Source: a virus (Duplodnaviria > Heunggongvirae > Uroviricota > Caudoviricetes). From it: a stretch of 64,000 bases of DNA. The notes below the pieces were generated by a model. It saw nothing but the letters and a program-made list of their open reading frames with translations. It was not told where the DNA came from and made no database searches. The position numbers were made by a program, and so were the translations under genes. Location of the stretch: IMG/VR virus record IMGVR_UViG_2609459826_000002; one strand, given 5' to 3'. Of the stretch, positions 1-64,000 are shown one piece after another. Position 1 is the stretch's first letter. Every line of letters starts with the position of its first letter.

Positions 1-279
1 ATTTAAAGTTTTTATTACTTTATTTAATTTCTCCTGAAAATCCTCCTTAAAGTTTTCAGGATTGCCGTCGACAACAAGAATCTGTTCACCCTGATTATCT
101 GGAAAAATAATCTTTGCACTTATCAATTTATTTTCTTTATAAACATCACCAAGTTTTATGGCTCCTCCAGATAACTGAATAATATGTTCATCTTTAAAGG
201 AGATGTTGCCAGAGATTATGAGAGATGAAAAAATAGCCGCTGCTCCAAGAATTACACTTGCTGTGATATAGCCTTTCAT
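1..279 (-). CDS. hypothetical exported/membrane-anchored protein (partial; 3' end beyond window edge)
   Basis: ATG at 279-277 on minus strand, frame open to position 1; N-terminus MKGYITASVILGAAAIFSSLIISG is hydrophobic (signal/anchor); strongly AT-rich; not in the ORF track because no stop lies inside the window. Confidence 0.4.
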   Translation of the reverse strand, partial: MKGYITASVILGAAAIFSSLIISGNISFKDEHIIQLSGGAIKLGDVYKENKLISAKIIFPDNQGEQILVVDGNPENFKEDFQEKLNKVIKTLN

Positions 280-370
280 TTTTCGCCTATTAACATTTTT
301 CTAAATGTGCATTAATTCTATCACTCTATTTATGACTTACAACCAGCAATACATGTGAGGGGAATCCTGG

Positions 371-2203
371 CTACCAAAATCGGGTATAGCCAACATCGTG
401 ATTTATATCAATGCCACTGGAGCGTGTTTCCGTAACCCGCATACCTGGTGGCATATTTATAAATGATACCTTGATCTCACCATCAACTTTTGGCGCGGTA
501 GCTTTATTAATCATGAAGGGATTCGAGCCTGTGGCATCGGAGGCGTTGTTTGCCTGAGCCGGATCCACCGCCGGATAAGGAGTGTATCCCCGTGCCGGTA
601 TTCCCGTCCCATAAGCATCATAAGCACCCGCGCCCCACTGCGCAGAGTTAATGGCATCGACCGTGTCACCGGAACTGTCGGTAAACCACTCAATAATTGG
701 CTTCAGCTTGTCCCACATATCCTGAAACCACTTAACAACCGGCCCCCAGTTATTGATCACCATCCCCATCGGCGACCAGGCAAAAACTTTCTTAAGGAGT
801 TCCCAGCCAGCCTCAAAATAAGGACCAATGGTTTCCCAGAGCTTCTTGAAATAAGGTCCGACAACATCCCAGTTAGTGATAATTAATCCCGCAGCCAGGG
901 CTATCGCCGTCGCAATCATGCCAATCGGCGTCATCGACATGATCCTGCTGACAATGCTGATGGCACTGCCCACGCCCATCAATCCCAGTTTCAGAATCGC
1001 AAGACCGGCAGCAAGCCCGACGACGCCGCGAATAACCCGGGGATTTTCATCCGCAAACTTCGTGAATTTTTCCCCCAACTCCCCCAGCCATTGCGTGATA
1101 TTTTTAGCGTCACCAGAAAATGCGCCGCCAATAGCCGCAAGGCCGTTAGTTGCGGTCCCTGTCATTGCCTCCCACAGGTTGGACAGCGTACCAAGCTGTG
1201 CCTGAACACGTTTATTCAGGCTGGCCTGTTTATTCATCTTCTGCTGGATCTGATCGTAGCCATCCTTTCCTTTATCGATTAGTGCATTGACCACCTGAAG
1301 GGTTTCGGCATCATCACCAAATATTGCCTTAAGTACACCGGTTCGCTTAACGTCGGTCAGTTTTCGCAGCTTTGCCAGTTGCCCGAACATGTTATCAAGA
1401 CCGCCAAAACTCCCTTTGCCATCAGTAAAATCGAGCTGTACCCCGAGTTTCTGGCGGGCCATGATTTTATTGACGTCCCTGATTTTCTTAACGCTTAATC
1501 CGGACTGGATAACTTTTCGCAGGGCATTACCTGCCGACTCCCCGTTCATCCCCATCTGATCCATCATGACACTGATGGGGGCAAGACTCTGTGCAGCCTG
1601 AAGACCGTCCTTATTCACCATCTTCAGAACAGAGCTGGTTTTAGTGAAGAATGACAGCATGTTGGTGTCGTCAACGCCCAGATAAAACGCCTTCTGAATT
1701 GTGTCGAACAGCCCCATCATGTCTTCTGAGGCCGTTCCGGTAGCATCCTGCATCTTTGCGGCAAACTCGGCAGCCGCTTCCGGTGTTTTTTTCAGTTGTA
1801 CCGCAAGATAAGCTGTCGCTTTACCCACACCACCCAGAATGTTTTCTGCCGGGATCCCCTGACGCACCAGCATCTGCATCATGTTCTGGAAATCAGCCGT
1901 TGTACCGGGTAGCTGGTTACCCAGGCCAATAGCCAGTTTATTGATGTCCTGAAAGCTCTTTCCAACCTCGCCGTTCGCATCCATCATGGCGACTTTCAGC
2001 CCGGTAGCGGCGTTTTCCTGATCGGCATAAGATTTCAGGGAAAGCGTCAGCCCCGCTGCCAATCCGCCACCAAGCGCCAGCCCACCCTGTGACGCCTCTT
2101 CCGCCTGGCGTTTAAATCCCCGGATTTTCTTTTGCATTTTCGACAGCGCGGGAGAAAGCCTGTCGACACCGGTGATCAACGCCTTAAGCTCAAATTCAGC
2201 CAT
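371..2203 (-). CDS. phage tail tape measure protein
   Basis: 610 aa, Ala/Gly/Leu/Gln-rich helical repeats and hydrophobic central segment typical of tape measure proteins; lies directly after chaperone/frameshift pair; ATG start. Confidence 0.85.
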   Translation of the reverse strand: MAEFELKALITGVDRLSPALSKMQKKIRGFKRQAEEASQGGLALGGGLAAGLTLSLKSYADQENAATGLKVAMMDANGEVGKSFQDINKLAIGLGNQLPGTTADFQNMMQMLVRQGIPAENILGGVGKATAYLAVQLKKTPEAAAEFAAKMQDATGTASEDMMGLFDTIQKAFYLGVDDTNMLSFFTKTSSVLKMVNKDGLQAAQSLAPISVMMDQMGMNGESAGNALRKVIQSGLSVKKIRDVNKIMARQKLGVQLDFTDGKGSFGGLDNMFGQLAKLRKLTDVKRTGVLKAIFGDDAETLQVVNALIDKGKDGYDQIQQKMNKQASLNKRVQAQLGTLSNLWEAMTGTATNGLAAIGGAFSGDAKNITQWLGELGEKFTKFADENPRVIRGVVGLAAGLAILKLGLMGVGSAISIVSRIMSMTPIGMIATAIALAAGLIITNWDVVGPYFKKLWETIGPYFEAGWELLKKVFAWSPMGMVINNWGPVVKWFQDMWDKLKPIIEWFTDSSGDTVDAINSAQWGAGAYDAYGTGIPARGYTPYPAVDPAQANNASDATGSNPFMINKATAPKVDGEIKVSFINMPPGMRVTETRSSGIDINHDVGYTRFW

Positions 2204-2378
2204 GTGTGCGTTTCTCCTGCTCTATCCTGTTTGCCTGACTGACCAGCAAGGGAATTTCACTGATCGGCATATTCAGCAATTCGAAGGGATTAATGCGCCA
2301 GTAGCTGGCGCAGTCAAAGAAGCGATCAGTGAGGTATTCAGCCGTCAGGCCTGGAGGAAAAAACCAGCCACAAGCCAC
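2196..2378 (-). other. -1 frame extension of tail chaperone (programmed frameshift product, E/E'- or G/GT-like)
   Basis: 60-codon ORF in -1 frame overlapping chaperone 3' end by 34 nt and tape measure start; slippery site T TTT TTC on minus strand = forward 2357-2363. Confidence 0.55.
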
Positions 2379-2614
2379 GCCGCTGCATTCAGGTCTGCCG
2401 GAGACATCTGGTCGACAGAGCTTTGCGGCACTTTCGCCAGCCGCACAATGTATTTCGACACCACATGCGCCAGAAGTCTGACGGACTCATCCTGATTCAT
2501 CTGGTAGGGATACCCCAGCTCGCGGACATCCTTCCCGGTGGGTTCATCAAACTCCAGTACGGAGAGTGTCTCACCATGAGCGATAATCGGTTTCTTTAAC
2601 TCAAGCTCTTTCAT
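2345..2614 (-). CDS. phage tail assembly chaperone (upstream frame of frameshift pair)
   Basis: 89 aa ORF between tail tube and tape measure genes; TAATG overlap with tube gene stop; ends AGFFLQA over a TTTTTTC slippery heptamer. Confidence 0.7.
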   Translation of the reverse strand: MKELELKKPIIAHGETLSVLEFDEPTGKDVRELGYPYQMNQDESVRLLAHVVSKYIVRLAKVPQSSVDQMSPADLNAAAWLVAGFFLQA

Positions 2615-2970
2615 TACTGGTAATCCCCTTCTTCACCGTGGAACTCAAGATCAACCGTGCCTTCTTCGGCATTATGGTTCGCTTCTCCGTGCAGCCAGGC
2701 GGACGACAATACATAGACCTGACCGTTCGCCAGCTCGGCAGTGATGGTCATCTCATCAGACGAGGTGATTTTGCTCACCGGAAAATTCTTCGGCACCTTG
2801 AAGGTCCCTTTGACATAAGGCGCACGGTGAGTTTCCTTGCGGTCCACTGAACCGTCCAGGCCGATGATGTCATCATTGACCGTCCTGTTCATGGGCACCT
2901 CAATGCCGCCGGTCAGCGATAGCTGCTGACCGTCAATTTTGAAATAACAGGTTCCCCCGATACGGGCCAT
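2614..2970 (-). CDS. phage tail tube protein (contractile tail)
   Basis: 118 aa, immediately downstream of sheath gene with TAATG overlap; size and position match myovirus tube proteins. Confidence 0.75.
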   Translation of the reverse strand: MARIGGTCYFKIDGQQLSLTGGIEVPMNRTVNDDIIGLDGSVDRKETHRAPYVKGTFKVPKNFPVSKITSSDEMTITAELANGQVYVLSSAWLHGEANHNAEEGTVDLEFHGEEGDYQ

Positions 2971-4466
2971 TATGCAGACTCCTCTGAATACTGAAGACGG
3001 AACTGGTTAACCACGGCAAAGACACGCAACTGGTTAACATAGTCAGGCGGGAACAGCGTGTTCAGGCGGTTCGGATCGCTGGCATCACGCTCCACAACCA
3101 GGTACTGCTTAAACAGTTCGTAGTTTTCCACGATCCCCGCACGCTCAAGCTGACGGTAGGTTGCCAGCAGTTCCCCTTTGATCACCGCCGGGGTGACAAT
3201 CGCCTGACCGGGACCAAAGCGGGTACCGTCACTGGCAAGCTTGTGACGCCCGTACTTACTGGTAATGACGGATTTCAGTTTGCGCAGTACATACGCGCTG
3301 GTATGCAGTGTCTCACTGTCGAGGTAGCTGTTATCCGCAACCCCGTAAGCGTTTTTCCTGTACGTGGTGACATCACGCTGAATGCGCAGTACCCCGCTTT
3401 CGACATACGCCGTTGCCACGCCATGAGACAGCAGGGTCTGTTGTTCGGTCATCGTGAACCGTTTCCCCTTCGGCGCAGGCAGCATACCCACCAGCTCACC
3501 GGTCTGCGTGGGACGTGCCGGATCGTTGCGGATAAACACCGCTGCGCGGGCGGTACGGCTTGCCGCAAGTTCGTCGGCAGGCGTCTGGGTCTCTTTTTCG
3601 TACCCTGCCAGGGTAATGTGCTGCTGGTTAAACTGGTCACCTGCGGTCACCAGTTCTGACAGCGTGCCGATCTTTGCCGTATACACATGACCATACAGCT
3701 GACGCGCATAGCTCCAGCGACCGCTGGTATCGTTCATCTCGGTCACCAGCGTGTTAACGGAGGCCGTGTCGTTGAACGGCAGGCCGATATAATCAAACGG
3801 CTCATCCGCCATTGCAGCCACCGCGCCGGTGAGAACCGGAGCACCCGTTCCGGCGGTACCCGTCGCCACGGCAATCTGTACGCCCGCTGGCAGCACTTCG
3901 CCCCCACCAAAGCCGTAGTAATTGAGGCTGACAGGAATTTCATTCCCGCAAAGCCCCTTATGACGCGCGGTAAGTGTGACCACGCCTGCCGAAGATGAAG
4001 CCGTAAACGGCAGGGCCGGAACGGCATTGATGGCATCTTTGATACTGCTGGCAATCGTCGTGACGTTATCGCCGTTGGTCACCGGAGCCTGCACGCGGGT
4101 ACGTCCCACATAGACATTCACCGTGCCGCTTTCGGTTGCTTCCCCGGTCACCGCCAGCGTAACCGTTGCCGCCGCGCCTGTGGCTTCCGGAACGGCAATC
4201 ACATACAGCTCACCAAACGGGTCTGTCTGGCGATAAGCCTCGACCATACGCGCCAGCTGACTTCCCGCACCACAAATCTGGCGTGCATAGTCTGCCGACG
4301 GCATCAGCACCAGACTGTTGGCAACAATCTCTGCACCGTTATTGGCATGACCAATCAGCAGCGATGCTCCGCTGTCCTGTGCAGTATTCGCAGCCTGGTT
4401 ATCCATTTCCGCATAAAACAGCGGAACCAGCGTATTCGACGGAATGGTGTTAAAGCTTATCGTCAT
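2970..4466 (-). CDS. phage tail sheath protein
   Basis: 498 aa, size and composition of contractile tail sheath; followed by tube, chaperone and tape measure in canonical order. Confidence 0.85.
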   Translation of the reverse strand: MTISFNTIPSNTLVPLFYAEMDNQAANTAQDSGASLLIGHANNGAEIVANSLVLMPSADYARQICGAGSQLARMVEAYRQTDPFGELYVIAVPEATGAAATVTLAVTGEATESGTVNVYVGRTRVQAPVTNGDNVTTIASSIKDAINAVPALPFTASSSAGVVTLTARHKGLCGNEIPVSLNYYGFGGGEVLPAGVQIAVATGTAGTGAPVLTGAVAAMADEPFDYIGLPFNDTASVNTLVTEMNDTSGRWSYARQLYGHVYTAKIGTLSELVTAGDQFNQQHITLAGYEKETQTPADELAASRTARAAVFIRNDPARPTQTGELVGMLPAPKGKRFTMTEQQTLLSHGVATAYVESGVLRIQRDVTTYRKNAYGVADNSYLDSETLHTSAYVLRKLKSVITSKYGRHKLASDGTRFGPGQAIVTPAVIKGELLATYRQLERAGIVENYELFKQYLVVERDASDPNRLNTLFPPDYVNQLRVFAVVNQFRLQYSEESA

Positions 4467-4620
4467 CGGTGTTCACCTTTTTATTCACGCGCCGGATATC
4501 ACCCGCTGCTTCACGGCGCAGCCAGTAGTTGTTCTCGTCAACATTTCGCCCTTCGGCGGGCAAAAGGTCGCCGCGGGCAGGGTCAGGCACTGACCGCCCT
4601 TTAACAGGTTTGACAAACAT
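4450..4620 (-). CDS. small phage protein, unknown function
   Basis: 56-codon ORF (MFVKPVKGRSVPDPARGDLLPAEGRNVDENNYWLRREAAGDIRRVNKKVNTDDDKL) with ATG, overlapping sheath start; below the 60-aa cutoff of the ORF track. Confidence 0.35.
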   Translation of the reverse strand: MFVKPVKGRSVPDPARGDLLPAEGRNVDENNYWLRREAAGDIRRVNKKVNTDDDKL

Positions 4621-4628
4621 GAGGATCC

Positions 4629-5189
4629 TCAGGAAGGAAGGGTTATTTCGGTGTGATGTTCGATATCGCCGTCAGGCCCGTTACCGGGCTCGAGATAATC
4701 AACATCAATCGCCAGCGTTTGCAGTTCACCCAGACTGTTCAGATCATCCTGCTGGCGGGTATCGTCTTCAGTCAGCTCGCTGATGACCGAAAAATCGAAC
4801 TGATAAATCAGCTCATGACGATTCAGATCCAGCAGCGTGCCGCCGTCATAGGTAATCGGGTTACCGCACGCTTCCGGGTTCCAGCCCAGCAGGGCCTTAA
4901 AGAGCATTTGCCGGACATCGTCCACCACATCATACGAGGAAAACTGACCGCGCTCATCACGCCCGTTACTCAGTATGACAACCACGGAGAAGCCCTCTTT
5001 CAGCTCCTGCCAGTAGTCGGTCTGGCTTTTGTTTTCTCCCGGAGAGTCATCACCCGGTACCACATACGCCGCCGGGAGTCTCAGCTTTCCGACCTCCGGC
5101 AGATTTTTGAACTGTGCCGCGCCTGCCACCCGGTTTTCAAAATACGGGCAGCGGGCACGCAGCGCAGCAATAACAGGCGTCAGTTTCAT
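4629..5189 (-). CDS. phage neck/tail-associated protein, unknown function
   Basis: 186 aa ORF between head-tail joining genes and sheath; operonic spacing. Confidence 0.5.
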   Translation of the reverse strand: MKLTPVIAALRARCPYFENRVAGAAQFKNLPEVGKLRLPAAYVVPGDDSPGENKSQTDYWQELKEGFSVVVILSNGRDERGQFSSYDVVDDVRQMLFKALLGWNPEACGNPITYDGGTLLDLNRHELIYQFDFSVISELTEDDTRQQDDLNSLGELQTLAIDVDYLEPGNGPDGDIEHHTEITLPS

Positions 5190-5692
5190 CTGTGTCGTCG
5201 CTCCGGCTTCAGTGATTTACGCAATTCCCGCGCCAGAAAATAGCGTGTCCAGCTGCGGTTCTTTTCAAGCGTTTCCACCATGAAGTTATTACGTGGAGCC
5301 AGTCGCCAGCCGCTGCCACCGGATGCACCACGATGATGACTACGACGACGTTTTGCTCCTCCCCGGACACCAAAAAACAGAAACGCCGGATAGAAGTCAC
5401 CAGAGATCATCCGGTTCCCCTTCCCGTTGCGCTGGTTAGGGGCAATGCGTGTCATAAAACCGGCTCGCTTTTTACTGGCTCTCGGCACCATATAACCAAT
5501 CGAACGAGCCAGGCGTCCGGTCTGATAACCGGGGTTTTCACCCGGTGCCGACCGCGCACGGCGCATCACCAGCCGACGGGCATCACGCATATGACGCTGC
5601 CCAATCGTGACAAACGCCCGCCGGACACGGGCGCGGTTAAAGCGCATCTCGGCGGGCTGCTGAACATCAACGTGAAAAAAGGGAGTCGCCAT
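5186..5692 (-). CDS. phage head-tail joining protein (HK97 gp10-like)
   Basis: 168 aa, basic, motif YPAFLFFGVRGG resembling gp10-family; ATG with GGAGG RBS; position after adaptor. Confidence 0.55.
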   Translation of the reverse strand: MATPFFHVDVQQPAEMRFNRARVRRAFVTIGQRHMRDARRLVMRRARSAPGENPGYQTGRLARSIGYMVPRASKKRAGFMTRIAPNQRNGKGNRMISGDFYPAFLFFGVRGGAKRRRSHHRGASGGSGWRLAPRNNFMVETLEKNRSWTRYFLARELRKSLKPERRHR

Positions 5693-6077
5693 TGCTGCCT
5701 CCGTGACTCTGCCTACATTCGCCCAGCTCCGTACACTCCAGCAGCAGAAAGCGCCGCGCCCCGTTCAGATCACGCTGACGTTTCACCCGGTACACACTGT
5801 CATCACAGACCACCTCATAATCAGCAGTGATCCCCCGGCGGTAACGAATGGTGATGTAATGGGTGATGGCGTCCCCGGTCTGCGCGGTTTCCTGCCAGGT
5901 GGTGGCACTGGTCTGGATAACCTTCGCCCATGTCCGGAACGTAACCGGGTATTGAGACTCCACGCCAAAGTTATCCGCGGGCATATCCACCCGCTGGCGG
6001 ATCAGGACGCGTTTATTCAGTTCACCGGGGTCCGGCAGAATGTAGGTTGCGCTGGTCTGCGCCTGACGAATTTTCAT
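5667..6077 (-). CDS. phage head-tail adaptor / head closure protein
   Basis: 136 aa; pattern ITHYITIRYRRGIT...YEVV...RVKR...LLLECTEL typical of head-tail adaptor family. Confidence 0.6.
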   Translation of the reverse strand: MKIRQAQTSATYILPDPGELNKRVLIRQRVDMPADNFGVESQYPVTFRTWAKVIQTSATTWQETAQTGDAITHYITIRYRRGITADYEVVCDDSVYRVKRQRDLNGARRFLLLECTELGECRQSHGGSNGDSLFSR

Positions 6078-6397
6078 TGCGGAAAGTACCTGTACGGGCC
6101 GACAAGCCAGCCAAAACTCTGCGGCATGTCGAGTTTCTCCACTTCCGTAACCGACGAGCGGTTTTCGTAAAAATGGCTGATAAGCATCAGCATCCCCAGA
6201 CGAATATCATCCGGCAGGTGCAGCCCGTCCGGATCGCTGTCCGGAATGGTTTCATCCGGTGCATAGAGCTTCCGGTTCAGATACGTTTCCGTCCGCTTTT
6301 GTGCCGCACAGGCCAGCAGTTGCAGATGGCGGTCATCAGCATCGAAATCCTCATCCAGCCGGAGTTGGGCTTTAATCTCTTCCATTGTCAGAAGCAT
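6074..6397 (-). CDS. phage head-tail connector protein (gp6-like)
   Basis: 107 aa acidic protein directly after capsid region; typical size and position. Confidence 0.6.
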   Translation of the reverse strand: MLLTMEEIKAQLRLDEDFDADDRHLQLLACAAQKRTETYLNRKLYAPDETIPDSDPDGLHLPDDIRLGMLMLISHFYENRSSVTEVEKLDMPQSFGWLVGPYRYFPQ

Positions 6398-6399
6398 AC

Positions 6400-6600
6400 T
6401 CAGCCCTCTTTACTGGTCGTGGCTTTTTTCTCTTTTGTCGCTTTACTGCTTTTTGCACTGGTTCCGCGCTCTGCTAACCCGGCCTGAAGTGCAATCTCCT
6501 GCACCCGGGCAGGAAGCGCCCCGTCGTCATACTCACCGGCCCGAATGACCTCAACACGCATACCGTCCGGTGACCATTTCAGATCTTGTTTCAGGATCAT
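6400..6600 (-). CDS. hypothetical small phage protein
   Basis: 66 aa ORF with ATG between capsid and connector genes; Lys/Ser-rich tail. Confidence 0.3.
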   Translation of the reverse strand: MILKQDLKWSPDGMRVEVIRAGEYDDGALPARVQEIALQAGLAERGTSAKSSKATKEKKATTSKEG

Positions 6601-6649
6601 GATTCTTCACCCGTCAGAACAGGGGGCGCGGTTCCGCGCCCCTGAGTGA

Positions 6650-7855
6650 TTACGCCGCTGCAATCTTCAGCAGTTTGATGGCCTGCGAATCGACCAGCAT
6701 CCCGCCGGTGCGCTTGGTGGTATAAAAACCGACAAACGGTTTATTGGTGTACGGGTCACGCAGAATGCGGGTGCCGATACGGTCAACGATGGTGTAACCC
6801 CGTTTGAAGTTACCAAATGCAATGGCTTTCGCATCAGCGGCGATATCCGGCATCTGTTCGTTTTCAGCGATACCGTAACCCGCCAGAGAGGACGGCTGCC
6901 CCAGTTCCAGCCCAGGACGCCACAGATAGTTACCCTCGGTGTCTTTCAGCAGACGGATGGCAAACAGGCTGTTGTTGTTCATCATGAACTTCGCGCCAGT
7001 GCGGTGTGCCTTTCGCAGCGTGTAAATCAGTTTGATAATGGCGTCTGCGGTCACCGCAGTCGCGTCGCCGGATACAATATGCTGAAGTTTGCCGAACGCC
7101 CGGACCTTATCGGTTTCATCAGTGGACTCATACGCCAGGAACCCTTTCGGCTTCTTGGTGCCATCGCCGGAGGTAAAGGCAATTTCTTCCTGTTCGGCAA
7201 ATTCGGTTGCCAGCTCGCTGTTGATCCAGGCCTCCACGTTGAAGAAGGCATCGTCCAGCATTTTCTGGGTAGCCTGCGGGTTGCCGTAGATTTCCCCCAT
7301 GAGAGGTTCAATCAGCTCCAGTCTGGAGGTGGCAGTCTGGGATCGCGTATCCGTTTCCCCCACCCATCCGGAAGCCGTACCGCCCAGATTCACCAGTTTT
7401 TTGTAGTCGGAACCGCCAACGGTGATCACCGTGGCTTCCTGACGCATCACCACTTCATCTTTCAGCAGGTTAAGAATGTTGCGATCCAGTTCTTCCGGCA
7501 CGGCGTAGCCACCGTCTTCATCGGTGCCCACCTGCAATGCCTTACGCTCCAGATCGCGCAGACCGTCTTCACGGCCTTTACGCAGGAAGCCCACAAACGC
7601 CTCTTTATGCTCGGTGGCCAGTTTATTTTGCGCTCCACCTGCCGGACGTTTCAGCTCAAGCAGCTCTTTTTCAAGGTCGCTTTTGAGATTTTCCAGCTCG
7701 CTGAGTTTTCCGTTCAGGGTTTCCACCTGCCCGGCAAGTTTGCCTTTTTCCTGCTCAATCGCCTCAACGCGCTTGTCGTTCTTTGCTTTGAAGTCGTCAA
7801 ACTTCTGCTGCAGCTCCTGCGCGACCTGTTCGACATCTTTAATATCAACCGCCAT
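6650..7855 (-). CDS. phage major capsid protein, HK97 family
   Basis: 401 aa; N-terminal coiled-coil delta domain (cleaved scaffold) then HK97-fold region; ATG with AGGAGA RBS; follows prohead protease. Confidence 0.9.
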   Translation of the reverse strand: MAVDIKDVEQVAQELQQKFDDFKAKNDKRVEAIEQEKGKLAGQVETLNGKLSELENLKSDLEKELLELKRPAGGAQNKLATEHKEAFVGFLRKGREDGLRDLERKALQVGTDEDGGYAVPEELDRNILNLLKDEVVMRQEATVITVGGSDYKKLVNLGGTASGWVGETDTRSQTATSRLELIEPLMGEIYGNPQATQKMLDDAFFNVEAWINSELATEFAEQEEIAFTSGDGTKKPKGFLAYESTDETDKVRAFGKLQHIVSGDATAVTADAIIKLIYTLRKAHRTGAKFMMNNNSLFAIRLLKDTEGNYLWRPGLELGQPSSLAGYGIAENEQMPDIAADAKAIAFGNFKRGYTIVDRIGTRILRDPYTNKPFVGFYTTKRTGGMLVDSQAIKLLKIAAA

Positions 7856-7869
7856 CGTATTTCTCCTGA

Positions 7870-8556
7870 TTAGAAGTTCAGATTTTTCAGTGCATTCAGT
7901 GCAGAGCCCACATCCTCAGCGTCGCGCAGGGACAGTGCGCCATAGCCCCCGGCCATGAATGCTTTGGCCTGGGTACGGGAGAGTCCGACATCACGCAGGA
8001 CTCTTTCGATTTTTTTCTGTTCGGGGATTTCCCCGCGGGCCAGTGCGTTCTTGACGTCGCTGATCCGCGCCTCGTCGTTAGACGGGAACGTCACCAGGCT
8101 GACTTCCCAGAGGTCGATTTCTTTCAGCAGAAAGGCTTCTTTGCTCCGGTCGTATTCCCAGTCTTTCAGGACGTACCCAATAGAAAGGCCGGTTAACGAA
8201 CCGGCCTTCATGTGTGCATGTGCGCGTTTTGCGAGGGGATCATCATCAATAAGCAACCGTCCCCTGACGTAAAGCCCGACATCGTCTTCCTTCATTTCGG
8301 TGTAAACACCGATGGGTTCATCCATGCGGTGCTGCCAGAGCAGCGCAGGTAACGCTTTTCTGTCACTCCACGCCCGCAGGGAAGCGGCAAATGCCCCTGA
8401 CATCACCACATCATCGTGGCTGTCCTTTACACCAAAGACGGAGCCATACCCTTCAAACTCACCGGAGTCACTGACAGATTTCAGACTCAGCGGTACATCA
8501 AGACGTTGTTTCGTCTGCATTGGCGTTATCCTTCTGCTTACCGGCTTTACTGCCAT
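7870..8556 (-). CDS. phage prohead protease, HK97 family
   Basis: 228 aa, between portal and capsid; sequence pattern of HK97-type maturation protease. Confidence 0.85.
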   Translation of the reverse strand: MAVKPVSRRITPMQTKQRLDVPLSLKSVSDSGEFEGYGSVFGVKDSHDDVVMSGAFAASLRAWSDRKALPALLWQHRMDEPIGVYTEMKEDDVGLYVRGRLLIDDDPLAKRAHAHMKAGSLTGLSIGYVLKDWEYDRSKEAFLLKEIDLWEVSLVTFPSNDEARISDVKNALARGEIPEQKKIERVLRDVGLSRTQAKAFMAGGYGALSLRDAEDVGSALNALKNLNF

Positions 8557-9739
8557 CGGAGGGTTTCGTGGTCATGTTCATCGGTGTGAGATAGACATCA
8601 CCACCGGGACGCGGATTCATATCTTCCAGGTCGCGGCAGTCATTGGGAGAGTAAATTCCCCAATTGATCCCGGTAGCGTAGGCTTCAAAACGGGACTTCA
8701 TATCCCCGCGCAGTAAGGCCCCGGCGTTAAATTTGGCGTAATAAACGCCCTGCTTACTTTTTCGTACCAGTCCGGTGTTGATCCGCTGCTCAATGCGGGT
8801 CAGATACGGCACCAGTGAATAGTTGATAAATCCCAGCCCCAGCTCTTCGATATTGTTGAAGGTGGCGCGATCGGTGTTCTGCACCATGTGCAACGGCACC
8901 CGGAACAGACGACAGATTTCTTCAAGCTGAAACTTGCGGGTTTCCAGGAACTGGCTGTCCTCGGCGTTCAGCGCCATCGACTTCCAGTCCAGCCCCATCT
9001 CAAGGATCATCGGGCGGTGAGCATTGCCAAGCCCGGTGTGACGCTCCTCAAAATCTTTCTTCAGGCGCTCATAAGCCTGATCTGACAGCGTCTGCTCTGT
9101 ACGCAACACACCCGACGTCACCGCGCCATTGCTGAACAGTCTGGCCCCGTGCTCTTCGGTCGCAGCTGCCAGCGATATTGCCTCGCGGGCATAGGCGATG
9201 GGATTCAGCCCCACCAGACCGTCCAGCGTCAGCGTGCGCACATGCCAGATATCTTCCTGGCTCAGTACATCCGTAGAGCCGTCCGGGAATGTGACCTGAT
9301 AGACCGGCTCCCAGCTACTGTTAAGCTTCGGTACCACACAGCCGGGATCGACGGGCAGCAGTTCAGCCACTTCGCCAAATGCTTTCACTTTGTAGGCGTA
9401 AAAGTTTCCCCGCAGGCACAGACAGGTGACCACCAGCTCCCAGAACTCCTGCGGCGTCATATAGCCATTGGGATGCGTGGAGATCAGCTTATGCAGACGC
9501 TCGCCGGTGGCTCTCTGTTTCAGGCTGCCGTTCAGGTGATACAGATTGCAGGGCAACATCCCGACCGACTCTGCCAGCACCCTGACGCAGGAAAAAACCG
9601 CCGTCAGTCGCATGGCCCGCTGGCTGCTGATCTGCTTTCCGGTATAGGTGTCGTAGGACAACCCGATAGCATCCGCCAGCTCTGCTGGCGTGGTCACCGG
9701 TGCGTCACTTTTTCGTTGAAATAATCCCGAAAAGAACAC
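8498..9739 (-). CDS. phage portal protein
   Basis: 413 aa, between terminase large subunit and protease; ORF starts with GTG at 9739 (true start may be internal). Confidence 0.85.
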   Translation of the reverse strand: MFFSGLFQRKSDAPVTTPAELADAIGLSYDTYTGKQISSQRAMRLTAVFSCVRVLAESVGMLPCNLYHLNGSLKQRATGERLHKLISTHPNGYMTPQEFWELVVTCLCLRGNFYAYKVKAFGEVAELLPVDPGCVVPKLNSSWEPVYQVTFPDGSTDVLSQEDIWHVRTLTLDGLVGLNPIAYAREAISLAAATEEHGARLFSNGAVTSGVLRTEQTLSDQAYERLKKDFEERHTGLGNAHRPMILEMGLDWKSMALNAEDSQFLETRKFQLEEICRLFRVPLHMVQNTDRATFNNIEELGLGFINYSLVPYLTRIEQRINTGLVRKSKQGVYYAKFNAGALLRGDMKSRFEAYATGINWGIYSPNDCRDLEDMNPRPGGDVYLTPMNMTTKPSDGSKAGKQKDNANADETTS

Positions 9740-9921
9740 TATTTACCTCCGCCGACAGACGACTGTGTACGGTCGAGATATCGCGCCACCAGCCACGACC
9801 AGAACAGGCACAACGCCCCGGCAACAACAAACCCCGCCGGGGGATAAATCAGCCAGGCACCATACGCCAGCAAAAGCGCCCCCAGCACGCCCACCAGAGG
9901 CGCGAGAATCAGCATGATCAT
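9739..9921 (-). CDS. small membrane protein, unknown function
   Basis: 60 aa, two hydrophobic helices ([22 protein letters not shown] / [16 protein letters not shown]); ATG with GAGG RBS. Confidence 0.4.
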
Positions 9922-9932
9922 AATTACCTCAG

Positions 9933-11666
9933 TTAAAGCGAGCGGATCCCATAGGACTCAATGTGGTCAGACAACGTGTCTTCTTTCTCGTACAGCATGG
10001 CTCTGCCAACCGCCATAATCAGCGCAACTGCACCATCGATTTTGTTTTCCGCCTGCTCTTTGACGGGCTTCACCACATCATCGTTACCCGGAATGGTTTT
10101 GCCGACCACGTTGCCGATACACCAGGTCATGATGGGATTGCCATCATGATGAAAGCGCCCCGATTCAATTGCCGCTTCCAGCTCTTTCATCGGGTCGGAC
10201 ATGTTGGTGTAGTTCTGAATGATAGTGACGGGATTCAGGTCTTCATCAGCAAGGTCATGTGACAACCCGGTCGCCCCGAAGGGGTCGATGGGTGACTCAC
10301 TGACCGGGCTGATTTTGTTCGCCGCTTTGGCCTCCTCGAGGATGTAGCGATAATCCACCTCCGCACCATCGGTAACGGTCAGAACGCCCATTTCCACCCA
10401 TTTCTGAAAGCGTTCGGCTGTCCGGCGATCTTCATTTTTCTCGACGCTGTACACCGTGTCATACGGTACCCAGAAGCGCGGAGCCACACTGTAGTAATGC
10501 GTTTTACCGTCAATCTCGCGGGTATAAAGTCGCGCCATGCTGTTCATATCCAGCTTACGCGCCAGGTCAAAGGCCAGAATGCACGGTTGCCCCTCGAACT
10601 GTTCAAGGGTCAGTGATTTATCCTCGCAGCTCTGCCAGCTCACTAGGTTGAAATACGCCGAACGCGCCGACACCCAGATATTGAGGTGTTTTGTTTTAAA
10701 GACGTTTGCCAGACGGGCGTTATTTTTCGCACGCTGCTGCTGACTTAACAAAAATTCGCGATAAACCGACACGCCAATATTCGGGTTAGCTTTTTCCAGC
10801 ACCTGCGGGTCGGTCCAGTCATCGCCTTCGTCAACGGTATAGATGATCCCGAACAGTTCATCGTTGGGTACCGAACCGTTGAGCATCTCGATAACTTCCC
10901 GCCGCTTGTCGTAGCACGGCCCCTCAATGTTGTACCCGGCGGTGGTGATGGCCCACATCAGTGGCTGACGTCGCGCGCCCATCCCGGTAAGCATCGTGGT
11001 ATAAAGCGCATCGGTGGCGTGCTCGTGATATTCATCCACCACGGCACAGTGGGGTGATGAACCATCACCGGGGTTACCGATCAGCGGTTCAAACCGCGCG
11101 CCATCCTCCGGACGGTTCATGTTTGAGGCGTTAACCTCAATCCCGAACGCTTCCGTCAGCATGGGTGTGCGTTTACACATCAGTCGCGCCGGGCGAAAGA
11201 CTTCCCACGCCTGTTTCTCTGTCGTGGCACCGGAATACACTTCCGCGCCAAACTCGTTATCACAGGCAAAACAATACAGGGCAACACCGGCAGAGATTGC
11301 CGATTTGCCGTTCTTACGGGGGATTTCGGTATACCCCTCCCTGAAGCGGCGCAGCCGGGAGCCTTTATTGACCCAGCCAAACGCACAGCAGATCACAAAG
11401 AGCTGCCACGGTTCCAGCGTGATGGGCATCCTCTTGAATGCCCACTCCCCCTTGGTGTGTGGCAACAGCTGAATAAATTTCGCGGCCCGTTCAGCCAGGT
11501 CCTTGTCGAAGCGGTAACGAAACGACTTACTTTTTTCCGCCATCAGGTCATCAAGATGGCGCTGGCAGGCCTGAATCACAAACTGGCAGGCCACAATCTT
11601 TCCGCGCACGACATCACGGGCATACTGATTGGCAGCATTTACGTTGGGGTAAGATTTCCGGCTCAT
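9933..11666 (-). CDS. phage terminase large subunit
   Basis: 577 aa with ATPase (GKS) and nuclease regions; canonical position upstream of portal. Confidence 0.9.
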
Positions 11667-12157
11667 GATTCGATGATTTTCAGAAACTGGTTAGTGGCTT
11701 TCTTCTGCCCCGCCAGGCCAATCAGACGCTGGCGGCTGCTGGGGTCGAGTCCGAGCATTGCCCCCGTGCTGCTCATCTCGGACTCCTGTTCTTTCTTGGC
11801 GGTCAGCTCCGGATTTTTGACCATGCCACCCATTGCACCGGTGATGGTGTTGCCCTGTCTGGCAATATTTTTCACGGCACGCCGCCAGAACTCGTAGGCC
11901 ACGCACCACCGCTCAAGCACCGCGAGGTCAGTCACGCACAGCAGGCCCTGACCGCAGAGTTCTTTGGTTGTCAGTTGCCACATGATCGTGGCGAGAGGGA
12001 GATCTTCTTCAGCGAACCACTCCGGTGGCTCAACACCTTTGATGGGCGTAAAAACAGGTTCATCTTTATTCAGGGCTCGCTTGCCGGGGTTTCCGGCCAG
12101 CGCCTTGCGCGCCGTTGGCTTGGGGCGACGCCCGGAACGCCCCGCCGTTCCAGCCAT
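11663..12157 (-). CDS. phage terminase small subunit (P27-like)
   Basis: ORF track starts at a GTG (12166); ATG at 12157 has AGGAG RBS 8 nt upstream; overlaps terminase large start. Confidence 0.7.
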
Positions 12158-12282
12158 ATGCGGCACTCCTGGTTAAATTTCATTTTTCGCGGGTATAAAA
12201 AAACGATGGGGCGGGCAGTCCGGAAGACGTCAGGTCACAGGGATTTGACCCGCCCCTCCCCTCTGGCTGTGGGAACTGGTTC

Positions 12283-12633
12283 TTACTTCAACCGTTCACG
12301 GGCCGTCTTCGCCTTATGACATGGCCAGCACAGGCTCTGCAGATTACTGTCAGCGTCAGTGCCGCCATGCGCCTTAGGGATAATGTGGTCAACGGTTTTC
12401 GCCTCACGCACCACACCGGCACGCAGACATAACTGACACAGGCCTTTGTCACGCTTCAGCACACGTTCACGGATGGTATCCCACTTCGAACCGTAACCGC
12501 GCTGATGACGTGACAGGCCTGGTTTGTATTGCTTCCAGCCTTCGCTTTTGTGGCTTTCGCAATAGCCTGACGGGTCAGTAGTGGTATTGCGGCAACCGCG
12601 AACGCGGCAGGCTTTTGGTGTACGTGGTGGCAT
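12283..12633 (-). CDS. HNH endonuclease (terminase-associated)
   Basis: Cys-rich N-terminus (CRVRGCRN...GYCESH) and HNH core (DHIIPKAHGG...NLQSLCWPCH); start taken at internal ATG with AAGGA RBS rather than 12720. Confidence 0.8.
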   Translation of the reverse strand: MPPRTPKACRVRGCRNTTTDPSGYCESHKSEGWKQYKPGLSRHQRGYGSKWDTIRERVLKRDKGLCQLCLRAGVVREAKTVDHIIPKAHGGTDADSNLQSLCWPCHKAKTARERLK

Positions 12634-12706
12634 TAATTGTTTCCTTAAGCCATTACGATGCGTCTGAAAATGAGTTAATCTGAAAATTCCTTCACTATGC
12701 GAGAGC

Positions 12707-13012
12707 ATGACAATGGTCATAGGACAAGAAGATCAGAAATGCTGCCCGGCTTGCAATTCAGATGCGACCTGGCAGAACCGTGATACCGCTTGGTTAATTA
12801 GATGCCCGATGTGTGAAACATTTCTCATCAGGAATTCCACCATTGAAATTTTGCGAAGTGACGTTGTGTATCGGACATTAGCTGGTGACCTTCTCAAACA
12901 AGAAGGTGGGTGTGACTACATGCTTACAAGAGGAAGGCTTGCGAACTTCGCGAAAACCCAGCTCCCAAAATCAAAGTTTCAGGAATACTTCCCTGGTGAC
13001 AACTACGAATAA
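12707..13012 (+). CDS. hypothetical zinc-ribbon protein (possible moron, opposite strand to late operon)
   Basis: 101 aa; CPACNS...CPMCE two CxxC pairs; only plus-strand ORF in a minus-strand late operon. Confidence 0.35.
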   Translation: MTMVIGQEDQKCCPACNSDATWQNRDTAWLIRCPMCETFLIRNSTIEILRSDVVYRTLAGDLLKQEGGCDYMLTRGRLANFAKTQLPKSKFQEYFPGDNYE

Positions 13013-13051
13013 GCCATTACAAAGCCCACCCGCAGATGAGCTTTGTAATGG

Positions 13052-13309
13052 CTACTGTGAGTTGCGTGACGTTTCTATCTTCCTGATACTGGCCTTGTCG
13101 ATGTTGCACTGGCCCAGCGCCGAAAGCAGGCTCACATTCAGATCCAGACTGGCCCCATAGGTCAGCGGGTCGGGAATGACTGGCTGGGGCGTTTCAGTGG
13201 TCAGGCTTGTTGGCAGCGGTACCGCCGGAACCGGCACGTAAACTGTTCGCGTACTTCCGCAACCGGTCAGCAGCGGCAGCAGGCACATGACGTGAAGCAC
13301 AATCATCAT
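13052..13309 (-). CDS. o-spanin (Rz1-like outer-membrane lipoprotein)
   Basis: Start MMIVLHVMCLLPLLTGC gives a lipobox (LLTGC); proline-rich mature part; partly embedded in +1 frame of Rz-like gene. Confidence 0.55.
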   Translation of the reverse strand: MMIVLHVMCLLPLLTGCGSTRTVYVPVPAVPLPTSLTTETPQPVIPDPLTYGASLDLNVSLLSALGQCNIDKASIRKIETSRNSQ

Positions 13310-13586
13310 CCGCAACAGCCACTTTGATATCTTCCTGGGTTCTCTGTGACTCCAGTGCGATCTGCTGTTTTGCATGCTGGTTAGCCTCTATAACTGTATT
13401 GATGATTTGCAGTGATTGCAGAACGTTACGGGTAATGGCAGTTGCTGATTCAGCATTTCGTACAGCCTCATCAGCACGCTCCTTTTCGTGCTGATATTTG
13501 CTGTAGTAATGTCCAGCAGACCAGATGAAGGAACCAATGACGCTAACAACGAAGGCAACAATAACCAGCTTATATCTCAGCCTCAT
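13194..13586 (-). CDS. i-spanin (Rz-like)
   Basis: 130 aa, N-terminal TM (LVIVAFVVSVIGSFIW) then coiled coil; directly after endolysin. Confidence 0.65.
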   Translation of the reverse strand: MRLRYKLVIVAFVVSVIGSFIWSAGHYYSKYQHEKERADEAVRNAESATAITRNVLQSLQIINTVIEANQHAKQQIALESQRTQEDIKVAVADDDCASRHVPAAAADRLRKYANSLRAGSGGTAANKPDH

Positions 13587-14046
13587 TTACTACCCCACCA
13601 GCTTTTTTAAATCGGGCAATCAGGTCACCGATTTTATGTTCATACTGACCGTAACCTGCACCAGGTAACGACGCCCAGATATTGCTGCAACGGTCGATTG
13701 CCTGACGAATACTGCCGCGGTCAATCATCGGTAAAGCACCACGCTCTTTAATCTGCTGCAGAGCTACAGCGTCCTGGCTTTCTGGAGAAAAATCTTTCAG
13801 TCCAAGCTGTTTACGGTAAGCATCCCACCAGCGTGAAAGAAGCTGGTAACGTCCGGCAGCTGTTGATTTGAGTTTGGGGTTTAGCGTGACAAGTTTGCGA
13901 GGGTGATCGGAGTAATCAGTGAACAGTTCGCCACCAACAATAACATCATAACCGTGGTTACGTGTCGGTTGTCGCCCGTTATCCGTTCCTTCTGACCATG
14001 CCACCATATCCAGGAAAGCTTTACGCTGGGAATTTAGTGCCTGCAT
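13570..14046 (-). CDS. endolysin, lambda R-like lytic transglycosylase
   Basis: 158 aa; near-identical over long stretches to lambda R as recalled (NSQRKAFLDM.AWSEGTDNGRQ.TRNHGYDVIVGGELFTDYSDHPRKLVTLNPKLKST.AGRYQLLSRWWDAYRKQLGLKDFSP.SQDAVALQQIKERGALPMIDRG); ATG with AAGGAG RBS. Confidence 0.9.
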   Translation of the reverse strand: MQALNSQRKAFLDMVAWSEGTDNGRQPTRNHGYDVIVGGELFTDYSDHPRKLVTLNPKLKSTAAGRYQLLSRWWDAYRKQLGLKDFSPESQDAVALQQIKERGALPMIDRGSIRQAIDRCSNIWASLPGAGYGQYEHKIGDLIARFKKAGGVVNEAEI

Positions 14047-14049
14047 AAA

Positions 14050-14385
14050 TTACTCCTTCGAGCTACCAAATTTGTTACCGATTACTCGCATTGCAGCCCC
14101 ACGAATAGCATCGACACCGATCAGCCCCACGCCACCACCAATGGCAACAGAAAGCGATTTAGGCCATCCGACATATTCAAGAGCGGATGCAAAGGTCAGC
14201 GTCAGAGCGCCACATAGCAAAATCTCGAGCGTTTTTCGCTTCCAGCCACCACCACCGCCAAAATAGGCGATGCGCAAACCAGCCATAACGATCGACATAA
14301 TCACTGCACCCAGCGGTGTGTCTCCACGCCACCAGCTCTGAAACAACTCCAGCCAGTCCGGCCAGGTATTTGGGTTATGAGGCAT
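14050..14385 (-). CDS. holin (class I, three TM segments)
   Basis: Directly upstream of endolysin; three hydrophobic segments and charged C-terminus; start taken at ATG 14385 (ORF track extends to a GTG at 14481). Confidence 0.55.
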   Translation of the reverse strand: MPHNPNTWPDWLELFQSWWRGDTPLGAVIMSIVMAGLRIAYFGGGGGWKRKTLEILLCGALTLTFASALEYVGWPKSLSVAIGGGVGLIGVDAIRGAAMRVIGNKFGSSKE

Positions 14386-14461
14386 TTCGTCATCTCTCAC
14401 CTCGCGATATTTGCGGGTGCTGTGTTGGAAATAAAAAGGCCACGCAACGTGGCCACCAGAA

Positions 14462-15514
14462 TTATTTCCCCACCAGTTCACTTACCTCTTTCACCGTCTG
14501 ATTAAACCGCTCTGACTCAAGTTCAACACCTAACGCCCGACGCCCCAGCGCCATTGCTGCTTTTATTGTGGAACCGGATCCCATAAAGAAATCAGCAACC
14601 AGATCACCAGGTCGACTACTGGCATTGATTATTTGCCGGAGCATATCCGCCGGTTTCTCGCACGGATGTTTACCCGGGTAGAACTGAACGGGCTTATGCG
14701 TCCAGACATCGGTATAAGGCACGGAGACTGATACGGAGAAATAGCGCCGGAGAGATTTAAACTCATCCAGCAATTCAGAATATTTGCGATTCAGTGAATC
14801 ATAAGATGCCACCAGCTGGTGGTGTGGTTGTTCCAGTTGTTGTTCCTGAAACTTCTCTGCCGCTATACGGGAAAACAGTGCCTGTAACTTCCGATAGTCA
14901 GCCTCATTCGGCAACTGCCACTGACTGGCACCAAACCAGTGGGAAACCATATTTTTCTTACCTGTGGCTTCGGCAATTTGTTTTGCCGTTATACCCAGTT
15001 CGGCACGAGCATCCCTGAAATACGATATCAGCGGTGCCATTATGTGCTGTTTGAGTTCCCTTTCTTTTGCCGCATAGCCGTCACTTTTGCCGCGATATGG
15101 CCCCTGGTAATGTTCAGCAAACAGAACGCGCTCTGTGGCAGGAAAATATGCGCGCAGACTTTCTTTATTACACCCATTCCAACGTCCGGACGGCTTCGCC
15201 CAGATGATATGGTTAAGCACGTTGAAACGTTCACGCATCATGATCTCAATATCAGATGCCAGGCGATGCCCACAGAACAGGTAAAGGCTTCCGGCAGGTT
15301 TCAACACCCGCCAGAACTGGGCCAGACAGTGGTCCAGCCACTTAAGGTAATCTTCGTCCCCTTTCCACTGATTGTCCCAACCGTTGGGTTTCACCTTGAA
15401 GTAAGGCGGATCGGTAACAATCAGGTCAATGGAATCATCAGGCAGGGACTGAATAAAATGCAGGCAATCAGCGTTGATTAAATCAACACTGTTTATTTTT
15501 ACAGTATTTTTCAT
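14462..15514 (-). CDS. DNA methyltransferase (N6-adenine/N4-cytosine type, DPPY motif), phage orphan
   Basis: 350 aa; motif IVTDPPYF and C-terminal AdoMet-binding region (FFMGSGST); no adjacent restriction gene. Confidence 0.85.
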   Translation of the reverse strand: MKNTVKINSVDLINADCLHFIQSLPDDSIDLIVTDPPYFKVKPNGWDNQWKGDEDYLKWLDHCLAQFWRVLKPAGSLYLFCGHRLASDIEIMMRERFNVLNHIIWAKPSGRWNGCNKESLRAYFPATERVLFAEHYQGPYRGKSDGYAAKERELKQHIMAPLISYFRDARAELGITAKQIAEATGKKNMVSHWFGASQWQLPNEADYRKLQALFSRIAAEKFQEQQLEQPHHQLVASYDSLNRKYSELLDEFKSLRRYFSVSVSVPYTDVWTHKPVQFYPGKHPCEKPADMLRQIINASSRPGDLVADFFMGSGSTIKAAMALGRRALGVELESERFNQTVKEVSELVGK

Positions 15515-15663
15515 GGATCAGTAAGCGTAACTCTGGTAGGCTCACTCTGCTTTTGCGCTAAAGCAGTGGGCCGTGGTTCGCTTGTGACCAGTAGGCATGA
15601 GCGAATGGCTGGCAGGTGCTACCAACACCCACCAGCCGCCCATTTTCACAAATTAAAAGCCCT

Positions 15664-15882
15664 TCATTGCTGAAGGCGTCTGTAACAGCCGAACTGGTAA
15701 TCTACCAGCCCCGCCATAACCAGCTGGGTCAGTATTAACTGACAGCGTTCGCGTGAAAGGTATGTGTTTTGTGCAATCTCCCCGACTGTTGCCGGTTCGA
15801 TGCTTAATTCATTAAAAACAACTTTCGCCGTTTCTGTCATATCTTGCTGTTTTAGCATGTCTTTTTCCCTTCTGGTTAACAT
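15664..15882 (-). CDS. hypothetical small DNA-binding-like protein
   Basis: 72 aa ORF; alternative ATG at 15858 has better RBS. Confidence 0.35.
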   Translation of the reverse strand: MLTRREKDMLKQQDMTETAKVVFNELSIEPATVGEIAQNTYLSRERCQLILTQLVMAGLVDYQFGCYRRLQQ

Positions 15883-16050
15883 GACATACCAATAACTCTT
15901 GTCTAAAAAGCCAGCAAGATAAAAAGTCAGTATTCACGACCACCAGCGTGTTTACCGTACTGCTCTTGGTTTACAGGTACAAAAAAACCGCTCGACGGCG
16001 GGTTTAAGCTGTGTGGCGAAGTAACCACTCTTAACAGATTATGATAGTTT

Positions 16051-16079
16051 TTGCGTACGCGTTAGTAATTTATTATGCT
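16051..16079 (+). promoter_or_regulatory. candidate sigma70 promoter for the AT-rich cassette
   Basis: TTGCGT (16051-16056), 17-nt spacer, TATGCT (16074-16079), about 25-40 nt upstream of the possible starts. Confidence 0.3.
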
Positions 16080-16103
16080 CTTTACAATTGTTAGCTTAAC
16101 CGC

Positions 16104-17270
16104 ATGGAATTGACCAAAAAAATGAGCAAAGCAAGCATACGCCACGTAATCGTTCATGAGCTCTTAAAAGAATCTAATAAAGACTTCGATCACTCCAAAC
16201 CATACAATCTTCGTGATACAGAACTAGATAAAACAAATGATATAGTAAAAAAATTAGTAGACGGTGTTATTGATTTGTATGGTTCAAAAGGGAACTCAGC
16301 GCATTATGGTGTTTTTATTAAAAATAAAACAAAGCAAGGCCCTATACCAGAACTATTTCATAAATACTCTTTAGTTCAACAATCTGTTTCAAGTGATTTC
16401 ATTGAATTATCGAAGGAAGTTATGAAACAAATGTATAAATCTGCTCAAGAGCAGATTTGGGCTTCTGGAGGATATGTTGTTTTTACTGATTATATTTTAT
16501 CTGGTTTCCGTTATCTATTGGTTACAATGATCAAAAAAACTAATGGCGTAACTATTAGTGAAAATTTAGAGCCAGAGGAAATGATTCACTTAGAACTTGG
16601 TAATATTAACCAAGCAGCAAAAATAAATTTCAGATATTATGAAGAATACCAAAAAGCAGATGACTTAAAAAAAACAGACTTAAGTTATCTAAGCTTTATA
16701 AGCAAAACTACGGGACAGTCAGCGGCAGCATATTTTATAGCAGCATTAGGATGTGACAAGGGGATTGCTTCAGCAGGTGCAACCCGTAAGTTACCAGATG
16801 AAATAAGGCGTTTCTTTAAGAAAGAACCTCTTTTAAAAAATCAAGCAGAGTCATTTAGAAATGATGTTATCAAATACTTAGAAAAGCAATTTGACAACGA
16901 GCACTCTGCAAGGCTTTCTGATATCGAATCGCTTGCTTCAGGCCATATGTCCGATTTAAAAGAGGAAGAAAAAACAGAACTTGTTGATAAATTAATGAAA
17001 CACCTCAATAGTGAGGAAGTCAGAATCCCATCAGAGTTCGTAATCAATAAAAACTCCTTAGATAAAATCCGCAATGTGATATATAAAACCCCATCATTGA
17101 GCTTTCACTTCGACAAGGATTTACTCGGTGTCACAACTGATGCTAAAATATATTATGATGACGAAAACCAAAGCCTAACATTTAATAATTTGCCTGTTGA
17201 AGCATTAACTAAGATAAGAAGAGCGTTGAAAGAAACTGATAACCCGAGTAATGAAGAAGATAAAGAATGA
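16104..17270 (+). CDS. NA37/YejK(NdpA)-like nucleoid-associated-family protein (cassette gene 1)
   Basis: 388 aa, AT-rich; motifs IRHVIVHEL, ASGGYVVFTDY...RYLLVTMIKK, ISENLEPEE, LSYLSFISK recall YejK family by eye; alternative start ATG 16122 (MSKASIRH); ATGA overlap with next gene. Confidence 0.6.
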   Translation: MELTKKMSKASIRHVIVHELLKESNKDFDHSKPYNLRDTELDKTNDIVKKLVDGVIDLYGSKGNSAHYGVFIKNKTKQGPIPELFHKYSLVQQSVSSDFIELSKEVMKQMYKSAQEQIWASGGYVVFTDYILSGFRYLLVTMIKKTNGVTISENLEPEEMIHLELGNINQAAKINFRYYEEYQKADDLKKTDLSYLSFISKTTGQSAAAYFIAALGCDKGIASAGATRKLPDEIRRFFKKEPLLKNQAESFRNDVIKYLEKQFDNEHSARLSDIESLASGHMSDLKEEEKTELVDKLMKHLNSEEVRIPSEFVINKNSLDKIRNVIYKTPSLSFHFDKDLLGVTTDAKIYYDDENQSLTFNNLPVEALTKIRRALKETDNPSNEEDKE

Positions 17271-18493
17271 ATGATTTTAGTATAATAGTTAATCTGTATA
17301 GATTATCAAGCTATCCTCATTTTGACGGGGCTAAGTTTTCTGCGCGTATAGCTTATAATGCAGACGTAAAATCATTGTTCAAAAGAATTTTGAACCCTAC
17401 TTTTCAAGCTGGTACAGCTGACGAAATAGAGGTGGATGGTCATTTAATTTATGATTATGAAGACTTTCCTGAAAAGGGAAATTTTCTTACATACTCGTTT
17501 AAAATTTCACAAGGAAGTGCGAATCGTTTTTATAAAAATAAAAACGAGTTTGTAAAAATAAACACGCTCAAGAAAGGCATAATGCCAGAGTATTTCTATA
17601 TTATAGAGGATGATTTCTATTCATTAGAAACACCAAAACCTTCTTATATCCAAAAAATTGAGGACATTTGTGAGCTAATCAATGCTCTTTCCATGCTTGC
17701 TCATTTCCATGATATAAAAAAAGATAGCAAAGGTACATTTTATCGTTTAGTCTTTATTTTAAACTCAGAGTCTAAATCTTCTTCTGCTGTAATTGAAACA
17801 AATATTACAGAAGAAATTTTTAATGATAAAACAGTAAATACTCAGTTAGTTAAAACATTAGTAAGTAGTGAAGCTACTACTGATGCCCATCACATTGAAA
17901 AGATTAACACTTTCAGAAACACAGTTATTGAGTATGTTAATAAAAATGGAAATTCCTTTGTCGAGTTAATTAACAAGTGGGATTTCATATGCGAACTTTA
18001 TACGAACAACTTAGCTGCTTATATGTCGGCATTTTCTTTTCATAAAGCAAGGAAAGAAGTTGTTGATGCTGAACTCGATTACTCAGAAAAACTGTCAAAA
18101 ATAATTTCAGAAATTTCTAACAAAGCTCTTGCAATACCTATTTCACTAGCTGGTTCAATTGCTATTTTCAAATTAACAACAAAAACTGATTGGATTATTG
18201 CTTTAATTGGATTGATTATCACAGCAATAATAACATCTGCAATGATTGTGTCACAAAAAAAACAACTCGCTCGTATTTCACACTCTAAAGAAATACTTTT
18301 TGGACAATTAAGATATAGAATAAAGGATGACACCAGCGATCTTAAAGAGAGCTTAGAAGAGGCTATTAAAAAATTAAATGACAATGAGGATTTTTGTCAT
18401 AAGGTGCTTGACAGTTTATTATCACTAGCATGGATGCCTACATTCATAGGCATCATCGGTATTTTATTTAAATTAATGCCAAATATTACTTGA
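17267..18493 (+). CDS. hypothetical protein with C-terminal three-helix membrane anchor (cassette gene 2)
   Basis: 408 aa, AT-rich, start overlaps stop of gene 1 (ATGA); hydrophobic helices near residues 288-305, 310-333, 385-403; no recognisable catalytic motif. Confidence 0.75.
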   Translation: MNDFSIIVNLYRLSSYPHFDGAKFSARIAYNADVKSLFKRILNPTFQAGTADEIEVDGHLIYDYEDFPEKGNFLTYSFKISQGSANRFYKNKNEFVKINTLKKGIMPEYFYIIEDDFYSLETPKPSYIQKIEDICELINALSMLAHFHDIKKDSKGTFYRLVFILNSESKSSSAVIETNITEEIFNDKTVNTQLVKTLVSSEATTDAHHIEKINTFRNTVIEYVNKNGNSFVELINKWDFICELYTNNLAAYMSAFSFHKARKEVVDAELDYSEKLSKIISEISNKALAIPISLAGSIAIFKLTTKTDWIIALIGLIITAIITSAMIVSQKKQLARISHSKEILFGQLRYRIKDDTSDLKESLEEAIKKLNDNEDFCHKVLDSLLSLAWMPTFIGIIGILFKLMPNIT

Positions 18494-18830
18494 GCATGTA
18501 CATAACCCCATTAATGAAACCTAACGCAGTCTGCAATTGCTTCCGGATTGTTCCATCTGAGCATCTGCGTCTCTTCGCAATAGAACGCAGTGAAATACCT
18601 ATAACGAAGTGAGCAATGATCAGCTCATATTCGTCTGGTTTATACTTACACAGGCGGGCAACACAGCCGTCTATCATGATGCCTTCATCATCATCACACT
18701 GAAGGCGTATTTTTTTACCATGAGGTAAAAGCCCCTTAAAGCCTGCTGCTATCGGCTGCCAGTCCACACCACTGTTATCTGCTGCAGCCCACGCTCCCCA
18801 GCGGTCTAAAACTTCATACATATCACGCAT
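18486..18830 (-). CDS. late-gene antiterminator Q (QuuD-like)
   Basis: Motifs MRD.YEVLDRWGAWAA...IAAGFKGL...CDDDEG...CSDG resemble the small Q family as recalled; ATG 18830 with GGAGAAAG RBS (ORF track begins at a TTG). Confidence 0.65.
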   Translation of the reverse strand: MRDMYEVLDRWGAWAAADNSGVDWQPIAAGFKGLLPHGKKIRLQCDDDEGIMIDGCVARLCKYKPDEYELIIAHFVIGISLRSIAKRRRCSDGTIRKQLQTALGFINGVMYMLK

Positions 18831-18847
18831 CAACTTTCTCCACAAAA

Positions 18848-19843
18848 TCAGGCCAGCACGCCAATTGCCAGCGCACGATCGATAAAACGAAATATCAGCT
18901 CCAGCTGGGAGCCATACTTCTCTTCAAATGCCACGGTATCCGCATGCAGCTCGTCGTGATGCTTTCTGCACAAAGGCAACACAAAGAGGTCATGCGCTTT
19001 TGTACCCATCCCGCCCTGACCGTGGCCTATCAGGTGGTGGGGATCATCAGCAGGCTTTCCACAACATGCACACGGCTGCGTCTTAACCCAGCGCGTGTAC
19101 TTTTCGTTAACCCAGCGGCGACGTTTTGGGCGTAACATAAAAGACTCCGGCGACTCCGGATCCACTTTCAGCGCCAGCACCTTTTTCGCTTTATCCTGGA
19201 TGATGCTGGTGGCAGGAACCGAAGGCACAAGGTCACTTTCCCGGGTGACAGACGGCACAACAGGCTTCGGTAATCTCAGTGCCTTACGGGCTGCACTTTC
19301 CGGTAAGGCATCCGCCAGGTCATTACGAACCAGCCACCAGCACAGTTCCGGCATTGTCACAACGTGACTGTCATCAAAACCGAGATCCCGACGCACGACA
19401 GACAACACCCAGCGGGCACAGTTATCCGTTGCCATTGATTCCAGCCGTTCCGTGAATTGATCGCGCAGCTGGTTATCGCAGTGCCAGCACAGACGGATTG
19501 CGCCCGGCGCGTGTCGCATTGTGGTCATGTTCTCGCTGTGCCAGTCGGAATGAGGCCATTGGCAGCCTTTTTCACGAAGTAACCAGCTTTCAAGACATTC
19601 CACCCCACCAGCACGACGGATCACTGCCTCATTGCGGAACACGGCCCGAACGGCAGGATCATCCGCCAGCGGTTGTGATGCCGCCGGAACGGCACCACTG
19701 GCGAAAGATGAATAACGTTCCGGCTCAGGCTCCAGCAGGACACGCCCCTGCATAAACAGGGGCATCAGCTCTGAACCGGGCCTGAACAATACGATCCCCA
19801 TACGCGGGGCAATTTCAGGGGTCAGTAGTGCTCTCACGGTCAC
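18848..19843 (-). CDS. phage protein with C-terminal HNH-like Cys/His motif (DUF968-like)
   Basis: 331 aa; C-terminal CACCGKP...PHHL...CRKHHDELH; ORF starts with GTG, alternative ATG at 19801. Confidence 0.55.
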   Translation of the reverse strand: MTVRALLTPEIAPRMGIVLFRPGSELMPLFMQGRVLLEPEPERYSSFASGAVPAASQPLADDPAVRAVFRNEAVIRRAGGVECLESWLLREKGCQWPHSDWHSENMTTMRHAPGAIRLCWHCDNQLRDQFTERLESMATDNCARWVLSVVRRDLGFDDSHVVTMPELCWWLVRNDLADALPESAARKALRLPKPVVPSVTRESDLVPSVPATSIIQDKAKKVLALKVDPESPESFMLRPKRRRWVNEKYTRWVKTQPCACCGKPADDPHHLIGHGQGGMGTKAHDLFVLPLCRKHHDELHADTVAFEEKYGSQLELIFRFIDRALAIGVLA

Positions 19844-19844
19844 C

Positions 19845-20654
19845 TCAATGAACGGTATCGAGCAGCTTTAACAGCTCAGGGAATCGGGATTCGAAGAAAT
19901 GCGGCTGCGTCTCGCGCGGATTTGCGGGACTGGTGATGTTCTTGCCGAACATGCAGCCTTTCGCTGTCAGCGACCAGAATTTTTTGATGTTGTTAATCGC
20001 GGTACGGCTGTATCGTTCGCGCTGCTCGACGATCCCCAGCTTCACCATCTGGTGATATGCCTGATTAGCCGTCAGGCAGATACCATACTGTTTCAGCAGT
20101 GCACTCAGTGACAGTGTCGGGCGACTTGAGCCATCGTGTGCATCAGCAGGAGCATCAATGGCATAGCGCGGTGCCAGATTCGGTAAGCCAACAGCCTCCT
20201 GGAGTTTCTGACAGGCACCAAGCACAGATGAGTTAGACAGGTTTAACTCCCGACGCATAAAGTCCAGCAGAATCACACCAGCCTGCATCTTGTCAGCAGC
20301 CTGTCCGGATAATTTTTCCGGTGCGCTGGTTACCATGTCGAAAGTACGGATCACCTTCAGATGGAATGACGGGCTGATCCACATTGCATAGGCATACACC
20401 AGTTCCTTGCAGACATAAGTTCCCCGTTCATTTCCCCCATGAATCACACTCACCGGGTCAACACCCAAATTCTGGGTGTTGGTCAATTCATGAACAAGTT
20501 CAACAGTTTGTTGGCTGGAAAGAAACTTTCCTGGCTCCTTGGTTCTGGCATTTGCACCAGATGCTACTGCTGCGCGATGCAGATCGTTCAGGCTGTAACG
20601 CCCATAAGCATCACGACGAACTTCAATACCATCAATGACCATCAGATTATTCAT
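19845..20654 (-). CDS. KilA-N domain protein / antirepressor-like
   Basis: N-terminal region MNNLMVIDGIEVRRDAYGRYSLNDLHRA typical of KilA-N; ATG 20654 with AGGAG RBS. Confidence 0.7.
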   Translation of the reverse strand: MNNLMVIDGIEVRRDAYGRYSLNDLHRAAVASGANARTKEPGKFLSSQQTVELVHELTNTQNLGVDPVSVIHGGNERGTYVCKELVYAYAMWISPSFHLKVIRTFDMVTSAPEKLSGQAADKMQAGVILLDFMRRELNLSNSSVLGACQKLQEAVGLPNLAPRYAIDAPADAHDGSSRPTLSLSALLKQYGICLTANQAYHQMVKLGIVEQRERYSRTAINNIKKFWSLTAKGCMFGKNITSPANPRETQPHFFESRFPELLKLLDTVH

Positions 20655-20673
20655 ACTTCGTTTCTCCTCTTGC

Positions 20674-21063
20674 TCAGGCGGCTGCACCCGCCGTTTTCTC
20701 GTACTTACTGATAGTGATCTCGACCTTCCCTTCCGGGATAACCGGTCCCCACTCCACCAGCATTCTTTTCACCTGGCTGTCGTCTTCCCACACACCCACG
20801 TGGGTCAGAACGTCAAACAGCGCCTTGTTATAGTTGTCCAGATCGCGGATCCGGTTATCCGGAGGAAACAACACGATCTCCACTGAAGCAGGTGCCGACG
20901 TTGGTTTTGGCAGACGACGTAACTGCTCAACTATTGCTGCACACGCCGCGCTCTGGAATTTTCGCCCCGCCGCGCTTATCAGGCTCTTACCTGCAAGCGC
21001 CCCTTTATTGGGGTGTCGCCAGTACGTGTTCACGCTGGGCGGAAAAGGCAGAATCAGCTTCAT
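20674..21063 (-). CDS. rusA: Holliday junction resolvase RusA
   Basis: 129 aa; MKLILPFPPSVNTYWR...DLDNYNKALFDVL pattern characteristic of RusA family. Confidence 0.85.
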   Translation of the reverse strand: MKLILPFPPSVNTYWRHPNKGALAGKSLISAAGRKFQSAACAAIVEQLRRLPKPTSAPASVEIVLFPPDNRIRDLDNYNKALFDVLTHVGVWEDDSQVKRMLVEWGPVIPEGKVEITISKYEKTAGAAA

Positions 21064-21386
21064 ACTTTCAGGCCCCTCTCATGTAACCAGTGGGCTGCAC
21101 GCAGCCTGGCGTTTTCCTCACCGGCAAGCAGTGAGCGGATAATCCCGACCGCCTCGCTGTCGTCGTCCTTCACCGCGGTATGAAGCGTTATCCCCCGGGC
21201 CACGCCACGCTTTATCGTGATGACGCCTTTTTTCTCCAGCGCACGAAGATGCTCCACCGCTGCATTCACCGAACGGTATCCCAGCATGGTTGCCACCTCC
21301 TGATTGGTTGGCGGGAAACCACGTTCTTTCTGATAAGAAATCAGCATATCCAGCACCTGCTGCTGGCATTGAGTTAACGTCGTCAT
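21060..21386 (-). CDS. LexA-type N-terminal DNA-binding domain protein
   Basis: 108 aa; QQQVLDMLISYQKERGFPPTNQEVATMLGYRSVNAAVEHLRALEKKGVI winged-helix like LexA N-domain; no peptidase domain. Confidence 0.6.
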   Translation of the reverse strand: MTTLTQCQQQVLDMLISYQKERGFPPTNQEVATMLGYRSVNAAVEHLRALEKKGVITIKRGVARGITLHTAVKDDDSEAVGIIRSLLAGEENARLRAAHWLHERGLKV

Positions 21387-22036
21387 GCCGCCATCTCCCT
21401 GACCAGTTTTTCCGCCTGCTGACGAACCTGCTCCAGAAACGCCTCACCACATGCCTCAAGTTCATCGCGCCCGATGTAGCTGATTGCCGGTCCATTCCAG
21501 GTCTTGTCGAAAACAGCAATAGCACCAGCGAAGAAAGCGCCTGTCGGCACCTGCTTCTCATCCTTCGGGATAAACCAGGCAGGCAGTTCAAAACCAATAC
21601 GCCCGCGAATAAAAGCAATATGATCTGCATCTTCCGGCCACCACACTTCGCTGGTGGCAGCTTTGATCAGGAAAACATAGCGCCCGCCCTTATCACGCAT
21701 GGCACTGGCATGCTTCATGATGTAACGCATGCCGGTGATGTATTGCCCCTCATGCTGACTGGCGCGGCTGTATGGGGGATTACCAAAGGCAGCACCTTTT
21801 AGCTCCGCAAGACGTTCTGACCAGTCATGCGCCAGCGCGTTGTCTTCCGCCGTGTAATACGCAGCACATTTGGCGTTATCACCGTCAGTGAACAGATCCA
21901 GAACAAACGGGCCAAACAGGGTGTTAATTCCCCAGAAAATGTTATCCGGCGTGCGCCACTGATCGCCCACTTCCTTCAGTTCATGGGCTGGTTTGTTCCG
22001 CAGTTCGACCAGCGCCTGGCAATATTTATTACTCAT
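21383..22036 (-). CDS. phage N6-adenine DNA methyltransferase (Dam-like orphan)
   Basis: Motif AFGNPPYS; start at ATG 22036 overlapping upstream stop (TAATG); ORF track begins at a GTG 33 nt further. Confidence 0.8.
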   Translation of the reverse strand: MSNKYCQALVELRNKPAHELKEVGDQWRTPDNIFWGINTLFGPFVLDLFTDGDNAKCAAYYTAEDNALAHDWSERLAELKGAAFGNPPYSRASQHEGQYITGMRYIMKHASAMRDKGGRYVFLIKAATSEVWWPEDADHIAFIRGRIGFELPAWFIPKDEKQVPTGAFFAGAIAVFDKTWNGPAISYIGRDELEACGEAFLEQVRQQAEKLVREMAA

Positions 22037-22524
22037 TAAGCCCCCACGTAATTCCCTGACAGATACCACTCATCACCCGGTACAGCGCGCTTGCTGCTTT
22101 TCCGTAAACACCGCTCACGACGCGCAAGAAAATTGTTTCGCTCTGGCTGGGAGTGGCTTTCACGGAATGCCGCCATCCACACCGTTGCAGCACGACGGTA
22201 TAAGCCCCTGGACTCCAGTTCTTCCGCCTGGCGGGTCAGGCACAAAATCACCCGGGGATCGTTAGTGCCGACATAGAAATTGCGCACAGGTCTGGTTTCA
22301 CGAACTGGTTGTGGTTCCGGCTCCTGCGCTCTCTCAGTCAGGCGTGGGAAATGTCTGCGTGTATCTCCTTCACAACGGTGAGCCACACGCCCACTCTGAC
22401 GTAACTTGCTTGCTGACTGCAGAACGCGCTGCCGTGAGTAACCTGCAAAAGCATCCGCAATGTCTCCGGAAGTACACCCCGGATGGGCTTCAATGAATTT
22501 CTGAACTTCATTCAAAAGACTCAT
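22036..22524 (-). CDS. hypothetical phage protein
   Basis: 162 aa from ATG 22524; Arg-rich; coupled to Dam-like gene. Confidence 0.4.
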   Translation of the reverse strand: MSLLNEVQKFIEAHPGCTSGDIADAFAGYSRQRVLQSASKLRQSGRVAHRCEGDTRRHFPRLTERAQEPEPQPVRETRPVRNFYVGTNDPRVILCLTRQAEELESRGLYRRAATVWMAAFRESHSQPERNNFLARRERCLRKSSKRAVPGDEWYLSGNYVGA

Positions 22525-22526
22525 GA

Positions 22527-23468
22527 TCACCCCCTGAATCCTGCCGGGATCTGGCTGTAGTCCACGTTGTCGTAACTGGCTTTGAAGTACGGGTCTTCGC
22601 GTTTTTCTGTGTACGTGCTGACGGACGGCGATAAGCGCAGGGAAAGCTCATCCCATTTTTCCCGCAGCTTCGACGGGCTGAGCACGTTACGGCACCAGAA
22701 CGGATCGCGGCTGACGCGGCTGTACATCTCGCAGATTTGTTTGTGAGTACGACCATCCTGCACACACATCAGGCGAATTTCGTTTGCCCAGGCTGTCCAG
22801 TTCGGTTCTTTGGGACGAACCACCTCGCCGTCACATTCGGCAGCCTGCTCGTACAGGGCGATGATTTTTTTCCAGAGCCACTGTGCGCAGGTCAAATCAT
22901 CCTGCGTCCCCCACTGGCGCTTTTTAGGGCTGAATACAACCGCATCAGGATGGCGAGTTAAAAAATCCTGTTCAGCCGTCTGCGTGTCCGGTTGCGAAGC
23001 GTCCGGACGAGAAGGTTTTTTATCTGACGGATCATGTTTTGATTTTACTGACGGATCCCCGCCAGATTCTGACGGGTGAAAACCCGCTTTTTTGCCAGAT
23101 TTCGACGCATCAAATTTTGACGGGTCAGATTTTGATGCGTCAGATTTTGACGGGTCAGAATCTGACAGTTGAGAAAATGCCGCTGCCTGAAGCTTCGCAA
23201 CGTTAAGCTGATAAACATTCGACGCATTGCGGTTACCCTGGCGACGCGCCTTACGCGTTAACCAGCCTTCTGCTTCCAGCCGTGCGATAGCCGTTCTGAC
23301 GGTACTCATCCCCGCGCCAATCTGACGGGCAATGGTTTCAATTGATGGCCAGCACACACCTTCGTCATTACTGAAATCAGCCAAGCGGGCCATAATTGCC
23401 ACGCTGGATAACTTCATGCCTGATGCAGCGCAACCATCCCATACATAGCCGGTTAATTTAGTGCTCAT
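22527..23468 (-). CDS. phage replication initiator-like protein (N-terminal winged-helix, internal iteron repeats)
   Basis: 313 aa; N-terminal HTH; internal peptide repeats SDPSKSDASKSDPSKFDASKS encoded by tandem ~15-bp DNA repeats, as in lambda O carrying ori. Confidence 0.6.
   Translation of the reverse strand: MSTKLTGYVWDGCAASGMKLSSVAIMARLADFSNDEGVCWPSIETIARQIGAGMSTVRTAIARLEAEGWLTRKARRQGNRNASNVYQLNVAKLQAAAFSQLSDSDPSKSDASKSDPSKFDASKSGKKAGFHPSESGGDPSVKSKHDPSDKKPSRPDASQPDTQTAEQDFLTRHPDAVVFSPKKRQWGTQDDLTCAQWLWKKIIALYEQAAECDGEVVRPKEPNWTAWANEIRLMCVQDGRTHKQICEMYSRVSRDPFWCRNVLSPSKLREKWDELSLRLSPSVSTYTEKREDPYFKASYDNVDYSQIPAGFRG
23041..23171. repeat. tandem ~15-bp iteron-like direct repeats (candidate replication origin)
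   Basis: About 8 copies of ATTTTGACGGGTCAG-like units, last four contiguous at 15-bp period (23112-23171), inside replication gene. Confidence 0.5.
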
Positions 23469-23477
23469 GACCGACCT

Positions 23478-23816
23478 CTATTTCCCTGAATTTACGACGA
23501 AACTGTTCGAGCGGACTGAAGCATTCATGCTCATAACCTTCGCGGAGGTAGATAACCCGTTGTGTTTCCGGCTCCCAACGAATGACTCTGACGGGCACTC
23601 CGTAGTGATCTTTGAACCAGCGGTTAACTTGTCGCAAAGGACTGTCTCCTTCTGCCGGTTGAAATCACCCACAGCCCACTCTGCAAAGCTGTGGGTTACA
23701 ATTTCCCTGTCACCTGGTACATTCACTGCATAGCAATATTCCACCTTCGCTTTTCCACCCGGTACAGGAAGCGCAATCAGTTGCGAGCGACGGTAGTGTG
23801 TTGTTAAACTGTTCAT
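23478..23816 (-). CDS. hypothetical protein
   Basis: 112 aa ORF between regulatory and replication genes; an overlapping plus-strand ORF also exists, assignment uncertain. Confidence 0.3.
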
Positions 23817-24382
23817 GCGTTAGTTTCTCCACAACCAGAAGCAATCGACGCCACGACGCCCGGAGCTGCACACTCGCGGGCGTCATTACTTTCTGAAATG
23901 CAAAAAATTTTGTAGACAAGTGCTGCATGCTCCTGCAGCCTCGAAATTGAGAGATACAGCTCGTCGTTAATTGCTGTCTTCTCATGCGGTTCCACTACAC
24001 CGTCTTCGATTGCTGAACGAATCTGTTTTGAATAACTGCCGATCTGTTCAATGACTTCCAGCAGACGCTGGTTAATATCGGCGTTGTCCACATCCTCGAC
24101 GTCAGGAAGAGACACAAAGACGCCATTTGCAGACTGCGCCACAGCATCAGCAATGAAGTGAGTGCCACCAGCACGCTGTAAAACCATTGCCCATCCCAGC
24201 GGGAAAATCTGATCGCCATCTGCACGAAGGCGGTTGAATAAAGCGTTTTCTGTTACATCGAGCCAGTCAGCCGCTTCAGCGTAACCACCCGGCAACGCCG
24301 CGATAGTTTTTCTGACAGCTTTCACGTACCACTCAGGCTGTTTTTCTATTTTCCAGTGATGCTTACCCACGATTAGCCTCAT
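23813..24382 (-). CDS. hypothetical early-region protein (possible CII/YdaT-like regulator)
   Basis: 189 aa ORF immediately downstream of cro-like gene; function inferred from position only. Confidence 0.4.
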
Positions 24383-24413
24383 CGTTCTGTGGTTAAAAAT
24401 TGAAAGTGTTCTG

Positions 24414-24614
24414 CTAATCTTTCGGATAGATATCCGGTCTTAAGTCAGATTTCGTAATTGCACCTGACGTGCATTGCTCAAGTTTTTTAGCCAGCACAAA
24501 ACTGGCTTTTTTATAGCCATTGAAAACCAGCCGTAAGTAGCCAGGTGTTGAGCCAACTTTTCCGGCCAACTCGCCCTGCTGTTCTTTGGTTAAAGAGTCC
24601 CAATACGCTTTCAT
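24414..24614 (-). CDS. Cro/YdaS-like HTH regulator
   Basis: 66 aa from ATG 24614 with GGAGG RBS; divergent from repressor gene; SLTKEQQGELAGKVGSTPGYLRLV HTH. Confidence 0.65.
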   Translation of the reverse strand: MKAYWDSLTKEQQGELAGKVGSTPGYLRLVFNGYKKASFVLAKKLEQCTSGAITKSDLRPDIYPKD

Positions 24615-24620
24615 ACAATA

Positions 24621-24689
24621 TGTACCTCCAGTGTACATATTACATGATTAAAATGAACCTTCAAGATACTTGTACCTTAACGGTACAAG
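24621..24689. promoter_or_regulatory. immunity-region operators/divergent promoters
   Basis: Inverted repeat CTTGTACC-n5-GGTACAAG at 24669-24689 plus further TGTAC half-sites at 24621 and 24632 between cro-like and repressor genes. Confidence 0.45.
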
Positions 24690-24704
24690 GGTTTTAATTT
24701 CGTT

Positions 24705-25379
24705 ATGAAAACAATCCATGACATCCGGCGGTCTAACGCCAGAAAACTGAGAGATGGTGTTGGCGGGAATTCTTCCTTTGCCACTATGATTGATCGCGAG
24801 CCAACCCAGACCAGCAGGTTTATGGGAGATGGTGCTACTAAAAATATCGGTGACAGCATGGCACGACACATCGAAAAATGTTTCGACCTGCCTGTCGGAT
24901 GGCTCGATCAAGAACACCAGACAACGAACATCACAAAAAAACCTGATGTTTCAATCACTAATAAACAAATCACATTAGTCCCTGTCATATCATGGGTACA
25001 GGCCGGAGCATGGAAAGAAGTTGGATATTCTGAGGTTGATTTGAGCACAGCAGAAACGTATCCCTGCCCTGTACCCTGTGGGGAAATGACTTATATCTTG
25101 CGGGTGATAGGTGATTCAATGATTGATGAGTACCGCCCGGGAGACATGATTTTTGTCGATCCTGAAGTACCTGCCTGCCACGGTGACGACGTTATTGCAT
25201 TGATGCACGATACAGGTGAAACCACCTTCAAAAGGTTGATAGAAGATGGGACACAGCGTTATCTCAAAGCGTTAAACCCAAACTGGCCTGAGCCTTACAT
25301 TAAGATCAACGGTAATTGCTCTATAATTGGAACTGTGATTTTCTCAGGAAAACCAAGAAGATACAAAATCAAAGCCTAA
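24705..25379 (+). CDS. prophage repressor, LexA/CI-like S24 autopeptidase family
   Basis: 224 aa; N-terminal HTH; C-terminal VIGDSM (Ser) and TFKRL (Lys) motifs of S24 peptidases. Confidence 0.85.
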   Translation: MKTIHDIRRSNARKLRDGVGGNSSFATMIDREPTQTSRFMGDGATKNIGDSMARHIEKCFDLPVGWLDQEHQTTNITKKPDVSITNKQITLVPVISWVQAGAWKEVGYSEVDLSTAETYPCPVPCGEMTYILRVIGDSMIDEYRPGDMIFVDPEVPACHGDDVIALMHDTGETTFKRLIEDGTQRYLKALNPNWPEPYIKINGNCSIIGTVIFSGKPRRYKIKA

Positions 25380-25550
25380 TCAATGTTTATGAACCTGCTT
25401 CGGCAGGTTTTTTTATACTTGACAATGTACCTATGAGATACATAATGTACCCAAGAGAAACAACAAACAGGCAGGACGCCCACGAAGTAGCCGCCGGTGG
25501 CGTATGAATGACCGGATGATTCGTTAAATACTATGTGTAAGAGAGCGCAA

Positions 25551-25754
25551 ATGAACCGTTATTTAACATGCTCGTTTTGTGGCGCAAACGAGCTGCAGGC
25601 AAAAAAAATCATCGCCAAAGGCGGAAAAGATGAAGTTGCTATCTGCTCTGAGTGCGTAGTCTTGTGTGTCGGGGCATTAATCAATAGCAGCACAACTATT
25701 CGGTTCACACCAAATGAGAATGCGCCTTTAGATGCGCGGAAATCTGGAGGTTAA
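25551..25754 (+). CDS. small ClpX-type C4 zinc-finger protein
   Basis: LTCSFCGANELQAKKIIAKGGKDEVAICSECVVLC resembles ClpX N-terminal zinc-binding domain (CSFCG...C.EC); ATG 25551 with AAGAGAG RBS. Confidence 0.55.
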   Translation: MNRYLTCSFCGANELQAKKIIAKGGKDEVAICSECVVLCVGALINSSTTIRFTPNENAPLDARKSGG

Positions 25755-25762
25755 AGAACAAA

Positions 25763-26038
25763 ATGAAAGTCCAGATTTTAAACAATAGTGGTGAAGTCGT
25801 TTGGTCATGCGACATAGCCGCTCCTGTAGATCAGAGCGGCGATAGCTGGACCAATGGGAAACATCAGATTATGGCTGGAGGTGTATTCTCTTTACGCCGT
25901 GCTTTGGAACAGGCTGAAGTCTTTCCATCAGACCCTGAATGGAAATGGCCTTTTTCTATTTGTCCAAATTCGGAGAGTACATTTCAGAAAATTGGTCAGA
26001 AAGTCGCACTCGAAGAGCATCAGCCAACTGTTTCCTGA
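25763..26038 (+). CDS. hypothetical protein
   Basis: 91 aa; ATG with GGAGG RBS; 3' end overlaps a convergent minus-strand ORF. Confidence 0.4.
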   Translation: MKVQILNNSGEVVWSCDIAAPVDQSGDSWTNGKHQIMAGGVFSLRRALEQAEVFPSDPEWKWPFSICPNSESTFQKIGQKVALEEHQPTVS

Positions 26039-26201
26039 TTTTTTCAGGTAACTCGTCGGCATCGCAGAAACAACAACGCTCGATCATGTTGAAAGCCGAT
26101 TCGTAGAACTGTTTTTGCTGAGTGTCGCTGAGACAGGAAAAGAGCGACGTTACGATGATTTTATTAATTGCATTATCAAGTTCTTTTTCATCAAAAGTCA
26201 T
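25956..26201 (-). CDS. hypothetical protein
   Basis: 81 aa; ATG with AAGGAAAA RBS; overlaps 3' end of 25763-26038, so one of the two may be spurious. Confidence 0.4.
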   Translation of the reverse strand: MTFDEKELDNAINKIIVTSLFSCLSDTQQKQFYESAFNMIERCCFCDADELPEKIRKQLADALRVRLSDQFSEMYSPNLDK

Positions 26202-26454
26202 TTGATTTTCCTTTTATGTATACGGGCTTAAAAGGATACCACCGAGCCTGAAGTGGTGAAAAGACAGGCACATAACAGCTAAGTATTTTCAACCTGAGAG
26301 AATCCTTAGCGTTGTGGTGAATGCGGCTCAGCGCACGCGGGTTAAGGTTGAGGCTGACAGTCGACCTTCTGTGGATACCCACCCGCCTGGTGTGCAACCT
26401 TCGCCAGGCACCGGGAGGCACCCGGCACCACAACTTTATGCTGTGTAGTCTTGG

Positions 26455-26500
26455 CGGTACCAGCTTGTACCCTTGCTTCCGGCTGGTACCGTCCTTTTTA
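26455..26500 (+). terminator. rho-independent terminator-like hairpin
   Basis: Perfect 10-bp GC-rich stem CGGTACCAGC/GCTGGTACCG followed by TCCTTTTTA. Confidence 0.4.
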
Positions 26501-26712
26501 CAAAACAGAGAAGAGCATCACCGGACGACGGGCTCATAACCCAATCCATCCGGGCGGCTGCCACCGCAGGTGTTCTTCTCTGTTTTGTGGAGAAACTAAC
26601 CGCCCCTACGGGGGCATTTATGGAAATGTAATTGACTCAATAATCGCCGGACGGTGAGGGCTTCCTTTTACCCGAATTCAGCGCGGTGCAGCGCATATAC
26701 GTGGAGAACAAA

Positions 26713-27249
26713 ATGTCATTTATTAAAACTTTTTCCGGGAAGCATTTTTATTATGACAGGATAAATAAAGACGAAATCGTTATTAACGATATCGCGGTTT
26801 CCCTTTCAAATATCTGTCGCTTTGCAGGACATCTTTCACACTTCTACAGTGTCGCCCAACATGCGGTGCTTTGCAGCCAGCTGGTGCCACAGGAATTTGC
26901 TTTTGAAGCTTTAATGCATGATGCAACAGAAGCATATTGCCAGGACATCCCCGCACCACTGAAACGACTTCTTCCTGACTATAAACGGATGGAAGAAAAA
27001 ATAGACGCCGTAATCCGTGAGAAATACGGGTTACCTCCTGTTATGAGCACGCCAGTGAAATATGCCGATCTCATTATGCTGGCAACCGAACGCCGCGATC
27101 TCGGGCTTGATGATGGCTCTTTCTGGCCTGTACTGGAAGGTATCCCGGCAACAGAGATGTTCAAAGTGATTCCACAGGCACCGGGCCATGCCTACGGGAT
27201 GTTTATGGAACGTTTTAACGAGTTATCGGAGTTACGCAAATGCGCATGA
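26713..27249 (+). CDS. HD-domain phosphohydrolase (YfbR/YfdR-like 5'-deoxynucleotidase)
   Basis: 178 aa from ATG 26713 (GGAGA RBS); H...HD motif (SVAQHAV...LMHDATEAY). Confidence 0.7.
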   Translation: MSFIKTFSGKHFYYDRINKDEIVINDIAVSLSNICRFAGHLSHFYSVAQHAVLCSQLVPQEFAFEALMHDATEAYCQDIPAPLKRLLPDYKRMEEKIDAVIREKYGLPPVMSTPVKYADLIMLATERRDLGLDDGSFWPVLEGIPATEMFKVIPQAPGHAYGMFMERFNELSELRKCA

Positions 27250-27602
27250 ATGTTTTCGAAATGGAAGGGTTTCTTCGTGGGAGATGTGTACCGCGAGATC
27301 TGAAAGTGAATGAAACAGATGCTGAATACCTGGTGCGTAAATTCGATACGCTTGAAGCTAAATGTGCAGCACAGGAAAACAAAGTAATACCAGTGTCAAC
27401 TGAACTGCCACCAGCAAATAAAAGTGCTTTGTTATTCGATGCTAACGGAGAAGGCTGGCTAATTGGCTGGCGTTCTCTCTGGTACACCTGGGGACAAAAA
27501 GAAACCGGAGAATGGCAGTGGACATTTCAGGTCGGGGACCTTGAAAACGTCAATATCACTCACTGGGCAGTAATGCCAAAAGCACCGGAGGCTGGAGCAT
27601 AA
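27246..27602 (+). CDS. hypothetical phage protein
   Basis: ATGA overlap with upstream gene; Trp-rich. Confidence 0.45.
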   Translation: MNVFEMEGFLRGRCVPRDLKVNETDAEYLVRKFDTLEAKCAAQENKVIPVSTELPPANKSALLFDANGEGWLIGWRSLWYTWGQKETGEWQWTFQVGDLENVNITHWAVMPKAPEAGA

Positions 27603-27907
27603 TGACCACTTTTACCGACAAAGAACTGATTAAAGAAATTAAAGAGCGTATCAGCAGCCTTGACGTGCGAGACGATATTGAGCGCCGTGCTTATGAAATC
27701 GCACTCCTATCTCTGGAAGTAGAACCAGATGAACGCGAAGCTTATGAATTATTCATGGAAAAGCGTTTCGGTGACTTAGTAGATCGTCGGAGAGCAAAAA
27801 ACGGCGATAACGAATACATGGCATGGGATATGACTCTCGGTTGGATCGTCTGGCAGCAACGAGCAGGTATCCATTTTTCAACAATGTCACAACAAGAGGT
27901 GAAATAA
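27602..27907 (+). CDS. hypothetical phage protein
   Basis: 101 aa, TAATG coupling on both sides. Confidence 0.45.
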   Translation: MTTFTDKELIKEIKERISSLDVRDDIERRAYEIALLSLEVEPDEREAYELFMEKRFGDLVDRRRAKNGDNEYMAWDMTLGWIVWQQRAGIHFSTMSQQEVK

Positions 27908-28257
27908 TGGAGCCATACAGCCTCACACTCGATGAGGCCTGTCATTTTCTCAAGATATCCAGACCGACTGCCATTAACTGGATACGCACAGGGCGTCTTC
28001 AGGCAACACGCAAAGATCCCACTAAGAATAAATCTCCTTACCTCACAACACGACAAGCCTGCATTGCGGCTCTTCAGTCTCCGCTGCATACTGTCCAGGT
28101 GAGCGCGGGTGATGGCATAACAGAGGAAAGAAAATGTCACTCTTCCGCAGAGGTGAAATATGGTACGCCAGTTTCACATTGCCGAACGGTAAAAGATTTA
28201 AACAGTCTCTTGGAACAAAGGACAAAAGGCAGGCGACAGAACTCCATGACAAGCTAA
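27907..28257 (+). CDS. xis: excisionase-like protein
   Basis: ATG 27907; [32 protein letters not shown]; immediately upstream of and overlapping integrase gene; 3' boundary uncertain. Confidence 0.5.
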
Positions 28258-29297
28258 AGGCTGAAGCATGGCGGGTCAGCAAACTTGGTGAAATACCTGA
28301 TATAACGTTCGAGGAAGCGTGTGTCAGGTGGCTTGAAGAGAAAGCACATAAAAAATCACTGGACGATGACAAAAGCCGGATCGGATTCTGGCTTCAACAT
28401 TTCGCAGGAATGCAACTAAGAGACATTACTGAATCAAAAATTTATTCAGCAATGCAGAAAATGACGAACCGGCGTCATGAGGAAAACTGGAAACTCAGGG
28501 CAGAAGCATGCAGAAAAAAAGGGAAACCTGTTCCAGAATACACGCCAAAACCAGCGTCCGTTGCAACGAAGGCTACGCATCTTTCATTTATAAAGGCCCT
28601 ACTAAGAGCCGCAGAGCGTGAATGGAAAATGCTGGATAAGGCACCAATTATTAAAGTGCCTCAACCAAAGAATAAACGGATCCGCTGGCTGGAGCCCCAT
28701 GAAGCACAAAGGCTGATTGATGAATGTCCGGAGCCATTAAAGTCTGTTGTTGAATTTGCACTGGCAACAGGCTTAAGACGCTCGAACATCATCAACCTTG
28801 AATGGCAACAAATAGATATGCAGCGCCGGGTGGCATGGATAAACCCGGAAGAGAGTAAATCAAACCGCGCAATCGGCGTTGCGCTGAATGATACTGCATG
28901 TCGCGTTTTGAAAAAACAAATCGGGAATCATCACCGTTGGGTATTTGTGTACAAGGAAAGCTGCACCAAACCAGACGGAACGAAAGCGCCAACAGTAAGG
29001 AAGATGCGGTATGACGCAAACACAGCCTGGAAAGCGGCGCTGAGACGGGCTGGTATTGATGATTTCAGATTTCACGACTTGAGACACACCTGGGCAAGTT
29101 GGCTGGTTCAAGCCGGAGTCCCGTTGTCAGTGTTACAGGAAATGGGAGGCTGGGAGTCTATCGAAATGGTTCGTCGATATGCTCACCTTGCACCTAATCA
29201 CCTTACCGAACACGCACGGCAAATAGACTCGATCCTGAACCCATCGGTCCCAAATTTGTCCCAGTCAAAAAATAAGGAAGGTACTAATGATGTGTAA
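28134..29297 (+). CDS. int: lambdoid tyrosine integrase (IntD/DLP12-like)
   Basis: 387 aa; near-identity to E. coli DLP12 IntD as recalled; catalytic region HDLRHTWAS...VRRYAHL; stop 15 nt before att core. Confidence 0.9.
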
Positions 29298-29311
29298 CTT
29301 ATTGATTTAAA

Positions 29312-29360
29312 TGGTGCCGATAATAGGAGTCGAACCTACGACCTTCGCATTACGAATGCG
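29312..29360 (-). other. attachment-site core: 49-nt copy of the 3' end of tRNA-Thr(CGU) (thrW-type), not a complete tRNA gene
   Basis: Minus strand reads CGCATTCGTAATGCGAAGGTCGTAGGTTCGACTCCTATTATCGGCACCA (anticodon loop with CGT, T-arm, acceptor 3' strand, CCA); sequence upstream of it does not continue the tRNA. Confidence 0.75.
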
Positions 29361-29542
29361 ACGTTATTATATTTTTACCCCTTTAAAAACCTACTCTTAA
29401 AACAAGTAATTCATTATAAAACATTGTGTTATGAAAAACACCTGTTGATAAAAATTGACAGGTGTTGATGTTTATTCCCCCATTTTACTTACACCAGCAG
29501 TTACATTATGGTGATGTAACATTTCTCATCTGGAGCCCCAAA

Positions 29543-30850
29543 ATGGCACTTCCAAGACAAAAACTCACCTTCGAGCGCATTCGAAAATTTGCTTTATCTG
29601 AAGGAAAAACCCAGGCATTTCTTTGGGATGCGGACGTAACTTCCCTGGCATGTCGGGCAACTCGCGGAACAAAAGCTTTTGTGTTCCAAAGCGTATATGC
29701 GGGAAAAACCCTTCGCATGACCATTGGCAACATTAACGATTGGAGGATTGATGATGCCAGGGCCGAAGCCAGGCGGCTGCAAACATTAATCGATACTGGG
29801 ATAGATCCGCGTATAGCTAAGGCAGAAAAAATTGCTGAAGCGGAATCACAGCAGGATGAATCTCGTAAAACGAAGGTAACCTTCACAAGCGCCTGGGAAG
29901 ATTACCTTGAAGAATTGAGAACCGGAATCAGCGCAAAAACTAAACGCCCATATTCTACTCGATACATTGCCGATCACATTAACTTGTCCAGCCGTGGAGG
30001 GGAAAGTAAAAAAAGAGGCCGGGGCCCAACCTCGGCTGGACCATTGGCTAGCTTACTCGACCTACCGTTATCGGAACTAACACCAGAGAACATTGCCGCA
30101 TGGCTAAGTACAGAGAGACAAAATCGGCCTACCGTCACTGCTCATGCCTACCGGCTGTTGCGTGCATTTATCAAATGGGCTAATTACCAGAAAAAATATC
30201 AGGGAATAATCCATGGCGATATTGCACAAGATCATAACGTGAGAAAAGTGGTTCCAGTATCAGCGAGTAAAGCGGGAGATTGCTTACAAAAAGAACAGTT
30301 AAAAATCTGGTTCAGTGCCGTACGTAGCCTCAATAATCCCATTGCATCGGCCTATCTCCAAGTACTTTTGCTCACCGGTGCACGGCGTGAAGAAATTGCG
30401 TCACTTCGGTGGTCTGACGTAGATTTCAAATGGTCAAGCATGAGGATTAAAGACAAGATCGAAGGCGAACGTATCATCCCTCTCACTCCTTATGTTTCTG
30501 AGCTGTTAAGTGCGCTAGCGCAATTCCCAAATTCTGACGTAAATAAGGAGGGTTGGGTTTTCAGAAGTAACAGCAAAAGTGGCAAAATTATTGAACCGCG
30601 TTCAGGACACAACAGAGCGTTAGCTCGAGCTGAGTTACCACATATCAGCCTTCACGGCTTACGCCGTAGTTTTGGCACTCTTGCTGAATGGGTTGAAGTG
30701 CCAACAGGTATTGTTGCTCAAATTATGGGACACAAACCAAGTGCACTGGCGGAAAAACACTACCGCCGTCGTCCGTTAGATCTGTTGCGCAAATGGCATG
30801 AAAAAATTGAGAGGTGGATCTTACAGCAAGCAAATATTGTAAAAAAATAA
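29543..30850 (+). CDS. int: P4-type tyrosine integrase
   Basis: 435 aa from ATG 29543 (GGAG RBS); catalytic motifs ...HGLRRSFGT...IMGHK...YRR; begins about 180 bp from tRNA fragment. Confidence 0.9.
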   Translation: MALPRQKLTFERIRKFALSEGKTQAFLWDADVTSLACRATRGTKAFVFQSVYAGKTLRMTIGNINDWRIDDARAEARRLQTLIDTGIDPRIAKAEKIAEAESQQDESRKTKVTFTSAWEDYLEELRTGISAKTKRPYSTRYIADHINLSSRGGESKKRGRGPTSAGPLASLLDLPLSELTPENIAAWLSTERQNRPTVTAHAYRLLRAFIKWANYQKKYQGIIHGDIAQDHNVRKVVPVSASKAGDCLQKEQLKIWFSAVRSLNNPIASAYLQVLLLTGARREEIASLRWSDVDFKWSSMRIKDKIEGERIIPLTPYVSELLSALAQFPNSDVNKEGWVFRSNSKSGKIIEPRSGHNRALARAELPHISLHGLRRSFGTLAEWVEVPTGIVAQIMGHKPSALAEKHYRRRPLDLLRKWHEKIERWILQQANIVKK

Positions 30851-30972
30851 CCGTTGATATGCGTTGATTTCATTTAATATCAATAGATTACAGAACAACA
30901 TCCATCGTTGACATAAGTGTATTTTAAGGTTTAAATTCCATCGTCCACTTTTAAATCAGGAGATAAAGCATT

Positions 30973-31422
30973 ATGTCTAATTCTTTGATGAGTTCTGCGC
31001 AAACAAGCTCACAGGCTCGAATAGTACGAGCCGTGCGTAAGATCATAGTTGTTCGTTCGAGTAAGCAGCGACAAACCTGTGCTGAGTCCATATTTCAGGA
31101 AAGACAGATGAACATCAGGATTCGAGCTGCTCTTGGACACCTTAATGAAAAAAACTCTGTATACAAAAAAAACAATCGTGATAAAACTTTGGGAGTTTTT
31201 TTTGCACGTAACATCTCGCACAAAAATCAGGCCGAAAACTCGCAAGGTAATGCGTCTAAATCAACTAAAAGTACCTCATCCGGTTCAAGCGAAGGTAGTG
31301 ACCCTGACCCTGAGGCTTATTCAAGCTTGAATTTTTCGTTTTCTTTTTGGTCCTTTCTTTCCCTTTTAATTTCATTACTCTTTGTATATGCCTGCATCTC
31401 AATCATTGAGGTGGTAGCATGA
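30973..31422 (+). CDS. hypothetical low-complexity protein with C-terminal hydrophobic helix
   Basis: 149 aa, AGGAG RBS, Ser/Lys-rich, C-terminal FSFWSFLSLLISLLFVYACISII; AT-rich. Confidence 0.35.
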   Translation: MSNSLMSSAQTSSQARIVRAVRKIIVVRSSKQRQTCAESIFQERQMNIRIRAALGHLNEKNSVYKKNNRDKTLGVFFARNISHKNQAENSQGNASKSTKSTSSGSSEGSDPDPEAYSSLNFSFSFWSFLSLLISLLFVYACISIIEVVA

Positions 31423-31640
31423 GCATATATGAGCAATCTAAAACACCTCTATCTGAGCTTGTTTCCACAGGTGAGTTAGCACATCTACTAAATCTTAAAG
31501 CCCAAACAATTAGAAAATGGCTTTGCCAAGACAAACTGCCTAATGGTTTACCGCGCCCCAAGAAAATTAACAGCCGACATTATTGGTTACGCAAAGACAT
31601 TGATAGATTCCTATTAACCTTCTCAGCATTTTGTAACTAA
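31419..31640 (+). CDS. AlpA-family phage/island regulatory protein
   Basis: 73 aa; LSELVSTGELAHLLNLKAQTIRKWLCQDKLP typical AlpA HTH; GAGGTGG RBS. Confidence 0.8.
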   Translation: MSIYEQSKTPLSELVSTGELAHLLNLKAQTIRKWLCQDKLPNGLPRPKKINSRHYWLRKDIDRFLLTFSAFCN

Positions 31641-31775
31641 CATAGGCCTCAGGATAATAACTCACCAGCTATTCTAAAGAATAGCTGGCTTAATTAACAT
31701 AAACAATCCATTAATAGCATAGAATAAATCATCACTGTTTATCACATTTTACATTAACGAAATTCAAGGATACAT

Positions 31776-32540
31776 ATGAAAAAACGCATCACTTTCAGCG
31801 CAAACAAAAAATCTACTATTGATGCAATTGATGACTATAGCCGTGCAAAAGGATACTCTAGGTCAGAGGTGATATCATTTTTGTTAAACGCCACAGCCCC
31901 AGCATTGAATAAAATAACATCGCAATATCATATAGCTCAAACTTTGGAGTCAACATTAGGCTGTATTTTTGAAGAGAAGGCCCCCTCAATCGCACGGGGT
32001 GAGCCAAAATTAACTTACGAAGAGTTTTTTTATTCCGTCTGGAACACTCACATTCGACACCGGAACGAGGTTGTCGATCAAGATTTTTATGCGCACAAAA
32101 TACCTCATGATAAGATGGGTAAGAGCGAAAAAAAATTAATTCATGAAAAGCTCTCATACATTATAAAAAGTTTCAATGTGAAAAAAGCAATTTTTATTTA
32201 CACAGATCGGCGCGTGAACCGCAAACATCTCATTGCAGGAGGGTTATCTAATATCATACTGATAAAGGACACAGTCTACGATGGTTGTTTTTTTGATTTG
32301 AGCAGCATTGTGATTATGCCAATCTTTGAACTTATTACATTTGGAGTTGAGGCAGTATTGAAAAGAAATAAAACTCCCCCTAAACAATCATGCTATTGCT
32401 GGATACCAATTTATTACACAAATGATCTAGCGGTAATGGTTCCGGTAATTGCCGAAGGCGATACACCTCAAAAGGCGATGAAAGGAGGAGATGCCATCAT
32501 TATTAATCCCTTTAACGGTGAAGTAAACCATACATTCTGA
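31776..32540 (+). CDS. hypothetical protein with N-terminal ribbon-helix-helix-like region and uncharacterised C-terminal domain
   Basis: 254 aa, AT-rich; N-terminus KRITFSANKKSTIDAIDDYSRAKGYSRSEVISFLL resembles RHH (CopG/Arc) fold; AAGGA RBS. Confidence 0.5.
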   Translation: MKKRITFSANKKSTIDAIDDYSRAKGYSRSEVISFLLNATAPALNKITSQYHIAQTLESTLGCIFEEKAPSIARGEPKLTYEEFFYSVWNTHIRHRNEVVDQDFYAHKIPHDKMGKSEKKLIHEKLSYIIKSFNVKKAIFIYTDRRVNRKHLIAGGLSNIILIKDTVYDGCFFDLSSIVIMPIFELITFGVEAVLKRNKTPPKQSCYCWIPIYYTNDLAVMVPVIAEGDTPQKAMKGGDAIIINPFNGEVNHTF

Positions 32541-32623
32541 TACCAATGTTAAGCATAACCACTTAGTTTACATACATCTCGACAGTATGGAGTTATTGCC
32601 TAATAGCTAGATGAGAGCAAAAG

Positions 32624-32800
32624 ATGCCTACTAACAAAACAAAACCAAAGAAAATGCAGGGAAGACCTGAAGGAAGTAAATATTCTTATCTAATTCAGAA
32701 TGAGAAGGCTAAGCATTACTCTCAATCCAAGGTGGCAAAGATCTTAGGAATAAGCATTTCCACGGTAAAAAGATACTGGGATAATGGTATCTTTGGATGA
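32624..32800 (+). CDS. small HTH protein
   Basis: 58 aa (MPTNKTKPKKMQGRPEGSKYSYLIQNEKAKHYSQSKVAKILGISISTVKRYWDNGIFG); below ORF-track cutoff. Confidence 0.4.
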   Translation: MPTNKTKPKKMQGRPEGSKYSYLIQNEKAKHYSQSKVAKILGISISTVKRYWDNGIFG

Positions 32801-33002
32801 TTATAATTGCAGAGTTACTTTTTAAGTATTTTACTGCACGGGTAATGGGTTGATAACAAGTTTTATTGTTGGAAAGGTATTATAAAGCAATCATTACTAC
32901 CAACAGTTAATTAACATAACTAATTACAGACATTCAACTATGTCTTATCATATTACTATATACGGCTATCGAAAGCCGTAGGACTAGCTACAGGATCGAA
33001 AC

Positions 33003-33623
33003 ATGGAATTATATCATGGTTCACATGGTGAGCATGTGCTCGCCTATAAAAAAAATATTGAACGAGTCGTCAATGATGCACTCAGTGAATTCCCCAGAAC
33101 AATGGCATTACGTGTTGATGTACATTACCCCCCCATTCTAGACAGAGGTGATACTGTTTGCTGTTTTCCTAATCTAGAGCCTGGTGCCATATCCCGTTTC
33201 CGTAATGCATTAAATGCCATGTTGGAGGCCAATGAGAGAGCCAGAGCCGCCAACGGTAAAAGAATATATCCAAACCGAGTTCGTCATGTTTGGGTAAGGG
33301 AGTTTTCCGAAGAGGGAAAATGTCATTTTCATATTGGTCTTTTTTTTAACAAAGATGCTTATTACCATTTAGGTGATTATGAGGCTGAAAGCAATTTAAG
33401 GATGATGATTGTAAGAGCATGGTATAGCGCACTGGGATTGGAACTGGATGATTATCCGGGATTGGTTCACTACCCTGAAAATTGTCGTTATATATTAGAC
33501 GTCAATGATTTTAACTTTGAAGGAGAATACAATAAATTACTGAATCGTCTTGACTACCTGGCTAAACTTGATACAAAAGTATACGGAGATGGCGACCGTA
33601 GCTTCGGCTGCAGTCGCGGGTAA
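33003..33623 (+). CDS. YagK/YfjJ-family (inovirus Gp2-like) protein
   Basis: 206 aa; size and sequence style of YagK/YfjJ proteins of P4-type islands (recalled family). Confidence 0.65.
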   Translation: MELYHGSHGEHVLAYKKNIERVVNDALSEFPRTMALRVDVHYPPILDRGDTVCCFPNLEPGAISRFRNALNAMLEANERARAANGKRIYPNRVRHVWVREFSEEGKCHFHIGLFFNKDAYYHLGDYEAESNLRMMIVRAWYSALGLELDDYPGLVHYPENCRYILDVNDFNFEGEYNKLLNRLDYLAKLDTKVYGDGDRSFGCSRG

Positions 33624-33696
33624 TTTATTTTTTTACAGAAATGGCCTTTCTTATGGATGGAAAGGCCAAACCCATCAGTTAAAGATGGTTGTTTTA

Positions 33697-34191
33697 CTAT
33701 AATCCAACGACCTCATCCCCGATATTAGTCAAAATCATTAATTCTTTAATCTCTCGTTGTGCCAACTGTAATTCAAACTGCTCTTGAATTAACATCCACT
33801 TCGACCAACTTCCACCGACTACATGCGATAATCGGAGTGCCATAGCTTTCGTCAGTGAAACTGAACCGTTCAACAATTCAACTATCTCTTGCTCGCGACA
33901 TCCCATGTAAACCGAAAATTTATTCAGTCCTATATTTGATACCGCTAGTATTTCGGCCAGTTTAATGCCGGGATGATCAGGAAGTAAGGTCATGCCGTAT
34001 TCATCCTGATAAATTCCATAAATAGAACAGCCAGTTTCTCTCAGTTCTCGTAAATTCTTCCCTGCAAACTTCAGCTCGTGTGAAAGCCCGAGAAACTCAC
34101 CAGTAAATTCATATTCTGCTTCAGGCCTATGGTGGCATTTGATCAATGCAAATGCCGCCCCTACTTTCTCAACTGTTACAGTAACCGACAT
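33697..34191 (-). CDS. HigA/VapI-like HTH (XRE-type) protein with about 65-aa N-terminal extension
   Basis: 164 aa, ATG with GGAGGTGG RBS; C-terminal HPGIKLAEIL...LNGSVSLTKAMALRLSHVVGGSWSKWMLIQEQFELQ matches HigA-type antidote pattern; 34 nt downstream of hsdR. Confidence 0.55.
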   Translation of the reverse strand: MSVTVTVEKVGAAFALIKCHHRPEAEYEFTGEFLGLSHELKFAGKNLRELRETGCSIYGIYQDEYGMTLLPDHPGIKLAEILAVSNIGLNKFSVYMGCREQEIVELLNGSVSLTKAMALRLSHVVGGSWSKWMLIQEQFELQLAQREIKELMILTNIGDEVVGL

Positions 34192-34225
34192 TGAACCACC
34201 TCCGTCAAGATAATCGATGAACGTT

Positions 34226-37200
34226 TTAGACTGTCCAGCTGTTCGACACCACTTCTGCCTGCTTCAAAATCAGTTCCACGGCGCCCGGCGTTTTGTCCGG
34301 CGGATACTTATACTTACGCAGCGTCTGGCGCACCAGAATACGCAATCGGGCACGCACGCTTTCACGCACCTGCCAGTCCACGGTGGTGGACTGCCGCAAT
34401 TTCAATGTCACTTCGATGGCCAGCTTTCTCAGCGTATCATCGCCCAGTTCACGCACTGCACTTTCATTTTCAGCCAGCGCATCATAGAAGGCGATTTCAT
34501 CCGGGGTCAGCCCCAGCGCATCATCACGCGCCATCGCCTCCTGGAACGCTTTCGCCATCTGGATCAGCTCTTCAATCACCTGCGCGGTCTCAATGGCGCG
34601 GTTATTGTATTTGAGCAGCACCGCTTTCAGTCGGTCGGAGTATTTCTTCTGCTGCACCACGTTATTGCCCGAACGGGCATGAATGCCGTCATTGAGCAGT
34701 TTTTCCAGCAGTTCCACTGCCAGATTACGCTGCGGCATTTCCCGCACTTCTTCCAAAAACTCATCGGACAGCAAACCTATGTTCGGTTTATCCAGCCCGG
34801 CGAGTGCGAAGACATCCTCAACCCCGGTCGCGACAACCGCGTTATCGAGGATCTTGCTCAGCAGAGAGTTTTTTTCTGACTGGCTAAACTTTGCCTTCGG
34901 ATCGAGCTTGATAAGCCCCACCCTGACCGCCGAAAGAAACGCGAACTCCTCCTGTAAGGGTTTCGCCTCATCCAGCGTATTACACAGTGACCAGGCTTTA
35001 CTCATCGCCAGCGAAACATCGAGGTAGCGTTTTTTACCGTCATCCAGCCCCAGAATATAGTTCACCGCATCGCGTAAGAACGCTAACGGGTCGCGAGAAA
35101 AACCTGCGTAACTGAAGCCGGGTTTTCCTGCCGAGGGCGCAAACATCCCATGAATAATGTCGATTTTTTCCAGCAGAATGGCAAAGGCTTCCCGGGCATC
35201 GACCGTGGACTGCCCTTTGCCTTTTGAGTCGGTATAGGTTTTCAGCGCCTGCTTCAGCTCGTTGGCAATGCCGATGTAATCGACCACCAGCCCGCCGGGC
35301 TTATCGCGGAACACGCGGTTAACACGCGCAATGGCCTGCATCAGGTTGTGGCCACGCATCGGCTTGTCGATATACATGGTGTGGCAGCACGGCGCGTCAA
35401 ACCCAGTCAGCCACATATCCCGCACAATCACCAGTTTCAGCGGGTCATTTAGATCTTTAAAGCGGGCTTCCAGGCGTTTTTTGGTCTGTTTGTTGTAGAT
35501 ATGCGATTGCAGATGATCTTTATCTGACGCTGATCCGGTCATGATGACTTTGATCGCCCCTTGTTCAACGTCTTCACTGTGCCATTCAGGGCGTATCGCC
35601 ACGATGGCATCGTACAGTTTCACGCAGATCTCGCGGCTCATGGCGACAACCATCGCCTTGCCGTTCATGGCAGTGTTACGTGTTTCAAAATGCTGAACCA
35701 GATCGGCGGCGACCTGCTGAATACGTGGCTCTGAACCGACCAGCTTTTCCAGACGGCTCCAGTCACCTTTGGTTTTCTCCTGCTGGCCGGTCTCTTCATC
35801 TTCCACCAGCTCATCCACCTGATCGGAGAGCGTTTCCAGCTCCTCATGGTTCAGGTCGAGCTTTGCCAAGCGGGATTCGTAGTAAATTGGCACCGTCGCG
35901 CCGTCATCCACCGCATCCTGAATATCGTAGATCGAGACATAATCACCGAACACGGCACGGGTATCTTTATCTTCAGACGCAATCGGTGTACCGGTAAAGC
36001 CCATAAACGACGCATTCGGTAGCGCATCGCGCATATGCTTGGCGTAGCCGTATTTATAGGCCCCGGTTTGCCGGTCCAGCGTGGCGCTCAGGCCATACTG
36101 GCTACGGTGCGCTTCATCGGAAATCACCACGATGTTGCTGCGTGAGTTAAGTGCCGGATGGCTCTGCTCGTTGTCCAGAGGCGCAAACTTTTGCACAGTG
36201 GTAAAGATAATGCCGCCGGATTCACGGGCATTGAGCAGTTCGCGCAATTCGTCACGGTCATTAGCCTGTAACGGCGTTTGCTTGAGTAAATCCTGCGCCT
36301 GGCAAAACGTGGCATAGAGCTGCCCGTCGAGATCGTTACGATCCGTCACCACCACGATGGTCGGGTTGTTCATCTCCGCCTGTTGCAGCAGCTTTCCGGC
36401 GTAACAGCACATGGAGATACTCTTGCCAGAGCCCTGGGTATGCCACACCACGCCTGCTTTTTTACTGCCCGGCTGGATGTTACTCCGTAATGGCAGATAT
36501 TTGCCGGTAGACGCCACAATCGTCGCCGCAACCGCTTCACGCACCGCGTGGAACTGATGGTATGCGGCAATCTTTTTGATAAGCCGTTTGCCATCGTTTT
36601 CAAACAGCACAAAGAAACGAATGTAATCGAGCAGCAGTTCGCGATTAAAGAAGCCCTGCACTACCGTTTTAAGCTGCCAGTCAAACTGCGGCTTGTCGTC
36701 TTCGTTAGCCACGGTTTTCCACGGCAGGAAACGCTCTTCATCGGCGGTCAGCGAGCCGATACGCGCATTCTGCCCGTCGCTTACCACCAGCGCTTCATTG
36801 CAGATAAACAGGTCGCTCAGTTCGTTTTTATAGGTCTGTAGCTGGTTAAACGCCGCCCAGATATCGGCACTGGCATCAATCGGGCTTTTCAGCTCAAGCA
36901 CCGCCACCGGCAGGCCGTTGATATAGCCAATCACATCCGGGCGACGTACCTGTTTTATGCCCTGAATCGCCACCTGATTGACCACCATAAAGCGGTTATT
37001 GGCGGTGCGGTTAAAATCCATCAGCAGCGCTTTATCGTGGATAACCTTGTCTTCCTGCTTGTACTCAACGGGCACACCGTCGAGCAGCAGATGATGGAAG
37101 GCTTTGTTGCTGACGACAAGATCCGGGCTTTGGGCATGGGCGATACGCAGTATCACCTCTTCCAGCACGGCAACAGGGAGATGGGGATTGATGGTTTGCA

Positions 37201-37357
37201 GTTGCTCCAGCATCACCGGGCGAAGAAACACATCATGAAAGGAAGCACGCAACGGGTTGTCGCCATCCGGCGCAATATCTGGCCCGTGCAGCACTTCCCA
37301 GCCCTGTACAGCAAACCATTGCAGGCACTGCTGTTCTAAATCGTCTTCGCTTAGCAT
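34226..37357 (-). CDS. hsdR: type I restriction enzyme R subunit (HsdR)
   Basis: 1043 aa; helicase motifs ([10 protein letters not shown] Walker [15 protein letters not shown] box); ATG with GAGGAAG RBS; shares 1 nt with upstream gene stop. Confidence 0.9.
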
Positions 37358-38544
37358 CAGGCTTCCTCTGTCTCAGGATCGTCCGCTTCTTCCGGTACGT
37401 TGGATATCTCTTTCAACGCCATATTCAGTGGCGCAATAAAGGGATCGAGCGCTTTTTCAAACGCCGTCAGGTTAACCAGCAGCCAGTCGATCATCGCTGG
37501 CCAGTTGCTCTCATCAAGGTTGGTAGCAGGTGTGGCAAAGGAGATTCGGCAGGATTTTTTGCCTGGCAGCGGTTCCCACTTCAGCGCATGACCAAATGTC
37601 TCTTCAATCGCCGCTTTACGCTCATACAGCCAGTTATAGGCAAAGGTGTTGCTCTCTGCCGAGGATTTGGCAATCCAGAACTCAACGCGAGTTTCTTTCT
37701 TACTAAAAATCATATTGTAAGAAAGTGCGCTGATACCCGAACCGGCACTAAGCCAGTGGTCTGTTGACGGGCTGATATTGTTGTACAGCGTGCAGGAACT
37801 GGCTTTCAGACGCTCCAGCATTTTGGTCCAGAAAGCTTTGCGCAGCAGATGGCGGGTTTTCAGCTCGCCGCTGGTGGACTGCTCTTCGGCTTCTTTCTGC
37901 GCCATGCCGATCATGAAGGATTCGGCTTCCGGCGTCGGGATCACCTGGCGAATATCAACGAAAACATCATCGTTGAATTTGTATGGTTTCACCTTAAAGC
38001 ACTGCACACGCAGGCCAAACTGCATCAACCATAGCGCGGTATTGGTGACCTCTTTGCGGAAGCTCGCCGCCACCATCATCACCCTCTGGGTGCGGCTCTG
38101 GTTAATTTGCACTTCATCCAGGCTTTCACACTCCAGAAACTCCGCCATCACCTCTGCCGCCGGACGGGTCTCTTCCGGTTCGTATTTATCGAGATAGAGT
38201 TGGAAGATGTCCAGAATCTGTTCTTTACGCAGATTGGCGCAGTAACCGGCGTATTTCAGCGCCTGCCACACTACGTCACGCCCGGAGTCATCGAGCTTAT
38301 TTTCGATGATCACCAAATTGCGCTGTTTATCGATAGCCAGCAGGTCGAGGCGCTCTTTGGTGTCGTCAAAACCGGCGAACTCTTTCTGGATAATCAGCAG
38401 TTCATCATCGTTATCGCGGGTCAACGCCTGGGGATTTTTTGCCAGCCACTCCTGCAGGTGATAGCGCTCGGTATAACCGAGGCTGCTAAAAGACACCTCC
38501 TGCAACGAGTGCAGGCTATTGGTTGGCATATCGACTTTATACAT
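37357..38544 (-). CDS. uncharacterised protein encoded inside the type I R-M operon; PD-(D/E)xK/NucS-like motif
   Basis: 395 aa; overlaps hsdS stop by 8 nt and hsdR start by 1 nt; motif [23 protein letters not shown] resembles D...E.K nuclease core; no Walker A. Confidence 0.7.
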
Positions 38545-39955
38545 TTTCCGCCTCGCTTACCGCCTGCTCGGCTTCCGGCAGGGTGATTTCACCGGAGAGG
38601 AGTTTGGGGAGAAGGGTGTCTCGGATATTTTTTAATAACACCGTTTGTTTTTTACGCTGAACTACCCCGTTGATTATGGTTTTACAATGATCTTCAAATT
38701 TTTTTACTAGTTTAAAATCAGGTGCTACTAACTCAATATTTTTCAGATGAGATGATGGCCTGGCAATAGAAGGAACACCTACTTGCGAGGCGTTTGATAA
38801 TAATAGATGTTGTCCTGTCCGCGATCTAAAGAAATATAGCAAATAATAAGGAGATATTAGTTTTTTGTCTGCACGCAAAAAGAACTGTCGCTGAGATATA
38901 ACATAACGTTCATATTCTGAAAATTCAGGAATGATTGAAACCTGCCCTATACTCCCTGCATGCGTAAAAATGATATCTTCGCTAAATACATTTGAGCTTT
39001 TCAATTTATCGGCATGTTCGAGTGTAATAAAATTATTCTCACCATCATTAAGAATAGATTCTTTTAAATGCTGCCCACTAATTATAGGAATACCTTCATC
39101 AACAAAGGTGGATACCTTAATATTTGAACCAAATGGCCCCATTCCAATTTTACTAGTCAATTCTTCAGTTTTAACAACCGCCCATCCCTTTGGAATATCC
39201 CTCCCCTCGCTCTCCTGCATCGCCGATGGAAACAGCTCTGCTGTGGCTTTTAATTGAGCATATTGCTCAGGGTGTTCACGCTCAAAAACCACCAACGCAT
39301 CAGAATCTTTCCCGGAAATCGCTGTCATAGCGGCAAGCATCGCGTCTTCCTGCGAACCGCCCGCTTCCAGTGCTGTGATTTTGGCTTTTACCGGTTCAAA
39401 ATCGACAAACCAGCTTTTGAACAGGGCTTGCGCCATTTGTTCGAGAGTATGGTTGATTTGATGATTTAATAAAATTTTATCGTCGAATTTCTTTAAAACA
39501 TCACCTGCAAATTTCCTTAATCTTTTGTCAGGGAAATCATATTCATAATCGGCTAATGATTGCCATGCAACGCGTTGACGTCCAGAAGTTCCTTCCATTC
39601 TGGATCGAGCAAATGAACGGAATTCCCCAAGGCGTGAGAGATAATAAATATAATCACTATCGTACTCAGGCTCTTTTGCAGCTAAAACGATAAATTCCGT
39701 TGAACCAAAAGCAACCTCACCATCCGATAAACCGGAAACAAGCGATGTTTTACCATTTTCAAGACAAGGTGTTATACGAGCAAACAAGGTGTCTTTATTT
39801 GCAAATTTTGAACCGCCACCGGTGAAGATTTTTTCATCAACTCTATTTATATCTCTACCATTTTCGGGAAGTGCGGCCATTTCAACAAAGGCTGCACTTT
39901 CTCCTTTTTTTAGTGGGCGCTTTGGATTAAAAATAACCAAATCAGATAATTTCAT
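38537..39955 (-). CDS. hsdS: type I R-M specificity subunit (HsdS)
   Basis: 472 aa with two target-recognition domains around central conserved repeat; overlaps hsdM stop; second TRD region markedly AT-rich. Confidence 0.85.
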   Translation of the reverse strand: MKLSDLVIFNPKRPLKKGESAAFVEMAALPENGRDINRVDEKIFTGGGSKFANKDTLFARITPCLENGKTSLVSGLSDGEVAFGSTEFIVLAAKEPEYDSDYIYYLSRLGEFRSFARSRMEGTSGRQRVAWQSLADYEYDFPDKRLRKFAGDVLKKFDDKILLNHQINHTLEQMAQALFKSWFVDFEPVKAKITALEAGGSQEDAMLAAMTAISGKDSDALVVFEREHPEQYAQLKATAELFPSAMQESEGRDIPKGWAVVKTEELTSKIGMGPFGSNIKVSTFVDEGIPIISGQHLKESILNDGENNFITLEHADKLKSSNVFSEDIIFTHAGSIGQVSIIPEFSEYERYVISQRQFFLRADKKLISPYYLLYFFRSRTGQHLLLSNASQVGVPSIARPSSHLKNIELVAPDFKLVKKFEDHCKTIINGVVQRKKQTVLLKNIRDTLLPKLLSGEITLPEAEQAVSEAENV

Positions 39956-41654
39956 AACCCAGCCCCCCCAGATTCGCCTTAATCTGTGCTTCCAGGTTCG
40001 CGCTCTCTTCCAACTGATCTTTCAGTTGCGCCGTCAGTCGTGCCATCTTCTCGGCAAAGGGCTCATCATCTTCGTCCTGCTCGGCAGCACCGACATAGCG
40101 ACCTGGGGTCAGGACAAAGTCATTTTTCTTTATATCTTCCAGCGTTGCGGCGAAGCAGAATCCCGCTTCATCTTCATAGTCTTTATCCGTCTGCCATGAA
40201 TGGAAGGTGTCGGCAATTCTGGCGATATCTTCACGGCTAAAATCACGCAACACGCGATCTTTCATATAACCAATCTGGCGCGCGTCTATAAACAGTACTT
40301 CACCTTTACGGTGTGCTTTGCCGTTGCCACCAGATTTATCTTTGGTCAGAAACCAGATGCAGGCCGGGATTTGGGTGTTGGTAAACAGTTGCCCTGGCAG
40401 CGCCACCATACATTCCACCAGATCCGCTTCAATCAGGTTGCGGCGGATTTCGCCTTCATTGTTGGTGTTGGAACTCATTGAGCCGTTCGCCAGCAGCAGA
40501 GCCATCGAACCTTTTGGCGCGAGGTGGTGGATCATGTGCTGCATCCACGCAAAGTTGGCGTTGCCCTGCGGCGGCGTACCATATTTCCAGCGCACGTCGT
40601 TTTCCAGCTTCGCGTTCCACCACTCCTTCATGTTGAACGGCGGGGTTGCCATCACGAAGTCGGCACGCAGATCCGGGTGCTGGTCGTCCAGCAGGGTATC
40701 GGCGTTTTTGCTGCCGAAGTTAAAGTCGATACCCCGGATCGCCATATTCATCGCCGCCAGCTTCCAGGTGGTCGGGTTGGACTCTTGGCCGTAAACGGAG
40801 ATATTGCGCTTCTGCTCGGCGGCGTTGTACTGCTTCTCGCCCGCGTGCTCTTCGATAAAACGGTCGCTGGAAACAAAGAACCCGCCGGAACCCATCGCCG
40901 GGTCATACACGCGCCCGTTATACGGTTGCAGCATTTCAACAATCAGGGTGACGATACTTTTTGGCGTGTAATACTGGCCGCCCTGCTTACCTTCCGCCAG
41001 CGCGAACTGACCGAGGAAATATTCGTACACGTGACCGAGAATATCTTTGCTCTTTAAGTTGAGCTTCTCGCCGTTATATTCCGGGTTGCTGAAGTTGGCG
41101 TCAGAGAAAGTATTAATCAGCCCGGTCAACACTTCGTTGCCCAATTGATACTGGCTGATACGGTTCAGAATACCTTTCAGCTTCGGGTTGGTTTTTTCGA
41201 TTTCATCGAGCGCGTTATCCACCAGCCAGGACACAGAGCGCAGCGTCACATCCTTGCCGGTGGTTTCATCCACCCACAGCACGGTGCCGGTCGGCAACAT
41301 GGCTTTGTTTTTCAGCGTGTCCCAGCGCGCGGCTTTCGGCACCCAGAAGATGTTCTTTTCGGTGTAGTAATCTTCCACCTCCAGTTCATCCACAATCGCC
41401 TGTGCGTACTCTTCATCAGAGTCGTAACCGTCGCGCGACATGGCATAGATGTTGTCCGGGTTGCCGACATCGCGGAACAAGGTGATTAGCTCCTGCTGAC
41501 GCGCCTCGAAGGCATCGGACACATACTTGAGGAAGATAAGCCCCAGCACCACGTGCTTGTAGTTGGCGGCATCCATGTTGGCGCGTAGCTTGTCGGCGGC
41601 TTTCCAGAATTTGTTATCCAGCTCGTTCAGGAACTGTTGTTCGGCGTTGTTCAT
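39942..41654 (-). CDS. hsdM: type I R-M DNA methyltransferase (HsdM)
   Basis: 570 aa from ATG 41654 (GAGGA RBS); N6-adenine MTase motifs (DPAMGSGGFF; ATPPFN). Confidence 0.9.
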   Translation of the reverse strand: MNNAEQQFLNELDNKFWKAADKLRANMDAANYKHVVLGLIFLKYVSDAFEARQQELITLFRDVGNPDNIYAMSRDGYDSDEEYAQAIVDELEVEDYYTEKNIFWVPKAARWDTLKNKAMLPTGTVLWVDETTGKDVTLRSVSWLVDNALDEIEKTNPKLKGILNRISQYQLGNEVLTGLINTFSDANFSNPEYNGEKLNLKSKDILGHVYEYFLGQFALAEGKQGGQYYTPKSIVTLIVEMLQPYNGRVYDPAMGSGGFFVSSDRFIEEHAGEKQYNAAEQKRNISVYGQESNPTTWKLAAMNMAIRGIDFNFGSKNADTLLDDQHPDLRADFVMATPPFNMKEWWNAKLENDVRWKYGTPPQGNANFAWMQHMIHHLAPKGSMALLLANGSMSSNTNNEGEIRRNLIEADLVECMVALPGQLFTNTQIPACIWFLTKDKSGGNGKAHRKGEVLFIDARQIGYMKDRVLRDFSREDIARIADTFHSWQTDKDYEDEAGFCFAATLEDIKKNDFVLTPGRYVGAAEQDEDDEPFAEKMARLTAQLKDQLEESANLEAQIKANLGGLGYEII

Positions 41655-41994
41655 GAAAATCCTCAGGGGCGATCGCAGCGATAGTGCAAACATGCCTATC
41701 TTAAATTGGGTTTTGGAATGCTAATCGCAAAATGATACCCGGAATGACTAGGTTCATAAACGAGATAGCGCAAAGAAGTGGAAGATGGGCTATGGCTAAG
41801 TTGACATTAAGTTCCGGGCCTCAAGCAGACGTCTCAACGTTGTCTCGCGAATATGCCAAATTATTCCGCAGCAGATGCTCAGCCCTACGGATTGACAGTC
41901 TATATTACTCTCCAAACAGTCTTCATTTACCTTCGGTTTTACGATACATGTCTGGTCGGTTGATCTGCCAGACAAAGTCTGGTCGGTTCAACGG

Positions 41995-42040
41995 GAGATA
42001 TCTGAACATAAAACACTATCAGTAAGTTAGAGTCATTACC
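41995..42040 (+). mobile_element. IS1 terminal remnant (about 46 bp of an IS1 end)
   Basis: ATCTGAACATAAAACACTATCAGTAAGTTAGAGTCATTACC matches IS1 terminus with a few mismatches; separated by 7 bp (TCGAGAT) from an intact IS1. Confidence 0.5.
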
Positions 42041-42102
42041 TCGAGATGGTAATGGTGCCAACTTACTGATTTAGTGTATGATGGTGTTTTTGAGGTGCTC
42101 CA

Positions 42103-42378
42103 GTGGCTTCTGTTTCTATCAGCTGTCCCTCCTGCTCAGCTACTGACGGGGTGGTGCGTAACGGTAAAAGTACTGCCGGACATCAGCGCTATCTCTGCTC
42201 TCACTGCCGTAAAACATGGCAGCTACAGTTCACTTACACCGCTTCTCAACCCGGTACGCATCAGAAAATCATTGATATGGCCATGAATGGCGTTGGATGC
42301 CGGGCAACCGCCCGCATTATGGGCGTTGGCCTCAACACGATTTTACGTCACTTAAAAAACTCAGGCCGCAGTCGGTAA
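42103..42378 (+). CDS. insA: IS1 InsA
   Basis: 91 aa [23 protein letters not shown]... zinc-finger/HTH. Confidence 0.85.
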
Positions 42379-42800
42379 CCTCGCGCATACAGCCGGGCAG
42401 CGATGTGATTGTCTGCGCTGAAATGGACGAACAGTGGGGCTACGTCGGTGCTAAATCACGTCAGCGCTGGCTGTTTTACGCGTATGACAGGATACGGAGG
42501 ACGGTTGTGGCGCACGTCTTCGGTGAACGCACTCTGGCCACACTGGAGCGTCTTCTGAGCCTGCTGTCGGCCTTTGAGGTCGTGGTATGGATGACGGATG
42601 GCTGGCCGCTGTATGAATCCCGCCTGAAGGGAAAGCTGCACGTAATCAGCAAGCGATACACGCAGCGCATTGAGCGACATAACCTGAATCTGAGACAACA
42701 TCTGGCAAGGCTGGGACGGAAGTCACTGTCGTTCTCAAAATCGGTGGAGCTGCATGACAAAGTCATCGGGCATTATCTGAACATAAAACACTATCAGTAA
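42297..42800 (+). CDS. insB: IS1 InsB (expressed as InsAB' by frameshift)
   Basis: ORF in -1 frame overlapping insA 3' end. Confidence 0.8.
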
Positions 42801-42967
42801 GTTGGAGTCATTACCCGTCCTCCGGTATTGAAAGTTAATACACAAATCAGGATGATGGAGGCTCATACTGGTACAGCGCGACCACTTATGCAGGCGTCTC
42901 TGTCAGGTTTGTTGCCCGGATCACCCGCATCAGGGACAGGGCTGTTCAGTTATCCGCAGGAGAAAAT

Positions 42968-43978
42968 ATGTCACTCAAGGCTATCGCCGCCGAACTCGGG
43001 ATCTCTGTCACCACAGTCAGCCGGGCGCTTGGCGGATTTTCGGACGTTTCCGCTTCGACCCGTGCACGTGTAGAAGCGGAAGCTCGGCGTCGTGGTTATC
43101 GCCCGAATACCCTGGCAAGACGTCTCAAAACCGGTAAAACCGATGCGGTCGGCCTGGTCTTCCCTGAACATGCTGTACTGTTCAGCAGTAGTGTGTTTGT
43201 GGATATGGTCAGTTGTATCAGCCGGGAACTGGCCCGCCATGATATTGACTTACTGCTGATAGCCGATGATGAACGGGCTGACAGCCACAGCTATATGCGT
43301 CTGGTCGAAAGCCGCCGGGTTGATGCCCTTATCGTGGCGCACACGATGGATAATGACCCGCGTCTTACACACCTGCAGGAGGCCGGTATTCCGTTTCTGG
43401 CACTCGGTCAGGTGCCGTCCGGTCTTCCCTGTGCCTGGTTTGACTTTGATAACCATGCAGGAACCTGGCAGGCCACACAGCACCTGATTGCCCTGGGCCA
43501 TCAGCGAATTGCCCTGCTGAGTGAGGACAACTCCCGTGCCTATGTCACTGCACGACGTCAGGGATGGCGCGATGCCCTGAGTGAACATGGTCTGCCTGAG
43601 ACCTGGCTACGCCGGGTCTCTCCCACCCGACGCTCAGGTTTCCAGGCAGTGACTGAGTTAATGTCACTTCCGCTTCCCCCGACGGCCATTATTACCGACA
43701 GTGACCTGATCGGTGATGGCGCGGCCATGTCGCTGCAGTTATCCGGTCATCTGTCCGGAGAGGATGCCGTCTCTCTTGTGGTTTATGATGGTCTGCCGCA
43801 GGACAGTATTATTGAACAGGATGTGGCTGCAGTTCTTCAGTCAACACGACATCGCGTCGGTCGTCAGATTGCCGACATGATACGCCAGCTGGTCACGAAT
43901 GTTTCACCTGAAATGCTACAAGTACTCTGGCAGCCGGAATTTCATCCTGGCAAGACAACGCTTGCTCCCTCCGCCTGA
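42968..43978 (+). CDS. rafR: raffinose operon repressor RafR (LacI/GalR family)
   Basis: 336 aa; N-terminal HTH MSLKAIAAELGISVTTVSRALGG; precedes alpha-galactosidase and permease genes. Confidence 0.85.
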   Translation: MSLKAIAAELGISVTTVSRALGGFSDVSASTRARVEAEARRRGYRPNTLARRLKTGKTDAVGLVFPEHAVLFSSSVFVDMVSCISRELARHDIDLLLIADDERADSHSYMRLVESRRVDALIVAHTMDNDPRLTHLQEAGIPFLALGQVPSGLPCAWFDFDNHAGTWQATQHLIALGHQRIALLSEDNSRAYVTARRQGWRDALSEHGLPETWLRRVSPTRRSGFQAVTELMSLPLPPTAIITDSDLIGDGAAMSLQLSGHLSGEDAVSLVVYDGLPQDSIIEQDVAAVLQSTRHRVGRQIADMIRQLVTNVSPEMLQVLWQPEFHPGKTTLAPSA

Positions 43979-44071
43979 TTTTTAATCCCGCTCACAAATC
44001 CGAATCGTTTCGGTTGCTATCCGAAACGATTCGGATCAACAGTAAGGCATACCCGAAAACGGAGATGTCTT

Positions 44072-46198
44072 ATGGAACCGATGTACCGCAGGCTGACCAG
44101 TCCCCACTCAGACCTGATTATTAAAACCCACCCGTATGCAGAGATTGTCTGGTGGGGATCCACCCTGAAACACTTTTCACCGGATGATTGTATCAGCCTG
44201 GAAAGGCCGGTTGCGAATGGTCGTCTGGATACCGACACCCCACTGACGCTGATGGCCGAAAACGGCGCGGGACTTTTTGGCTCGCCGGGGCTGGAGGGAC
44301 ACCGCAACGGGCTGGATGCGTCCCCTGTGTTCCGTACCATCAGCGTGGTACAGGCCGGAGAATCACTCACCCTGACCAGTGAGGATGCAGTGGCGGGTCT
44401 GCGCATGGTCAGTGAACTGGTGCTGACATCGTCCGGTGTGCTGAAGATGCGTCATGCCCTGACGAACCTCCGTGAAGGGGACTGGCAGGTGAACCGCTTC
44501 GCCATCACGCTCCCTGTGGCTGAAAGGGCAGAGGAAGTCATGGCCTTCCACGGACGCTGGACTCGTGAGTTTCAGCCGCACAGGGTCCGTCTCACACATG
44601 ACGGTTTTGTGCTGGAGAACCGCCGGGGCCGCACGTCCCATGAGCATTTTCCGGCACTGATTGCCGGTGCCCCCGGTTTCTCAGAACAGCAGGGCGAGGT
44701 GTGGGCCGTACATCTGGGCTGGAGTGGCAACCATCGCATGAAATGTGAGGTCAAAACTGACGGACGGCGTTACCTCCAGGCGGAAGCACTGTGGATGCCC
44801 GGAGAAAAAGCCCTGAAGAAGGATGAGACCGTGTACACGCCGTGGCTGTACGCCAGCTATTCCCCGGAGGGGCTCAATGGTATGAGTCAGCAGTACCACC
44901 GTTTTCTGCGCGATGAAATCATCCGTTTTCCTGAGCAGAAACCCCGTCCGGTGCACCTCAATACCTGGGAAGGTATTTATTTTGACCACGACCCGAACTA
45001 CATCATGCAGATGGCCGGACGTGCGGCAGCGCTTGGCGTTGAACGTTTCATTATCGACGACGGCTGGTTTAAGGGGCGCAATGATGACCATGCGGCTCTG
45101 GGCGACTGGTATCTGGATGAACAGAAGTATCCGGACGGACTGATGCCGGTGATTAACCATGTGAAATCACTCGGCATGGAGTTCGGTATCTGGGTGGAAC
45201 CGGAAATGATTAACCCGGACTCTGACCTCTTTCGCCGCCATCCTGACTGGATACTGTCAATGCCGGGGTACACACAACCAACCGGGAGACATCAGTATGT
45301 TCTCAACCTGAACATTCCTGAGGCCTTTGCTTACATTTATGAACGCTGTTTATGGCTGCTGGGCGAACACCCAGTTGACTATGTGAAATGGGACATGAAC
45401 CGCGAGCTGGTCCAGGCCGGGCATGAAGGTCGGGCGGCGGCGGACGCGCAGACCCGTCAGTTTTACCGGCTGCTGGATCTCCTGCGCGAACGTTTTCCCC
45501 GTGTTGAGTTTGAGTCCTGCGCTTCCGGCGGTGGACGTATCGACTTTGAGGTTCTGACCCGCACGCACCGCTTCTGGGCTTCTGACAACAATGACGCCCT
45601 GGAGCGCTGCACCATACAGCGTGGCATGAGTTACTTTTTCCCGCCGGAGGTTATGGGGGCACACATCGGTCATCATCGCTGCCATGCCACCTTCCGGCAG
45701 CACAGCATTGCCTTTCGCGGTCTGACGGCCCTGTTCGGTCATATGGGACTGGAGCTGGATCCGGTAACGGCCGGAGAAGAGGAATCCGCCGGTTACCGCC
45801 GCTATGCCTCGCTCTACAAAGAATGGCGGCAGCTTATCCACACGGGCACCCTATGGCGGGGGGATATGCCGGATGCGGCGACACAGGTGCAGGGGGGGGT
45901 CAGCCCGGATCAGTCGCAGGCGCTCTTCCTGGTGAGCCAGCTTGCCATGCCGGATCACACCCTGCCGGGTGCTCTACGTTTTCCGGGGCTGGCACCACAG
46001 GCCCGTTACCGGCTTCGTGTTGTTGACCATCCGGATATTCAGCTGGTCGGTGAAGGCGGGCATACCATGCGCAGGCTGCCCGGCTGGATGAACCAGACCT
46101 CCGACATCAGTGGGGAATGGCTGGCGCAGGCCGGTATTCAGCTTCCCGTACTGGATCCGGAAAGCGCCATGCTGATTGCCCTTGAACGTTTGGCATAA
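44072..46198 (+). CDS. rafA: alpha-galactosidase RafA (GH36)
   Basis: 708 aa; GH36 signature regions (KWDMNR..., CASGGGR). Confidence 0.9.
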   Translation: MEPMYRRLTSPHSDLIIKTHPYAEIVWWGSTLKHFSPDDCISLERPVANGRLDTDTPLTLMAENGAGLFGSPGLEGHRNGLDASPVFRTISVVQAGESLTLTSEDAVAGLRMVSELVLTSSGVLKMRHALTNLREGDWQVNRFAITLPVAERAEEVMAFHGRWTREFQPHRVRLTHDGFVLENRRGRTSHEHFPALIAGAPGFSEQQGEVWAVHLGWSGNHRMKCEVKTDGRRYLQAEALWMPGEKALKKDETVYTPWLYASYSPEGLNGMSQQYHRFLRDEIIRFPEQKPRPVHLNTWEGIYFDHDPNYIMQMAGRAAALGVERFIIDDGWFKGRNDDHAALGDWYLDEQKYPDGLMPVINHVKSLGMEFGIWVEPEMINPDSDLFRRHPDWILSMPGYTQPTGRHQYVLNLNIPEAFAYIYERCLWLLGEHPVDYVKWDMNRELVQAGHEGRAAADAQTRQFYRLLDLLRERFPRVEFESCASGGGRIDFEVLTRTHRFWASDNNDALERCTIQRGMSYFFPPEVMGAHIGHHRCHATFRQHSIAFRGLTALFGHMGLELDPVTAGEEESAGYRRYASLYKEWRQLIHTGTLWRGDMPDAATQVQGGVSPDQSQALFLVSQLAMPDHTLPGALRFPGLAPQARYRLRVVDHPDIQLVGEGGHTMRRLPGWMNQTSDISGEWLAQAGIQLPVLDPESAMLIALERLA

Positions 46199-46252
46199 AA
46201 GGACCGGAGCCGGTCACGGCTCCCTGCACTCAGTCCCGTGAGGATAACAATA

Positions 46253-47530
46253 ATGAATACTGTCAGTACTCATAAAAACCCCGATTTCTGGATATTTGGT
46301 CTGTTCTTTTTTCTCTACTTTTTCATCATGGCAACCTGTTTCCCGTTTCTGCCCGTCTGGCTGTCAGACATTGTGGGGCTGAGTAAAACGGATACCGGGA
46401 TTGTTTTTTCATGCCTCTCCCTGTTTGCCATCAGCTTCCAGCCGCTGCTGGGGGTCATCTCAGACCGTCTTGGCCTGAAAAAACACCTGATGTGGATCAT
46501 CAGCCTGCTGCTGGTCCTGTTTGCACCGTTCTTTCTGTACGTTTTTGCGCCGCTGCTGCGGTTCAACATCTGGGCCGGAGCACTGAGCGGCGGGATTTTT
46601 ATCGGCTTCGTTTTTTCTGCGGGAGCCGGTGCCATCGAAGCCTATATTGAACGTGTCAGCCGCAGCAGCGGATTTGAATACGGTAAGGCCCGGATGTTCG
46701 GCTGTCTGGGCTGGGCGCTGTGTGCCACCACGGCAGGGCTGCTTTTCAACGTGGATCCGTCCCTGGTATTCTGGATGGGGTCCGGCTGCGCATTGCTGCT
46801 GGTCCTTCTGGTGGCGCTGGCGCGTCCCGGAACCAGTCAGACAGCGATGGTCATGAATGCGCTGGGTGCCAACTCGCCCGTGATTTCCGCCGGAATGGTG
46901 TTCAGTCTGTTTCGTATGCGTCAGATGTGGATGTTCGTGCTTTACATGATTGGGGTGGCCTGCGTCTATGACGTGTTTGACCAGCAGTTTGCCACGTTCT
47001 TCCGTGCATTTTTTGACACGCCGCAGGCGGGGATCCGGGCATTTGGTTTTGCCACCACGGCTGGCGAGATTTGCAATGCCATCATCATGTTCTGCTCCCC
47101 CTGGATAATCAGCCGCATTGGTGCCAAAAACACACTGCTTGTCGCGGGTCTGATTATGACCATCCGCATCACAGGGTCGGCCTTTGCCACCACGGCTACT
47201 GAAGTGGTGAGCCTGAAAATGCTGCATGCCCTTGAAGTCCCATTCCTGCTGGTTGGTGCGTTCAAGTATATCACCGGCGTGTTTGATACCCGGCTGTCGG
47301 CCACCATTTATCTGATTGGCTTTCAGTTCTCCAAACAACTGGCGGCGATATTCCTCTCAACCTTTGCAGGTCACCTGTATGACCGCATGGGGTTCCAGAA
47401 CACCTATCTGGTTCTGGGCGGTATTGTCCTTGCGGTCACCGTGTTATCGGCTTTCACCCTGAGCAGTACCCGTAAAACGGCTGCCCCGTCAGCAGAAACC
47501 GCTACAGCACAGACGGAGGTTCGCTTATGA
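46253..47530 (+). CDS. rafB: raffinose permease RafB (LacY-family MFS symporter)
   Basis: Strong similarity to LacY along whole length; ATG 46253 with GAGGA RBS. Confidence 0.85.
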   Translation: MNTVSTHKNPDFWIFGLFFFLYFFIMATCFPFLPVWLSDIVGLSKTDTGIVFSCLSLFAISFQPLLGVISDRLGLKKHLMWIISLLLVLFAPFFLYVFAPLLRFNIWAGALSGGIFIGFVFSAGAGAIEAYIERVSRSSGFEYGKARMFGCLGWALCATTAGLLFNVDPSLVFWMGSGCALLLVLLVALARPGTSQTAMVMNALGANSPVISAGMVFSLFRMRQMWMFVLYMIGVACVYDVFDQQFATFFRAFFDTPQAGIRAFGFATTAGEICNAIIMFCSPWIISRIGAKNTLLVAGLIMTIRITGSAFATTATEVVSLKMLHALEVPFLLVGAFKYITGVFDTRLSATIYLIGFQFSKQLAAIFLSTFAGHLYDRMGFQNTYLVLGGIVLAVTVLSAFTLSSTRKTAAPSAETATAQTEVRL

Positions 47531-48957
47531 AACAGCGTCTTGCCTCTGCACAGGTTGCACTTGATACACTCCGCGCCCGTCGTGGTGATACCTGGTACCC
47601 GGTTTTTCATCTGGCTCCACCTGCCGGATGGATGAATGATCCGAACGGGCTTATTTATTTCAGCGGTCGCTATCACGCATTCTTTCAGCACCATCCGGCA
47701 AGTGAACATCAGGGGCCGATGCACTGGGGACATGCCACCAGTCCGGACATGCTGCACTGGCAGCATGAGCCGGTTGCGCTGGCACCCGGTGATGAATATG
47801 ACCGGGATGGCTGTTTTTCCGGCAGCGCAGTGGACGACAACGGCGTGCTGTCGCTTATCTACACCGGTCATCTCTGTCTGGAGGATCGGGGGGATGACAG
47901 CATCATCCGCGAAGTCCAGTGTCTGGCAACCAGCCGTGACGGCATTCACTTTGAGAAGCAGGGCTGCGTGCTGACGCCACCGGAAGGCATCATGCATTTC
48001 CGTGACCCGAAGGTCTGGCGGGAAGGGGGATACTGGTGGATGGTTATCGGCGCGCGGGATACCTCTGACACCGGTCAGGTGCTGCTGTATCGCGGCACAT
48101 CCCTGCGGGACTGGCGCCAGGAACGGGTTCTAGCGCAGTCGGCAGCCGGAGAAAGCTATATGTGGGAATGTCCGGACTTTTTCCGCTGTGGCGACCATCA
48201 CTGGCTGATGTTCTCCCCGCAGGGGATGACGCCCGGCGGATACCGGTTCCGCAACCGCTTTCAGAGCGGAGTTTTACCGGGTCACTGGCAGCCGGGGGCC
48301 GCCTTTGCCCTGAGCGGGGCATTTGAAGAACTGGATCACGGTCATGATTTTTATGCCCCGCAGTCCCTGGTCGCGGAGGACGGACGGCGCATCATCATGG
48401 CCTGGATGAATATGTGGGACTCCCCGATGCCTACAAAGCGTGAGGCCTGGGCCGGATGTCTGACCCTGCCGAGGGAACTTTTTGAACGCCATGGTCGTCT
48501 GTGTCAGCGTCCGGTTCGCGAAGCCGAATCCCTTCGCGGGACGTGCCAGCCGTTACACCCTGTAAGGCTCAGTGGCACGCAGTTGCTGGCTGAGGACGCA
48601 CAGGCCGTGGAACTGGTGCTGACGTGGCATACCCTCGACAGTCAGGCAGAGCATTACGGCATCCACCTGGGAGACGGGCTCCGGCTGTATGTGGATAACC
48701 AGGCAGGACGGCTGGTGCTTTGGCGTCACTACCCGGATGAGGGGCTGGACGGTTACCGCAGTATCGCGCTGCCTGGCGCAGAATATCTGACGCTACGGGT
48801 TTTCCTGGACCGTTCATCGGTGGAAGTGTTCGTTAACGATGGCGATGCCACCCTGTCCAGCCGTATTTACCCGCAGCCCGGAACCCGCCGGTTGTCGCTA
48901 TATGCAGCTCACGGCGAGGCTGTGCTGACGGACGGCTCACTGTGGACGCTGGCCTGA
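47527..48957 (+). CDS. rafD: raffinose invertase RafD (GH32 beta-fructofuranosidase)
   Basis: 476 aa; GH32 motifs WMNDPNG, FRDP, EC; overlaps rafB stop. Confidence 0.85.
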   Translation: MKQRLASAQVALDTLRARRGDTWYPVFHLAPPAGWMNDPNGLIYFSGRYHAFFQHHPASEHQGPMHWGHATSPDMLHWQHEPVALAPGDEYDRDGCFSGSAVDDNGVLSLIYTGHLCLEDRGDDSIIREVQCLATSRDGIHFEKQGCVLTPPEGIMHFRDPKVWREGGYWWMVIGARDTSDTGQVLLYRGTSLRDWRQERVLAQSAAGESYMWECPDFFRCGDHHWLMFSPQGMTPGGYRFRNRFQSGVLPGHWQPGAAFALSGAFEELDHGHDFYAPQSLVAEDGRRIIMAWMNMWDSPMPTKREAWAGCLTLPRELFERHGRLCQRPVREAESLRGTCQPLHPVRLSGTQLLAEDAQAVELVLTWHTLDSQAEHYGIHLGDGLRLYVDNQAGRLVLWRHYPDEGLDGYRSIALPGAEYLTLRVFLDRSSVEVFVNDGDATLSSRIYPQPGTRRLSLYAAHGEAVLTDGSLWTLA

Positions 48958-48966
48958 AATAATTCC

Positions 48967-48997
48967 ACTGCCGTCGGTGACGGCAGTACTTTCGGTT
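48967..48997 (+). terminator. terminator-like hairpin after rafD
   Basis: 9-bp stem ACTGCCGTC/GACGGCAGT followed by ACTTTCGGTT. Confidence 0.4.
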
Positions 48998-49020
48998 CAC
49001 CCGTAATGAAGGAAAGCACA

Positions 49021-49536
49021 ATGGGATTACTGGGCAGGATTAAACAACTGATAAGTGAAAATGAGAAACCGGCGGAAGTCACCCGCGTGATGGCACCGCT
49101 GTCCGGTGAAATTGTCCCTCTGGACACGGTTCCGGATGCTGTGTTTGCCGGGAAAATAGTGGGGGATGGTATTGCTATCCGTCCTTCCGGCGGCGATACC
49201 TTGATGGCTCCTGTCAGCGGCACTATCGGTAAAATACTGGAGACAAACCACGCGTTTTCCATCCGCACCGACAGTGGCACTGAACTGTTCGTGCACTTCG
49301 GTATTAACACAGTTGACCTCAGGGGAGAGGGTTTCCGGCGTATTGCCCAGGAAGGCCAGCTGATCAGCACCGGTGACCCCGTCATCGGGTTTGACCTTGC
49401 GTTACTTCAGCAGAAAGCACAGTCCACGCTGACACCGGTGATTGTGGCGGACTCTGACCGTGTCCAGGAGATAACCCTGTTCTCCGGCCCGGTCATCGCC
49501 GGAGAAACACCGGTTTTTGATATCAGCAGCCAGTAA
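49021..49536 (+). CDS. PTS glucose-type EIIA (Crr-like) paralog
   Basis: 171 aa from ATG 49021 (AAGGAAAG RBS); close match to IIA-Glc pattern (APLSGEIVPLDTVPDAVFA.KIVGDGIAI.P...GTIGKILETNHAFSI..DSGTELFVHFGI). Confidence 0.8.
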   Translation: MGLLGRIKQLISENEKPAEVTRVMAPLSGEIVPLDTVPDAVFAGKIVGDGIAIRPSGGDTLMAPVSGTIGKILETNHAFSIRTDSGTELFVHFGINTVDLRGEGFRRIAQEGQLISTGDPVIGFDLALLQQKAQSTLTPVIVADSDRVQEITLFSGPVIAGETPVFDISSQ

Positions 49537-49549
49537 GCGCCATGAGTGA

Positions 49550-50509
<960 letters not shown>

Positions 50510-50745
50510 ACACTAACGCTCCCGGTGTACCGGGAGCGTTGCCGGTCATTGTCCCGTAAATGAAAGCGTTGTTCATCAATAGGAATTTAAACCCCAAAAA
50601 GATTAAAAAAACACCTGAAAAAGGGCACTTTCTCAGCATCGTCACACATGCCATAACTTCGACGTCATCAATTAAATGGACTTCATTGATTGATACCGGG
50701 TATCGTGACGGGAGCCTGTTTAGGATTCTGTGTAAATGCCTTTTC

Positions 50746-51538
50746 TCAGAAGTGACCGTCCAGGCGGTCACCGAACTCGATAATAAAGCGGCTCATTGCC
50801 ATTCGCCAGTCCTTCAACGGCATCGTCCATTTCGGGGACGCAGACTGGATTGCCAGCCACACCACTTTATTCACCGAGTCGTCTGTCGGGAACACTTTAC
50901 GCTTTTTGATCGCATGGCGGATCACGCTGTTTAGCGACTCGATGGCATTCGTCGTATAGATCACTTTGCGGATGTCCGTTGGATAAGCGAAGAACGTGGC
51001 AAGATTCGGCCAGTTAGCCTGCCAGCTTCGGCTTATCTGAGGATAGCGACTGTCCCAGGCCGCAGCGAACGCTTCCAGTGCCTGCTGACCTGCCTCTTCC
51101 GTGGGAGCTTGATAAATCGCTTTCAGGTCGCGAGTGACGGCCTTGTAGTCCTTCCATGACACGAAGCGCAGGCTGTTGCGCACCATATGCACGATGCATA
51201 ACTGGATGCGGGCCTTCGGATATACTGTGTTGATGGCATCCGGGAAGCCTTTCAGGCCATCCACACAGGCGATGAGGATATCGTTCAGACCGCGGTTTTT
51301 CAGTTCAGTCAGCACATTGAGCCAGAACTTCGCCCCTTCATTTTCGGCCAGCCACATACCCAGCAGTTCCTTCTGACCTTCGATATTGATGCCCAGTGCC
51401 AGGAACACCGATTTGTTGATGACGCGACTGTCCTGCCGAACTTTCAGGACGATACAGTCAAGATAAACAATGGGGTAAACAGCATCCAGTGGTCTGTTTT
51501 GCCATTCTACAACCTGCTCCATCACGGCATCGGTGACC
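50746..51538 (-). pseudogene. IS256-family transposase, N-terminally truncated by IS3-family insertion
   Basis: C-terminal ~260 aa of mutator-type transposase; reading frame runs into the IS end at 51539. Confidence 0.7.
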
Positions 51539-51592
51539 TGAACCGCCCCGGGAATCCTGGAGACTAAACTCCCTGAGAAAGAGGTAAACAGG

Positions 51593-51919
51593 ATGACTAA
51601 AAATACACGTTTTTCCCCCGAGGTCCGTCAACGGGCAGTTCGTATGGTTCTGGAAAGTCAGGGCGAATATGACTCACAATGGGCGGCAATTTGTTCCATT
51701 GCCCCAAAGATTGGCTGTACACCAGAGACTCTGCGTGTGTGGGTTCGTCAGCATGAGCGGGATACCGGGAGTGGTGATGGTGGACTCACCACCGCTGAAC
51801 GTCAGCGTCTGAAAGAGCTGGAACGTGAAAATCGTGAACTGCGCCGCAGTAACGATATCCTTCGCCAGGCTTCCGCTTATTTTGCGAAGGCGGAGTTCGA
51901 CCGCCTCTGGAAAAAATAA
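51593..51919 (+). CDS. IS3-family transposase OrfA (IS629-like)
   Basis: 108 aa HTH/leucine-zipper OrfA; A6 frameshift window at orfA/orfB junction. Confidence 0.8.
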
Positions 51920-52333
51920 TGCCGCTGCTGGATAAGCTGCGTGAGCAGTACGGGGTCGGACCGGTATGCAGTGAACTGCATATTGCCCCGTCAACGTATT
52001 ACCACTGTCAGCAACAGCGACATCATCCTGATAAACGCAGTGCCCGTGCTCAGCGCGATGACTGGCTGAAGAGAGAGATACAGCGCGTATACGATGAAAA
52101 TCATCAGGTGTACGGTGTGCGTAAAGTCTGGCGCCAGTTGTTACGCGAAGGTATCAGGGTGGCCAGATGTACAGTGGCGCGCCTCATGGCGGTTATGGGA
52201 CTTGCCGGTGTTCTCCGGGGTAAAAAGGTCCGTACTACCGTCAGCCGGAAAGCCGTTTCCGCAGGCGACCGCGTAAACCGTCAGTTCGTGGCAGAACGTC
52301 CTGACCAGCTGTGGGTGGCTGATTTTACTTACG
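51919..52333 (+). pseudogene. IS3-family transposase OrfB, 5' segment (interrupted)
   Basis: Homology to OrfB up to ...QLWVADFTY then intron 5' end GTGTG. Confidence 0.6.
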
Positions 52334-54603
52334 GTGTGCCCGGAGTTCAGGGCGGGCATGGATGCTTAAATGAACCGCGAGTCTGTCTGGAATATTGAAC
52401 CGGTAACTCACGATGAGAAACCCAACAATCCCACCGGGTGTGACGGTGGAGAACCTGAGCGGCAGTGACCTGCGGCATGCCCGCAGGGTGATGTAACCCG
52501 CTGACAACGGGGATTGAGGCGAGATCACTAAGCCGAGATGATCCTCAAGGTTAAGTACTGAAAGGCTGAAGAACATGAACCCGTTAATCCGCCTCTGTGG
52601 GTTGAAAACGTCACCACGGCCTACGTGATCTGACAGGCCGTGCAGGAGGAACTGGCAGTGATACGTAAGCACTGCCGGTCGAAGGTGTTTTGACATGTAT
52701 GCGAAACACCGGGGCAGCAGCGTCTATCACGCTTGCGTTGCTGACTTCTGCCAACTTGCGGCAAGCAAGGATAAAGAGTGCGACGGGCAGCCTCCTCAGT
52801 ATGCCTGAGTCCAGGCAGGTAAACCGGGGAAGGTCAGCGACGGATGTTAAGGGGGCATGGCTCCGATGACGCGCTGGCTGGCGGAGCTTCCGTAGTAGTC
52901 CGCGATGGGGAAAGTCCATTACATGGCGAAGGGAAGCAGTTTGAATGTGTTTGCGACGTGAATTAACTGACCTAACGAGGTGAAGACCTTTGATAATCAG
53001 CGAAATGCAACGCAAGCTTGCCACATGGGCAGTCACCGATCCGTCCCTACGGATTCAACGGCTGCTGCGTCTGATAACACAACCAGAATGGCTGGCTGAA
53101 GCGGCGCGGATCACGCTTTCATCAAAGGGGGCCCATACCCCCGGCGTTGATGGCGTGAACAAAACAATGCTACAGGCCAGACTGGCTGTTGAGCTGCAAA
53201 TCCTCAGGGATGAATTACTCTCAGGCCACTACCAGCCCTTGCCCGCCAGACGGGTTTACATCCCTAAAAGCAACGGCAAACTGCGACCACTGGGTATCCC
53301 CGCGTTGCGGGATCGTATTGTTCAGCGGGCCATGCTGATGGCGATGGAGCCGATATGGGAGAGTGATTTTCATACGCTCTCATATGGCTTCCGGCCTGAG
53401 CGCAGTGTCCACCACGCTATCCGCACGGTGAAATTACAGCTCACAGACTGTGGTGAAACCCGGGGACGCTGGGTGATTGAAGGCGACCTGTCCAGTTACT
53501 TCGACACCGTACATCATCGACTGCTGATGAAGGCTGTACGCCGCAGGATCAGTGACGCACGTTTCATGACTCTGCTGTGGAAAACCATCAAGGCGGGACA
53601 TATCGATGTCGGTCTCTTTCGGGCGGCCAGTGAAGGTGTGCCACAGGGCGGTGTTATATCGCCGCTATTATCGAACATCATGCTGAATGAGTTCGATCAA
53701 TACCTGCATGAGCGCTACCTGAGCGGGAAAGCCAGAAAAGATCGGTGGTACTGGAATAACAGTATCCAACGGGGCCGAAGTACGGCGGTCAGAGAAAACT
53801 GGCAGTGGAAACCCGCGGTGGCGTACTGCCGCTATGCCGATGATTTTGTCCTCATCGTCAAAGGCACCAAAGCACAGGCGGAAGCCATCAGGGAGGAGTG
53901 TCGGGGTGTGCTCGAAGGCAGTCTGAAACTCAGGCTGAACATGGATAAGACTAAAATCACCCATGTTAATGACGGCTTTATCTTTCTGGGGCACAGGATC
54001 ATTCGCAAACGCAGTCGTTATGGCGAGATGCGAGTGGTCTCAACGATCCCGCAGGAGAAAGCCAGAAACTTCGCCGCATCGCTGACAGCACTGTTATCAG
54101 GCAACTACAGTGAAAGCAAAGTCGATATGGCTGAACAACTCAACCGAAAACTGAAAGGCTGGGCCATGTTCTATCAGTTCGTTGATTTTAAGGCCAAAGT
54201 CTTCAGTTATATCGACCGTGTCGTGTTCTGGAAGCTGGCTCACTGGCTGGCCCGCAAATACCGTACAGGTATCGCTTCCCTGATGAGGTGGTGGTGTAAA
54301 TCACCGAAACCGGGTCAGAGCAAAACGTGGGTTTTATTTGGTAAAACCAATCACGGCAAGCTCAGCGGCGAAATACTGTACCGGTTGGTGGGGCAAGGCA
54401 AGAAGCTGTTCCGCTGGCGGCTACCCGAAGGTAATCCCTATCTGAGGACGGAGACCAGAAACACGTATACATCGCGCTTTACAGAAGTGGCAATGGCGTT
54501 CGCCAGCATTTAAATGGAGAGCCGGATGCGCTGAAAGGTGCACGTCCGGTTCGGGGAGGAGAGGCAGGGAAATAGTCCGACTACGCCCTGCCTCTTACTC
54601 TAC
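52334..54603 (+). mobile_element. bacterial group II intron (about 2.27 kb)
   Basis: 5' GTGTG; domain V GAGCCGGATGCGCTGAAAGGTGCACGTCCGGTTC at 54519-54552; ends ...CTAC; encodes RT/maturase; flanking exon frame is restored across the junction. Confidence 0.8.
52990..54513 (+). CDS. group II intron-encoded reverse transcriptase/maturase
   Basis: 507 aa; RT motifs incl. YADD (AYCRYADDFVLIV); maturase X region; no HNH endonuclease domain evident. Confidence 0.9.
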   Translation: MIISEMQRKLATWAVTDPSLRIQRLLRLITQPEWLAEAARITLSSKGAHTPGVDGVNKTMLQARLAVELQILRDELLSGHYQPLPARRVYIPKSNGKLRPLGIPALRDRIVQRAMLMAMEPIWESDFHTLSYGFRPERSVHHAIRTVKLQLTDCGETRGRWVIEGDLSSYFDTVHHRLLMKAVRRRISDARFMTLLWKTIKAGHIDVGLFRAASEGVPQGGVISPLLSNIMLNEFDQYLHERYLSGKARKDRWYWNNSIQRGRSTAVRENWQWKPAVAYCRYADDFVLIVKGTKAQAEAIREECRGVLEGSLKLRLNMDKTKITHVNDGFIFLGHRIIRKRSRYGEMRVVSTIPQEKARNFAASLTALLSGNYSESKVDMAEQLNRKLKGWAMFYQFVDFKAKVFSYIDRVVFWKLAHWLARKYRTGIASLMRWWCKSPKPGQSKTWVLFGKTNHGKLSGEILYRLVGQGKKLFRWRLPEGNPYLRTETRNTYTSRFTEVAMAFASI

Positions 54604-54835
54604 TCTGGACAGGCAAGCGTTGGGCTTACCTTGCTGTTGTTCTCGATCTGTTCGCAAGGAAACCTGAGGGTTGGGCAATGTCATTCTCACCGGACAGCAA
54701 GCTGACATCAAAGCGCTGGAAATTGCGTGGGAAGCTTGCGGTAAACCCGCCGGAGTGATGTTCCACAGTGACAGTAATAATGCCGGTGTCAGTCTTTACC
54801 ACCACTCAGTTTGCCGTTTAACCCGATTGGTGTGA
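54604..54835 (+). pseudogene. IS3-family transposase OrfB, downstream segment (frameshifted, truncated)
   Basis: WTGKRWAYLAVVLDLFARK...GWAMS then frameshift ...GKPAGVMFHSD; truncated before scrR. Confidence 0.5.
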
Positions 54836-54946
54836 TTACTGATGCAGTGAAGACCTTTCCGCATCACATCACTACAAATATTGATTTTTAATTGTTGGAT
54901 TCGCACCAGATTTCACCTCTGTAGGGTATTCAAAAATGCTCAGTTA

Positions 54947-55951
54947 TTACTGATGCCTAAACTGCAGCGTTGCGGGCAGGTAGCGTTGTAGCGTTTCGGG
55001 CGTATCGCCCTCGATCAATTGGCTTATCAGATCATAGCAGTGCCAGGCCAACTGGCGGTTATCCTGCTGTACGGTATCGATACGCAGCGACAGCGAATCA
55101 TAAAGATAGTGATCGTCAAAGCTCGTCAGATGGATATCTGAGTCGAGTAAATGGTGCTGGCTCATATAGCGCAGTACCCCTTCGAGCAGTCCACAGGCGG
55201 CAGTGAACAGCGCCTTAGGCGGCCGCCCAAGTCGCGCGCAGAGTGCGGCGAACATCTCATAGCCTGAGCTCGGGTGGTAGTTACCGTTAATCACCCATTC
55301 CGGGCGCAGTGCAATACCCGCCTGAGCCAAACCCTGCGTGAAGCCGGTCAGACGATCGCGTGAAGGCGACAGACGCGACTGACCGCCTAAAAACCAGAAC
55401 TCATCGCTATGCTTAGGTGCAATGCGGGAAATCAGTTCCGCCGTTGGGGTAATCGAATCAGTCATCACCAGCGGCAGCAGGCTTTCATTAGGACAACGGT
55501 CAAACAGCACTACTGGCAGTTGTTGGCTGAGCTTAAGATAGTCGGCATCGTTGTGCATACATGAAGCGACGATCAGACCGTCAACCTGGCGGGAAATCAT
55601 GTTATTGACCACCACGCTCTCCTGACCGGGGTTTTCATCAGTACAAGAGATCAATAGCTGGACGCCTGCTTCGCGGCACAGCATTTCCAGCTCATGTGAA
55701 AAGACCGCAAAGCCGTGGTTGGTGATCTCCGGCACCACCAGTCCGATGGTGTGGCTGCGGTTGTCGCGCAGCGAGCGGGCGTGAATGCTTGGCTGATAGT
55801 GCTGCTCACGGGCAATCGCCAGTACTCGCTCACGCGTTTCCTGCGCCACACGCAGCTCCTTACCACGACCGTTCAGTACTAGGCTGGCGGTCGCTTTTGA
55901 GACGCCAGCCTGTTCGGCGATATCTTTAATGGTTACGCGTTTAGTTTTCAT
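54947..55951 (-). CDS. scrR: sucrose operon repressor ScrR (LacI family)
   Basis: ATG 55951; [31 protein letters not shown]. Confidence 0.85.
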
Positions 55952-55980
55952 TACGACGCCATGAGCTTGAGGCAAAACGC

Positions 55981-57381
55981 TTATTCTACCATGCAAGTTC
56001 GCAGCGGCCAGTAGCAGAATGCGTCCGGTGTGATGCCAGAGAACATTAGCTGCCCTGAACAGGCCGGGAAGTAGCGGCAGCTCATCACTCCTTCGCCGCC
56101 GTTGATGAAAATCTCCACGCTAGACTGGTCGATGAAAATATGCAGCGAGCGGACGTCTCCGCGCCAGTAACGATAATGCTTCTCGTCGCTGGCCAGACTG
56201 GGTCGGGCCAGGCGGATCCCGCTGGCATCGCGTTCAAGGATTAATGCGCCGTCAAAATCGAGGCTCAAAATATCGTCCCCAGTGGTTTGTAGAACGATTT
56301 CCATCGGTGCCAGCGGCAGGGAGTTCCCTGCCCAGCCGTGCGCTTCGCCGCGCAGGGCGCTCAGCTCTCGTAGAGGACGTTGGTATAGCTGACCATCGAT
56401 AAACTCCAGCTCACGCAGGCAGGTCATCTGATGGATCCAGCCGTTGGTGAGGGTCGGTTGAAGCATCTCTTCGCCCTCCGGCACGCCCATCCAGCCGACC
56501 AGCAGACGGCGGCCATCACTGGTAAGCATGGTTTGCGGGGCGTAGAACTCAAACCCTGCGTCCAATTCGTGCAGTTCGCCATGCCCGAAGGCCGCGCGGT
56601 GGTAGTCGAAATCGCCGCTCATCCACACTGCCGGGTAGGTGTTGAGATAGCGCTCTTTCTCACGAGGCACGCCCTGCGGGCAGCAAATCAGGACATGCTG
56701 GTCGCCGAGGGCAAACAGGTCCGGGCATTCCCACATATAGCCCGCGTCGTCCAGGCCATTGATGCCATAACCGGCGATTTCGCCCTGACTCGTCCACTCA
56801 TGAAGGTCCGCTGAGCTGAATAACAACACCTTGCCACGCTTTTGCAAATCCTGTGCGCCCAGCACCATGTACCAGCGACCTTCGTGCTGCCAGACTTTCG
56901 GGTCACGCACGTGGCCGGTATAGCCCTCCGGCAGCGGTAATACCGGGCCGAGTTTGGTAAACGTGCCGTCGGCATTTTCCGTCGCCAGGCACTGCCACGC
57001 GGTTCGGCTGCCGTCGTCAAATTTTACGTTGCCGGTATAGCACAGGGTGAGCGTGCCCTGACTATCCACGGCGCTTCCGGAGTAGCAGCCGTTGCGGTCA
57101 TACTCTTCATCCGGCATGAGCGCGATCGGCTCATGTTGCCAGTGCAGCAGGTCGGCAGAGCTCCAGTGCCCCCAGCACTTGAACTTATGATCGCAGGCGA
57201 GCGGGTTCCACTGATAAAACAGGTGATAACGTCCGGCAAATTCAATAAAGCCGTTGGGATCGTTCATCAGCCCGGTCACCGGCGCATGGTGCCAGCGGGG
57301 ATAGTGGCTGTCGGCCAGCGCGCGCGGCTGGCCCTGCATAACAGCCTGCAAAATCGCAGGCAGGCGTGATGGATGTGACAT
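55981..57381 (-). CDS. scrB: sucrose-6-phosphate hydrolase ScrB (GH32)
   Basis: 466 aa; GH32 motifs LMNDPNG, VRDP, WECPD; TAATG overlap with scrA. Confidence 0.85.
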
Positions 57382-58751
57382 TATTCAGCGTCCGTTTTGT
57401 ATTTCAGTACCAGGGAGACGACAAAGGCGACGCCAAAGGCGATAACCATCCCGATAATGTAGTTCAGCAGCGAGCTGGCCTGCACGATAGCCATGCCAGG
57501 GATAGCCGTCAGGCCCACCGCGGTCATGTAAACATGCATGGATACCACCCACGCGCCGCCCACCGCGCCGCCAATCAGGGCTGCGATAAACGGTTTTACA
57601 AAGCGTAAGTTAATACCAAAAATCGCCGCTTCGGTGATGCCGAGCATGGCAGAAAACGCCGAGGGCAGGGTAATGGCTTTGATTTTGGCATCTTTCGTTT
57701 TGAACCACACCGCCAGACAAGCACCGCCCTGAGCGACGTTGGCCATCGCCCAAATCGGCAGCAGGAAGTTGACGCCGATGGATGGGTTGCCCAGCAGTCC
57801 CGCTTCGATGGCGTGGAAGCTGTGGTGAATACCGGTAATGACGATAACCGAATAGAGACCGCCAAACAGCAGTCCGGCCAGCCAACCGGCGTGGGTAATC
57901 AGGGTGCTAAGGACAAACGAAATACCGTCGCCAAGCGCGCGACCAGCCGGGCCGATAATCAGCAGGGCGATAAAACCGGAAATGATCACCGTCAGGAACG
58001 GCGTCAGGATCAGATCCAGTGCATCGGGGATCACGCGACGCAGCTGTTTCTCAACGATGCTCATAAACCACACCGCCAGCAGCACCGGGAACACCGTGCC
58101 CTGATAGCCGATCATGGCAATCTCAAGGCCGAAGAAGTTCATGGTGTGGAAACCGGCGGCCACACCCCAGGCGTTGGTGAGCGCCGGGTGAGTCAGGATG
58201 CCGCCAAGCGTCGCGCCAAGATAAGGATTACCACCGAACTCGCGGGCGGCGGTGAAGCCAATCAGGATCGGCAGAATAATAAACGCCGCTGAGCTGCACA
58301 TATCCAGCATGATGTAGATGGCGTTACCCGGGTCGACCCAGCCGTACGTTTTAACCATCCCCAGAAGGCCCATCAACAGGCCGGAGGCGACGATAGCCGG
58401 GATGATCGGCACAAAGATGTTCGACAACAGGCGGGCAATGCGCTGGAAAGGATTCAGTTTTTTCGCCGCAATGTCGGCAGCTTCCGATTTGCTGGATTCG
58501 CCAATCCCTGCCGCCTGGATAAAGGCGGCGTAGACTTTGTTCACCACCCCGGTGCCGAAGATAATCTGCATCTGTCCGGCGTTACGGAAACAGCCCTTCA
58601 CCCCATCAATTTTGCCGATGGCCTGCTGATCGGCCAGTGAGTCATCGACCAGCACCAGGCGCAGGCGTGTGGCACAGTGCGCGGCGCTGGCGATATTTTC
58701 CTTGCCTCCCAGAAGCGGAAGTAGCGAGCGGGAAATCTGTTCAAAATCCAT
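57381..58751 (-). CDS. scrA: PTS sucrose-specific EIIBC ScrA
   Basis: 456 aa; N-terminal IIB domain with Cys (AAHCATRLRL) then multi-TM IIC domain. Confidence 0.9.
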   Translation of the reverse strand: MDFEQISRSLLPLLGGKENIASAAHCATRLRLVLVDDSLADQQAIGKIDGVKGCFRNAGQMQIIFGTGVVNKVYAAFIQAAGIGESSKSEAADIAAKKLNPFQRIARLLSNIFVPIIPAIVASGLLMGLLGMVKTYGWVDPGNAIYIMLDMCSSAAFIILPILIGFTAAREFGGNPYLGATLGGILTHPALTNAWGVAAGFHTMNFFGLEIAMIGYQGTVFPVLLAVWFMSIVEKQLRRVIPDALDLILTPFLTVIISGFIALLIIGPAGRALGDGISFVLSTLITHAGWLAGLLFGGLYSVIVITGIHHSFHAIEAGLLGNPSIGVNFLLPIWAMANVAQGGACLAVWFKTKDAKIKAITLPSAFSAMLGITEAAIFGINLRFVKPFIAALIGGAVGGAWVVSMHVYMTAVGLTAIPGMAIVQASSLLNYIIGMVIAFGVAFVVSLVLKYKTDAE

Positions 58752-58888
58752 AGTACCCTCTGAATGCGTATTGATTTTCGAGTTGTCGTCCCGTGGTAGC
58801 CGGAGCGCATTCTCTTCGTTGTTATTGTGTCCGGGGCGACGAAACGTATTTTGTCGCCCCGGCGGTTACTGTCGCCAGGTGTTAACCA

Positions 58889-60522
<1,634 letters not shown>

Positions 60523-60571
60523 TAAGTGTGATGGATGCAACAAAGTGGACCGCGTACGACGGTATTTAGGA

Positions 60572-61495
60572 TCAAATCTGGCGGTGTAGATCGCGCTGGT
60601 ATGGCAGGGCAGTCATCGCGCCTTTCGCCAGGGTTGCCAGGGCACCGCAGGTTTGCGCCAGAGCGAGCGTTGGCTCCAGGGCATTGATATCCGCCGGCAT
60701 CCCGTTGGCAGCAAGGCTGGCAAGCAGTCCGGCGACAAACGCATCGCCCGCACCGGTGGTATCCACGCTGACAACCGGTTTAGCGCTGAAATGGATAAAC
60801 TGCTGCTGGAATGCGGCGATGACGCCCGCTTTACCCTGAGTCACCAGCAGTAATTCAGGCTGATAACGCTCAGTGATGCTGGCGATCCCCTGCGCGATAT
60901 CATTACTCCCGCTGATGAGTATCAGCTCTTCTTCGGACAGTTTCACCACGTTCGCCAGACGCAGGGCGCGGTCGAGACAGGCGTGCAACAGGTTCTGATC
61001 TTGCCAGAGATCCAGGCGGATATTAGGGTCAAAGCTCACCCGGCCACCGGCACGTTTGATGTTCTCCATAGCCGCGAAGGTAGCACTGCGGCTGGGCTCG
61101 GCGCTGAGCGCGATGGAGCAGATGTGCAACCACTGTCCGGCGGCAAACTGTGGCAGGTCTTCTTCAGCCAGGAACAGGTCAGCGCTGGGGCGTACCATAA
61201 AGGTAAAGGTGCGTTCACCTTGGTCATCAAGGTCGACCACCACAGTGGACGTGCGGTGATGATCGTCAAGATACATATGGCTGACGTCGACCTGCTCCTG
61301 TTGCAGGGTATGACGCATGTAGCGGCCAAACGGGTCACCGCCGACGCGGCCGATAAATCCGCTGTTGCCGCCAAGGCGGGCAACCCCTACCGCCACGTTA
61401 GCCGGCGCGCCTCCAGGGCACTGTAGCAAGCGCCCTTCACTCTCCGGTAGCAGGTCCACCACTGCGTCGCCCAGAACCCAAACTTTTGCTTTCAT
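60572..61495 (-). CDS. scrK: fructokinase ScrK (PfkB family)
   Basis: ATG 61495 with GGAGGG RBS; PfkB motifs (GGAPANVA, DTTGAGDAF). Confidence 0.85.
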   Translation of the reverse strand: MKAKVWVLGDAVVDLLPESEGRLLQCPGGAPANVAVGVARLGGNSGFIGRVGGDPFGRYMRHTLQQEQVDVSHMYLDDHHRTSTVVVDLDDQGERTFTFMVRPSADLFLAEEDLPQFAAGQWLHICSIALSAEPSRSATFAAMENIKRAGGRVSFDPNIRLDLWQDQNLLHACLDRALRLANVVKLSEEELILISGSNDIAQGIASITERYQPELLLVTQGKAGVIAAFQQQFIHFSAKPVVSVDTTGAGDAFVAGLLASLAANGMPADINALEPTLALAQTCGALATLAKGAMTALPYQRDLHRQI

Positions 61496-61522
61496 GCTAA
61501 AACCCTCCAAGGCTAAACTTAA

Positions 61523-61536
61523 CTAAACCGGTTTAG
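61523..61536. promoter_or_regulatory. scrK operator (same palindrome as at scrY)
   Basis: CTAAACCGGTTTAG 28 nt upstream of scrK start. Confidence 0.5.
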
Positions 61537-61740
61537 CATATTAAATCACAGTGAATGAGTGGGGGAAAGTTCCAGCCGGAAAAGCACTGCTCAGGGCATA
61601 AAAACGTGAGCCGCCTTACGAAATAGAATTGATTCGACAGCTGTGAAGACTTACGTCCTGGACACAAATGGATCCTGGATAAATTACCATGCAACTTGAT
61701 GAAATTATCATGTTTTATCTTATTTACAGATAAATCAAAG

Positions 61741-62082
61741 GGCTTTTAACACCACACTTCTTGGCATAATGGTTAAGTGTAGTAATGCTCGCTCTGGATG
61801 GGTTTGCTTCTATGCTGCGCAGGTATTTGTAAGAAATACCCATTCTACTGGCGAGTTGTTGTCGCATCAGGCCAGCGAAACTGCGCAATTTCATCAGCGT
61901 TTCTGGAGGGTTTCCTTTAAAACTTCATCGACAAAACCGCTTTTTACCGTAGATACAGTAAGTGCCTCTTCTCTGCCATTATCCCAGCATCCAAGGTTAC
62001 CGGGTTCTGATGTAGTCTGCCGATATGCAAGAAATGCAACGGCATCATGCTGGTTATGATGCTGTTTAATCTTCATTGTCAC
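61741..62082 (-). pseudogene. frameshifted HTH (XRE-like) gene
   Basis: 62-aa ORF ends ...LQKR stop; downstream +1 frame continues MKLRSFAGLMRQQLASRMGISYKYLRSIEANPSRASITTLNHYAKKCGVKS (HTH); single-base frameshift would join them. Confidence 0.35.
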
Positions 62083-62403
62083 ATGGACTATTCAGGGAGC
62101 GACAAGCGCTCCCACATGAAAACAGAACCACTCGTTTCATTTACGTGCTTCCTCAAAAGTAATCTCATACCCAATACTTCTGATTTAGTAGGGTTCTGAT
62201 CATATCATGCAGCTCGATTGCGCTCAATTTGACGGTTTTCATCTTTACACAATGCTCGGTTATGATACTTTGTGATAGGCATGACAAGATCTGGCCGTAA
62301 TTTTTTAGAAGTGATTTTCCCCGCCACTTCACGGGACAGCATACATCCGGATAAAACCGGTAACAGGAAAGGCTCCACGCTGCATACGGAGGAAACAGAA
62401 TTA

Positions 62404-62712
62404 ATGAATGATAAATTGCCGCCCTGCGCTGATACCAGGGTGGAACGTGTCCGTCTTAAAGATGGGGATTACTTTTTCCCTGCTGAACCCGCCATAAAAG
62501 CGGATTCTTTGCGGACAAAATCGCTCCTTCATCGTTTTAACCACACCGATCCTGCTCATATTGATTCCCGCCTGCTACTGATGAAAGAGTTGCTGCCTGA
62601 ATGTGGGGAAGGGGTATCTGTCACCACGTCTTTCCACTGCAGCAGGGGGTATAACATTCGTAAGCGTCGTCTCAGCACCGTCTGGCAGATCCTGAAATTC
62701 CTGAGAGGATAG
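62404..62712 (+). pseudogene. truncated hexapeptide-repeat O-acetyltransferase (Maa/LacA-like N-terminal part)
   Basis: SLLHRFNHTDPAHIDSRLLLMKELLPECGEGVSVTTSFHCSRGYNI resembles N-terminus of maltose/galactoside acetyltransferases; frame ends after about 100 aa at a palindromic junction. Confidence 0.5.
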
Positions 62713-62740
62713 TGGACACCAAATATGGTGGACACTATCC

Positions 62741-63262
62741 ATGAAATCATTAACCACAGTGCGTAAAAAAAGCCCTAATTATCCCGTTGAGTTCAAAATC
62801 AAAATGGTTGAACTCTCGCATCGACCAGATATCCGAGTCTTTGCGTTTGCCAGCGAGGATAAGGAGTACCAACCGTTACTCGATGATATTCTGGATGGTC
62901 CAATGGTTGGGCGTTTTGATACTGAGGAAGCCGGAAAGGCTTTGATCGATGGTGGATTGATTGAGCGTTTGATGTCAACTATCATGCCCTTTATCACTTC
63001 AGAGGCCCCTCTACCCGATACGCATCTACGTCGGGAAACAACCTGGTATTATCCACTGGAAGCTATTCGCGAAACTGTTGTAAATGCACTGGCTCATCGT
63101 GACTGGACACGCTTTGTTGAGATAGAGATTGGCTTGTATAGCAATCGATTTGAAGTTATTAGCCCAGGGGCGCTGAATAATTCGATGTCGATTGAAAAGA
63201 TGGTTACAGGTCAGCGATCACCACGCAATACGATTATTATGGAAGTCTTACGTGATTATGGT
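62741..63262 (+). pseudogene. mosaic remnant: IS OrfA-like N-terminus fused to a RecG-like (HATPase_c_4-type) C-terminal fragment
   Basis: KSPNYPVEFKIKMVEL resembles IS transposase OrfA HTH start; remainder (WYYPLEAIRETVVNALAHRDW...RNTIIMEVLRDYG) resembles C-terminus of divergent-AAA/RecG-like regulators; reading frame runs into IS1. Confidence 0.4.
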
Positions 63263-64000
63263 GGTGATGCTGCCAACTTACTGATTTAGTGTATGATGGT
63301 GTTTTTGAGGTGCTCCAGTGGCTTCTGTTTCTATCAGCTGTCCCTCCTGTTCAGCTACTGACGGGGTGGTGCGTAACGGCAAAAGCACCGCCGGACATCA
63401 GCGCTATCTCTGCTCTCACTGCCGTAAAACATGGCAACTGCAGTTCACTTACACCGCTTCTCAACCCGGTACGCACCAGAAAATCATTGATATGGCCATG
63501 AATGGCGTTGGATGCCGGGCAACTGCCCGCATTATGGGCGTTGGCCTCAACACGATTTTCCGCCATTTAAAAAACTCAGGCCGCAGTCGGTAACCTCGCG
63601 CATACAGCCGGGCAGTGACGTCATCGTCTGCGCGGAAATGGACGAACAGTGGGGATACGTCGGGGCTAAATCGCGCCAGCGCTGGCTGTTTTACGCGTAT
63701 GACAGGCTCCGGAAGACGGTTGTTGCGCACGTATTCGGTGAACGCACTATGGCGACGCTGGGGCGTCTTATGAGCCTGCTGTCACCCTTTGACGTGGTGA
63801 TATGGATGACGGATGGCTGTCCGCTGTATGAATCCCGCCTGAAGGGAAAGCTGCACGTAATCAGCAAGCGATATACGCAGCGAATTGAGCGGCATAACCT
63901 GAATCTGAGGCAGCACCTGGCACGGCTGGGACGGAAGTCGCTGTCGTTCTCAAAATCGGTGGAGCTGCATGACAAAGTCATCGGGCATTATCTGAACATA
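63263..64000 (+). mobile_element. IS1 (second copy, same orientation; right end beyond window)
   Basis: Begins GGTGATGCTGCCAACTTACTGATTTAGTG; insA 63318-63593; insB runs to window edge. Confidence 0.9.
63318..63593 (+). CDS. insA: IS1 InsA
   Basis: 91 aa, same as copy 1 with few substitutions. Confidence 0.85.

What the first reader, a model, noticed from the sequence alone, without database searches (positions are those of the whole stretch)
16040..18493. AT-rich two-gene cassette (NA37/YejK-like protein + membrane-anchored partner) inserted against the grain between prophage late operon and Q: candidate undescribed anti-phage module
Seen: two plus-strand ORFs (16104-17270, 17267-18493) with ATGA start/stop overlap in a block where every neighbouring prophage gene is on the minus strand. 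Base composition shifts abruptly to AT-rich. A sigma70-like promoter (16051-16079) lies upstream and the cassette ends convergent with Q. ORF1 carries motifs that recall the NA37/YejK(NdpA) nucleoid-associated family (IRHVIVHEL, GGYVVFTDY..RYLLV, ENLEPEE, YLSFISK). ORF2 has a soluble ~280-aa N-terminal region and three C-terminal hydrophobic helices. Inference: a DNA/nucleoid-sensing component paired with a membrane effector, in the classic lambdoid moron position downstream of Q, is the architecture of abortive-infection systems. I do not recognise this pair as any named defence system.
Basis: partly seen in the sequence, partly recalled or inferred. Interest (0 to 1): 0.85.

Follow-up and report, generated by a model that had tools for sequence, protein, structure and literature searches.

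The report
Prophage YejK-like plus membrane-protein defence pair
This AT-rich two-gene cassette in an E. coli prophage is a distant, untested relative of a two-gene anti-phage system first described in 2025-2026 (DS-1 / type II PANGU), so it is real and probably defensive but no longer undescribed.

Summary
Two overlapping plus-strand ORFs (388 and 408 aa) lie in a GC 0.29-0.35 block among minus-strand SfV-like prophage genes, convergent with antiterminator Q. ORF1 is a full-length NA37/YejK-family protein. ORF2 has a soluble N-terminal region and three C-terminal hydrophobic helices.

The pair is not undescribed. Both genes are remote homologs (22-24% identity; hhalign probability 99.3% for ORF2) of DS-1A and DS-1B, a system validated in E. 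coli (DeWeirdt et al., Science 2026). The exact ORF2 protein, WP_016159279.1, is listed there as a predicted but uncloned defence gene. The architecture also matches type II PANGU (bioRxiv, April 2026): a YejK-like sensor plus a C-terminally membrane-anchored effector acting by abortive infection.

The cassette occupies a cargo hotspot between a short Q gene and a conserved ~70-bp module. I read that module as Q's late promoter region. In other phages this slot holds DS-1 itself, Kiwa, a Menshen NsnA/PD-T4-2-like gene, an NA37 plus RelA/SpoT pair and about 30 other cargos.

Verdict: a new, untested member of a known kind. The effector mechanism remains unknown.

The parts
15977..15999 (-). Hairpin plus T-run terminator on the late-gene strand; candidate tR' downstream of the Q-dependent late promoter.
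   Evidence: Terminator-like site with stem 15999-15987 and tail TTTTTTTGTAC. It aligns with the annotated rho-independent terminator after Q in phage SfV and is conserved in cdtI and mEp460. Equivalent hairpin plus T-run sites occur in most related loci. The tR' function is inferred.
16003..16073 (.). Conserved ~70-bp module that always accompanies the short Q gene; candidate pR'/Q-binding region. It contains the invariant 16-mer TTTTGCGTACGCGTTA (16049-16064) with the palindrome GCGTACGC.
   Evidence: High conservation from -46 to +24 around the 16-mer in 109 non-redundant loci. The 16-mer was found in 120 IMG/VR stretches. In every locus where Q was detected, Q lies on the opposite strand, 41 to 3771 nt away. 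In the empty-slot locus L098 the Q stop codon is 16 nt from the 16-mer. Phage cdtI has a variant palindrome together with a divergent Q allele. The function is inferred, not shown.
16051..16079 (+). Sigma-70-type promoter of the cassette: -35 TTGCGT (16051-16056), 17-nt spacer, -10 TATGCT (16074-16079).
Evidence: The -35 lies in the invariant block. A TAnnnT hexamer at the same offset occurs in 75 of 109 loci with many different cargos, against 9 or fewer at other offsets. The simple consensus scan did not flag it. There is no expression data.
16104..17270 (+). ORF1: NA37/YejK-family nucleoid-associated-type protein (388 aa, or 382 aa from the PGAP start at 16122). Proposed sensor; homolog of DS-1A and analogue of Pag2A.
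   Evidence: Pfam NA37 E 2.3e-50. NCBIfam YejK at 134 bits, below the 341-bit equivalog cutoff; DS1_1_antiphage E 2.6e-28. PDB YejK 9be2 E 4.6e-15. phrog_3767 E 2.6e-98. BLASTP against DS-1A gives 24% identity, E 8e-11.
17267..18493 (+). ORF2: 408-aa protein with a cytoplasmic alpha/beta N-terminal domain, a long helix and three C-terminal hydrophobic helices. Proposed membrane effector; homolog of DS-1B and identical to WP_016159279.1.
   Evidence: NCBIfam DS1_2_antiphage E 1.5e-28 at 100 bits, cutoff 315. hhalign of its family against the DS-1B family gives probability 99.3%, E 1.3e-20, 306 columns. phrog_5023 E 7.5e-139. Hydropathy; AF2 model. Listed as a predicted defence gene with log-odds 13.05.
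18486..18845 (-). Short antiterminator Q (context, not part of the system); convergent with ORF2, with an 8-nt overlap of the 3' ends.
   Evidence: Pfam Phage_antitermQ E 5e-44. A Q homolog lies within about 100 nt downstream of the ORF2 homolog, on the opposite strand, in 52 of 55 related loci.

Best explanation
The cassette is a prophage-carried, two-gene anti-phage system of the DS-1 / type II PANGU kind.

Proposed mechanism:
1. In the lysogen both genes are transcribed from a sigma-70 promoter (TTGCGT-N17-TATGCT). Translation is probably coupled through the ATGA overlap.
2. ORF1, a YejK-like protein expected to form a dimeric DNA clamp, sits on the host nucleoid.
3. ORF2 is anchored in the inner membrane by three C-terminal helices, with its ~285-aa N-terminal domain in the cytoplasm.
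4. When an infecting phage degrades or remodels host DNA, ORF1 is released and binds the N-terminal domain of ORF2.
5. ORF2 is thereby switched on and damages membrane integrity or ion balance. The infected cell stops supporting phage growth (abortive infection).

Shown here: the homology of both genes to DS-1, the domain architecture, inheritance of the two genes as one unit, location in a defence-cargo hotspot, and the conserved promoter.

Taken from others' experiments on relatives, or on systems of the same architecture:
- DS-1 gives anti-phage protection.
- In PANGU-Ecu both genes are required and neither is toxic alone.
- PANGU-Ecu shows an abortive-infection phenotype.
- The NAP leaves the nucleoid on T4 infection.
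- The NAP binds the effector's N-terminal domain at nanomolar affinity.

Inferred only: that this particular pair defends, what triggers it, and that the effector acts on the membrane.
For: Homology to DS-1:
- Both genes hit the NCBIfam DS-1 models at E about 1e-28.
- The ORF2 family against the DS-1B family gives hhalign probability 99.3%.
- BLASTP of each gene against its DS-1 counterpart gives E 8e-11.
- DS-1 (working id D390) protected MG1655 in plaque assays: -log EOP 7.6 for Bas1, 2.7 for Bas26, 1.7 for Bas3 and for T3 (PMC13092281, Table S7).
- The exact ORF2 protein has DefensePredictor log-odds 13.05.

Type II PANGU has the same architecture, a YejK-like NAP plus a C-terminal-TM effector, with functional data (bioRxiv 10.64898/2026.04.06.716658).

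The pair behaves as a unit:
- An NA37 gene precedes the ORF2 homolog in all 55 fetched loci.
- Divergence of ORF1 and ORF2 from the window copies is correlated at r = 0.94, while neither correlates with Q (r = -0.06).

Context:
- DS-1 itself (100% identity) occupies the same slot beside the same 16-mer.
- The slot also carries KwaB (E 5e-144), an NsnA/PD-T4-2_A-like gene, a PtuA/HEC-04-like ATPase with a methyltransferase, and an NA37 plus RelA_SpoT pair.
- Remote DS-1B homologs, each with an NA37 gene upstream, lie in a P4-like satellite, next to a BstA_C-domain gene, and in an island with AbiEii and a SNF2 helicase.

ORF2 topology and model.
Against: - No experiment exists on this pair, and identity to DS-1 is only 22-24%.
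- Both proteins score far below the NCBIfam equivalog cutoffs: 99 against 330 bits, and 100 against 315 bits.
- ORF1 lacks the N-terminal zinc ribbon of DS-1A.
- In the phmmer alignment to 9be2, the first basic triad that YejK needs for DNA binding (R173/R176/K177) aligns to T/Q/S in ORF1. The second triad is only partly kept. This is my reading against PMC11229321, and it means nucleoid binding is not assured.
- The ORF2 N-terminal region is only mildly acidic (net -8, pI 5.5). The PANGU authors stress a strongly acidic, DNA-mimicking surface.
- PADLOC v2 has no hit.
Confidence: 0.7

Rival explanations
1. Superinfection exclusion at the membrane. ORF2 tethers the DNA-clamp protein ORF1 to the inner membrane, where it traps or blocks incoming phage DNA. 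Infection is stopped without killing the cell.
For: A membrane anchor is combined with a DNA-binding-type protein, and the pair is encoded by a prophage and read from its own promoter. DS-1 acts on several unrelated siphoviruses and podoviruses, as some entry blocks do.
Against: For the architecturally matching PANGU-Ecu, cultures showed stunted growth at high MOI and falling phage titres, read as abortive infection. The NAP was on the nucleoid, not at the membrane, before infection. Nothing here shows ORF1 at the membrane.
Confidence: 0.1
2. The pair serves the prophage's own life cycle rather than defence. It might remodel the nucleoid or membrane during lysogeny or induction. Alternatively it might act mainly as a transcription unit whose read-through is antisense to Q and keeps late genes silent.
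For: A short Q gene sits convergent and adjacent in 52 of 55 loci. No plus-strand terminator-like site was found between ORF2 and Q, so cassette transcripts probably run antisense into Q. Lambda has an antisense promoter within Q (paQ); that point is from my own knowledge.
Against: The slot holds about 38 unrelated cargo types, including Kiwa and a Menshen-like gene, and can be empty. So no particular cargo is needed by the phage. Relatives of the pair occur away from Q in satellites and defence islands. DS-1 protects when cloned alone on a plasmid. Only 30 of 5426 E. coli genomes carry the cassette. An antisense effect on Q could still coexist with defence.
Confidence: 0.1
3. A decaying or non-functional passenger: a homolog of a defence system that no longer works, or a selfish addiction module without anti-phage activity.
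For: Only 45% of DefensePredictor-selected transcription units validated. One E. coli strain (268.2) has an IS1 inside this region.
Against: Both ORFs are intact and full length. The region is 99.5% identical or better in the 25 E. coli genomes listed, out of 30 that carry it. The family keeps full-length proteins and invariant motifs from 100% down to about 30% identity across Enterobacterales. PANGU-Ecu components were not toxic alone, which argues against a classical toxin-antitoxin addiction module.
Confidence: 0.1

Closest known systems
DS-1 (DefensePredictor system 1; DS-1A WP_000355468.1 plus DS-1B WP_000150292.1; NCBIfam NF053868/NF053869)
   Same: - Two genes in the same order: an NA37/YejK-like protein of about 390 aa, then a protein of about 405 aa with C-terminal hydrophobic helices.
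- Both pairs of proteins are homologous.
- Both sit in the same genomic slot beside the same invariant 16-mer and a convergent short Q.
- Both belong to Enterobacterales prophages.
   Different: - Identity is only 22-24%, far below the equivalog cutoffs.
- ORF1 lacks the N-terminal zinc ribbon (CxxC...CxxC) of DS-1A and instead starts with the canonical NA37 motif IRHVIVHEL.
- The two partner families form separate clusters that do not find each other in a word-seeded search.
- DS-1 is experimentally validated; this pair is not.
Type II PANGU (Pag2A plus Pag2B; Li et al., bioRxiv 2026)
   Same: A bicistronic operon encodes a YejK-like NAP followed by an effector with an N-terminal soluble domain and a C-terminal transmembrane domain. 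It was found in E. coli. The proposed logic, a nucleoid-bound sensor that is released and then binds the effector, fits the parts seen here.
   Different: - Sequence relatedness could not be tested, because the Pag2A and Pag2B sequences are not in the held text.
- The strongly acidic, DNA-mimicking character claimed for the Pag2B N-terminal domain is only weakly reflected here (net -8 over 285 aa).
- PANGU systems were defined by linkage to defence islands, whereas this one sits in a prophage Q slot.
E. coli YejK (housekeeping nucleoid-associated DNA clamp; PDB 9BE2)
   Same: ORF1 aligns over the full two-domain length (E 4.6e-15). It keeps the N-terminal motif and the hydrophobic core pattern.
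   Different: - It is not the ortholog: 134 bits against a cutoff of 341.
- It is prophage-borne, AT-rich and operonic with a membrane protein.
- The first DNA-binding basic triad is not conserved in the pairwise alignment.
Kiwa (KwaA membrane protein plus KwaB)
   Same: It is a two-gene defence system that pairs a membrane protein with a cytoplasmic DNA-related partner. It occurs as alternative cargo in the very same Q slot.
   Different: There is no sequence similarity and no PADLOC hit. Gene order and domains differ.

Membership tests
Pfam NA37 / YejK-like nucleoid-associated proteins (ORF1) | Profile match above the gathering score, covering both domains | tested here: met
   172.3 bits against a 24.6-bit cutoff, profile positions 1-321 of 325. 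PDB YejK 9be2 E 4.6e-15 over residues 11-372.
Pfam NA37 / YejK-like nucleoid-associated proteins (ORF1) | Orthology with housekeeping YejK (NCBIfam equivalog NF001557) | tested here: not met
   134 bits against a 341-bit cutoff. ORF1 is a divergent paralog, not YejK itself.
Pfam NA37 / YejK-like nucleoid-associated proteins (ORF1) | Basic pore residues needed for DNA binding in YejK (R173/R176/K177 and R276/R280/K284; PMC11229321) | tested here: inconclusive
   In the phmmer alignment the first triad aligns to T/Q/S. The second aligns to K/D/N, with K and R one position away. A pairwise alignment at low identity cannot settle this, and no electrostatics were computed.
DS-1 (DefensePredictor) | Gene 1 is a YejK/NA37-domain protein | tested here: met
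   DS-1A domain annotation is in Table S8 of PMC13092281.
DS-1 (DefensePredictor) | Gene 2 is homologous to DS-1B | tested here: met
   hhalign probability 99.3%, E 1.3e-20, 306 aligned columns. NF053869 E 1.5e-28. Local HMM cross-hits at E 1.8e-26.
DS-1 (DefensePredictor) | Equivalog-level similarity (NCBIfam cutoffs for NF053868 and NF053869) | tested here: not met
   99.1 against 330 bits, and 100 against 315 bits.
DS-1 (DefensePredictor) | N-terminal zinc ribbon on gene 1 | tested here: not met
   DS-1A begins MDITCLECG...CDKCG, with a NinF-like hit at residues 3-26 in the paper's Table S5. ORF1 has no Cys pairs there, and the alignment to DS-1A starts at ORF1 residue 71.
DS-1 (DefensePredictor) | Anti-phage protection when cloned with the native promoter | not testable with these tools
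   Needs plaque assays. Only DS-1 itself was tested.
Type II PANGU | Bicistronic operon with the YejK-like NAP gene first | tested here: met
   ATGA overlap in the window. An NA37 gene lies directly upstream of the ORF2 homolog in 55 of 55 loci.
Type II PANGU | Effector with a C-terminal transmembrane domain | tested here: met
   Hydropathy peaks at 287-305, 303-331 and 380-405, which are helical in the AF2 model.
Type II PANGU | Acidic, DNA-mimicking N-terminal (DMK) domain on the effector | tested here: inconclusive
   Residues 1-285 have net charge -8 and pI 5.46. The domain is alpha/beta plus one long helix. The surface charge distribution was not computed.
Type II PANGU | Sequence homology to Pag2A and Pag2B | not testable with these tools
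   The preprint text held contains no sequences or accessions, and no supplements are held.
Type II PANGU | NAP leaves the nucleoid on infection and binds the effector's N-terminal domain | not testable with these tools
   Needs microscopy and binding assays.
CorA-type divalent-cation channels (considered for ORF2) | Significant fold match plus the GMN signature after the first pore helix | tested here: not met
Known systems in PADLOC-DB v2 (2023) | Any model hit | tested here: not met
   ORF1 gives only DrmC at E 0.049, and ORF2 gives none.

The most novel reading that the evidence does not exclude
The window-type pair may be a mechanistically distinct branch of the NA37-plus-membrane-partner superfamily.
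- Its sensor has lost YejK's first DNA-binding triad and the DS-1 zinc ribbon, so it may read a cue other than bulk host-DNA degradation.
- Its effector may be a CorA-like gated ion conduit.
- Because the cassette is read from a promoter built into the Q/pR' module and runs antisense into Q, expression of defence cargo may be coupled to silencing of the prophage's own late switch.
Probability: 0.12. Interest if true: 0.6.

Novelty: new member of a known kind. Interest (0 to 1): 0.35.

Why it matters
YejK-like proteins as infection sensors are a very recent idea, and the membrane effector branch (DS-1B, Pag2B) has no known mechanism. This window supplies a natural, deeply diverged second lineage of that pair. 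A third lineage (the c21 type) turned up in the same slot. Together these lineages show which residues are invariant across them: D-x-H-x-x-E-(K/R)...(F/I)R(N/S)(T/A)..E, FS(F/V)(H/N)K and L(A/T)IP. That helps in designing mutants and in defining the sensor-effector interface.

The side finding may be more useful. The gap between a short Q gene and its conserved ~70-bp downstream module is a compact, easily searchable cargo slot in Enterobacterales prophages. It comes with a built-in promoter. About 38 cargo types were found in 75 loci, most without any annotation, and this is a ready source of candidate defence systems.

Tried and rejected
- **PADLOC v2 on both ORFs:** no hit. This reflects the library's 2023 date, not absence of the family.
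- **tblastn of DS-1B against isolated phage genomes:** no match. ORF2 matched only Klebsiella phage P7641.
- **PDB sequence search with the ORF2 family profile:** nothing meaningful, only YbgF coiled coil at E 0.06.
- **Exhaustive representative-protein search:** The size of the superfamily beyond the 59 plus 69 clusters found is therefore unknown.
- **Pag2A and Pag2B sequences:** I tried to obtain them from the PANGU preprint to test identity, but no accessions or supplements are held.
- **Plus-strand ORF 12707-13012:** considered as another opposite-strand moron. It overlaps an annotated minus-strand gene in the identical E. coli YF-1 record, so I dropped it.
- **Fixed position next to Q as a sign of core phage genes:** rejected, because the slot is empty or holds unrelated cargo in most Q-bearing loci.
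Full report
**1. Observation**

- ORF1 (16104-17270) and ORF2 (17267-18493) lie on the plus strand and share an ATGA overlap.
- GC drops to 0.29-0.35 across the cassette, against 0.46-0.58 on either side.
- An identical 3.3-kb region is annotated in E. coli YF-1. There PGAP calls ORF1 a "nucleoid-associated protein" (WP_227912851.1, starting at window 16122) and ORF2 a hypothetical protein (WP_016159279.1).
- The element is an SfV/phiP27-like prophage next to tRNA-Thr and proA. All its neighbouring genes are on the minus strand.
- ORF2 ends convergent with a short antiterminator Q (Pfam Phage_antitermQ, E 5e-44). The 3' ends overlap by 8 nt.
- ORF1 is a full-length NA37 protein (E 2.3e-50) and aligns end to end with solved YejK (9be2, E 4.6e-15).
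- ORF2 has three hydrophobic segments at 287-305, 303-331 and 380-405.
- A confident AF2 model of ORF2 (pLDDT 85) shows an alpha/beta N-terminal domain (about 1-235), a long helix (238-287) and a helical membrane region.

**2. Identity**

PADLOC v2 (2023) finds nothing. NCBIfam release 20 gives paired hits: ORF1 to DS1_1_antiphage (E 2.6e-28) and ORF2 to DS1_2_antiphage (E 1.5e-28). Both are well below the equivalog cutoffs.

These models derive from DS-1 of the DefensePredictor study (PMC13092281). DS-1 consists of WP_000355468.1 (391 aa, zinc ribbon plus NA37) and WP_000150292.1 (404 aa). It was cloned with its native promoter in MG1655 and protects against several phages: -log EOP 7.6 for Bas1, 2.7 for Bas26, 1.7 for Bas3, 1.7 for T3 and 1.0 for T5.

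Evidence that the window pair is related to DS-1:
- Pairwise identity is 24% for ORF1 and 22% for ORF2, E 8e-11 each.
- A profile-profile comparison of the ORF2 family (59 clusters; alignment A3) with the DS-1B family (69 clusters; alignment A4) gives probability 99.3%, E 1.3e-20 over 306 columns.
- The exact ORF2 protein appears in that paper's Table S10 as a "predicted novel defense gene" with log-odds 13.05. It is not among the cloned systems.

The paper gives no mechanism for DS-1.

**3. A second relevant description**

A preprint of April 2026 (10.64898/2026.04.06.716658) defines PANGU systems as a YejK-like NAP plus an effector. Type II pairs the NAP Pag2A with Pag2B, which has an N-terminal acidic "DNA-mimicking" domain and a C-terminal TM domain. 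For an E. coli type II operon the authors report the following:
- Both genes are required, and neither is toxic alone.
- Growth and titre behaviour indicate abortive infection.
- Pag2A-GFP leaves the nucleoid on T4 infection.
- Pag2A binds the Pag2B N-terminal domain with KD 19 nM.
- How Pag2B is activated, and what it does, is stated to be unknown.

The window pair has this architecture. I could not test sequence identity because no sequences are held. The ORF2 N-terminal region is only mildly acidic (net -8, pI 5.5).

**4. The pair is a unit**

- In all 55 loci fetched through ORF2 homologs, an NA37 gene lies directly upstream on the same strand. These loci span 31-100% identity and include Escherichia, Salmonella, Klebsiella, Pectobacterium, Edwardsiella and Serratia, among others.
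- Divergence of ORF1 and ORF2 from the window copies is tightly correlated (r = 0.94, 35 distinct variants). Neither correlates with the adjacent Q (r = -0.06).
- The isolated Klebsiella phage P7641 carries a 48%-identical pair in the same place, annotated only as hypothetical proteins.

**5. Context: a cargo hotspot between Q and a conserved module**

In 52 of 55 loci a short Q gene lies convergent, within about 100 nt of the ORF2 homolog's end. This fixed position could have argued for a core phage role, so I tested it.

- *Related phages differ in the slot.* SfV has a different, long Q and no insert. mEp460 has one same-strand gene. cdtI has a short Q and a different opposite-strand pair, DUF6731 plus a 147-aa protein.
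- *A conserved element lies upstream of ORF1.* Every Q-linked locus has it, with an invariant core TTTTGCGTACGCGTTA at window 16049-16064.
- *The 16-mer and Q travel together.* Scanning IMG/VR for this 16-mer returned 120 stretches. Wherever the locus extends far enough, the short Q is on the opposite strand, 41 to 3771 nt away.
- *The slot can be empty.* In locus L098 the Q stop codon is 16 nt from the 16-mer.
- *The cargo is diverse.* The 75 loci with both ends present fall into 38 cargo clusters. Nearly all cargo genes read away from the module, and median GC is 0.34 against 0.48 for the late-gene flank.
- *Much of the identifiable cargo is defence-related*:
  - DS-1 itself at 100% identity.
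  - Kiwa (KwaB, E 5e-144).
  - An NsnA/PD-T4-2_A-like gene (Menshen).
  - A PtuA/HEC-04-like ATPase with a C5 methyltransferase.
  - PDC-M53A.
  - An NA37 plus RelA_SpoT pair, which is the type I PANGU architecture.
  - A third lineage of NA37 plus ORF2-like partner, cluster c21.

Outside this slot, remote DS-1B homologs sit with their NA37 partner in three other settings. One is a P4-like satellite. One lies next to a BstA_C-domain gene. One is in an island with AbiEii, an AAA_21 ATPase and a SNF2 helicase.

**6. Promoter and module**

- Conservation spans -46 to +24 around the 16-mer, which is window 16003-16073.
- Exactly 17 nt after TTGCGT (16051-16056), a TAnnnT hexamer occurs in 75 of 109 non-redundant loci, whatever the cargo. 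No neighbouring offset has more than 9.
- The left part of the module is followed on the minus strand by a hairpin plus T-run (15999-15977). This aligns with SfV's annotated terminator after Q.
- I infer that the module is the Q-dependent late promoter and Q-binding region with its tR', and that cargo is inserted between Q and its site of action. This is inference only.
- No plus-strand terminator-like site follows ORF2, so cassette transcripts probably continue antisense into Q. Whether that matters for lysogeny is untested.

**7. Mechanism**

The best-supported model is the PANGU/DS-1 logic.
1. ORF1 sits on DNA as a YejK-type clamp. YejK forms a dimeric ring with a basic 30-angstrom pore (PMC11229321).
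2. Phage-induced loss or alteration of host DNA frees ORF1.
3. Free ORF1 binds the cytoplasmic N-terminal domain of membrane-anchored ORF2.
4. ORF2 then compromises the membrane, and the infection aborts.

Residues invariant across the window-type and DS-1-type partner families lie in the N-terminal domain and just before the first TM helix: D-x-H-x-x-E-(K/R)...(F/I)R(N/S)(T/A)..E, FS(F/V)(H/N)K and L(A/T)IP. They are candidates for the sensor interface or the switch.

Caveats:
- In the alignment to YejK, the first DNA-binding triad (R173/R176/K177) corresponds to T/Q/S in ORF1, and the second is only partly retained.
- ORF1 lacks the DS-1A zinc ribbon.

The trigger and the effector chemistry are therefore open.

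**8. Rivals**

- A non-abortive entry block.
- A role in the prophage's own regulation.
- A non-functional passenger.

All three are less likely, for the reasons given under each. None is excluded without experiments.

**9. Verdict**

The kind of system is now known and named, and this exact protein has already been flagged computationally. It is a new, untested and deeply diverged member of the DS-1 / type II PANGU-like family.
- About 0.55% of complete E. coli genomes carry it (30 of 5426).
- Interest is moderate to low for the cassette itself.
- The Q-slot hotspot with its built-in promoter is the more reusable observation.

Noticed in passing
window 16003-16079 and 18486-18845; loci L064-L183: The gap between a short Q gene (~115 aa, PF06530) and a conserved ~70-bp module is a cargo hotspot. 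The module has the invariant 16-mer TTTTGCGTACGCGTTA. Cargo ranges from 0 to 3.8 kb and forms 38 clusters in 75 IMG/VR loci, nearly all AT-rich and read away from the module from a positionally conserved TTGCGT-N17-TAnnnT promoter. Identified cargo includes Kiwa, an NsnA/PD-T4-2-like gene, an ATPase with a methyltransferase, PDC-M53A, NA37 plus RelA_SpoT, and DS-1. Most cargo has no annotation.
   Followed up: yes
window 16049-16064; L004 (phage cdtI) ~3480-3500: The invariant block contains the palindrome GCGTACGC. Phage cdtI has a divergent allele of the short Q and carries GCGGACCGC at the same place. This is a possible co-variation of Q with its binding element.
   Followed up: partly
window 18400-18900: No plus-strand terminator-like site lies between the ORF2 stop and the convergent Q gene, and their 3' ends overlap by 8 nt. 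Cassette transcription probably runs antisense through Q.
   Followed up: no
L096, about 20-2350 nt to the right of the 16-mer (cargo cluster c21): A third deep lineage of the pair sits in the same slot. It has an NA37 protein (356 aa, Pfam E 1.5e-68) and a 423-aa partner that both the ORF2-family HMM (E 2e-26) and the DS-1B-family HMM (E 4e-15) detect.
   Followed up: partly
L097, about 20-2130 nt to the right of the 16-mer (cargo cluster c9): An NA37 protein (372 aa) followed by a RelA_SpoT-domain protein (330 aa) occupies the same Q slot. This is the type I PANGU architecture (NAP plus toxSAS).
   Followed up: partly
E. coli 268.2, NZ_CP059947.1 1161191-1165269 (hit H9): One strain has an IS1 family transposase inserted within the 3.3-kb region, so the match splits into two pieces. 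This may be natural inactivation of the cassette or its surroundings.
   Followed up: no
window ~27305-28002 (L001 31706-32403): An IS1A element splits the yfdR (5'-deoxynucleotidase) gene in the early region of the same prophage, according to the annotation of the identical E. coli YF-1 record.
   Followed up: no
window 15664-15882 (minus strand): The first gene after the putative tR' encodes a 72-aa protein with weak winged-helix hits (TrmB, DprA_WH and MarR_2, E about 1e-3). It is conserved in SfV (orf47), cdtI and mEp460 and precedes a DNA methyltransferase at the head of the late operon.
   Followed up: no
L184 (Klebsiella phage P7641, PQ133623.1 3821-6526): An isolated phage genome carries a 48%-identical pair in the same slot, convergent with a 115-aa gene. 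All three genes are annotated as hypothetical proteins.
   Followed up: partly

Follow-up and report, generated by a model that had tools for sequence, protein, structure and literature searches.

A candidate replication origin of the lambda plan within the O-like initiator gene of SfII/SfIV/CPS-53-type prophages

The initiator gene and its repeats

The DNA analysed here, a stretch of 64,000 nucleotides hereafter called the window, contains a prophage in which the gene for an O-like replication initiator belongs to a lambdoid early-right operon. A cI-type repressor (24705-25379, plus strand), a cro-like gene and a cII-like gene are located upstream of it, and PerC/YfdN-like, Dam methyltransferase (21383-22069, minus strand), LexA-like, RusA and KilA-N genes are found downstream. 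A scan of 22400-24800 for sigma-70 promoters detected none. The initiator of 313 residues matches over its full length PHROG 391 'replication initiation O-like' (E = 8e-136), and its gene is at least 99% identical to SfIV gp41, to the 'O protein family' gene of SfII and to a gene of phage Kati. It also represents the intact form of yfdO, a gene of the E. coli K-12 prophage CPS-53. The gene and the two domains that could be delineated in it are as follows.

22527-23468, minus strand: replication-initiator gene, O-like, 313 aa, 942 bp (ORF list; phrog_391; phage and E. coli matches)
23175-23468, minus strand: N-terminal winged-helix DNA-binding domain, codons 1-98, presumed iteron reader (Pfam HTH_36; saturated synonymous sites)
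22638-22943, minus strand: C-terminal domain homologous to the lambda O C-domain, residues 176-277 (BLASTP, tblastn)

The N-terminal domain was recognized in a Pfam scan as HTH_36 at residues 23-70 (E = 4e-11), its other Pfam matches being GntR- or MarR-like winged helices, and a PDB sequence search with the initiator returned weak MarR-type matches to this same domain and nothing else. RP-C and DnaD_N were matched by the protein below threshold only. Pfam Phage_rep_O gave no match to the initiator at E <= 0.01, NCBIfam had no family for it, and Foldseek retrieved nothing significant for its model from the PDB. In the AlphaFold2 model, the N-domain is of low confidence and the C-domain is predicted to be helical, with pLDDT values of 82-93. 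Between the two, residues 102-167 have a pLDDT below 50 and are devoid of secondary structure, and are thus predicted to form a disordered linker.

Tandem repeats of about 15 bp had been predicted inside this 313-aa gene, and they were indeed found at that place. Tandem Repeats Finder reported 23096-23159 with a period of 15, 4.3 copies and 81% matches; a second repeat search agreed on the 15-bp phasing and added further degenerate copies to the left. The elements of the array and of the adjoining DNA are listed below, the iteron sequences being given as read on the coding (minus) strand.

23094-23166: five tandem 15-bp units I1-I5, each with a 13-bp imperfect palindrome GTCAGAWTCTGAC (repeat searches)
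23154-23166: I1, GTCAGATTCTGAC, perfect palindrome
23139-23151: I2, GTCAAAATCTGAC
23124-23136: I3, ATCAAAATCTGAC
23109-23121: I4, GTCAAAATTTGAT
23094-23106: I5, GTCGAAATCTGGC
23074-23093: I5-I6 spacer, AAAAAAGCGGGTTTTCACCC, TTTTnACCC conserved (consensus of loci)
23061-23073: I6, sixth iteron, GTCAGAATCTGGC (motif match, recurring spacing)
23048-23057: half-site GATCCGTCAG with a GATC (Dam) site at 23054-23057 (motif, codon D138)
23024-23033: second half-site GATCCGTCAG with a GATC site at 23030-23033 (motif, codon D146)
23010-23049: AT-rich stretch, candidate DNA-unwinding element (GC 0.30)

The 13-bp palindromes are parted by two or three poorly conserved bases. Five units lie in strict 15-bp phase, and not the last four as originally described. 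The start of the sixth iteron is 33 bp from that of I5 and 48 bp from that of I4, a distance to the preceding motif match which 34 related loci also show. The original count of about eight copies holds if the two half-sites are included; otherwise there are six iterons. These six 13-bp sites (23061-23166) occupy codons 101-136 of 313, all their spacings are multiples of three and all of them are in one reading frame. They are translated, in agreement with the SDPSKSD-type peptide repeats first noticed, as SDSDP/SKSDA/SKSDP/SKFDA/SKSGK, with HPS and DPS further along. When TCARAWTCTGA was searched with at most one mismatch, seven distinct sites were found in the 64-kb window, five of which fall within the 104 bp of 23062-23165.

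A terminator-like hairpin followed by a T-run, CGGGTGAAAACCCG CTTTTTTGCC, was also observed at 23073-23086 on the plus strand, antisense to the rep gene. It spans the edge of I6 and the left end of the spacer between I5 and I6, and only its TTTTnACCC part is conserved in relatives.

On the promoter-distal side, the iterons adjoin the AT-rich stretch 23010-23049, which is conserved across loci and whose GC content is the minimum of the gene (gene mean 0.53). This 30%-GC stretch is overlapped by the two GATCCGTCAG half-sites.

Constraint on the DNA across species

In a scan at one genome per species, the same N-domain was found to be encoded at 74 loci, their sources including Shigella, Pantoea, Erwinia, Providencia, Proteus, Yersinia, Rahnella, Kosakonia and Citrobacter, and 68 of these loci were taken into a codon alignment. 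As the search patterns had been placed in the N-domain, this sample was not selected on the repeats. The iteron motif was matched 317 times in 16.3 kb of linker from the 68 loci versus 45 times in 840 kb of flanks, i.e. an enrichment of about 360-fold. Because the motif concentrates both at 23062-23165 in the window and in the linkers of these loci, the repeats cannot be ascribed to chance. The logo of the 317 units displays a conserved, palindromic core TCA-R-A-W-TCT-GA next to three contiguous bases that are nearly free and that form the middle codon of D-x-S, read as P, A, T, G, V or R.

The number of motif matches per locus ranges from 2 to 9 across species. E. coli prophages mostly contain five tandem units, but six are present in N32, AH21C062 and GPEC1176, and eight in EC-14-2-9. 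Free variation in repeat number among prophages had been put forward as a sign that would speak against an origin. The variation is there, but it is a poor sign of this kind because functional origins differ likewise, lambda having four iterons and the Stx phages, such as the lambda-like 933W and P27, six (PMC7466680). In 933W and P27, unlike in the window, the O and P proteins and the iteron sequences are of the lambda type (PMC7466680).

The most striking feature of the alignment is the distribution of synonymous changes. Over codons 5-97 of the 68 loci, synonymous usage is near saturation, with a typical entropy of 1.5-2.3 bit for four- and six-fold codons; it collapses over codons 99-161 and rises again from about codon 162. 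The mean third-position information is 0.56 bit upstream, 1.26 bit in codons 99-161 and 0.48 bit downstream. In the same way, 59.7% of the codons for identical residues differ from the reference in the N-domain, 16.0% in the linker and 71.8% downstream, and in every one of the 67 loci compared, synonymous differences are fewer in the linker than in the N-domain (Wilcoxon p = 1e-12; column-wise Mann-Whitney p = 3e-21). Some codons are frozen, namely S107 (TCA, 67/67), S112 (TCA, 63/63), F130 (TTT, 64/64), S140 (TCA, 59/59), V141 (GTA, 66/66) and S143 (TCA, 61/61). The Asp codon depends on the site, GAC being used within the iterons and GAT where a GATC is formed. For instance, D138 is encoded by GAT in all 68 loci, with CCG or CCA as the next codon, and D146 is GAT in all 60 loci that have Asp there; the GATC at 23054 is thereby conserved in 68/68 loci and that at 23030 in 60/68.

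At the peptide level the order is reversed, amino-acid identity being 64% in the linker and 82% in the N-domain. In Providencia, a D residue has become V and yet the DNA core TCAAAATCTGT is kept. Since the synonymous sites of the linker are preserved in a peptide that is less conserved and predicted to be disordered, selection must act on the DNA, over about 22986-23174.

22986-23174: whole DNA-constrained segment, codons 99-161, candidate origin (third-position information, synonymous differences)

The pattern of conservation fits selection on a DNA motif, and neither a peptide repeat nor a recent exchange of the whole segment. The left bound of 23041 initially given to the element fell short by about 55 bp, and left out one half-site and the remainder of the constrained segment. 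The locus also illustrates cleanly how a DNA element concealed in a coding sequence can be exposed by the loss of synonymous variation.

Modularity and distribution

The N-domain and the repeats are inherited together. They are joined to two unrelated classes of C-domain, Phg_2220_C in 52 of 67 loci and the window (lambda-O) type in the other 15, and they stay joined at loci whose flanking genes vary. Citrobacter phage phiNP has only the N-domain and the repeats in common with the window, and phage mEp460_4F5 only the part after the repeats. In both comparisons, the modules break at the edge of the array, just after the repeats.

Where the allele has another N-domain, this position of the gene is occupied by a distinct set of repeats, as was observed for mEp460_4F5, Stx2a_1447 and the Z0117 type. 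In the mEp460_4F5 allele (locus L004, 2950-3250), five CATCnGGTCAnTTTGACC-like repeats of about 23 bp follow each other at a spacing of 23-24 bp, hence in different reading frames, and three AT-rich 12-bp repeats TATTCTCTGTAG come after them; this set has the appearance of a second origin with another specificity, located at the equivalent position of the gene. Stx2a_1447 has a repeat set of its own, and the Z0117-type allele has TTGACCCGTCAA at a 15-bp spacing. As in the window, these three alleles encode an HTH N-domain, followed directly by the repeats and then by a C-domain ending in ...IPxGFRG, and their downstream module (yfdN-like, Dam, LexA-like, RusA, KilA-N) is also alike. They differ from the window in the sequences and spacings of the repeats and in the N-domains, and for this reason they probably represent separate origin specificities. 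The half-sites of A-type and B-type alleles differ slightly, CTGAC versus TTGAC; this co-variation of recognition helix and half-site is only suggestive, and too slight to serve as proof. A scan of viral contigs for the B-type allele returned close relatives only, at 91-99% identity.

The initiator gene is widespread, being present, whole or partial, in 3357 of 5426 complete E. coli genomes. The candidate origin segment is found in 2060 of these 5426 genomes, the truncated copy of K-12 CPS-53 included, as well as in SfII and SfIV, which convert the serotype of Shigella, and in prophages throughout the Enterobacterales. The match of the CPS-53 copy (yfdO) to the window covers 22960-23235, with iterons, AT-rich stretch and C-domain kept, and ends at 23235. 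As this copy lacks the first ~78 codons, the N-terminal quarter that encodes the DNA-binding domain, K-12 would harbor an orphan candidate origin deprived of its reader.

In parallel, the otherwise unrelated C-domains were seen to share the ending ...D(Y/T)xxIPxGFRG, encoded by the last ~24 codons of rep (window 22527-22600; locus L083, 2501-2576). Many phages whose O genes differ elsewhere, among them SfV, mEp460, cdtI and Stx2 phages, agree at 97-99% identity over the final 76 bp of the gene. This tail could serve as a short motif contacting a common host partner, or else be a junction for recombination with the yfdN module that lies downstream.

A candidate origin and the alternatives

Lambda O was cited from the start as a precedent for iterons within a coding sequence; the four annotated iterons of lambda occupy codons 117-145 of 299, at spacings of 20, 24 and 23 bp. 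Each lambda iteron is an inverted repeat of 18-19 bp bound by an O dimer, and a 39-bp AT-rich region comes after the iterons (PMC6022878, PMC7466680). Both loci have inverted-repeat iterons in the middle of the gene, between the N-domain and C-domain codons, with an AT-rich region of about 40 bp next to them (PMC6022878, PMC7466680). The window protein aligns with lambda O by BLASTP at E = 7e-26 with 31% identity over 216 residues (70-277 versus O 78-270), its C-domain, residues 176-277, being homologous to O 182-270. Both genes belong to an early-right operon, after cro- and cII-type genes. The window therefore shares with lambda the plan of a specificity domain, iterons in the linker codons and an O-type C-domain, and it presents sequence features of a lambda-type origin, namely repeats in mid-ORF that are imperfect inverted repeats, an AT-rich neighbour and constraint at the DNA level. 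It differs from lambda by its N-domain (HTH_36 and not Phage_rep_O), by six 13-bp palindromes, five of them at an in-frame spacing of 15 bp, instead of four 18-19-bp iterons at 20-24 bp, by two extra GATC-bearing half-sites in the AT-rich part, and by a prophage devoid of a P gene. Membership of the lambda O family is hence supported by C-domain homology, and neither by a Phage_rep_O N-domain nor by a downstream P gene.

Some resemblance to iteron plasmids was also noticed, such as a winged-helix initiator and directly repeated sites adjoining an AT-rich region. P1 oriR and oriC have GATC-rich unwinding regions, and the AT-rich part of the window likewise has GATC. Unlike in these replicons, the repeats of the window lie within the initiator coding sequence, at a 15-bp spacing and not at the roughly two helical turns of iteron plasmids, there are two GATC sites only, no DnaA box was found within 9 kb of the initiator gene, and the initiator has no above-threshold match to a RepA- or pi-type protein.

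The segment of about 22986-23174 is very probably the replication origin of the SfII/SfIV/CPS-53-type prophage, built on the lambda plan with iterons, an unwinding element and an O-like initiator. The original prediction of a prophage origin and initiator-binding array is thus upheld as a sequence-based reading, which draws on the anatomy of the repeats, the selection on the DNA, the co-inheritance with the N-domain, the lambda-like placement with an AT-rich stretch and the homology of the C-domain to that of lambda O. Because SfII, SfIV and Kati carry nearly the same gene (identity of at least 99%), the module works in real phages. Several points count against the origin reading: the 15-bp spacing is out of helical phase, unlike the 20-24 bp of lambda; the alternating half-sites could be read by a dimer in more than one register; all iterons are in one reading frame, as in-frame duplication would also give; the prophage has no P, DnaC or DnaB gene; and the model of the N-domain is of low confidence.

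Plasmid iterons serve copy control too, and the segment could accordingly be a protein-binding array other than an origin, made of autoregulatory or copy-control operators of the initiator or of sites for another protein of phage or host, or else a conserved junction at which recombination between modules is promoted. Constraint at the DNA level is by itself silent on what binds, and the segment is positioned exactly at the mosaic boundary between the N- and C-domain modules. A recent exchange would nevertheless have conserved all positions, whereas here the residues diverge more than in the N-domain and particular bases are fixed, and the N-domain and repeats remain together at loci with different flanking genes. 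Place in the gene, AT-rich neighbour and lambda O homology match an origin, with which a regulatory role could moreover coexist. Position-specific conservation, AT-rich neighbour and lambda homology are accommodated less well by a regulatory array or a junction, and we consider both readings unlikely.

That the repeats are a mere low-complexity peptide linker (SKSDP-like) born from replication slippage, in DNA without a function of its own, is very improbable. Such an origin of the repeats would agree with units that are all in frame, with a copy number that shifts by whole 15-bp units and with the predicted disorder of the region. It is contradicted by the synonymous sites, which are nearly frozen in the 68 species-level genomes even though residues change freely (D to V, with a fully variable middle codon). 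Concerted evolution within an array could account neither for the same codons being chosen in different genera nor for the conservation seen in the distal, non-tandem part.

The constraint could also reflect an mRNA structure or a DNA cruciform, for example one that regulates translation or stability. The transcribed strand does fold far better than shuffled sequences (-64.5 kcal/mol, z = -5.4), but such a score is expected of any array of palindromes. The arms of the palindromes show no compensatory changes: at the inner pair, A faces C most often, in 196 units, G-C being seen in 152 units and A-T in 44, and departures at other pairs are mismatches as well. Rfam at its gathering threshold detected no family at the repeats. 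Pairing of this kind was therefore rejected and is highly unlikely to account for the data.

Finally, an overlapping gene in another frame is hardly credible as the cause of the constraint: most loci do have the +1 sense frame free of stops across the array (a 60-aa ORF at 23045-23227 in the window), but it was rejected since an ATG precedes the array in this frame in 35 of 68 loci only, start and stop positions vary, the constrained DNA runs past its stop codon and most other frames contain stop codons.

If the segment is the prophage origin, its functioning can be pictured on the model of lambda, and we infer initiator binding, unwinding, helicase recruitment and origin firing by analogy. 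On induction, transcription of the early-right operon (cro-like, cII-like, rep) would yield the initiator. Its N-terminal winged-helix domain, probably as a dimer, would bind the six palindromic iterons that lie within the codons of its own disordered linker. The resulting nucleoprotein array would then strain the adjoining AT-rich stretch of 40 bp, with its two half-sites and two GATC, until it opens, and the lambda-O-type C-domain would bring in the host DnaB helicase.

This last step raises the question of helicase loading. No lambda-P homologue was found in the window (best E = 2.7), and in the matching annotated prophage no helicase or loader gene (P, DnaC, DnaB) is listed. Given that the prophage is without a P-type loader, the helicase would be recruited either directly or with the help of host DnaC or of some other, unrecognised partner. 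In 2 of the 74 related loci, L052 from Lonsdalea (3825-4562) and L009 from Erwinia (from about 3924 onward), a lambda-P homologue comes directly after the initiator gene, the Pfam Phage_lambda_P match in related loci with P reaching E = 7e-62. Its presence there supports the initiator role and implies that the cassette serves both O-P and initiator-only modules. The IPxGFRG tail common to unrelated C-domains could be the real contact with the host helicase machinery.

The GATC pair in the candidate origin raises the possibility that firing is under methylation control. A Dam- or MT-A70-type adenine methyltransferase is encoded within 3 kb downstream in 44 of the 74 related loci; adenine methylases of this sort are common in lambdoid phages anyway. 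That a lambda-O-type origin would fire without any P-type loader and be gated by adenine methylation is, as a combined proposal, doubtful.

Another protein of the prophage is worth mentioning in this context, an HD-domain protein of the YfdR type encoded in the early-left region (26686-27249, plus strand). YfdR is reported to bind DnaA, and the yfdQRST cluster, when overexpressed, to inhibit initiation at oriC (PMC4776307). The YfdR-type protein could free host replication proteins for the phage origin.

A lambda-style origin is an ordinary kind of element, but it is apparently undescribed so far for this very common E. coli/Shigella prophage family, the literature searched containing neither a description of it nor an experiment on initiator binding or origin activity for the SfII/SfIV/CPS-53 (yfdO) family. 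As a testable candidate, it gives a handle on how O-type initiators work without P, and the N-domain with 190 bp forms a compact cassette for orthogonal replicons. For studies of defence systems that recognise phage origins, it also represents a defined target; the Lamassu protein LmuB was found to be enriched at the iterons of the lambda O gene (bioRxiv 10.1101/2025.04.02.646746).

Some other elements were observed in the window. Past the prophage integrase, a second integrase and an 'inovirus Gp2 family' gene are present, going by similar E. coli genomes (26500-33500), which suggests a tandem integration of two elements at a single attachment site. Rfam gave a weak, partial match to a tRNA at 29323-29379 on the minus strand (29.7 bit); ARAGORN predicted no tRNA. 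Outside the prophage, Rfam identified an ALIL pseudoknot, the frameshift signal of the IS3 family, at 51874-51990 (plus strand, 120.9 bit) and the catalytic domain of a group II intron at 54517-54603 (plus strand, 64.9 bit).

Follow-up and report, generated by a model that had tools for sequence, protein, structure and literature searches.

The gene-free block that separates two small open reading frames (ORFs) from the yfdR-like gene of this lambdoid prophage is the non-coding middle of the PL operon, and on its plus strand it carries two portable RNA modules, A and B, whose functions we infer. Sequence comparison establishes the structures, strand, family relationships and genomic position of both modules. 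Why would a phage place two such RNAs between its early-left promoter and its early-left genes? The explanation that best accounts for the locus as a whole, to which we give a probability of roughly 0.55 from the sequence and from analogy with known RNAs, is an untranslated part of the PL operon in which module A would be both sRNA-like and a terminator barrier, while module B would be a processed, tRNA-derived RNA. The cassette, in whole or in part, is present in about half of the complete E. coli genomes searched and in many phages of Shigella, Salmonella and Klebsiella, where it bears no RNA annotation.

The prophage and its early-left operon

The 64-kb stretch of DNA analysed here, called the window throughout, contains a lambdoid prophage of the SfV/SfII/ST64B/CP-933H type inserted at thrW (Table 1). 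Directly downstream of the cI-like gene and its terminator lies a promoter that scores 11/12 in the promoter scan, and the TGTAC-N7-GTACA operator of OL is repeated at OR, between cI and cro (24621-24687). By these signatures 25419-25462 is OL/PL, with a plus-strand transcript predicted to run into the block, and the early-left placement proposed in an earlier note on this DNA is borne out. Along the PL transcript come two small ORFs, the gene-free block (starting about 850 nt 3' of PL), the yfdR-like gene, xis and int.

Table 1. Features of the early-left region and the gene-free block, by position in the window
Feature	Positions	Strand	Remarks
cI-like repressor gene	24705-25379		terminator at 3' end
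PL promoter and two overlapping OL operators	25419-25462	+	promoter TTGACA-16-CATAAT (25419-25446); operators TGTACCTATGAGATACA, TGTACCCAAGAGAAACA
PL leader RNA element	25463-25523	+	covarying hairpin; candidate cis-acting (put-like?) signal
81-aa ORF adjoining the block	25956-26201	-	PHROG 3311 over full length; good ribosome-binding site
Hairpin ACCACCGAGCCTGAAGTGGT	26238-26257		5' edge of conserved cassette; terminator-like on the minus strand
Promoter candidate AAGACA-17-TATTTT	26261-26289	+	sigma-70-like, weak; best -35/-10 pair upstream of core; start would be ~26296
Module A	26289-26502	+	5' leader, structured core, linker, terminator; RF02076 match
Module A core	26311-26434	+	
P1 closing helix	26311-26319 with 26426-26434	+	GUUGUGGUG with CACCACAAC
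P2 hairpin	26323-26338	+	bulged A
H-type pseudoknot	26344-26350 with 26395-26401	+	AAGGUUG with CAACCUU, the latter in the loop of hairpin b
Hairpin b	26385-26392 with 26402-26409	+	
P5	26411-26425	+	CCGGGAGGCACCCGG
Linker	26435-26452	+	UUUAUGCUGUGUAGUCUU; single-stranded (unpaired in MFE and centroid folds); candidate seed or Hfq-proximal segment
Intrinsic terminator	26453-26499	+	13-bp stem GGCGGTACCAGCT (26453-26465) / GGCTGGTACCGTC (26481-26493), 15-nt loop, CUUUUU
Module B (class B1)	26496-26592	+	three-way junction; closing 24-bp stem, wobbles included
Module B arm 1	26521-26553	+	tip GGG-CUCAUAA-CCC
Initiator-tRNA-like anticodon stem-loop	26529-26542	+	CGGG-CUCAUAA-CCC; 'anticodon' CAU at 26535-26537
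Module B arm 2	26554-26567	+	length variable among relatives
Small GC hairpin GCCCC-UACG-GGGGC	26602-26615	+	3' mosaic boundary of cassette
yfdR-like 5'-deoxynucleotidase gene	26713-27249	+	first early-left gene 3' of the block; PHROG 318, E=8e-109; annotated yfdR in RefSeq
Integrase gene	28134-29297		
tRNA fragment at thrW insertion	29323-29379		

The leader immediately behind PL is 85-97% conserved across phages of many genera and immunity types, and its stem takes the forms CCUGG/CCAGG, CCGGU/ACCGG and CCCCA/UGGGG. These ~60 nt recur in conserved form after promoter/operator sequences of at least eight types, and they contain a covarying hairpin; on these grounds we regard the leader as a candidate signal for antitermination in cis. 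The phage group appears to have no N-like gene. In this apparent lack, in its PL-operon terminators and in its structured leader right after PL, the group resembles HK022 and its put system. The leader was considered as a counterpart of HK022 putL: it is in the right place, but its sequence likeness is unconvincing. A blastn-short comparison of putL with the whole window returned chance-level word matches only, none of them in the block, and no second (putR-like) copy of the leader was found. The block itself differs from put in its distance from PL and in having module B behind a terminator. The order of PL, conserved leader, terminators and genes, with no obvious N gene, offers a testable case of RNA-based antitermination outside HK022.

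Might the block instead serve the minus strand, or encode protein? It could hold the promoter and 5' UTR of the 81-aa ORF that adjoins it, a PHROG-supported ORF with a good ribosome-binding site, or it could encode small proteins of its own. Phage P1, whose ban operon carries a copy of the STnc100-like core, provides a comparison: there the STnc100-like core on the plus strand faces upl on the minus strand, and since the predicted upl promoters lie on the far side of the core, the upl mRNA would be antisense to it. We consider this alternative quite improbable. A minus-strand terminator-like hairpin (26257-26238) stands between the block and the 81-aa ORF, no minus-strand promoter was found in 26202-26700, and the ORF is called in neither the RefSeq nor the SfV annotation. 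The structural covariation described below is specific to the plus strand, and the ORFs inside the block lack family support. As the earlier note had held, none of these is convincing: the three ORFs, of 68-80 aa, have no Pfam match, and the sole PHROG match is partial, spanning 23 residues. A promoter or 5' UTR of the 81-aa ORF could overlap 26202-26260, and a minus-strand role in connection with that ORF is possible only within the leftmost 60 nt of the block.

A conserved, mosaic block without genes

The earlier note had singled out 26220-26680 as ORF-poor and dense in secondary structure, and every feature that it listed is present where it was placed. Its perfect 10-bp GC-rich stem is the core of the 13-bp terminator stem, followed by CTTTTT at 26494-26499. 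Its 15-bp perfect inverted repeat, ACAAAACAGAGAAGA (26500-26514) with TCTTCTCTGTTTTGT (26574-26588), extends on full pairing to a 24-bp stem (26496-26519 with 26569-26592), and the GCCCC-TACG-GGGGC hairpin is likewise found at 26602-26615. The repeat also exceeds chance, as had been claimed: perfect 15-mer inverted repeats with a spacer of at most 100 nt occur at only two loci in the 64-kb window, and in 0 of 20 block shuffles. What had been missed is the identity of these elements. The first hairpin terminates an STnc100-like RNA, and the inverted repeat closes a three-way junction whose tip reproduces the initiator-tRNA anticodon arm. The note's reading of the block as a regulatory RNA, an antisense element or a protein-binding site survives in its first part, through conserved, covarying RNA folds of which one belongs to the known sRNA family STnc100/PasD. 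The protein-binding site is taken up with module B below; the antisense element is not supported, as no gene lies opposite the folded parts.

How widespread is the block? Conservation in related prophages, on which the earlier note had made its proposal depend, is found in SfV, mEp460 and ST64B, where the block is present at the same position, with the same synteny, between cI and the early-left genes. Block matches also occur in SfII, SfIV and Stx2 phages. Matches were detected in 2,788 of 5,426 complete E. coli genomes, 601 of which have one place that covers at least 80% of the query. In O157:H7 the only RefSeq label of the region is a 'frameshifted hypothetical' pseudogene.

Many phage matches to the block start at ~26239, and the mosaic breakpoints among phages fall at ~26239, ~26451 and ~26613, at module edges, a pattern that shows the block to consist of exchangeable modules. 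At the position of the small GC hairpin, relatives carry a hairpin of other sequence; in SfV the hairpin is duplicated and flanks a 1.3-kb insert. A second copy of the block in the window or in SfV, as in a putL/putR-like pair, was considered and rejected: the apparent second place is the 3' tail only, repeated around the insert.

Module A belongs to the STnc100/PasD family

Module A is, by its sequence, a divergent and newly recognised member of the STnc100/PasD family. The Rfam scan proposed in the earlier note finds nothing in the block at gathering thresholds, but a permissive scan aligns the full STnc100 model, RF02076, to module A (model positions 1-206) with 42.6 bits and E=1.2e-7. The gathering score is 47 bits, and it is because module A scores just below this threshold that it has gone unannotated. 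On the same scale, PasD1 of EPEC E2348/69 scores 37.7 bits, and the phage P1/RCS47 copies score 33-38. Among the Pas loci of E2348/69, only PasD1 was detected as STnc100-like in the Rfam scan. The matches to ar7, MIR1094 and other low-scoring Rfam families in the block were rejected as chance matches to generic hairpins.

Besides the full-length alignment, module A shares with the family its prophage home, the order of core, linker and intrinsic terminator, and the conserved core motifs, all located in 26311-26434: the GGUGAAU start, the P2 hairpin with its bulged A, CACCGGGAGGCACCCGGCACC and the closing helix. It differs from STnc100/PasD in having a P2 of the GCGGC type rather than the CCCCC type, in lying in the early-left PL operon and not in the late Q-to-lysis region, and in lacking the strong private promoter of many members. 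Module A therefore brings this family into the early-left operon. In many other members GGTGAAT is preceded, at a distance of 8 nt, by the end of a strong TTGACx-18-TAAATT promoter. The copy in the window belongs to a subgroup with only the weak AAGACA-17-TATTTT; this promoter candidate does not pass the standard promoter scan, and it is absent in ST64B.

To sample the family, viral contigs were scanned for the motif, yielding 154 instances with 79 distinct cores. The core in the window is identical to 24 copies among the fetched loci, nearly all of them from the viral contig collection. The predicted fold of 26289-26502 is more stable than expected (z = -2.9), with 0 of 200 shuffles as stable. 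The earlier note had named covariation across relatives as a check, and compensatory changes are indeed found in the helices of both modules. For P1 and P2 of module A, assessed over 30 members, pairing holds in 92.6% of cells, with a covariation score of 0.244 compared with 0.101 for shuffled alignments (0/500). P1 occurs as GTTGTGGTG/CACCACAAC, GCATGGTG/CACCATGC and CTACGGTG/CACCGTAG, and P2 varies between GCGGC/GC-A-CGC and CCCCC/GG-A-GGG with the bulged A in both.

An H-type pseudoknot, absent from the RF02076 structure line, joins the segment just 3' of P2 to the loop of the hairpin that precedes CACCGGGAGG. Here the columns of the MAFFT alignment are out of register, and the pairing was tested sequence by sequence with permutation controls. 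Across the family we found 33 distinct compensatory versions of this helix. Its mean length is 6.8 bp when each member is paired with its own loop, compared with 4.7 bp for the loops of other members and 4.5 bp for shuffled loops. The G·U-tolerant helix is longer in 32 members, versus 5 for the A·C-tolerant one; for hairpin b the corresponding numbers are 60 and 7. From this asymmetry it follows that module A folds as the RNA of the GGUGAAU strand, here the plus strand. A pseudoknot common to the STnc100/PasD family suggests that the core may have a role beyond carrying a seed.

Module B copies the anticodon arm of initiator tRNA

Module B is an apparently undescribed phage RNA derived from tRNA-fMet. 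Its predicted fold is highly stable (26496-26625, z = -6.9), with 0 of 200 shuffles as stable. In an alignment of 18 sequences, 93.3% of cells are paired and nine pairs are changed on both sides; the covariation score is 0.184 versus 0.097 for shuffled alignments (0/500), and slid controls are paired at only 36-51%. A U·G wobble is retained in 16 of the 18 sequences. The covariance model built from this alignment scores the plus strand at 121 bits and the minus strand at 41.

Could these repeats be DNA elements rather than RNA? A recombination hotspot, a mosaic 'boundary sequence', an IS/MITE remnant, or a protein-binding palindrome or cruciform would be in keeping with breakpoints at the three module edges, with the short GUGGUGAA-like motifs at 26253 and 26587, and with the duplication of the 3' hairpin around the SfV insert. 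The earlier note had likewise named a recombination element, a protein-binding site and an IS/MITE terminus. Against all of these, the block is single-copy in the window, always syntenic, and shows no terminal inverted repeats or target duplications, and its pairing is preserved by compensatory changes. Retention of the U·G wobble, and helices that tolerate G·U far better than A·C, are strand-specific and not a property of duplex DNA; the covariance model, too, strongly favours the plus strand. Covariation and G·U asymmetry together point to a plus-strand RNA and not a DNA element, IS or MITE. Strand-asymmetric covariation largely refutes the DNA-level explanation, and we regard it as highly improbable.

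The tip of arm 1 carries the tRNA signature. The 14 nt CGGGCTCATAACCC (26529-26542) are identical to positions 28-41 of E. coli metZ tRNA-fMet, counted along the gene, and this anticodon-arm copy is nearly invariant in 75 unique copies of module B. Initiator tRNAs have as their hallmark an anticodon stem with three consecutive G-C pairs, and module B shares these, together with the CUCAUAA loop, with metZ/W/V and metY. Local alignment of module B with metZ, from the D-stem to the anticodon arm, gives z = 4.1 (1/500 shuffles), and is better than the alignments with elongator tRNA-Met or tRNA-Ile2. Outside the 14-nt arm the likeness of module B to tRNA-fMet is modest.

Module B is not itself a tRNA in form. 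It differs from tRNA-fMet in having no cloverleaf, D arm or T-loop, in an anticodon arm extended by a helix of 5-7 bp, and in the 24-bp duplex without CCA that here replaces an acceptor-like stem. The stem in the window is followed by GGAGAAAC, and NCCA is absent. ARAGORN calls no tRNA in the window, the Rfam tRNA model RF00005 has no match in 25900-27000 at E up to 10, and no Rfam family matches module B. The thrS mRNA operator is a known anticodon-arm mimic. PasA was also considered as a possible relative; the corresponding region of E2348/69, read by eye, bears no resemblance to module B.

Two classes of module B

The module B motif has exact matches in representative genomes from 26 species, nearly all of them Enterobacterales, and the copies fall into two classes. 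Class B1, to which the copy in the window belongs, has the long stem followed by GGAGAA. In nearly all of its unique copies the start coincides with the U-tract of a terminator lying just upstream, and this U-tract is able to pair with the conserved GGAGAA on the 3' side; not one of the 113 copies is close to a tRNA. In Klebsiella-type phages the module takes the form of class B2, with a 6-bp GGCCUG/CAGGCC stem and then RCCA. Copies of this class typically lie a few nucleotides 3' of a tRNA that is itself downstream of Q, and 11 of 12 are at most 60 nt downstream of a same-strand tRNA. In this position, and in its acceptor-like stem with RCCA, class B2 resembles the members of phage tRNA arrays. 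Neither ARAGORN nor Rfam recognises either class, and the B2 copy in phage GZ7 is likewise not called as a tRNA.

Hairpins processed by RNase III are known from lambdoid and T7 early transcripts (the lambda N-leader site, sib). Module B resembles them in its predicted fold, whose long stem, 20 bp or more with hardly a mismatch and conserved through compensatory changes, lies in a PL operon, upstream of early-left genes. It differs from classical RNase III sites in that its stem encloses a conserved three-way junction.

Expression and function

Members of the family that includes module A are expressed. STnc100_4 has been seen on a Northern blot, and the STnc100 copies of Table 1 of the same study have reads in the EHEC transcriptome (PMC5331693). 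The Pas sRNAs, PasD1 and PasD2 included, are Northern-confirmed and depend on Hfq for stability, and PasD1/PasD2 have RIL-seq targets (PMC8550237); PasD has been related to STnc100 (bioRxiv 10.64898/2026.05.13.724894). None of the 11 STnc100 copies listed in the EDL933 RNA-seq study lies near CP-933H (PMC5331693), and the supplement to that study gives no novel ncRNA at ~300 kb, the CP-933H locus. As no CP-933H RNA appears in these tables, expression in uninduced lysogens may be low. Published expression or functional data for this locus were not found. E. coli K-12 was considered as a further source, but its CPS-53 prophage has yfdP to yfdT without the cassette, so that K-12 transcript maps are of no help. 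The sRNA svsR of the NC-SV prophage was rejected as an identity for the block: it maps elsewhere, to the 3' end of cI.

We infer the following about expression and processing, dependence on Hfq, targets and the possible purpose of the tRNA-fMet mimicry. By analogy with PasD and STnc100, module A would accumulate as a stable RNA of ~140-215 nt and act in trans by base pairing. It is probably a stable Hfq-type sRNA, given the Northern detection of STnc100_4 and the Pas sRNAs, the Hfq-dependent stability of the latter and the RIL-seq data for PasD. Its source might be its own weak promoter or the 3' end of a PL-proximal transcript. The linker would be the likeliest seed, since the seed of PasD sits at the equivalent position; ST64B keeps the linker stretch GCUGUGU..AGUCUUG despite a different terminator. 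The terminator of module A would also be a barrier, letting only read-through (antiterminated) transcripts pass on to yfdR...xis-int.

Module B would then be processed. In this phage group its 24-bp duplex would fit an RNase III substrate, and the 6-bp acceptor-like stem with RCCA of class B2 would fit a substrate for tRNA processing. The same core sits within either an RNase III-type duplex or a tRNA-type stem with RCCA; this suggests that what functions is the core once excised. Excision would yield a small stable RNA, and the cut would separate the upstream RNA from the downstream early-left mRNA.

Does the block need to act in trans at all? Both modules could work purely in cis, as terminators, insulators, or processing and stability signals that gate PL transcription into yfdR...xis-int together with an antitermination signal such as the PL leader, and could be conserved for termination, processing and mRNA stability. 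A strong terminator within an operon that must be read through for xis and int fits such an account, as do the two or three successive terminators between PL and the first gene of ST64B, the nearly constant place of class B1 directly 3' of a U-tract that can pair with GGAGAA, the conserved leader right after PL in many immunity types, and the block's want of a strong promoter of its own. Simple hairpins would suffice for these tasks, however. A purely cis-acting role leaves unexplained why a pseudoknotted core of ~115 nt is shared with free-standing sRNA genes that have strong promoters, and why a near-invariant copy of the initiator anticodon arm recurs in the tRNA arrays of other phages. We judge it a plausible but less likely alternative to an sRNA-like module A and a processed, tRNA-derived module B.

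Why would a phage copy the anticodon arm of an initiator tRNA? VapC/MvpT-type PIN toxins cleave tRNA-fMet in enterobacteria, and these toxins, the 30S P-site with IF3, and MetRS are candidates for a factor that module B might engage. A more far-reaching proposal, speculative and in our estimate doubtful, is that module B is a new class of phage RNA that mimics the initiator-tRNA anticodon arm and comes in two processing cassettes, one with an RNase III-type stem in PL operons and one with a tRNA-like stem and RCCA in tRNA arrays. As a decoy, or as a competitor, it would engage a factor that recognises the anticodon arm of tRNA-fMet and so protect or bias translation initiation during phage development. 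The pseudoknotted core of STnc100 would bind a protein or a ligand instead of being a passive scaffold. If module B does decoy such a factor, it would represent a new phage route against translation initiation or against toxin-based defence. A fused arrangement of module B to module A was considered as a hint of a switch and set aside, being seen at a single locus (L145) only.

Possible exchange of structured RNA modules

At one locus (L145, 10097-10193), module A, the STnc100/PasD-family RNA of the early-left block, is fused to an element like module B, the three-way-junction RNA that follows it in the prophage; the loop of this element reads ACUCAUAA. Here the strand CUGUUGUG serves both as the 3' strand of the module B closing stem and as the 5' strand of P1, the closing helix of the module A core. 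Because this strand is common to the two helices, their pairings are mutually exclusive. The fused arrangement with its common strand occurs at this one locus only.

Phage mEp460 (L010, 2810-2950) keeps the closing helix of module A (CGUUGUGGUGAAUGCG ... CACCACAAC) and the terminator, while the interior of about 110 nt differs in sequence, which suggests module swapping inside the helix. In phage SfV (L001, 4403-4416 and 5709-5807), a 1.3-kb insert carrying orf32 and orf31 lies between two copies of a segment that runs from the small GCCCC-TACG-GGGGC hairpin up to the start of the yfdR-like gene (window 26602-26700). By this duplication the hairpin marks a mosaic junction. Short motifs similar to the sequence with which module A begins at its 5' end (GUGGUGAAU) are also present at 26253-26262 (GUGGUGAAAA) and 26587-26596 (GUGGAGAAAC) of the window; they may be scars left where modules recombined.

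The early-left promoter, its leader and neighboring genes

The two operators at PL match those of OR (24621-24687) in the same window and are similar in appearance to the HK022 operators. The leader that follows them is conserved in several genera and after at least eight distinct promoter/operator types, and its hairpin contains a covarying stem (CCUGG/CCAGG, CCGGU/ACCGG, CCCCA/UGGGG). The leader is a candidate for a cis-acting RNA, put-like or otherwise; its sequence has no convincing resemblance to that of HK022 putL. A second copy of the leader was sought and none was found.

Features of the window outside the two RNA modules
Feature	Window position	Description
cI 3' end and terminator	~25300-25410	
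OL/PL of the prophage	25419-25462	Promoter TTGACA-16-CATAAT and two overlapping TGTAC-N7-GTACA operators
PL leader, ~60 nt	25463-25523	Directly after PL; also in SfV, ST64B and ~50 viral loci
First ORF after PL	25533-25754	73-aa product, ClpX-type C4 zinc finger (Pfam PF06689, E=5.6e-11)
Two small ORFs	25763-26038 (+) and 25956-26201 (-)	Opposite strands; PHROG support for both
ALIL pseudoknot, IS3-type frameshift signal	51874-51990	Rfam gathering-level match, 120.9 bits
Group II intron catalytic domain	54517-54603	Rfam gathering-level match, 64.9 bits

The two small ORFs overlap by 83 nt, and the minus-strand one adjoins module A much as upl adjoins the STnc100-like core in the ban operon of phage P1. 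The corresponding cI 3' end and terminator of an NC-SV prophage is the reported site of an svsR/C0293-like sRNA (PMC12803456).

Further structured or repeated sequence

In ST64B (L011, 2430-2730), a GC-rich, ORF-free stretch of about 300 nt separates the PL leader from module A and has its own terminator at its end; it may represent another structured RNA. Besides that of module B, the window has just one perfect inverted repeat of at least 15 nt whose spacer is short, at 43998-44036.

Follow-up and report, generated by a model that had tools for sequence, protein, structure and literature searches.

In our reading, to which we assign a probability of about 0.93, the locus around the two neighbouring integrase genes is the inner boundary at which two unrelated integrative elements meet in a tandem array at the thrW gene of E. 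coli. The stretch of 64,000 nucleotides analysed here (the window) corresponds to positions 4082-68081 of the 68,081-nt draft contig JNPJ01000107.1 (GCA_000703665.1), which ends in IS1 at the right and runs for a further 4 kb on the left. An earlier note, made from the letters of the window, had proposed that a prophage and a P4-type island integrated serially at one tRNA gene. This proposal is borne out by the boundaries of the two att cores, by solo occurrences of the elements and by the array in the complete genome ECONIH4. The analysis shows what the two integrases and the two cores are, where the cores begin and end, and that a complete relative contains the whole array. The features on which the argument rests are as follows.

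1-29357, no strand: part of an SfII/SfV-like prophage, recognised by DNA identity to the SfII group; it continues past the left window edge
27907-28257, plus strand: prophage excisionase gene xis (PF12728 HTH_17; phrog_2907 excisionase, E = 1e-50; xis in the SfII and SfV records)
28134-29297, plus strand: prophage tyrosine integrase, an SfII/SfV (P22-type) Int of 387 aa (PF00589)
29312-29360, minus strand: displaced 3' fragment of thrW, tRNA-Thr(CGU), 49 nt, the predicted common middle att copy (exact thrW match)
29361-64000, no strand: partial CP4-6-like genomic island, recognised by gene content; it continues past the right window end into IS1
29361-29542, plus strand: island-side att arm and intF upstream region, 31% G+C (alignment of nine intF-linked loci and the window)
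29437-29466, plus strand: lineage-specific inverted repeat or hairpin (9-bp arms, 12-nt spacer; 13-bp stem with G-U pairs)
29543-30850, plus strand: intact IntF-type (CP4-6) tyrosine integrase of the P4-like family, 435 aa (PF13356 and PF00589)
31419-31640, plus strand: small HTH protein, ykgV/AlpA-like, 73 aa (PF12728 HTH_17; phrog_66)

The centre of the junction is the tRNA fragment. The minus-strand copy of the last 49 nt of tRNA-Thr(CGU) described in the earlier note is exact: positions 29312-29360 on the plus strand are the reverse complement of thrW positions 28-76 including CCA, with 49/49 nucleotides identical. The fragment begins at the second anticodon-stem base and ends with CCA, and the anticodon loop TTCGTAA gives the anticodon CGU. 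The note was also right that no 5' half accompanies it, as the 27 nt on the 5' side of the fragment resemble thrW at chance level only and ARAGORN finds no tRNA in the whole 64 kb. The 49-mer occurs a single time in the window when up to three mismatches are permitted, and so do 25- and 29-nt sub-patterns of it; shuffled sequence gave no match to any of these patterns. A second copy of the thrW core was sought with the same patterns (at most three mismatches) and with 14- and 15-nt seeds, and none was detected in the window. That the window contains neither a tRNA nor another copy of the core is consistent with the note's prediction of an intact thrW outside it.

The Rfam tRNA model scores 29.7 bits at this position, just at its gathering score of 29, and the match is restricted to model positions 9-63. 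It is composed of the fragment and an AT-rich stretch mimicking a D-arm, and the acceptor stem is absent. Because the Rfam match is partial and lacks the acceptor stem, the 5' half of thrW is missing and ARAGORN is negative, we conclude that the fragment is not a gene, and the candidate of a real tRNA was ruled out. An automatic pipeline might flag the fragment as a tRNA. The borderline Rfam score could also be taken in favour of a tRNA pseudogene, in which the 5' half was deleted from a once-intact gene, instead of a duplication by integration. This explanation is extremely unlikely and close to negligible, for the boundaries of the fragment equal known att cores to the nucleotide (46 nt in SfII and 49 nt in ptwF, the published name of the K-12 thrW fragment; PMC13170351), and the DNA on its 5' side has homology to the arm upstream of intF at all intF loci that were examined.

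The element to the left of the fragment carries Mu-like tail and HK97-type head genes, a lambdoid early region and the int-proximal end of a prophage. Positions 377-24394 have 97% identity to Escherichia phage vB_EcoM-689R6, and the head and tail genes, which are myovirus-type structural genes, are about 97% identical to those of SfII, SfI and SfIV over 377-12263; the window also matches SfV. A tape-measure gene is located at 371-2203, so the prophage must extend beyond the left end of the window. A look-up with this gene retrieved prophages of other genomes that are related to this one; none of them had a thrW core within 10 kb. In the int-xis region (26600-29357), the DNA identity rises to 99.0% with SfII and is 98.3-98.5% with SfIV and SfV. 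The identity to SfII ends exactly at 29357, which is the 46th nucleotide of the fragment and the end of the attP core of this phage group, and records of related phages label the core spot attP, 'tRNA-like fragment' or 'P22 attP site'. Int matches PF00589 with E = 3e-48 over profile positions 1-171 of 172, and its translation contains the motifs TGLRRS, HDLRHT and RRYAH of the R...HxxR...Y signature. The earlier note had placed the lambdoid integrase gene 15 nt before the fragment; the adjacency holds, and the gap after the int stop codon measures 14 nt, the fragment starting at the 15th nucleotide.

The closest known systems for this half are the Shigella flexneri serotype-converting phages SfII, SfV, SfI, SfIV and SfX, with which it shares 98-99% DNA identity in int-xis and the 46-nt core 14 nt after int. 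Phages of the SfII/SfV group integrate at thrW downstream of proA (PMC3306764). The identical Int protein is very common, and in 10/10 other contigs read its gene lies 14 nt from the complete 76-nt thrW, followed by proA-proB-phoE. In a canonical lysogen of this group, int abuts intact thrW and proA, whereas here it abuts the displaced fragment of another element. In the SfII/SfV group, gtrA-gtrB-gtr(type), which modify the O-antigen and define serotype conversion, adjoin attP; in the prophage state they are expected at the distal end, outside the window and the contig.

To the right of the fragment, the intF ATG is found at 29543, 182 nt past the fragment, close to the spacing of about 180 bp given in the earlier note for a P4-type integrase gene; the open frame also reaches an upstream GTG at 29462. 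The encoded protein matches PF13356 (Arm-DNA-bind_3, typically the N-terminal domain in P4-like integrases) with 43.4 bits against a cut-off of 27 and the catalytic domain PF00589 with 58.6 bits, contains the motifs TGARRE, HGLRRS and EKHY (R...HxxR...Y), and is identical to K-12 IntF in 394/435 residues (91%). An exact-protein look-up returned this IntF from one contig only, JNPJ01000107.1. Both members of the tandem carry a tyrosine integrase gene of their own, both matching PF00589. Pairwise comparison of Int and IntF gave no significant similarity (E = 1.6), so that the description of two integrases of different families in the earlier note is a fair one. The coordinates in that note deviate by no more than one or two nucleotides. 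Neither the int nor the intF reading frame is interrupted in the window; the intF genes most closely related to this one, those of MB52 and ECONIH4, carry a frameshift or an interruption.

After intF, the island encodes a yagN-like ORF, the small HTH gene and a YagK/YfjJ-family gene, together with cargo comprising a type I R-M system, raf and scr sugar genes, IS elements and a group II intron. The matches of the far part elsewhere are mobile raf and scr modules in other chromosomal contexts. The HTH protein (31419-31640) occupies the position of K-12 ykgV and has a weak match to phrog_66, 'excisionase and transcriptional regulator' (E = 2e-6); it is a candidate excision factor or regulator of the island.

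The order yagN-like gene, small HTH gene after intF and the YagK/YfjJ-family gene are shared with CP4-6 of K-12, as are the 91% identical IntF, an identical 49-nt fragment about 180 nt upstream of intF and in the opposite orientation to it, and a homologous arm. In K-12 strain C600, the intact tRNA-Thr gene lies about 34 kb from the fragment, at the other end of CP4-6 beside proA-proB, and the other side of the fragment is chromosomal, with paoC, paoD and a LysR pseudogene. Two differences separate our locus from CP4-6. The K-12 cargo consists of yag/afu genes instead of the R-M, sugar and insertion modules listed above, and the K-12 fragment adjoins chromosomal DNA (yagP'/paoD), whereas the fragment in the window adjoins a prophage.

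The two cores can be separated within the fragment. Positions 29312-29357 are the 46-nt phage core, and 29358-29360 are the three extra nucleotides of the 49-nt core of the IntF type. SfII shows the 46-nt boundary too, as does the ECONIH4 prophage at its distal end. The 49-nt boundary lies beside intF in K-12 (strain C600), and it is identical there and in eight other E. coli loci. Serial integration is supported by these boundaries, since the SfII identity stops at the 46-nt core while the 49-nt boundary and the island arm match the intF-ptwF region of K-12. Judged from the sequence, the fragment is a hybrid att site common to both elements: 46 nt belong to both cores, the next three nucleotides and the AT-rich arm are those of the island, and the 14-nt spacer with int is that of the phage. 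P4 itself, at leuX, has a short att core in the T-loop/acceptor region, a property of P4 and not of the whole integrase family, and it is not matched here, where the identity block of 49 nt begins in the anticodon stem. With this block starting at tRNA position 28, the core class is anticodon-centred in the scheme of Islander, whose term covers targets from the anticodon stem to the 3' end (PMC4383910).

We searched for the same arrangement in other genomes. The int/fragment/intF junction was found in 8/5426 complete E. coli genomes, with junction identities of 89-90%, or 95.7% in one match covering 80% of the junction, and the two sides of the junction have different best matches. The exact pair of int and intF was not present in any complete E. 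coli genome searched, the best full-junction matches being those at 89-90%. The intF-fragment unit adjoins the chromosomal paoD flank in K-12 (strain C600), VE-V10-F, ET245 and AW1.7. In MB52, a different P4-like satellite integrase is located at the same fragment; LD39-1 has a truncated prophage there and Z0117EC0056 an integrase remnant.

The complete relative ECONIH4 (NZ_CP026399) displays the entire array, including the further att copies that the earlier note had proposed to look for. A 46-nt copy comes first, and the 40-kb SfV-like prophage behind it has int at its end. A 49-nt copy then separates int from intF, which is a pseudogene in this genome; next come the 44-kb island, in which scr genes are present, the intact tRNA-Thr gene and proA-proB. 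Both fragment copies are co-oriented with thrW. The full architecture and the element types are the same as in our locus. ECONIH4 differs in the junction identity of about 90%, in the internal stop codon of intF, in the arrangement of its island, and in a third island (of the ykfI-yafW type) beyond the prophage.

One could instead imagine that both integrases belong to one composite element, mobile only as a whole, with the tRNA fragment as an internal relic, given that the integrase genes are 245 nt apart and that the combination recurs in several genomes. We regard this as exceedingly unlikely. Each half is found alone, Int at intact thrW-proA and intF at the paoD flank, and MB52 has another partner at the fragment. 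The junction identities in the other genomes and the different best matches of its two sides also speak against a single unit, as do the outer att sites, which bear arms of different elements. Two independent elements are indicated by their occurrence alone, by the other partners at the same spot and by the whole array in ECONIH4.

Another concern is the assembly, because the source is a draft contig ending in IS1 and the junction sits on a 46-49-nt repeat whose core is expected three times in the genome. The contig could have been mis-joined across this repeat, with both elements still at thrW, for instance in the order flank, fragment, intF island, core, prophage and intact thrW; the position of the identical Int beside intact thrW, not beside the fragment, in all ten other contigs would fit such an order. 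However, eight complete E. coli genomes have this int/49-nt/intF junction as well, and its occurrence in closed genomes makes a mis-join highly unlikely. The 49-nt repeat is also shorter than an ordinary sequencing read, and even a wrong join would leave both elements in tandem at thrW.

In the mechanism that we propose for this array, Int would recombine a 46-nt attP core whose sequence equals that of the thrW 3' end, and IntF would use a 49-nt core that covers this part of the tRNA as well, beginning in the anticodon stem and ending with CCA. With every integration, the core copy of the incoming element would restore an intact tRNA and the previous 3' part would be displaced. The later element would have recombined with either of the two core copies that the earlier one had created, which would make the 49-nt fragment a shared hybrid att site, with the phage arm and int on its 3' side and the island arm with the intF upstream region on its 5' side. 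By this scheme, the intact thrW next to proA would lie beyond the far end of the island, and a second 46-nt copy would be expected about 10 kb to the left of the window start, outside the contig. For the source genome, these other att copies and the intact thrW rest on K-12, on ECONIH4 and on the general mechanism.

We rejected the idea of reading the order of arrival from the sequence. The island may have come first and the phage then inserted at the distal fragment, or the phage may have come first and the island then inserted at intact thrW; either history leads to an identical sequence, down to the 46/49-nt boundaries, so the order is not deducible. Either element could leave by itself. 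Int and Xis could excise the prophage alone, which would create a K-12-like junction of flank, fragment and intF, and IntF, perhaps together with the HTH protein, could excise the island alone, which would create the frequently seen junction of int, intact thrW and proA.

We also inspected the 182-nt spacer between the fragment and intF. The alignment of intF upstream variants revealed GTTGAT-containing direct repeats 20 nt apart (29438-29449 and 29458-29469) and a block TTTACTTACACCAGCnGTTACATTA, each kept in all aligned variants; they are plausibly arm-type or promoter elements. A sigma-70-like promoter was sought in the spacer without a match beyond chance. The earlier note had described an inverted repeat of 7-nt arms around 13 nt at 29440-29466. 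A repeat is indeed present in front of intF, and its measure has to be corrected to 9-bp arms and a 12-nt spacer at 29437-29466, with the arms AACACCTGT at 29437-29445 and ACAGGTGTT at 29458-29466. Folded as plus-strand RNA, it forms a 13-bp hairpin of -16 kcal/mol (z = -4.7).

Such a repeat could be a functional palindromic operator, or a terminator shielding intF from read-through of int. The strong plus-strand hairpin is followed by a T-rich run and is flagged by a terminator scan, the repeat overlaps the conserved GTTGAT repeats, and its local chance probability is about 0.04, an equally good inverted repeat arising in 3.6% of randomisations of the 182-nt spacer. Across the window, however, 44 overlapping 9-mer inverted-repeat matches of the same grade were counted. 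Among the variants aligned, the repeat is intact in the window, MB52 and ET245 only, and in ET245 no phage adjoins the fragment. VE-V10-F has a weakened repeat with two changes in one arm and no compensating change, and the K-12 and ECONIH4 types of intF upstream region lack it altogether (z = -0.6 and -0.9). After aligning and folding several intF upstream variants, we rejected a conserved regulatory palindrome. An operator or terminator role at 29437-29466 is unlikely, and the palindrome is not an established functional part.

Neither the kind of arrangement nor the elements that compose it are new. In E. coli, thrW ranks with the tDNA sites most frequently targeted by integration (PMC7545054), and tandem integration of SfI and SfX at thrW was produced in the laboratory and demonstrated by PCR and sequencing (PMC3306764). 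Island finders have a standard category for tandem arrays in which every member has one integrase and one tDNA fragment (PMC4383910, PMC7192596). The mechanism of tandem tDNA arrays has been described as well, and mixed arrays are covered in general terms (PMC7192596). Our locus has in common with the SfI and SfX lysogen and with the Islander/TIGER arrays the presence of two adjacent elements at one tRNA gene and a shared internal att copy, which results when the second element enters an att site of the first. It differs from SfI and SfX, which have the same kind of integrase, by integrases of unrelated subfamilies and cores of 46 and 49 nt.

Since the two cores overlap almost completely, with the 46 nt inside the 49 nt, cross-talk between the elements at the hybrid att site is conceivable. 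Induction of the phage, through Int/Xis or read-through of int, might set off or prevent the excision of the IntF island, and the hairpin at 29437-29466 might act as an insulator. We consider this very unlikely; if it were true, the island would behave like a phage-dependent satellite.

The locus opens no new question, and its value lies mainly in annotation. The boundary between prophage and island is fixed to the nucleotide. The analysis also accounts for a tRNA model that just reaches its threshold here without any gene. The tandem array of two independent elements also predicts two products of separate excision. For E. coli, it is one more example of a known pattern, in which the thrW hotspot accumulates tandem arrays via a leftover att copy.

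The similarity between phage and chromosome does not stop at the CCA end of the tRNA but extends beyond it (window positions 29292-29311, compared with 2499-2518 and 2999-3018 of the E. coli loci L010 and L001, respectively). The phage sequence over this interval, GTGTAACTTATTGATTTAAA, which takes in the stop codon of the prophage int gene, differs by 1 nucleotide from the chromosomal thrW trailer adjoining ptwF, the 49-nt thrW 3' fragment, in VE-V10-F, a genome without the phage; against K-12 the difference is 4 nucleotides. Because the similarity runs past CCA, the effective attP/attB identity block can, judged from these alignments, reach about 65 nt.

The thrW fragment also attracts a marginal match to the Rfam tRNA model at 29323-29379 on the minus strand (29.7 bits against a gathering score of 29), which is made up of the 3' fragment and AT-rich island DNA mimicking a D-arm. 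This match is a probable cause of false tRNA or pseudo-tRNA annotation. On the opposite strand, shortly 3' of the phage int stop codon, lies the sequence antisense to the tRNA anticodon arm, TCGCATTACGAATGCGA (29345-29361, plus strand), which folds as a stem-loop with a UACG loop. Candidate TadA-dependent A-to-I editing has been reported for the antisense RNAs of K-12 thrW and ptwF (mBio 2026, PMC13170351), where validation of the ptwF antisense site by Sanger sequencing was unsuccessful. In the window, this candidate TadA substrate would likewise be present in the int 3' trailer.

Inside the prophage, we observed a two-gene insert oriented opposite to the neighbouring genes:
16104-18493, plus strand, insert containing the two genes below
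within the insert, plus strand, gene for a YejK-like nucleoid-associated protein (PF04245, phrog_3767)
within the insert, plus strand, gene for a 408-aa protein (phrog_5023, a function-unknown phrog)
Searches of Pfam and PADLOC returned no match for the 408-aa protein, and the insert could represent a moron, or else a candidate defence/exclusion module.

The island carries the following features:
34226-41693, minus strand, type I restriction-modification operon (hsdR, hsdS, hsdM and one additional gene)
37357-38544, additional gene within the hsd operon, encoding a DUF4268 and PD-(D/E)XK protein
42297-64000, cargo modules: raffinose (raf) genes, sucrose PTS (scr) regulon and IS1
51874-51990, within the cargo, IS3-family frameshift pseudoknot (ALIL)
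52990-54513, within the cargo, reverse transcriptase of a group II intron, with domain V/VI at 54517-54603
The additional hsd-operon protein matches PDC-S11, a PADLOC candidate defence family (E = 2.5e-174). The cargo has a mosaic structure built from mobile modules, and copies with approximately 99% identity occur on numerous other chromosomes and plasmids of E. coli. Compared with the complete genome ECONIH4, the window has the scr block, together with the ATP-binding-protein gene, in inverted orientation, and the IS1 with which the contig ends truncates this gene.

The second element next to the intF-proximal 49-nt fragment is a different one in other E. coli genomes, as found by comparing loci from strains MB52 (L003, 2647-4077), Z0117EC0056 (L014, 1-2749) and MS6192 (L013, 1-2577). 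One such element is a P4-like satellite that encodes its own integrase and carries an Icd-like gene; another contains an integrase remnant along with a reverse transcriptase. The displaced 49-nt fragment is therefore itself a landing site that has been used repeatedly.
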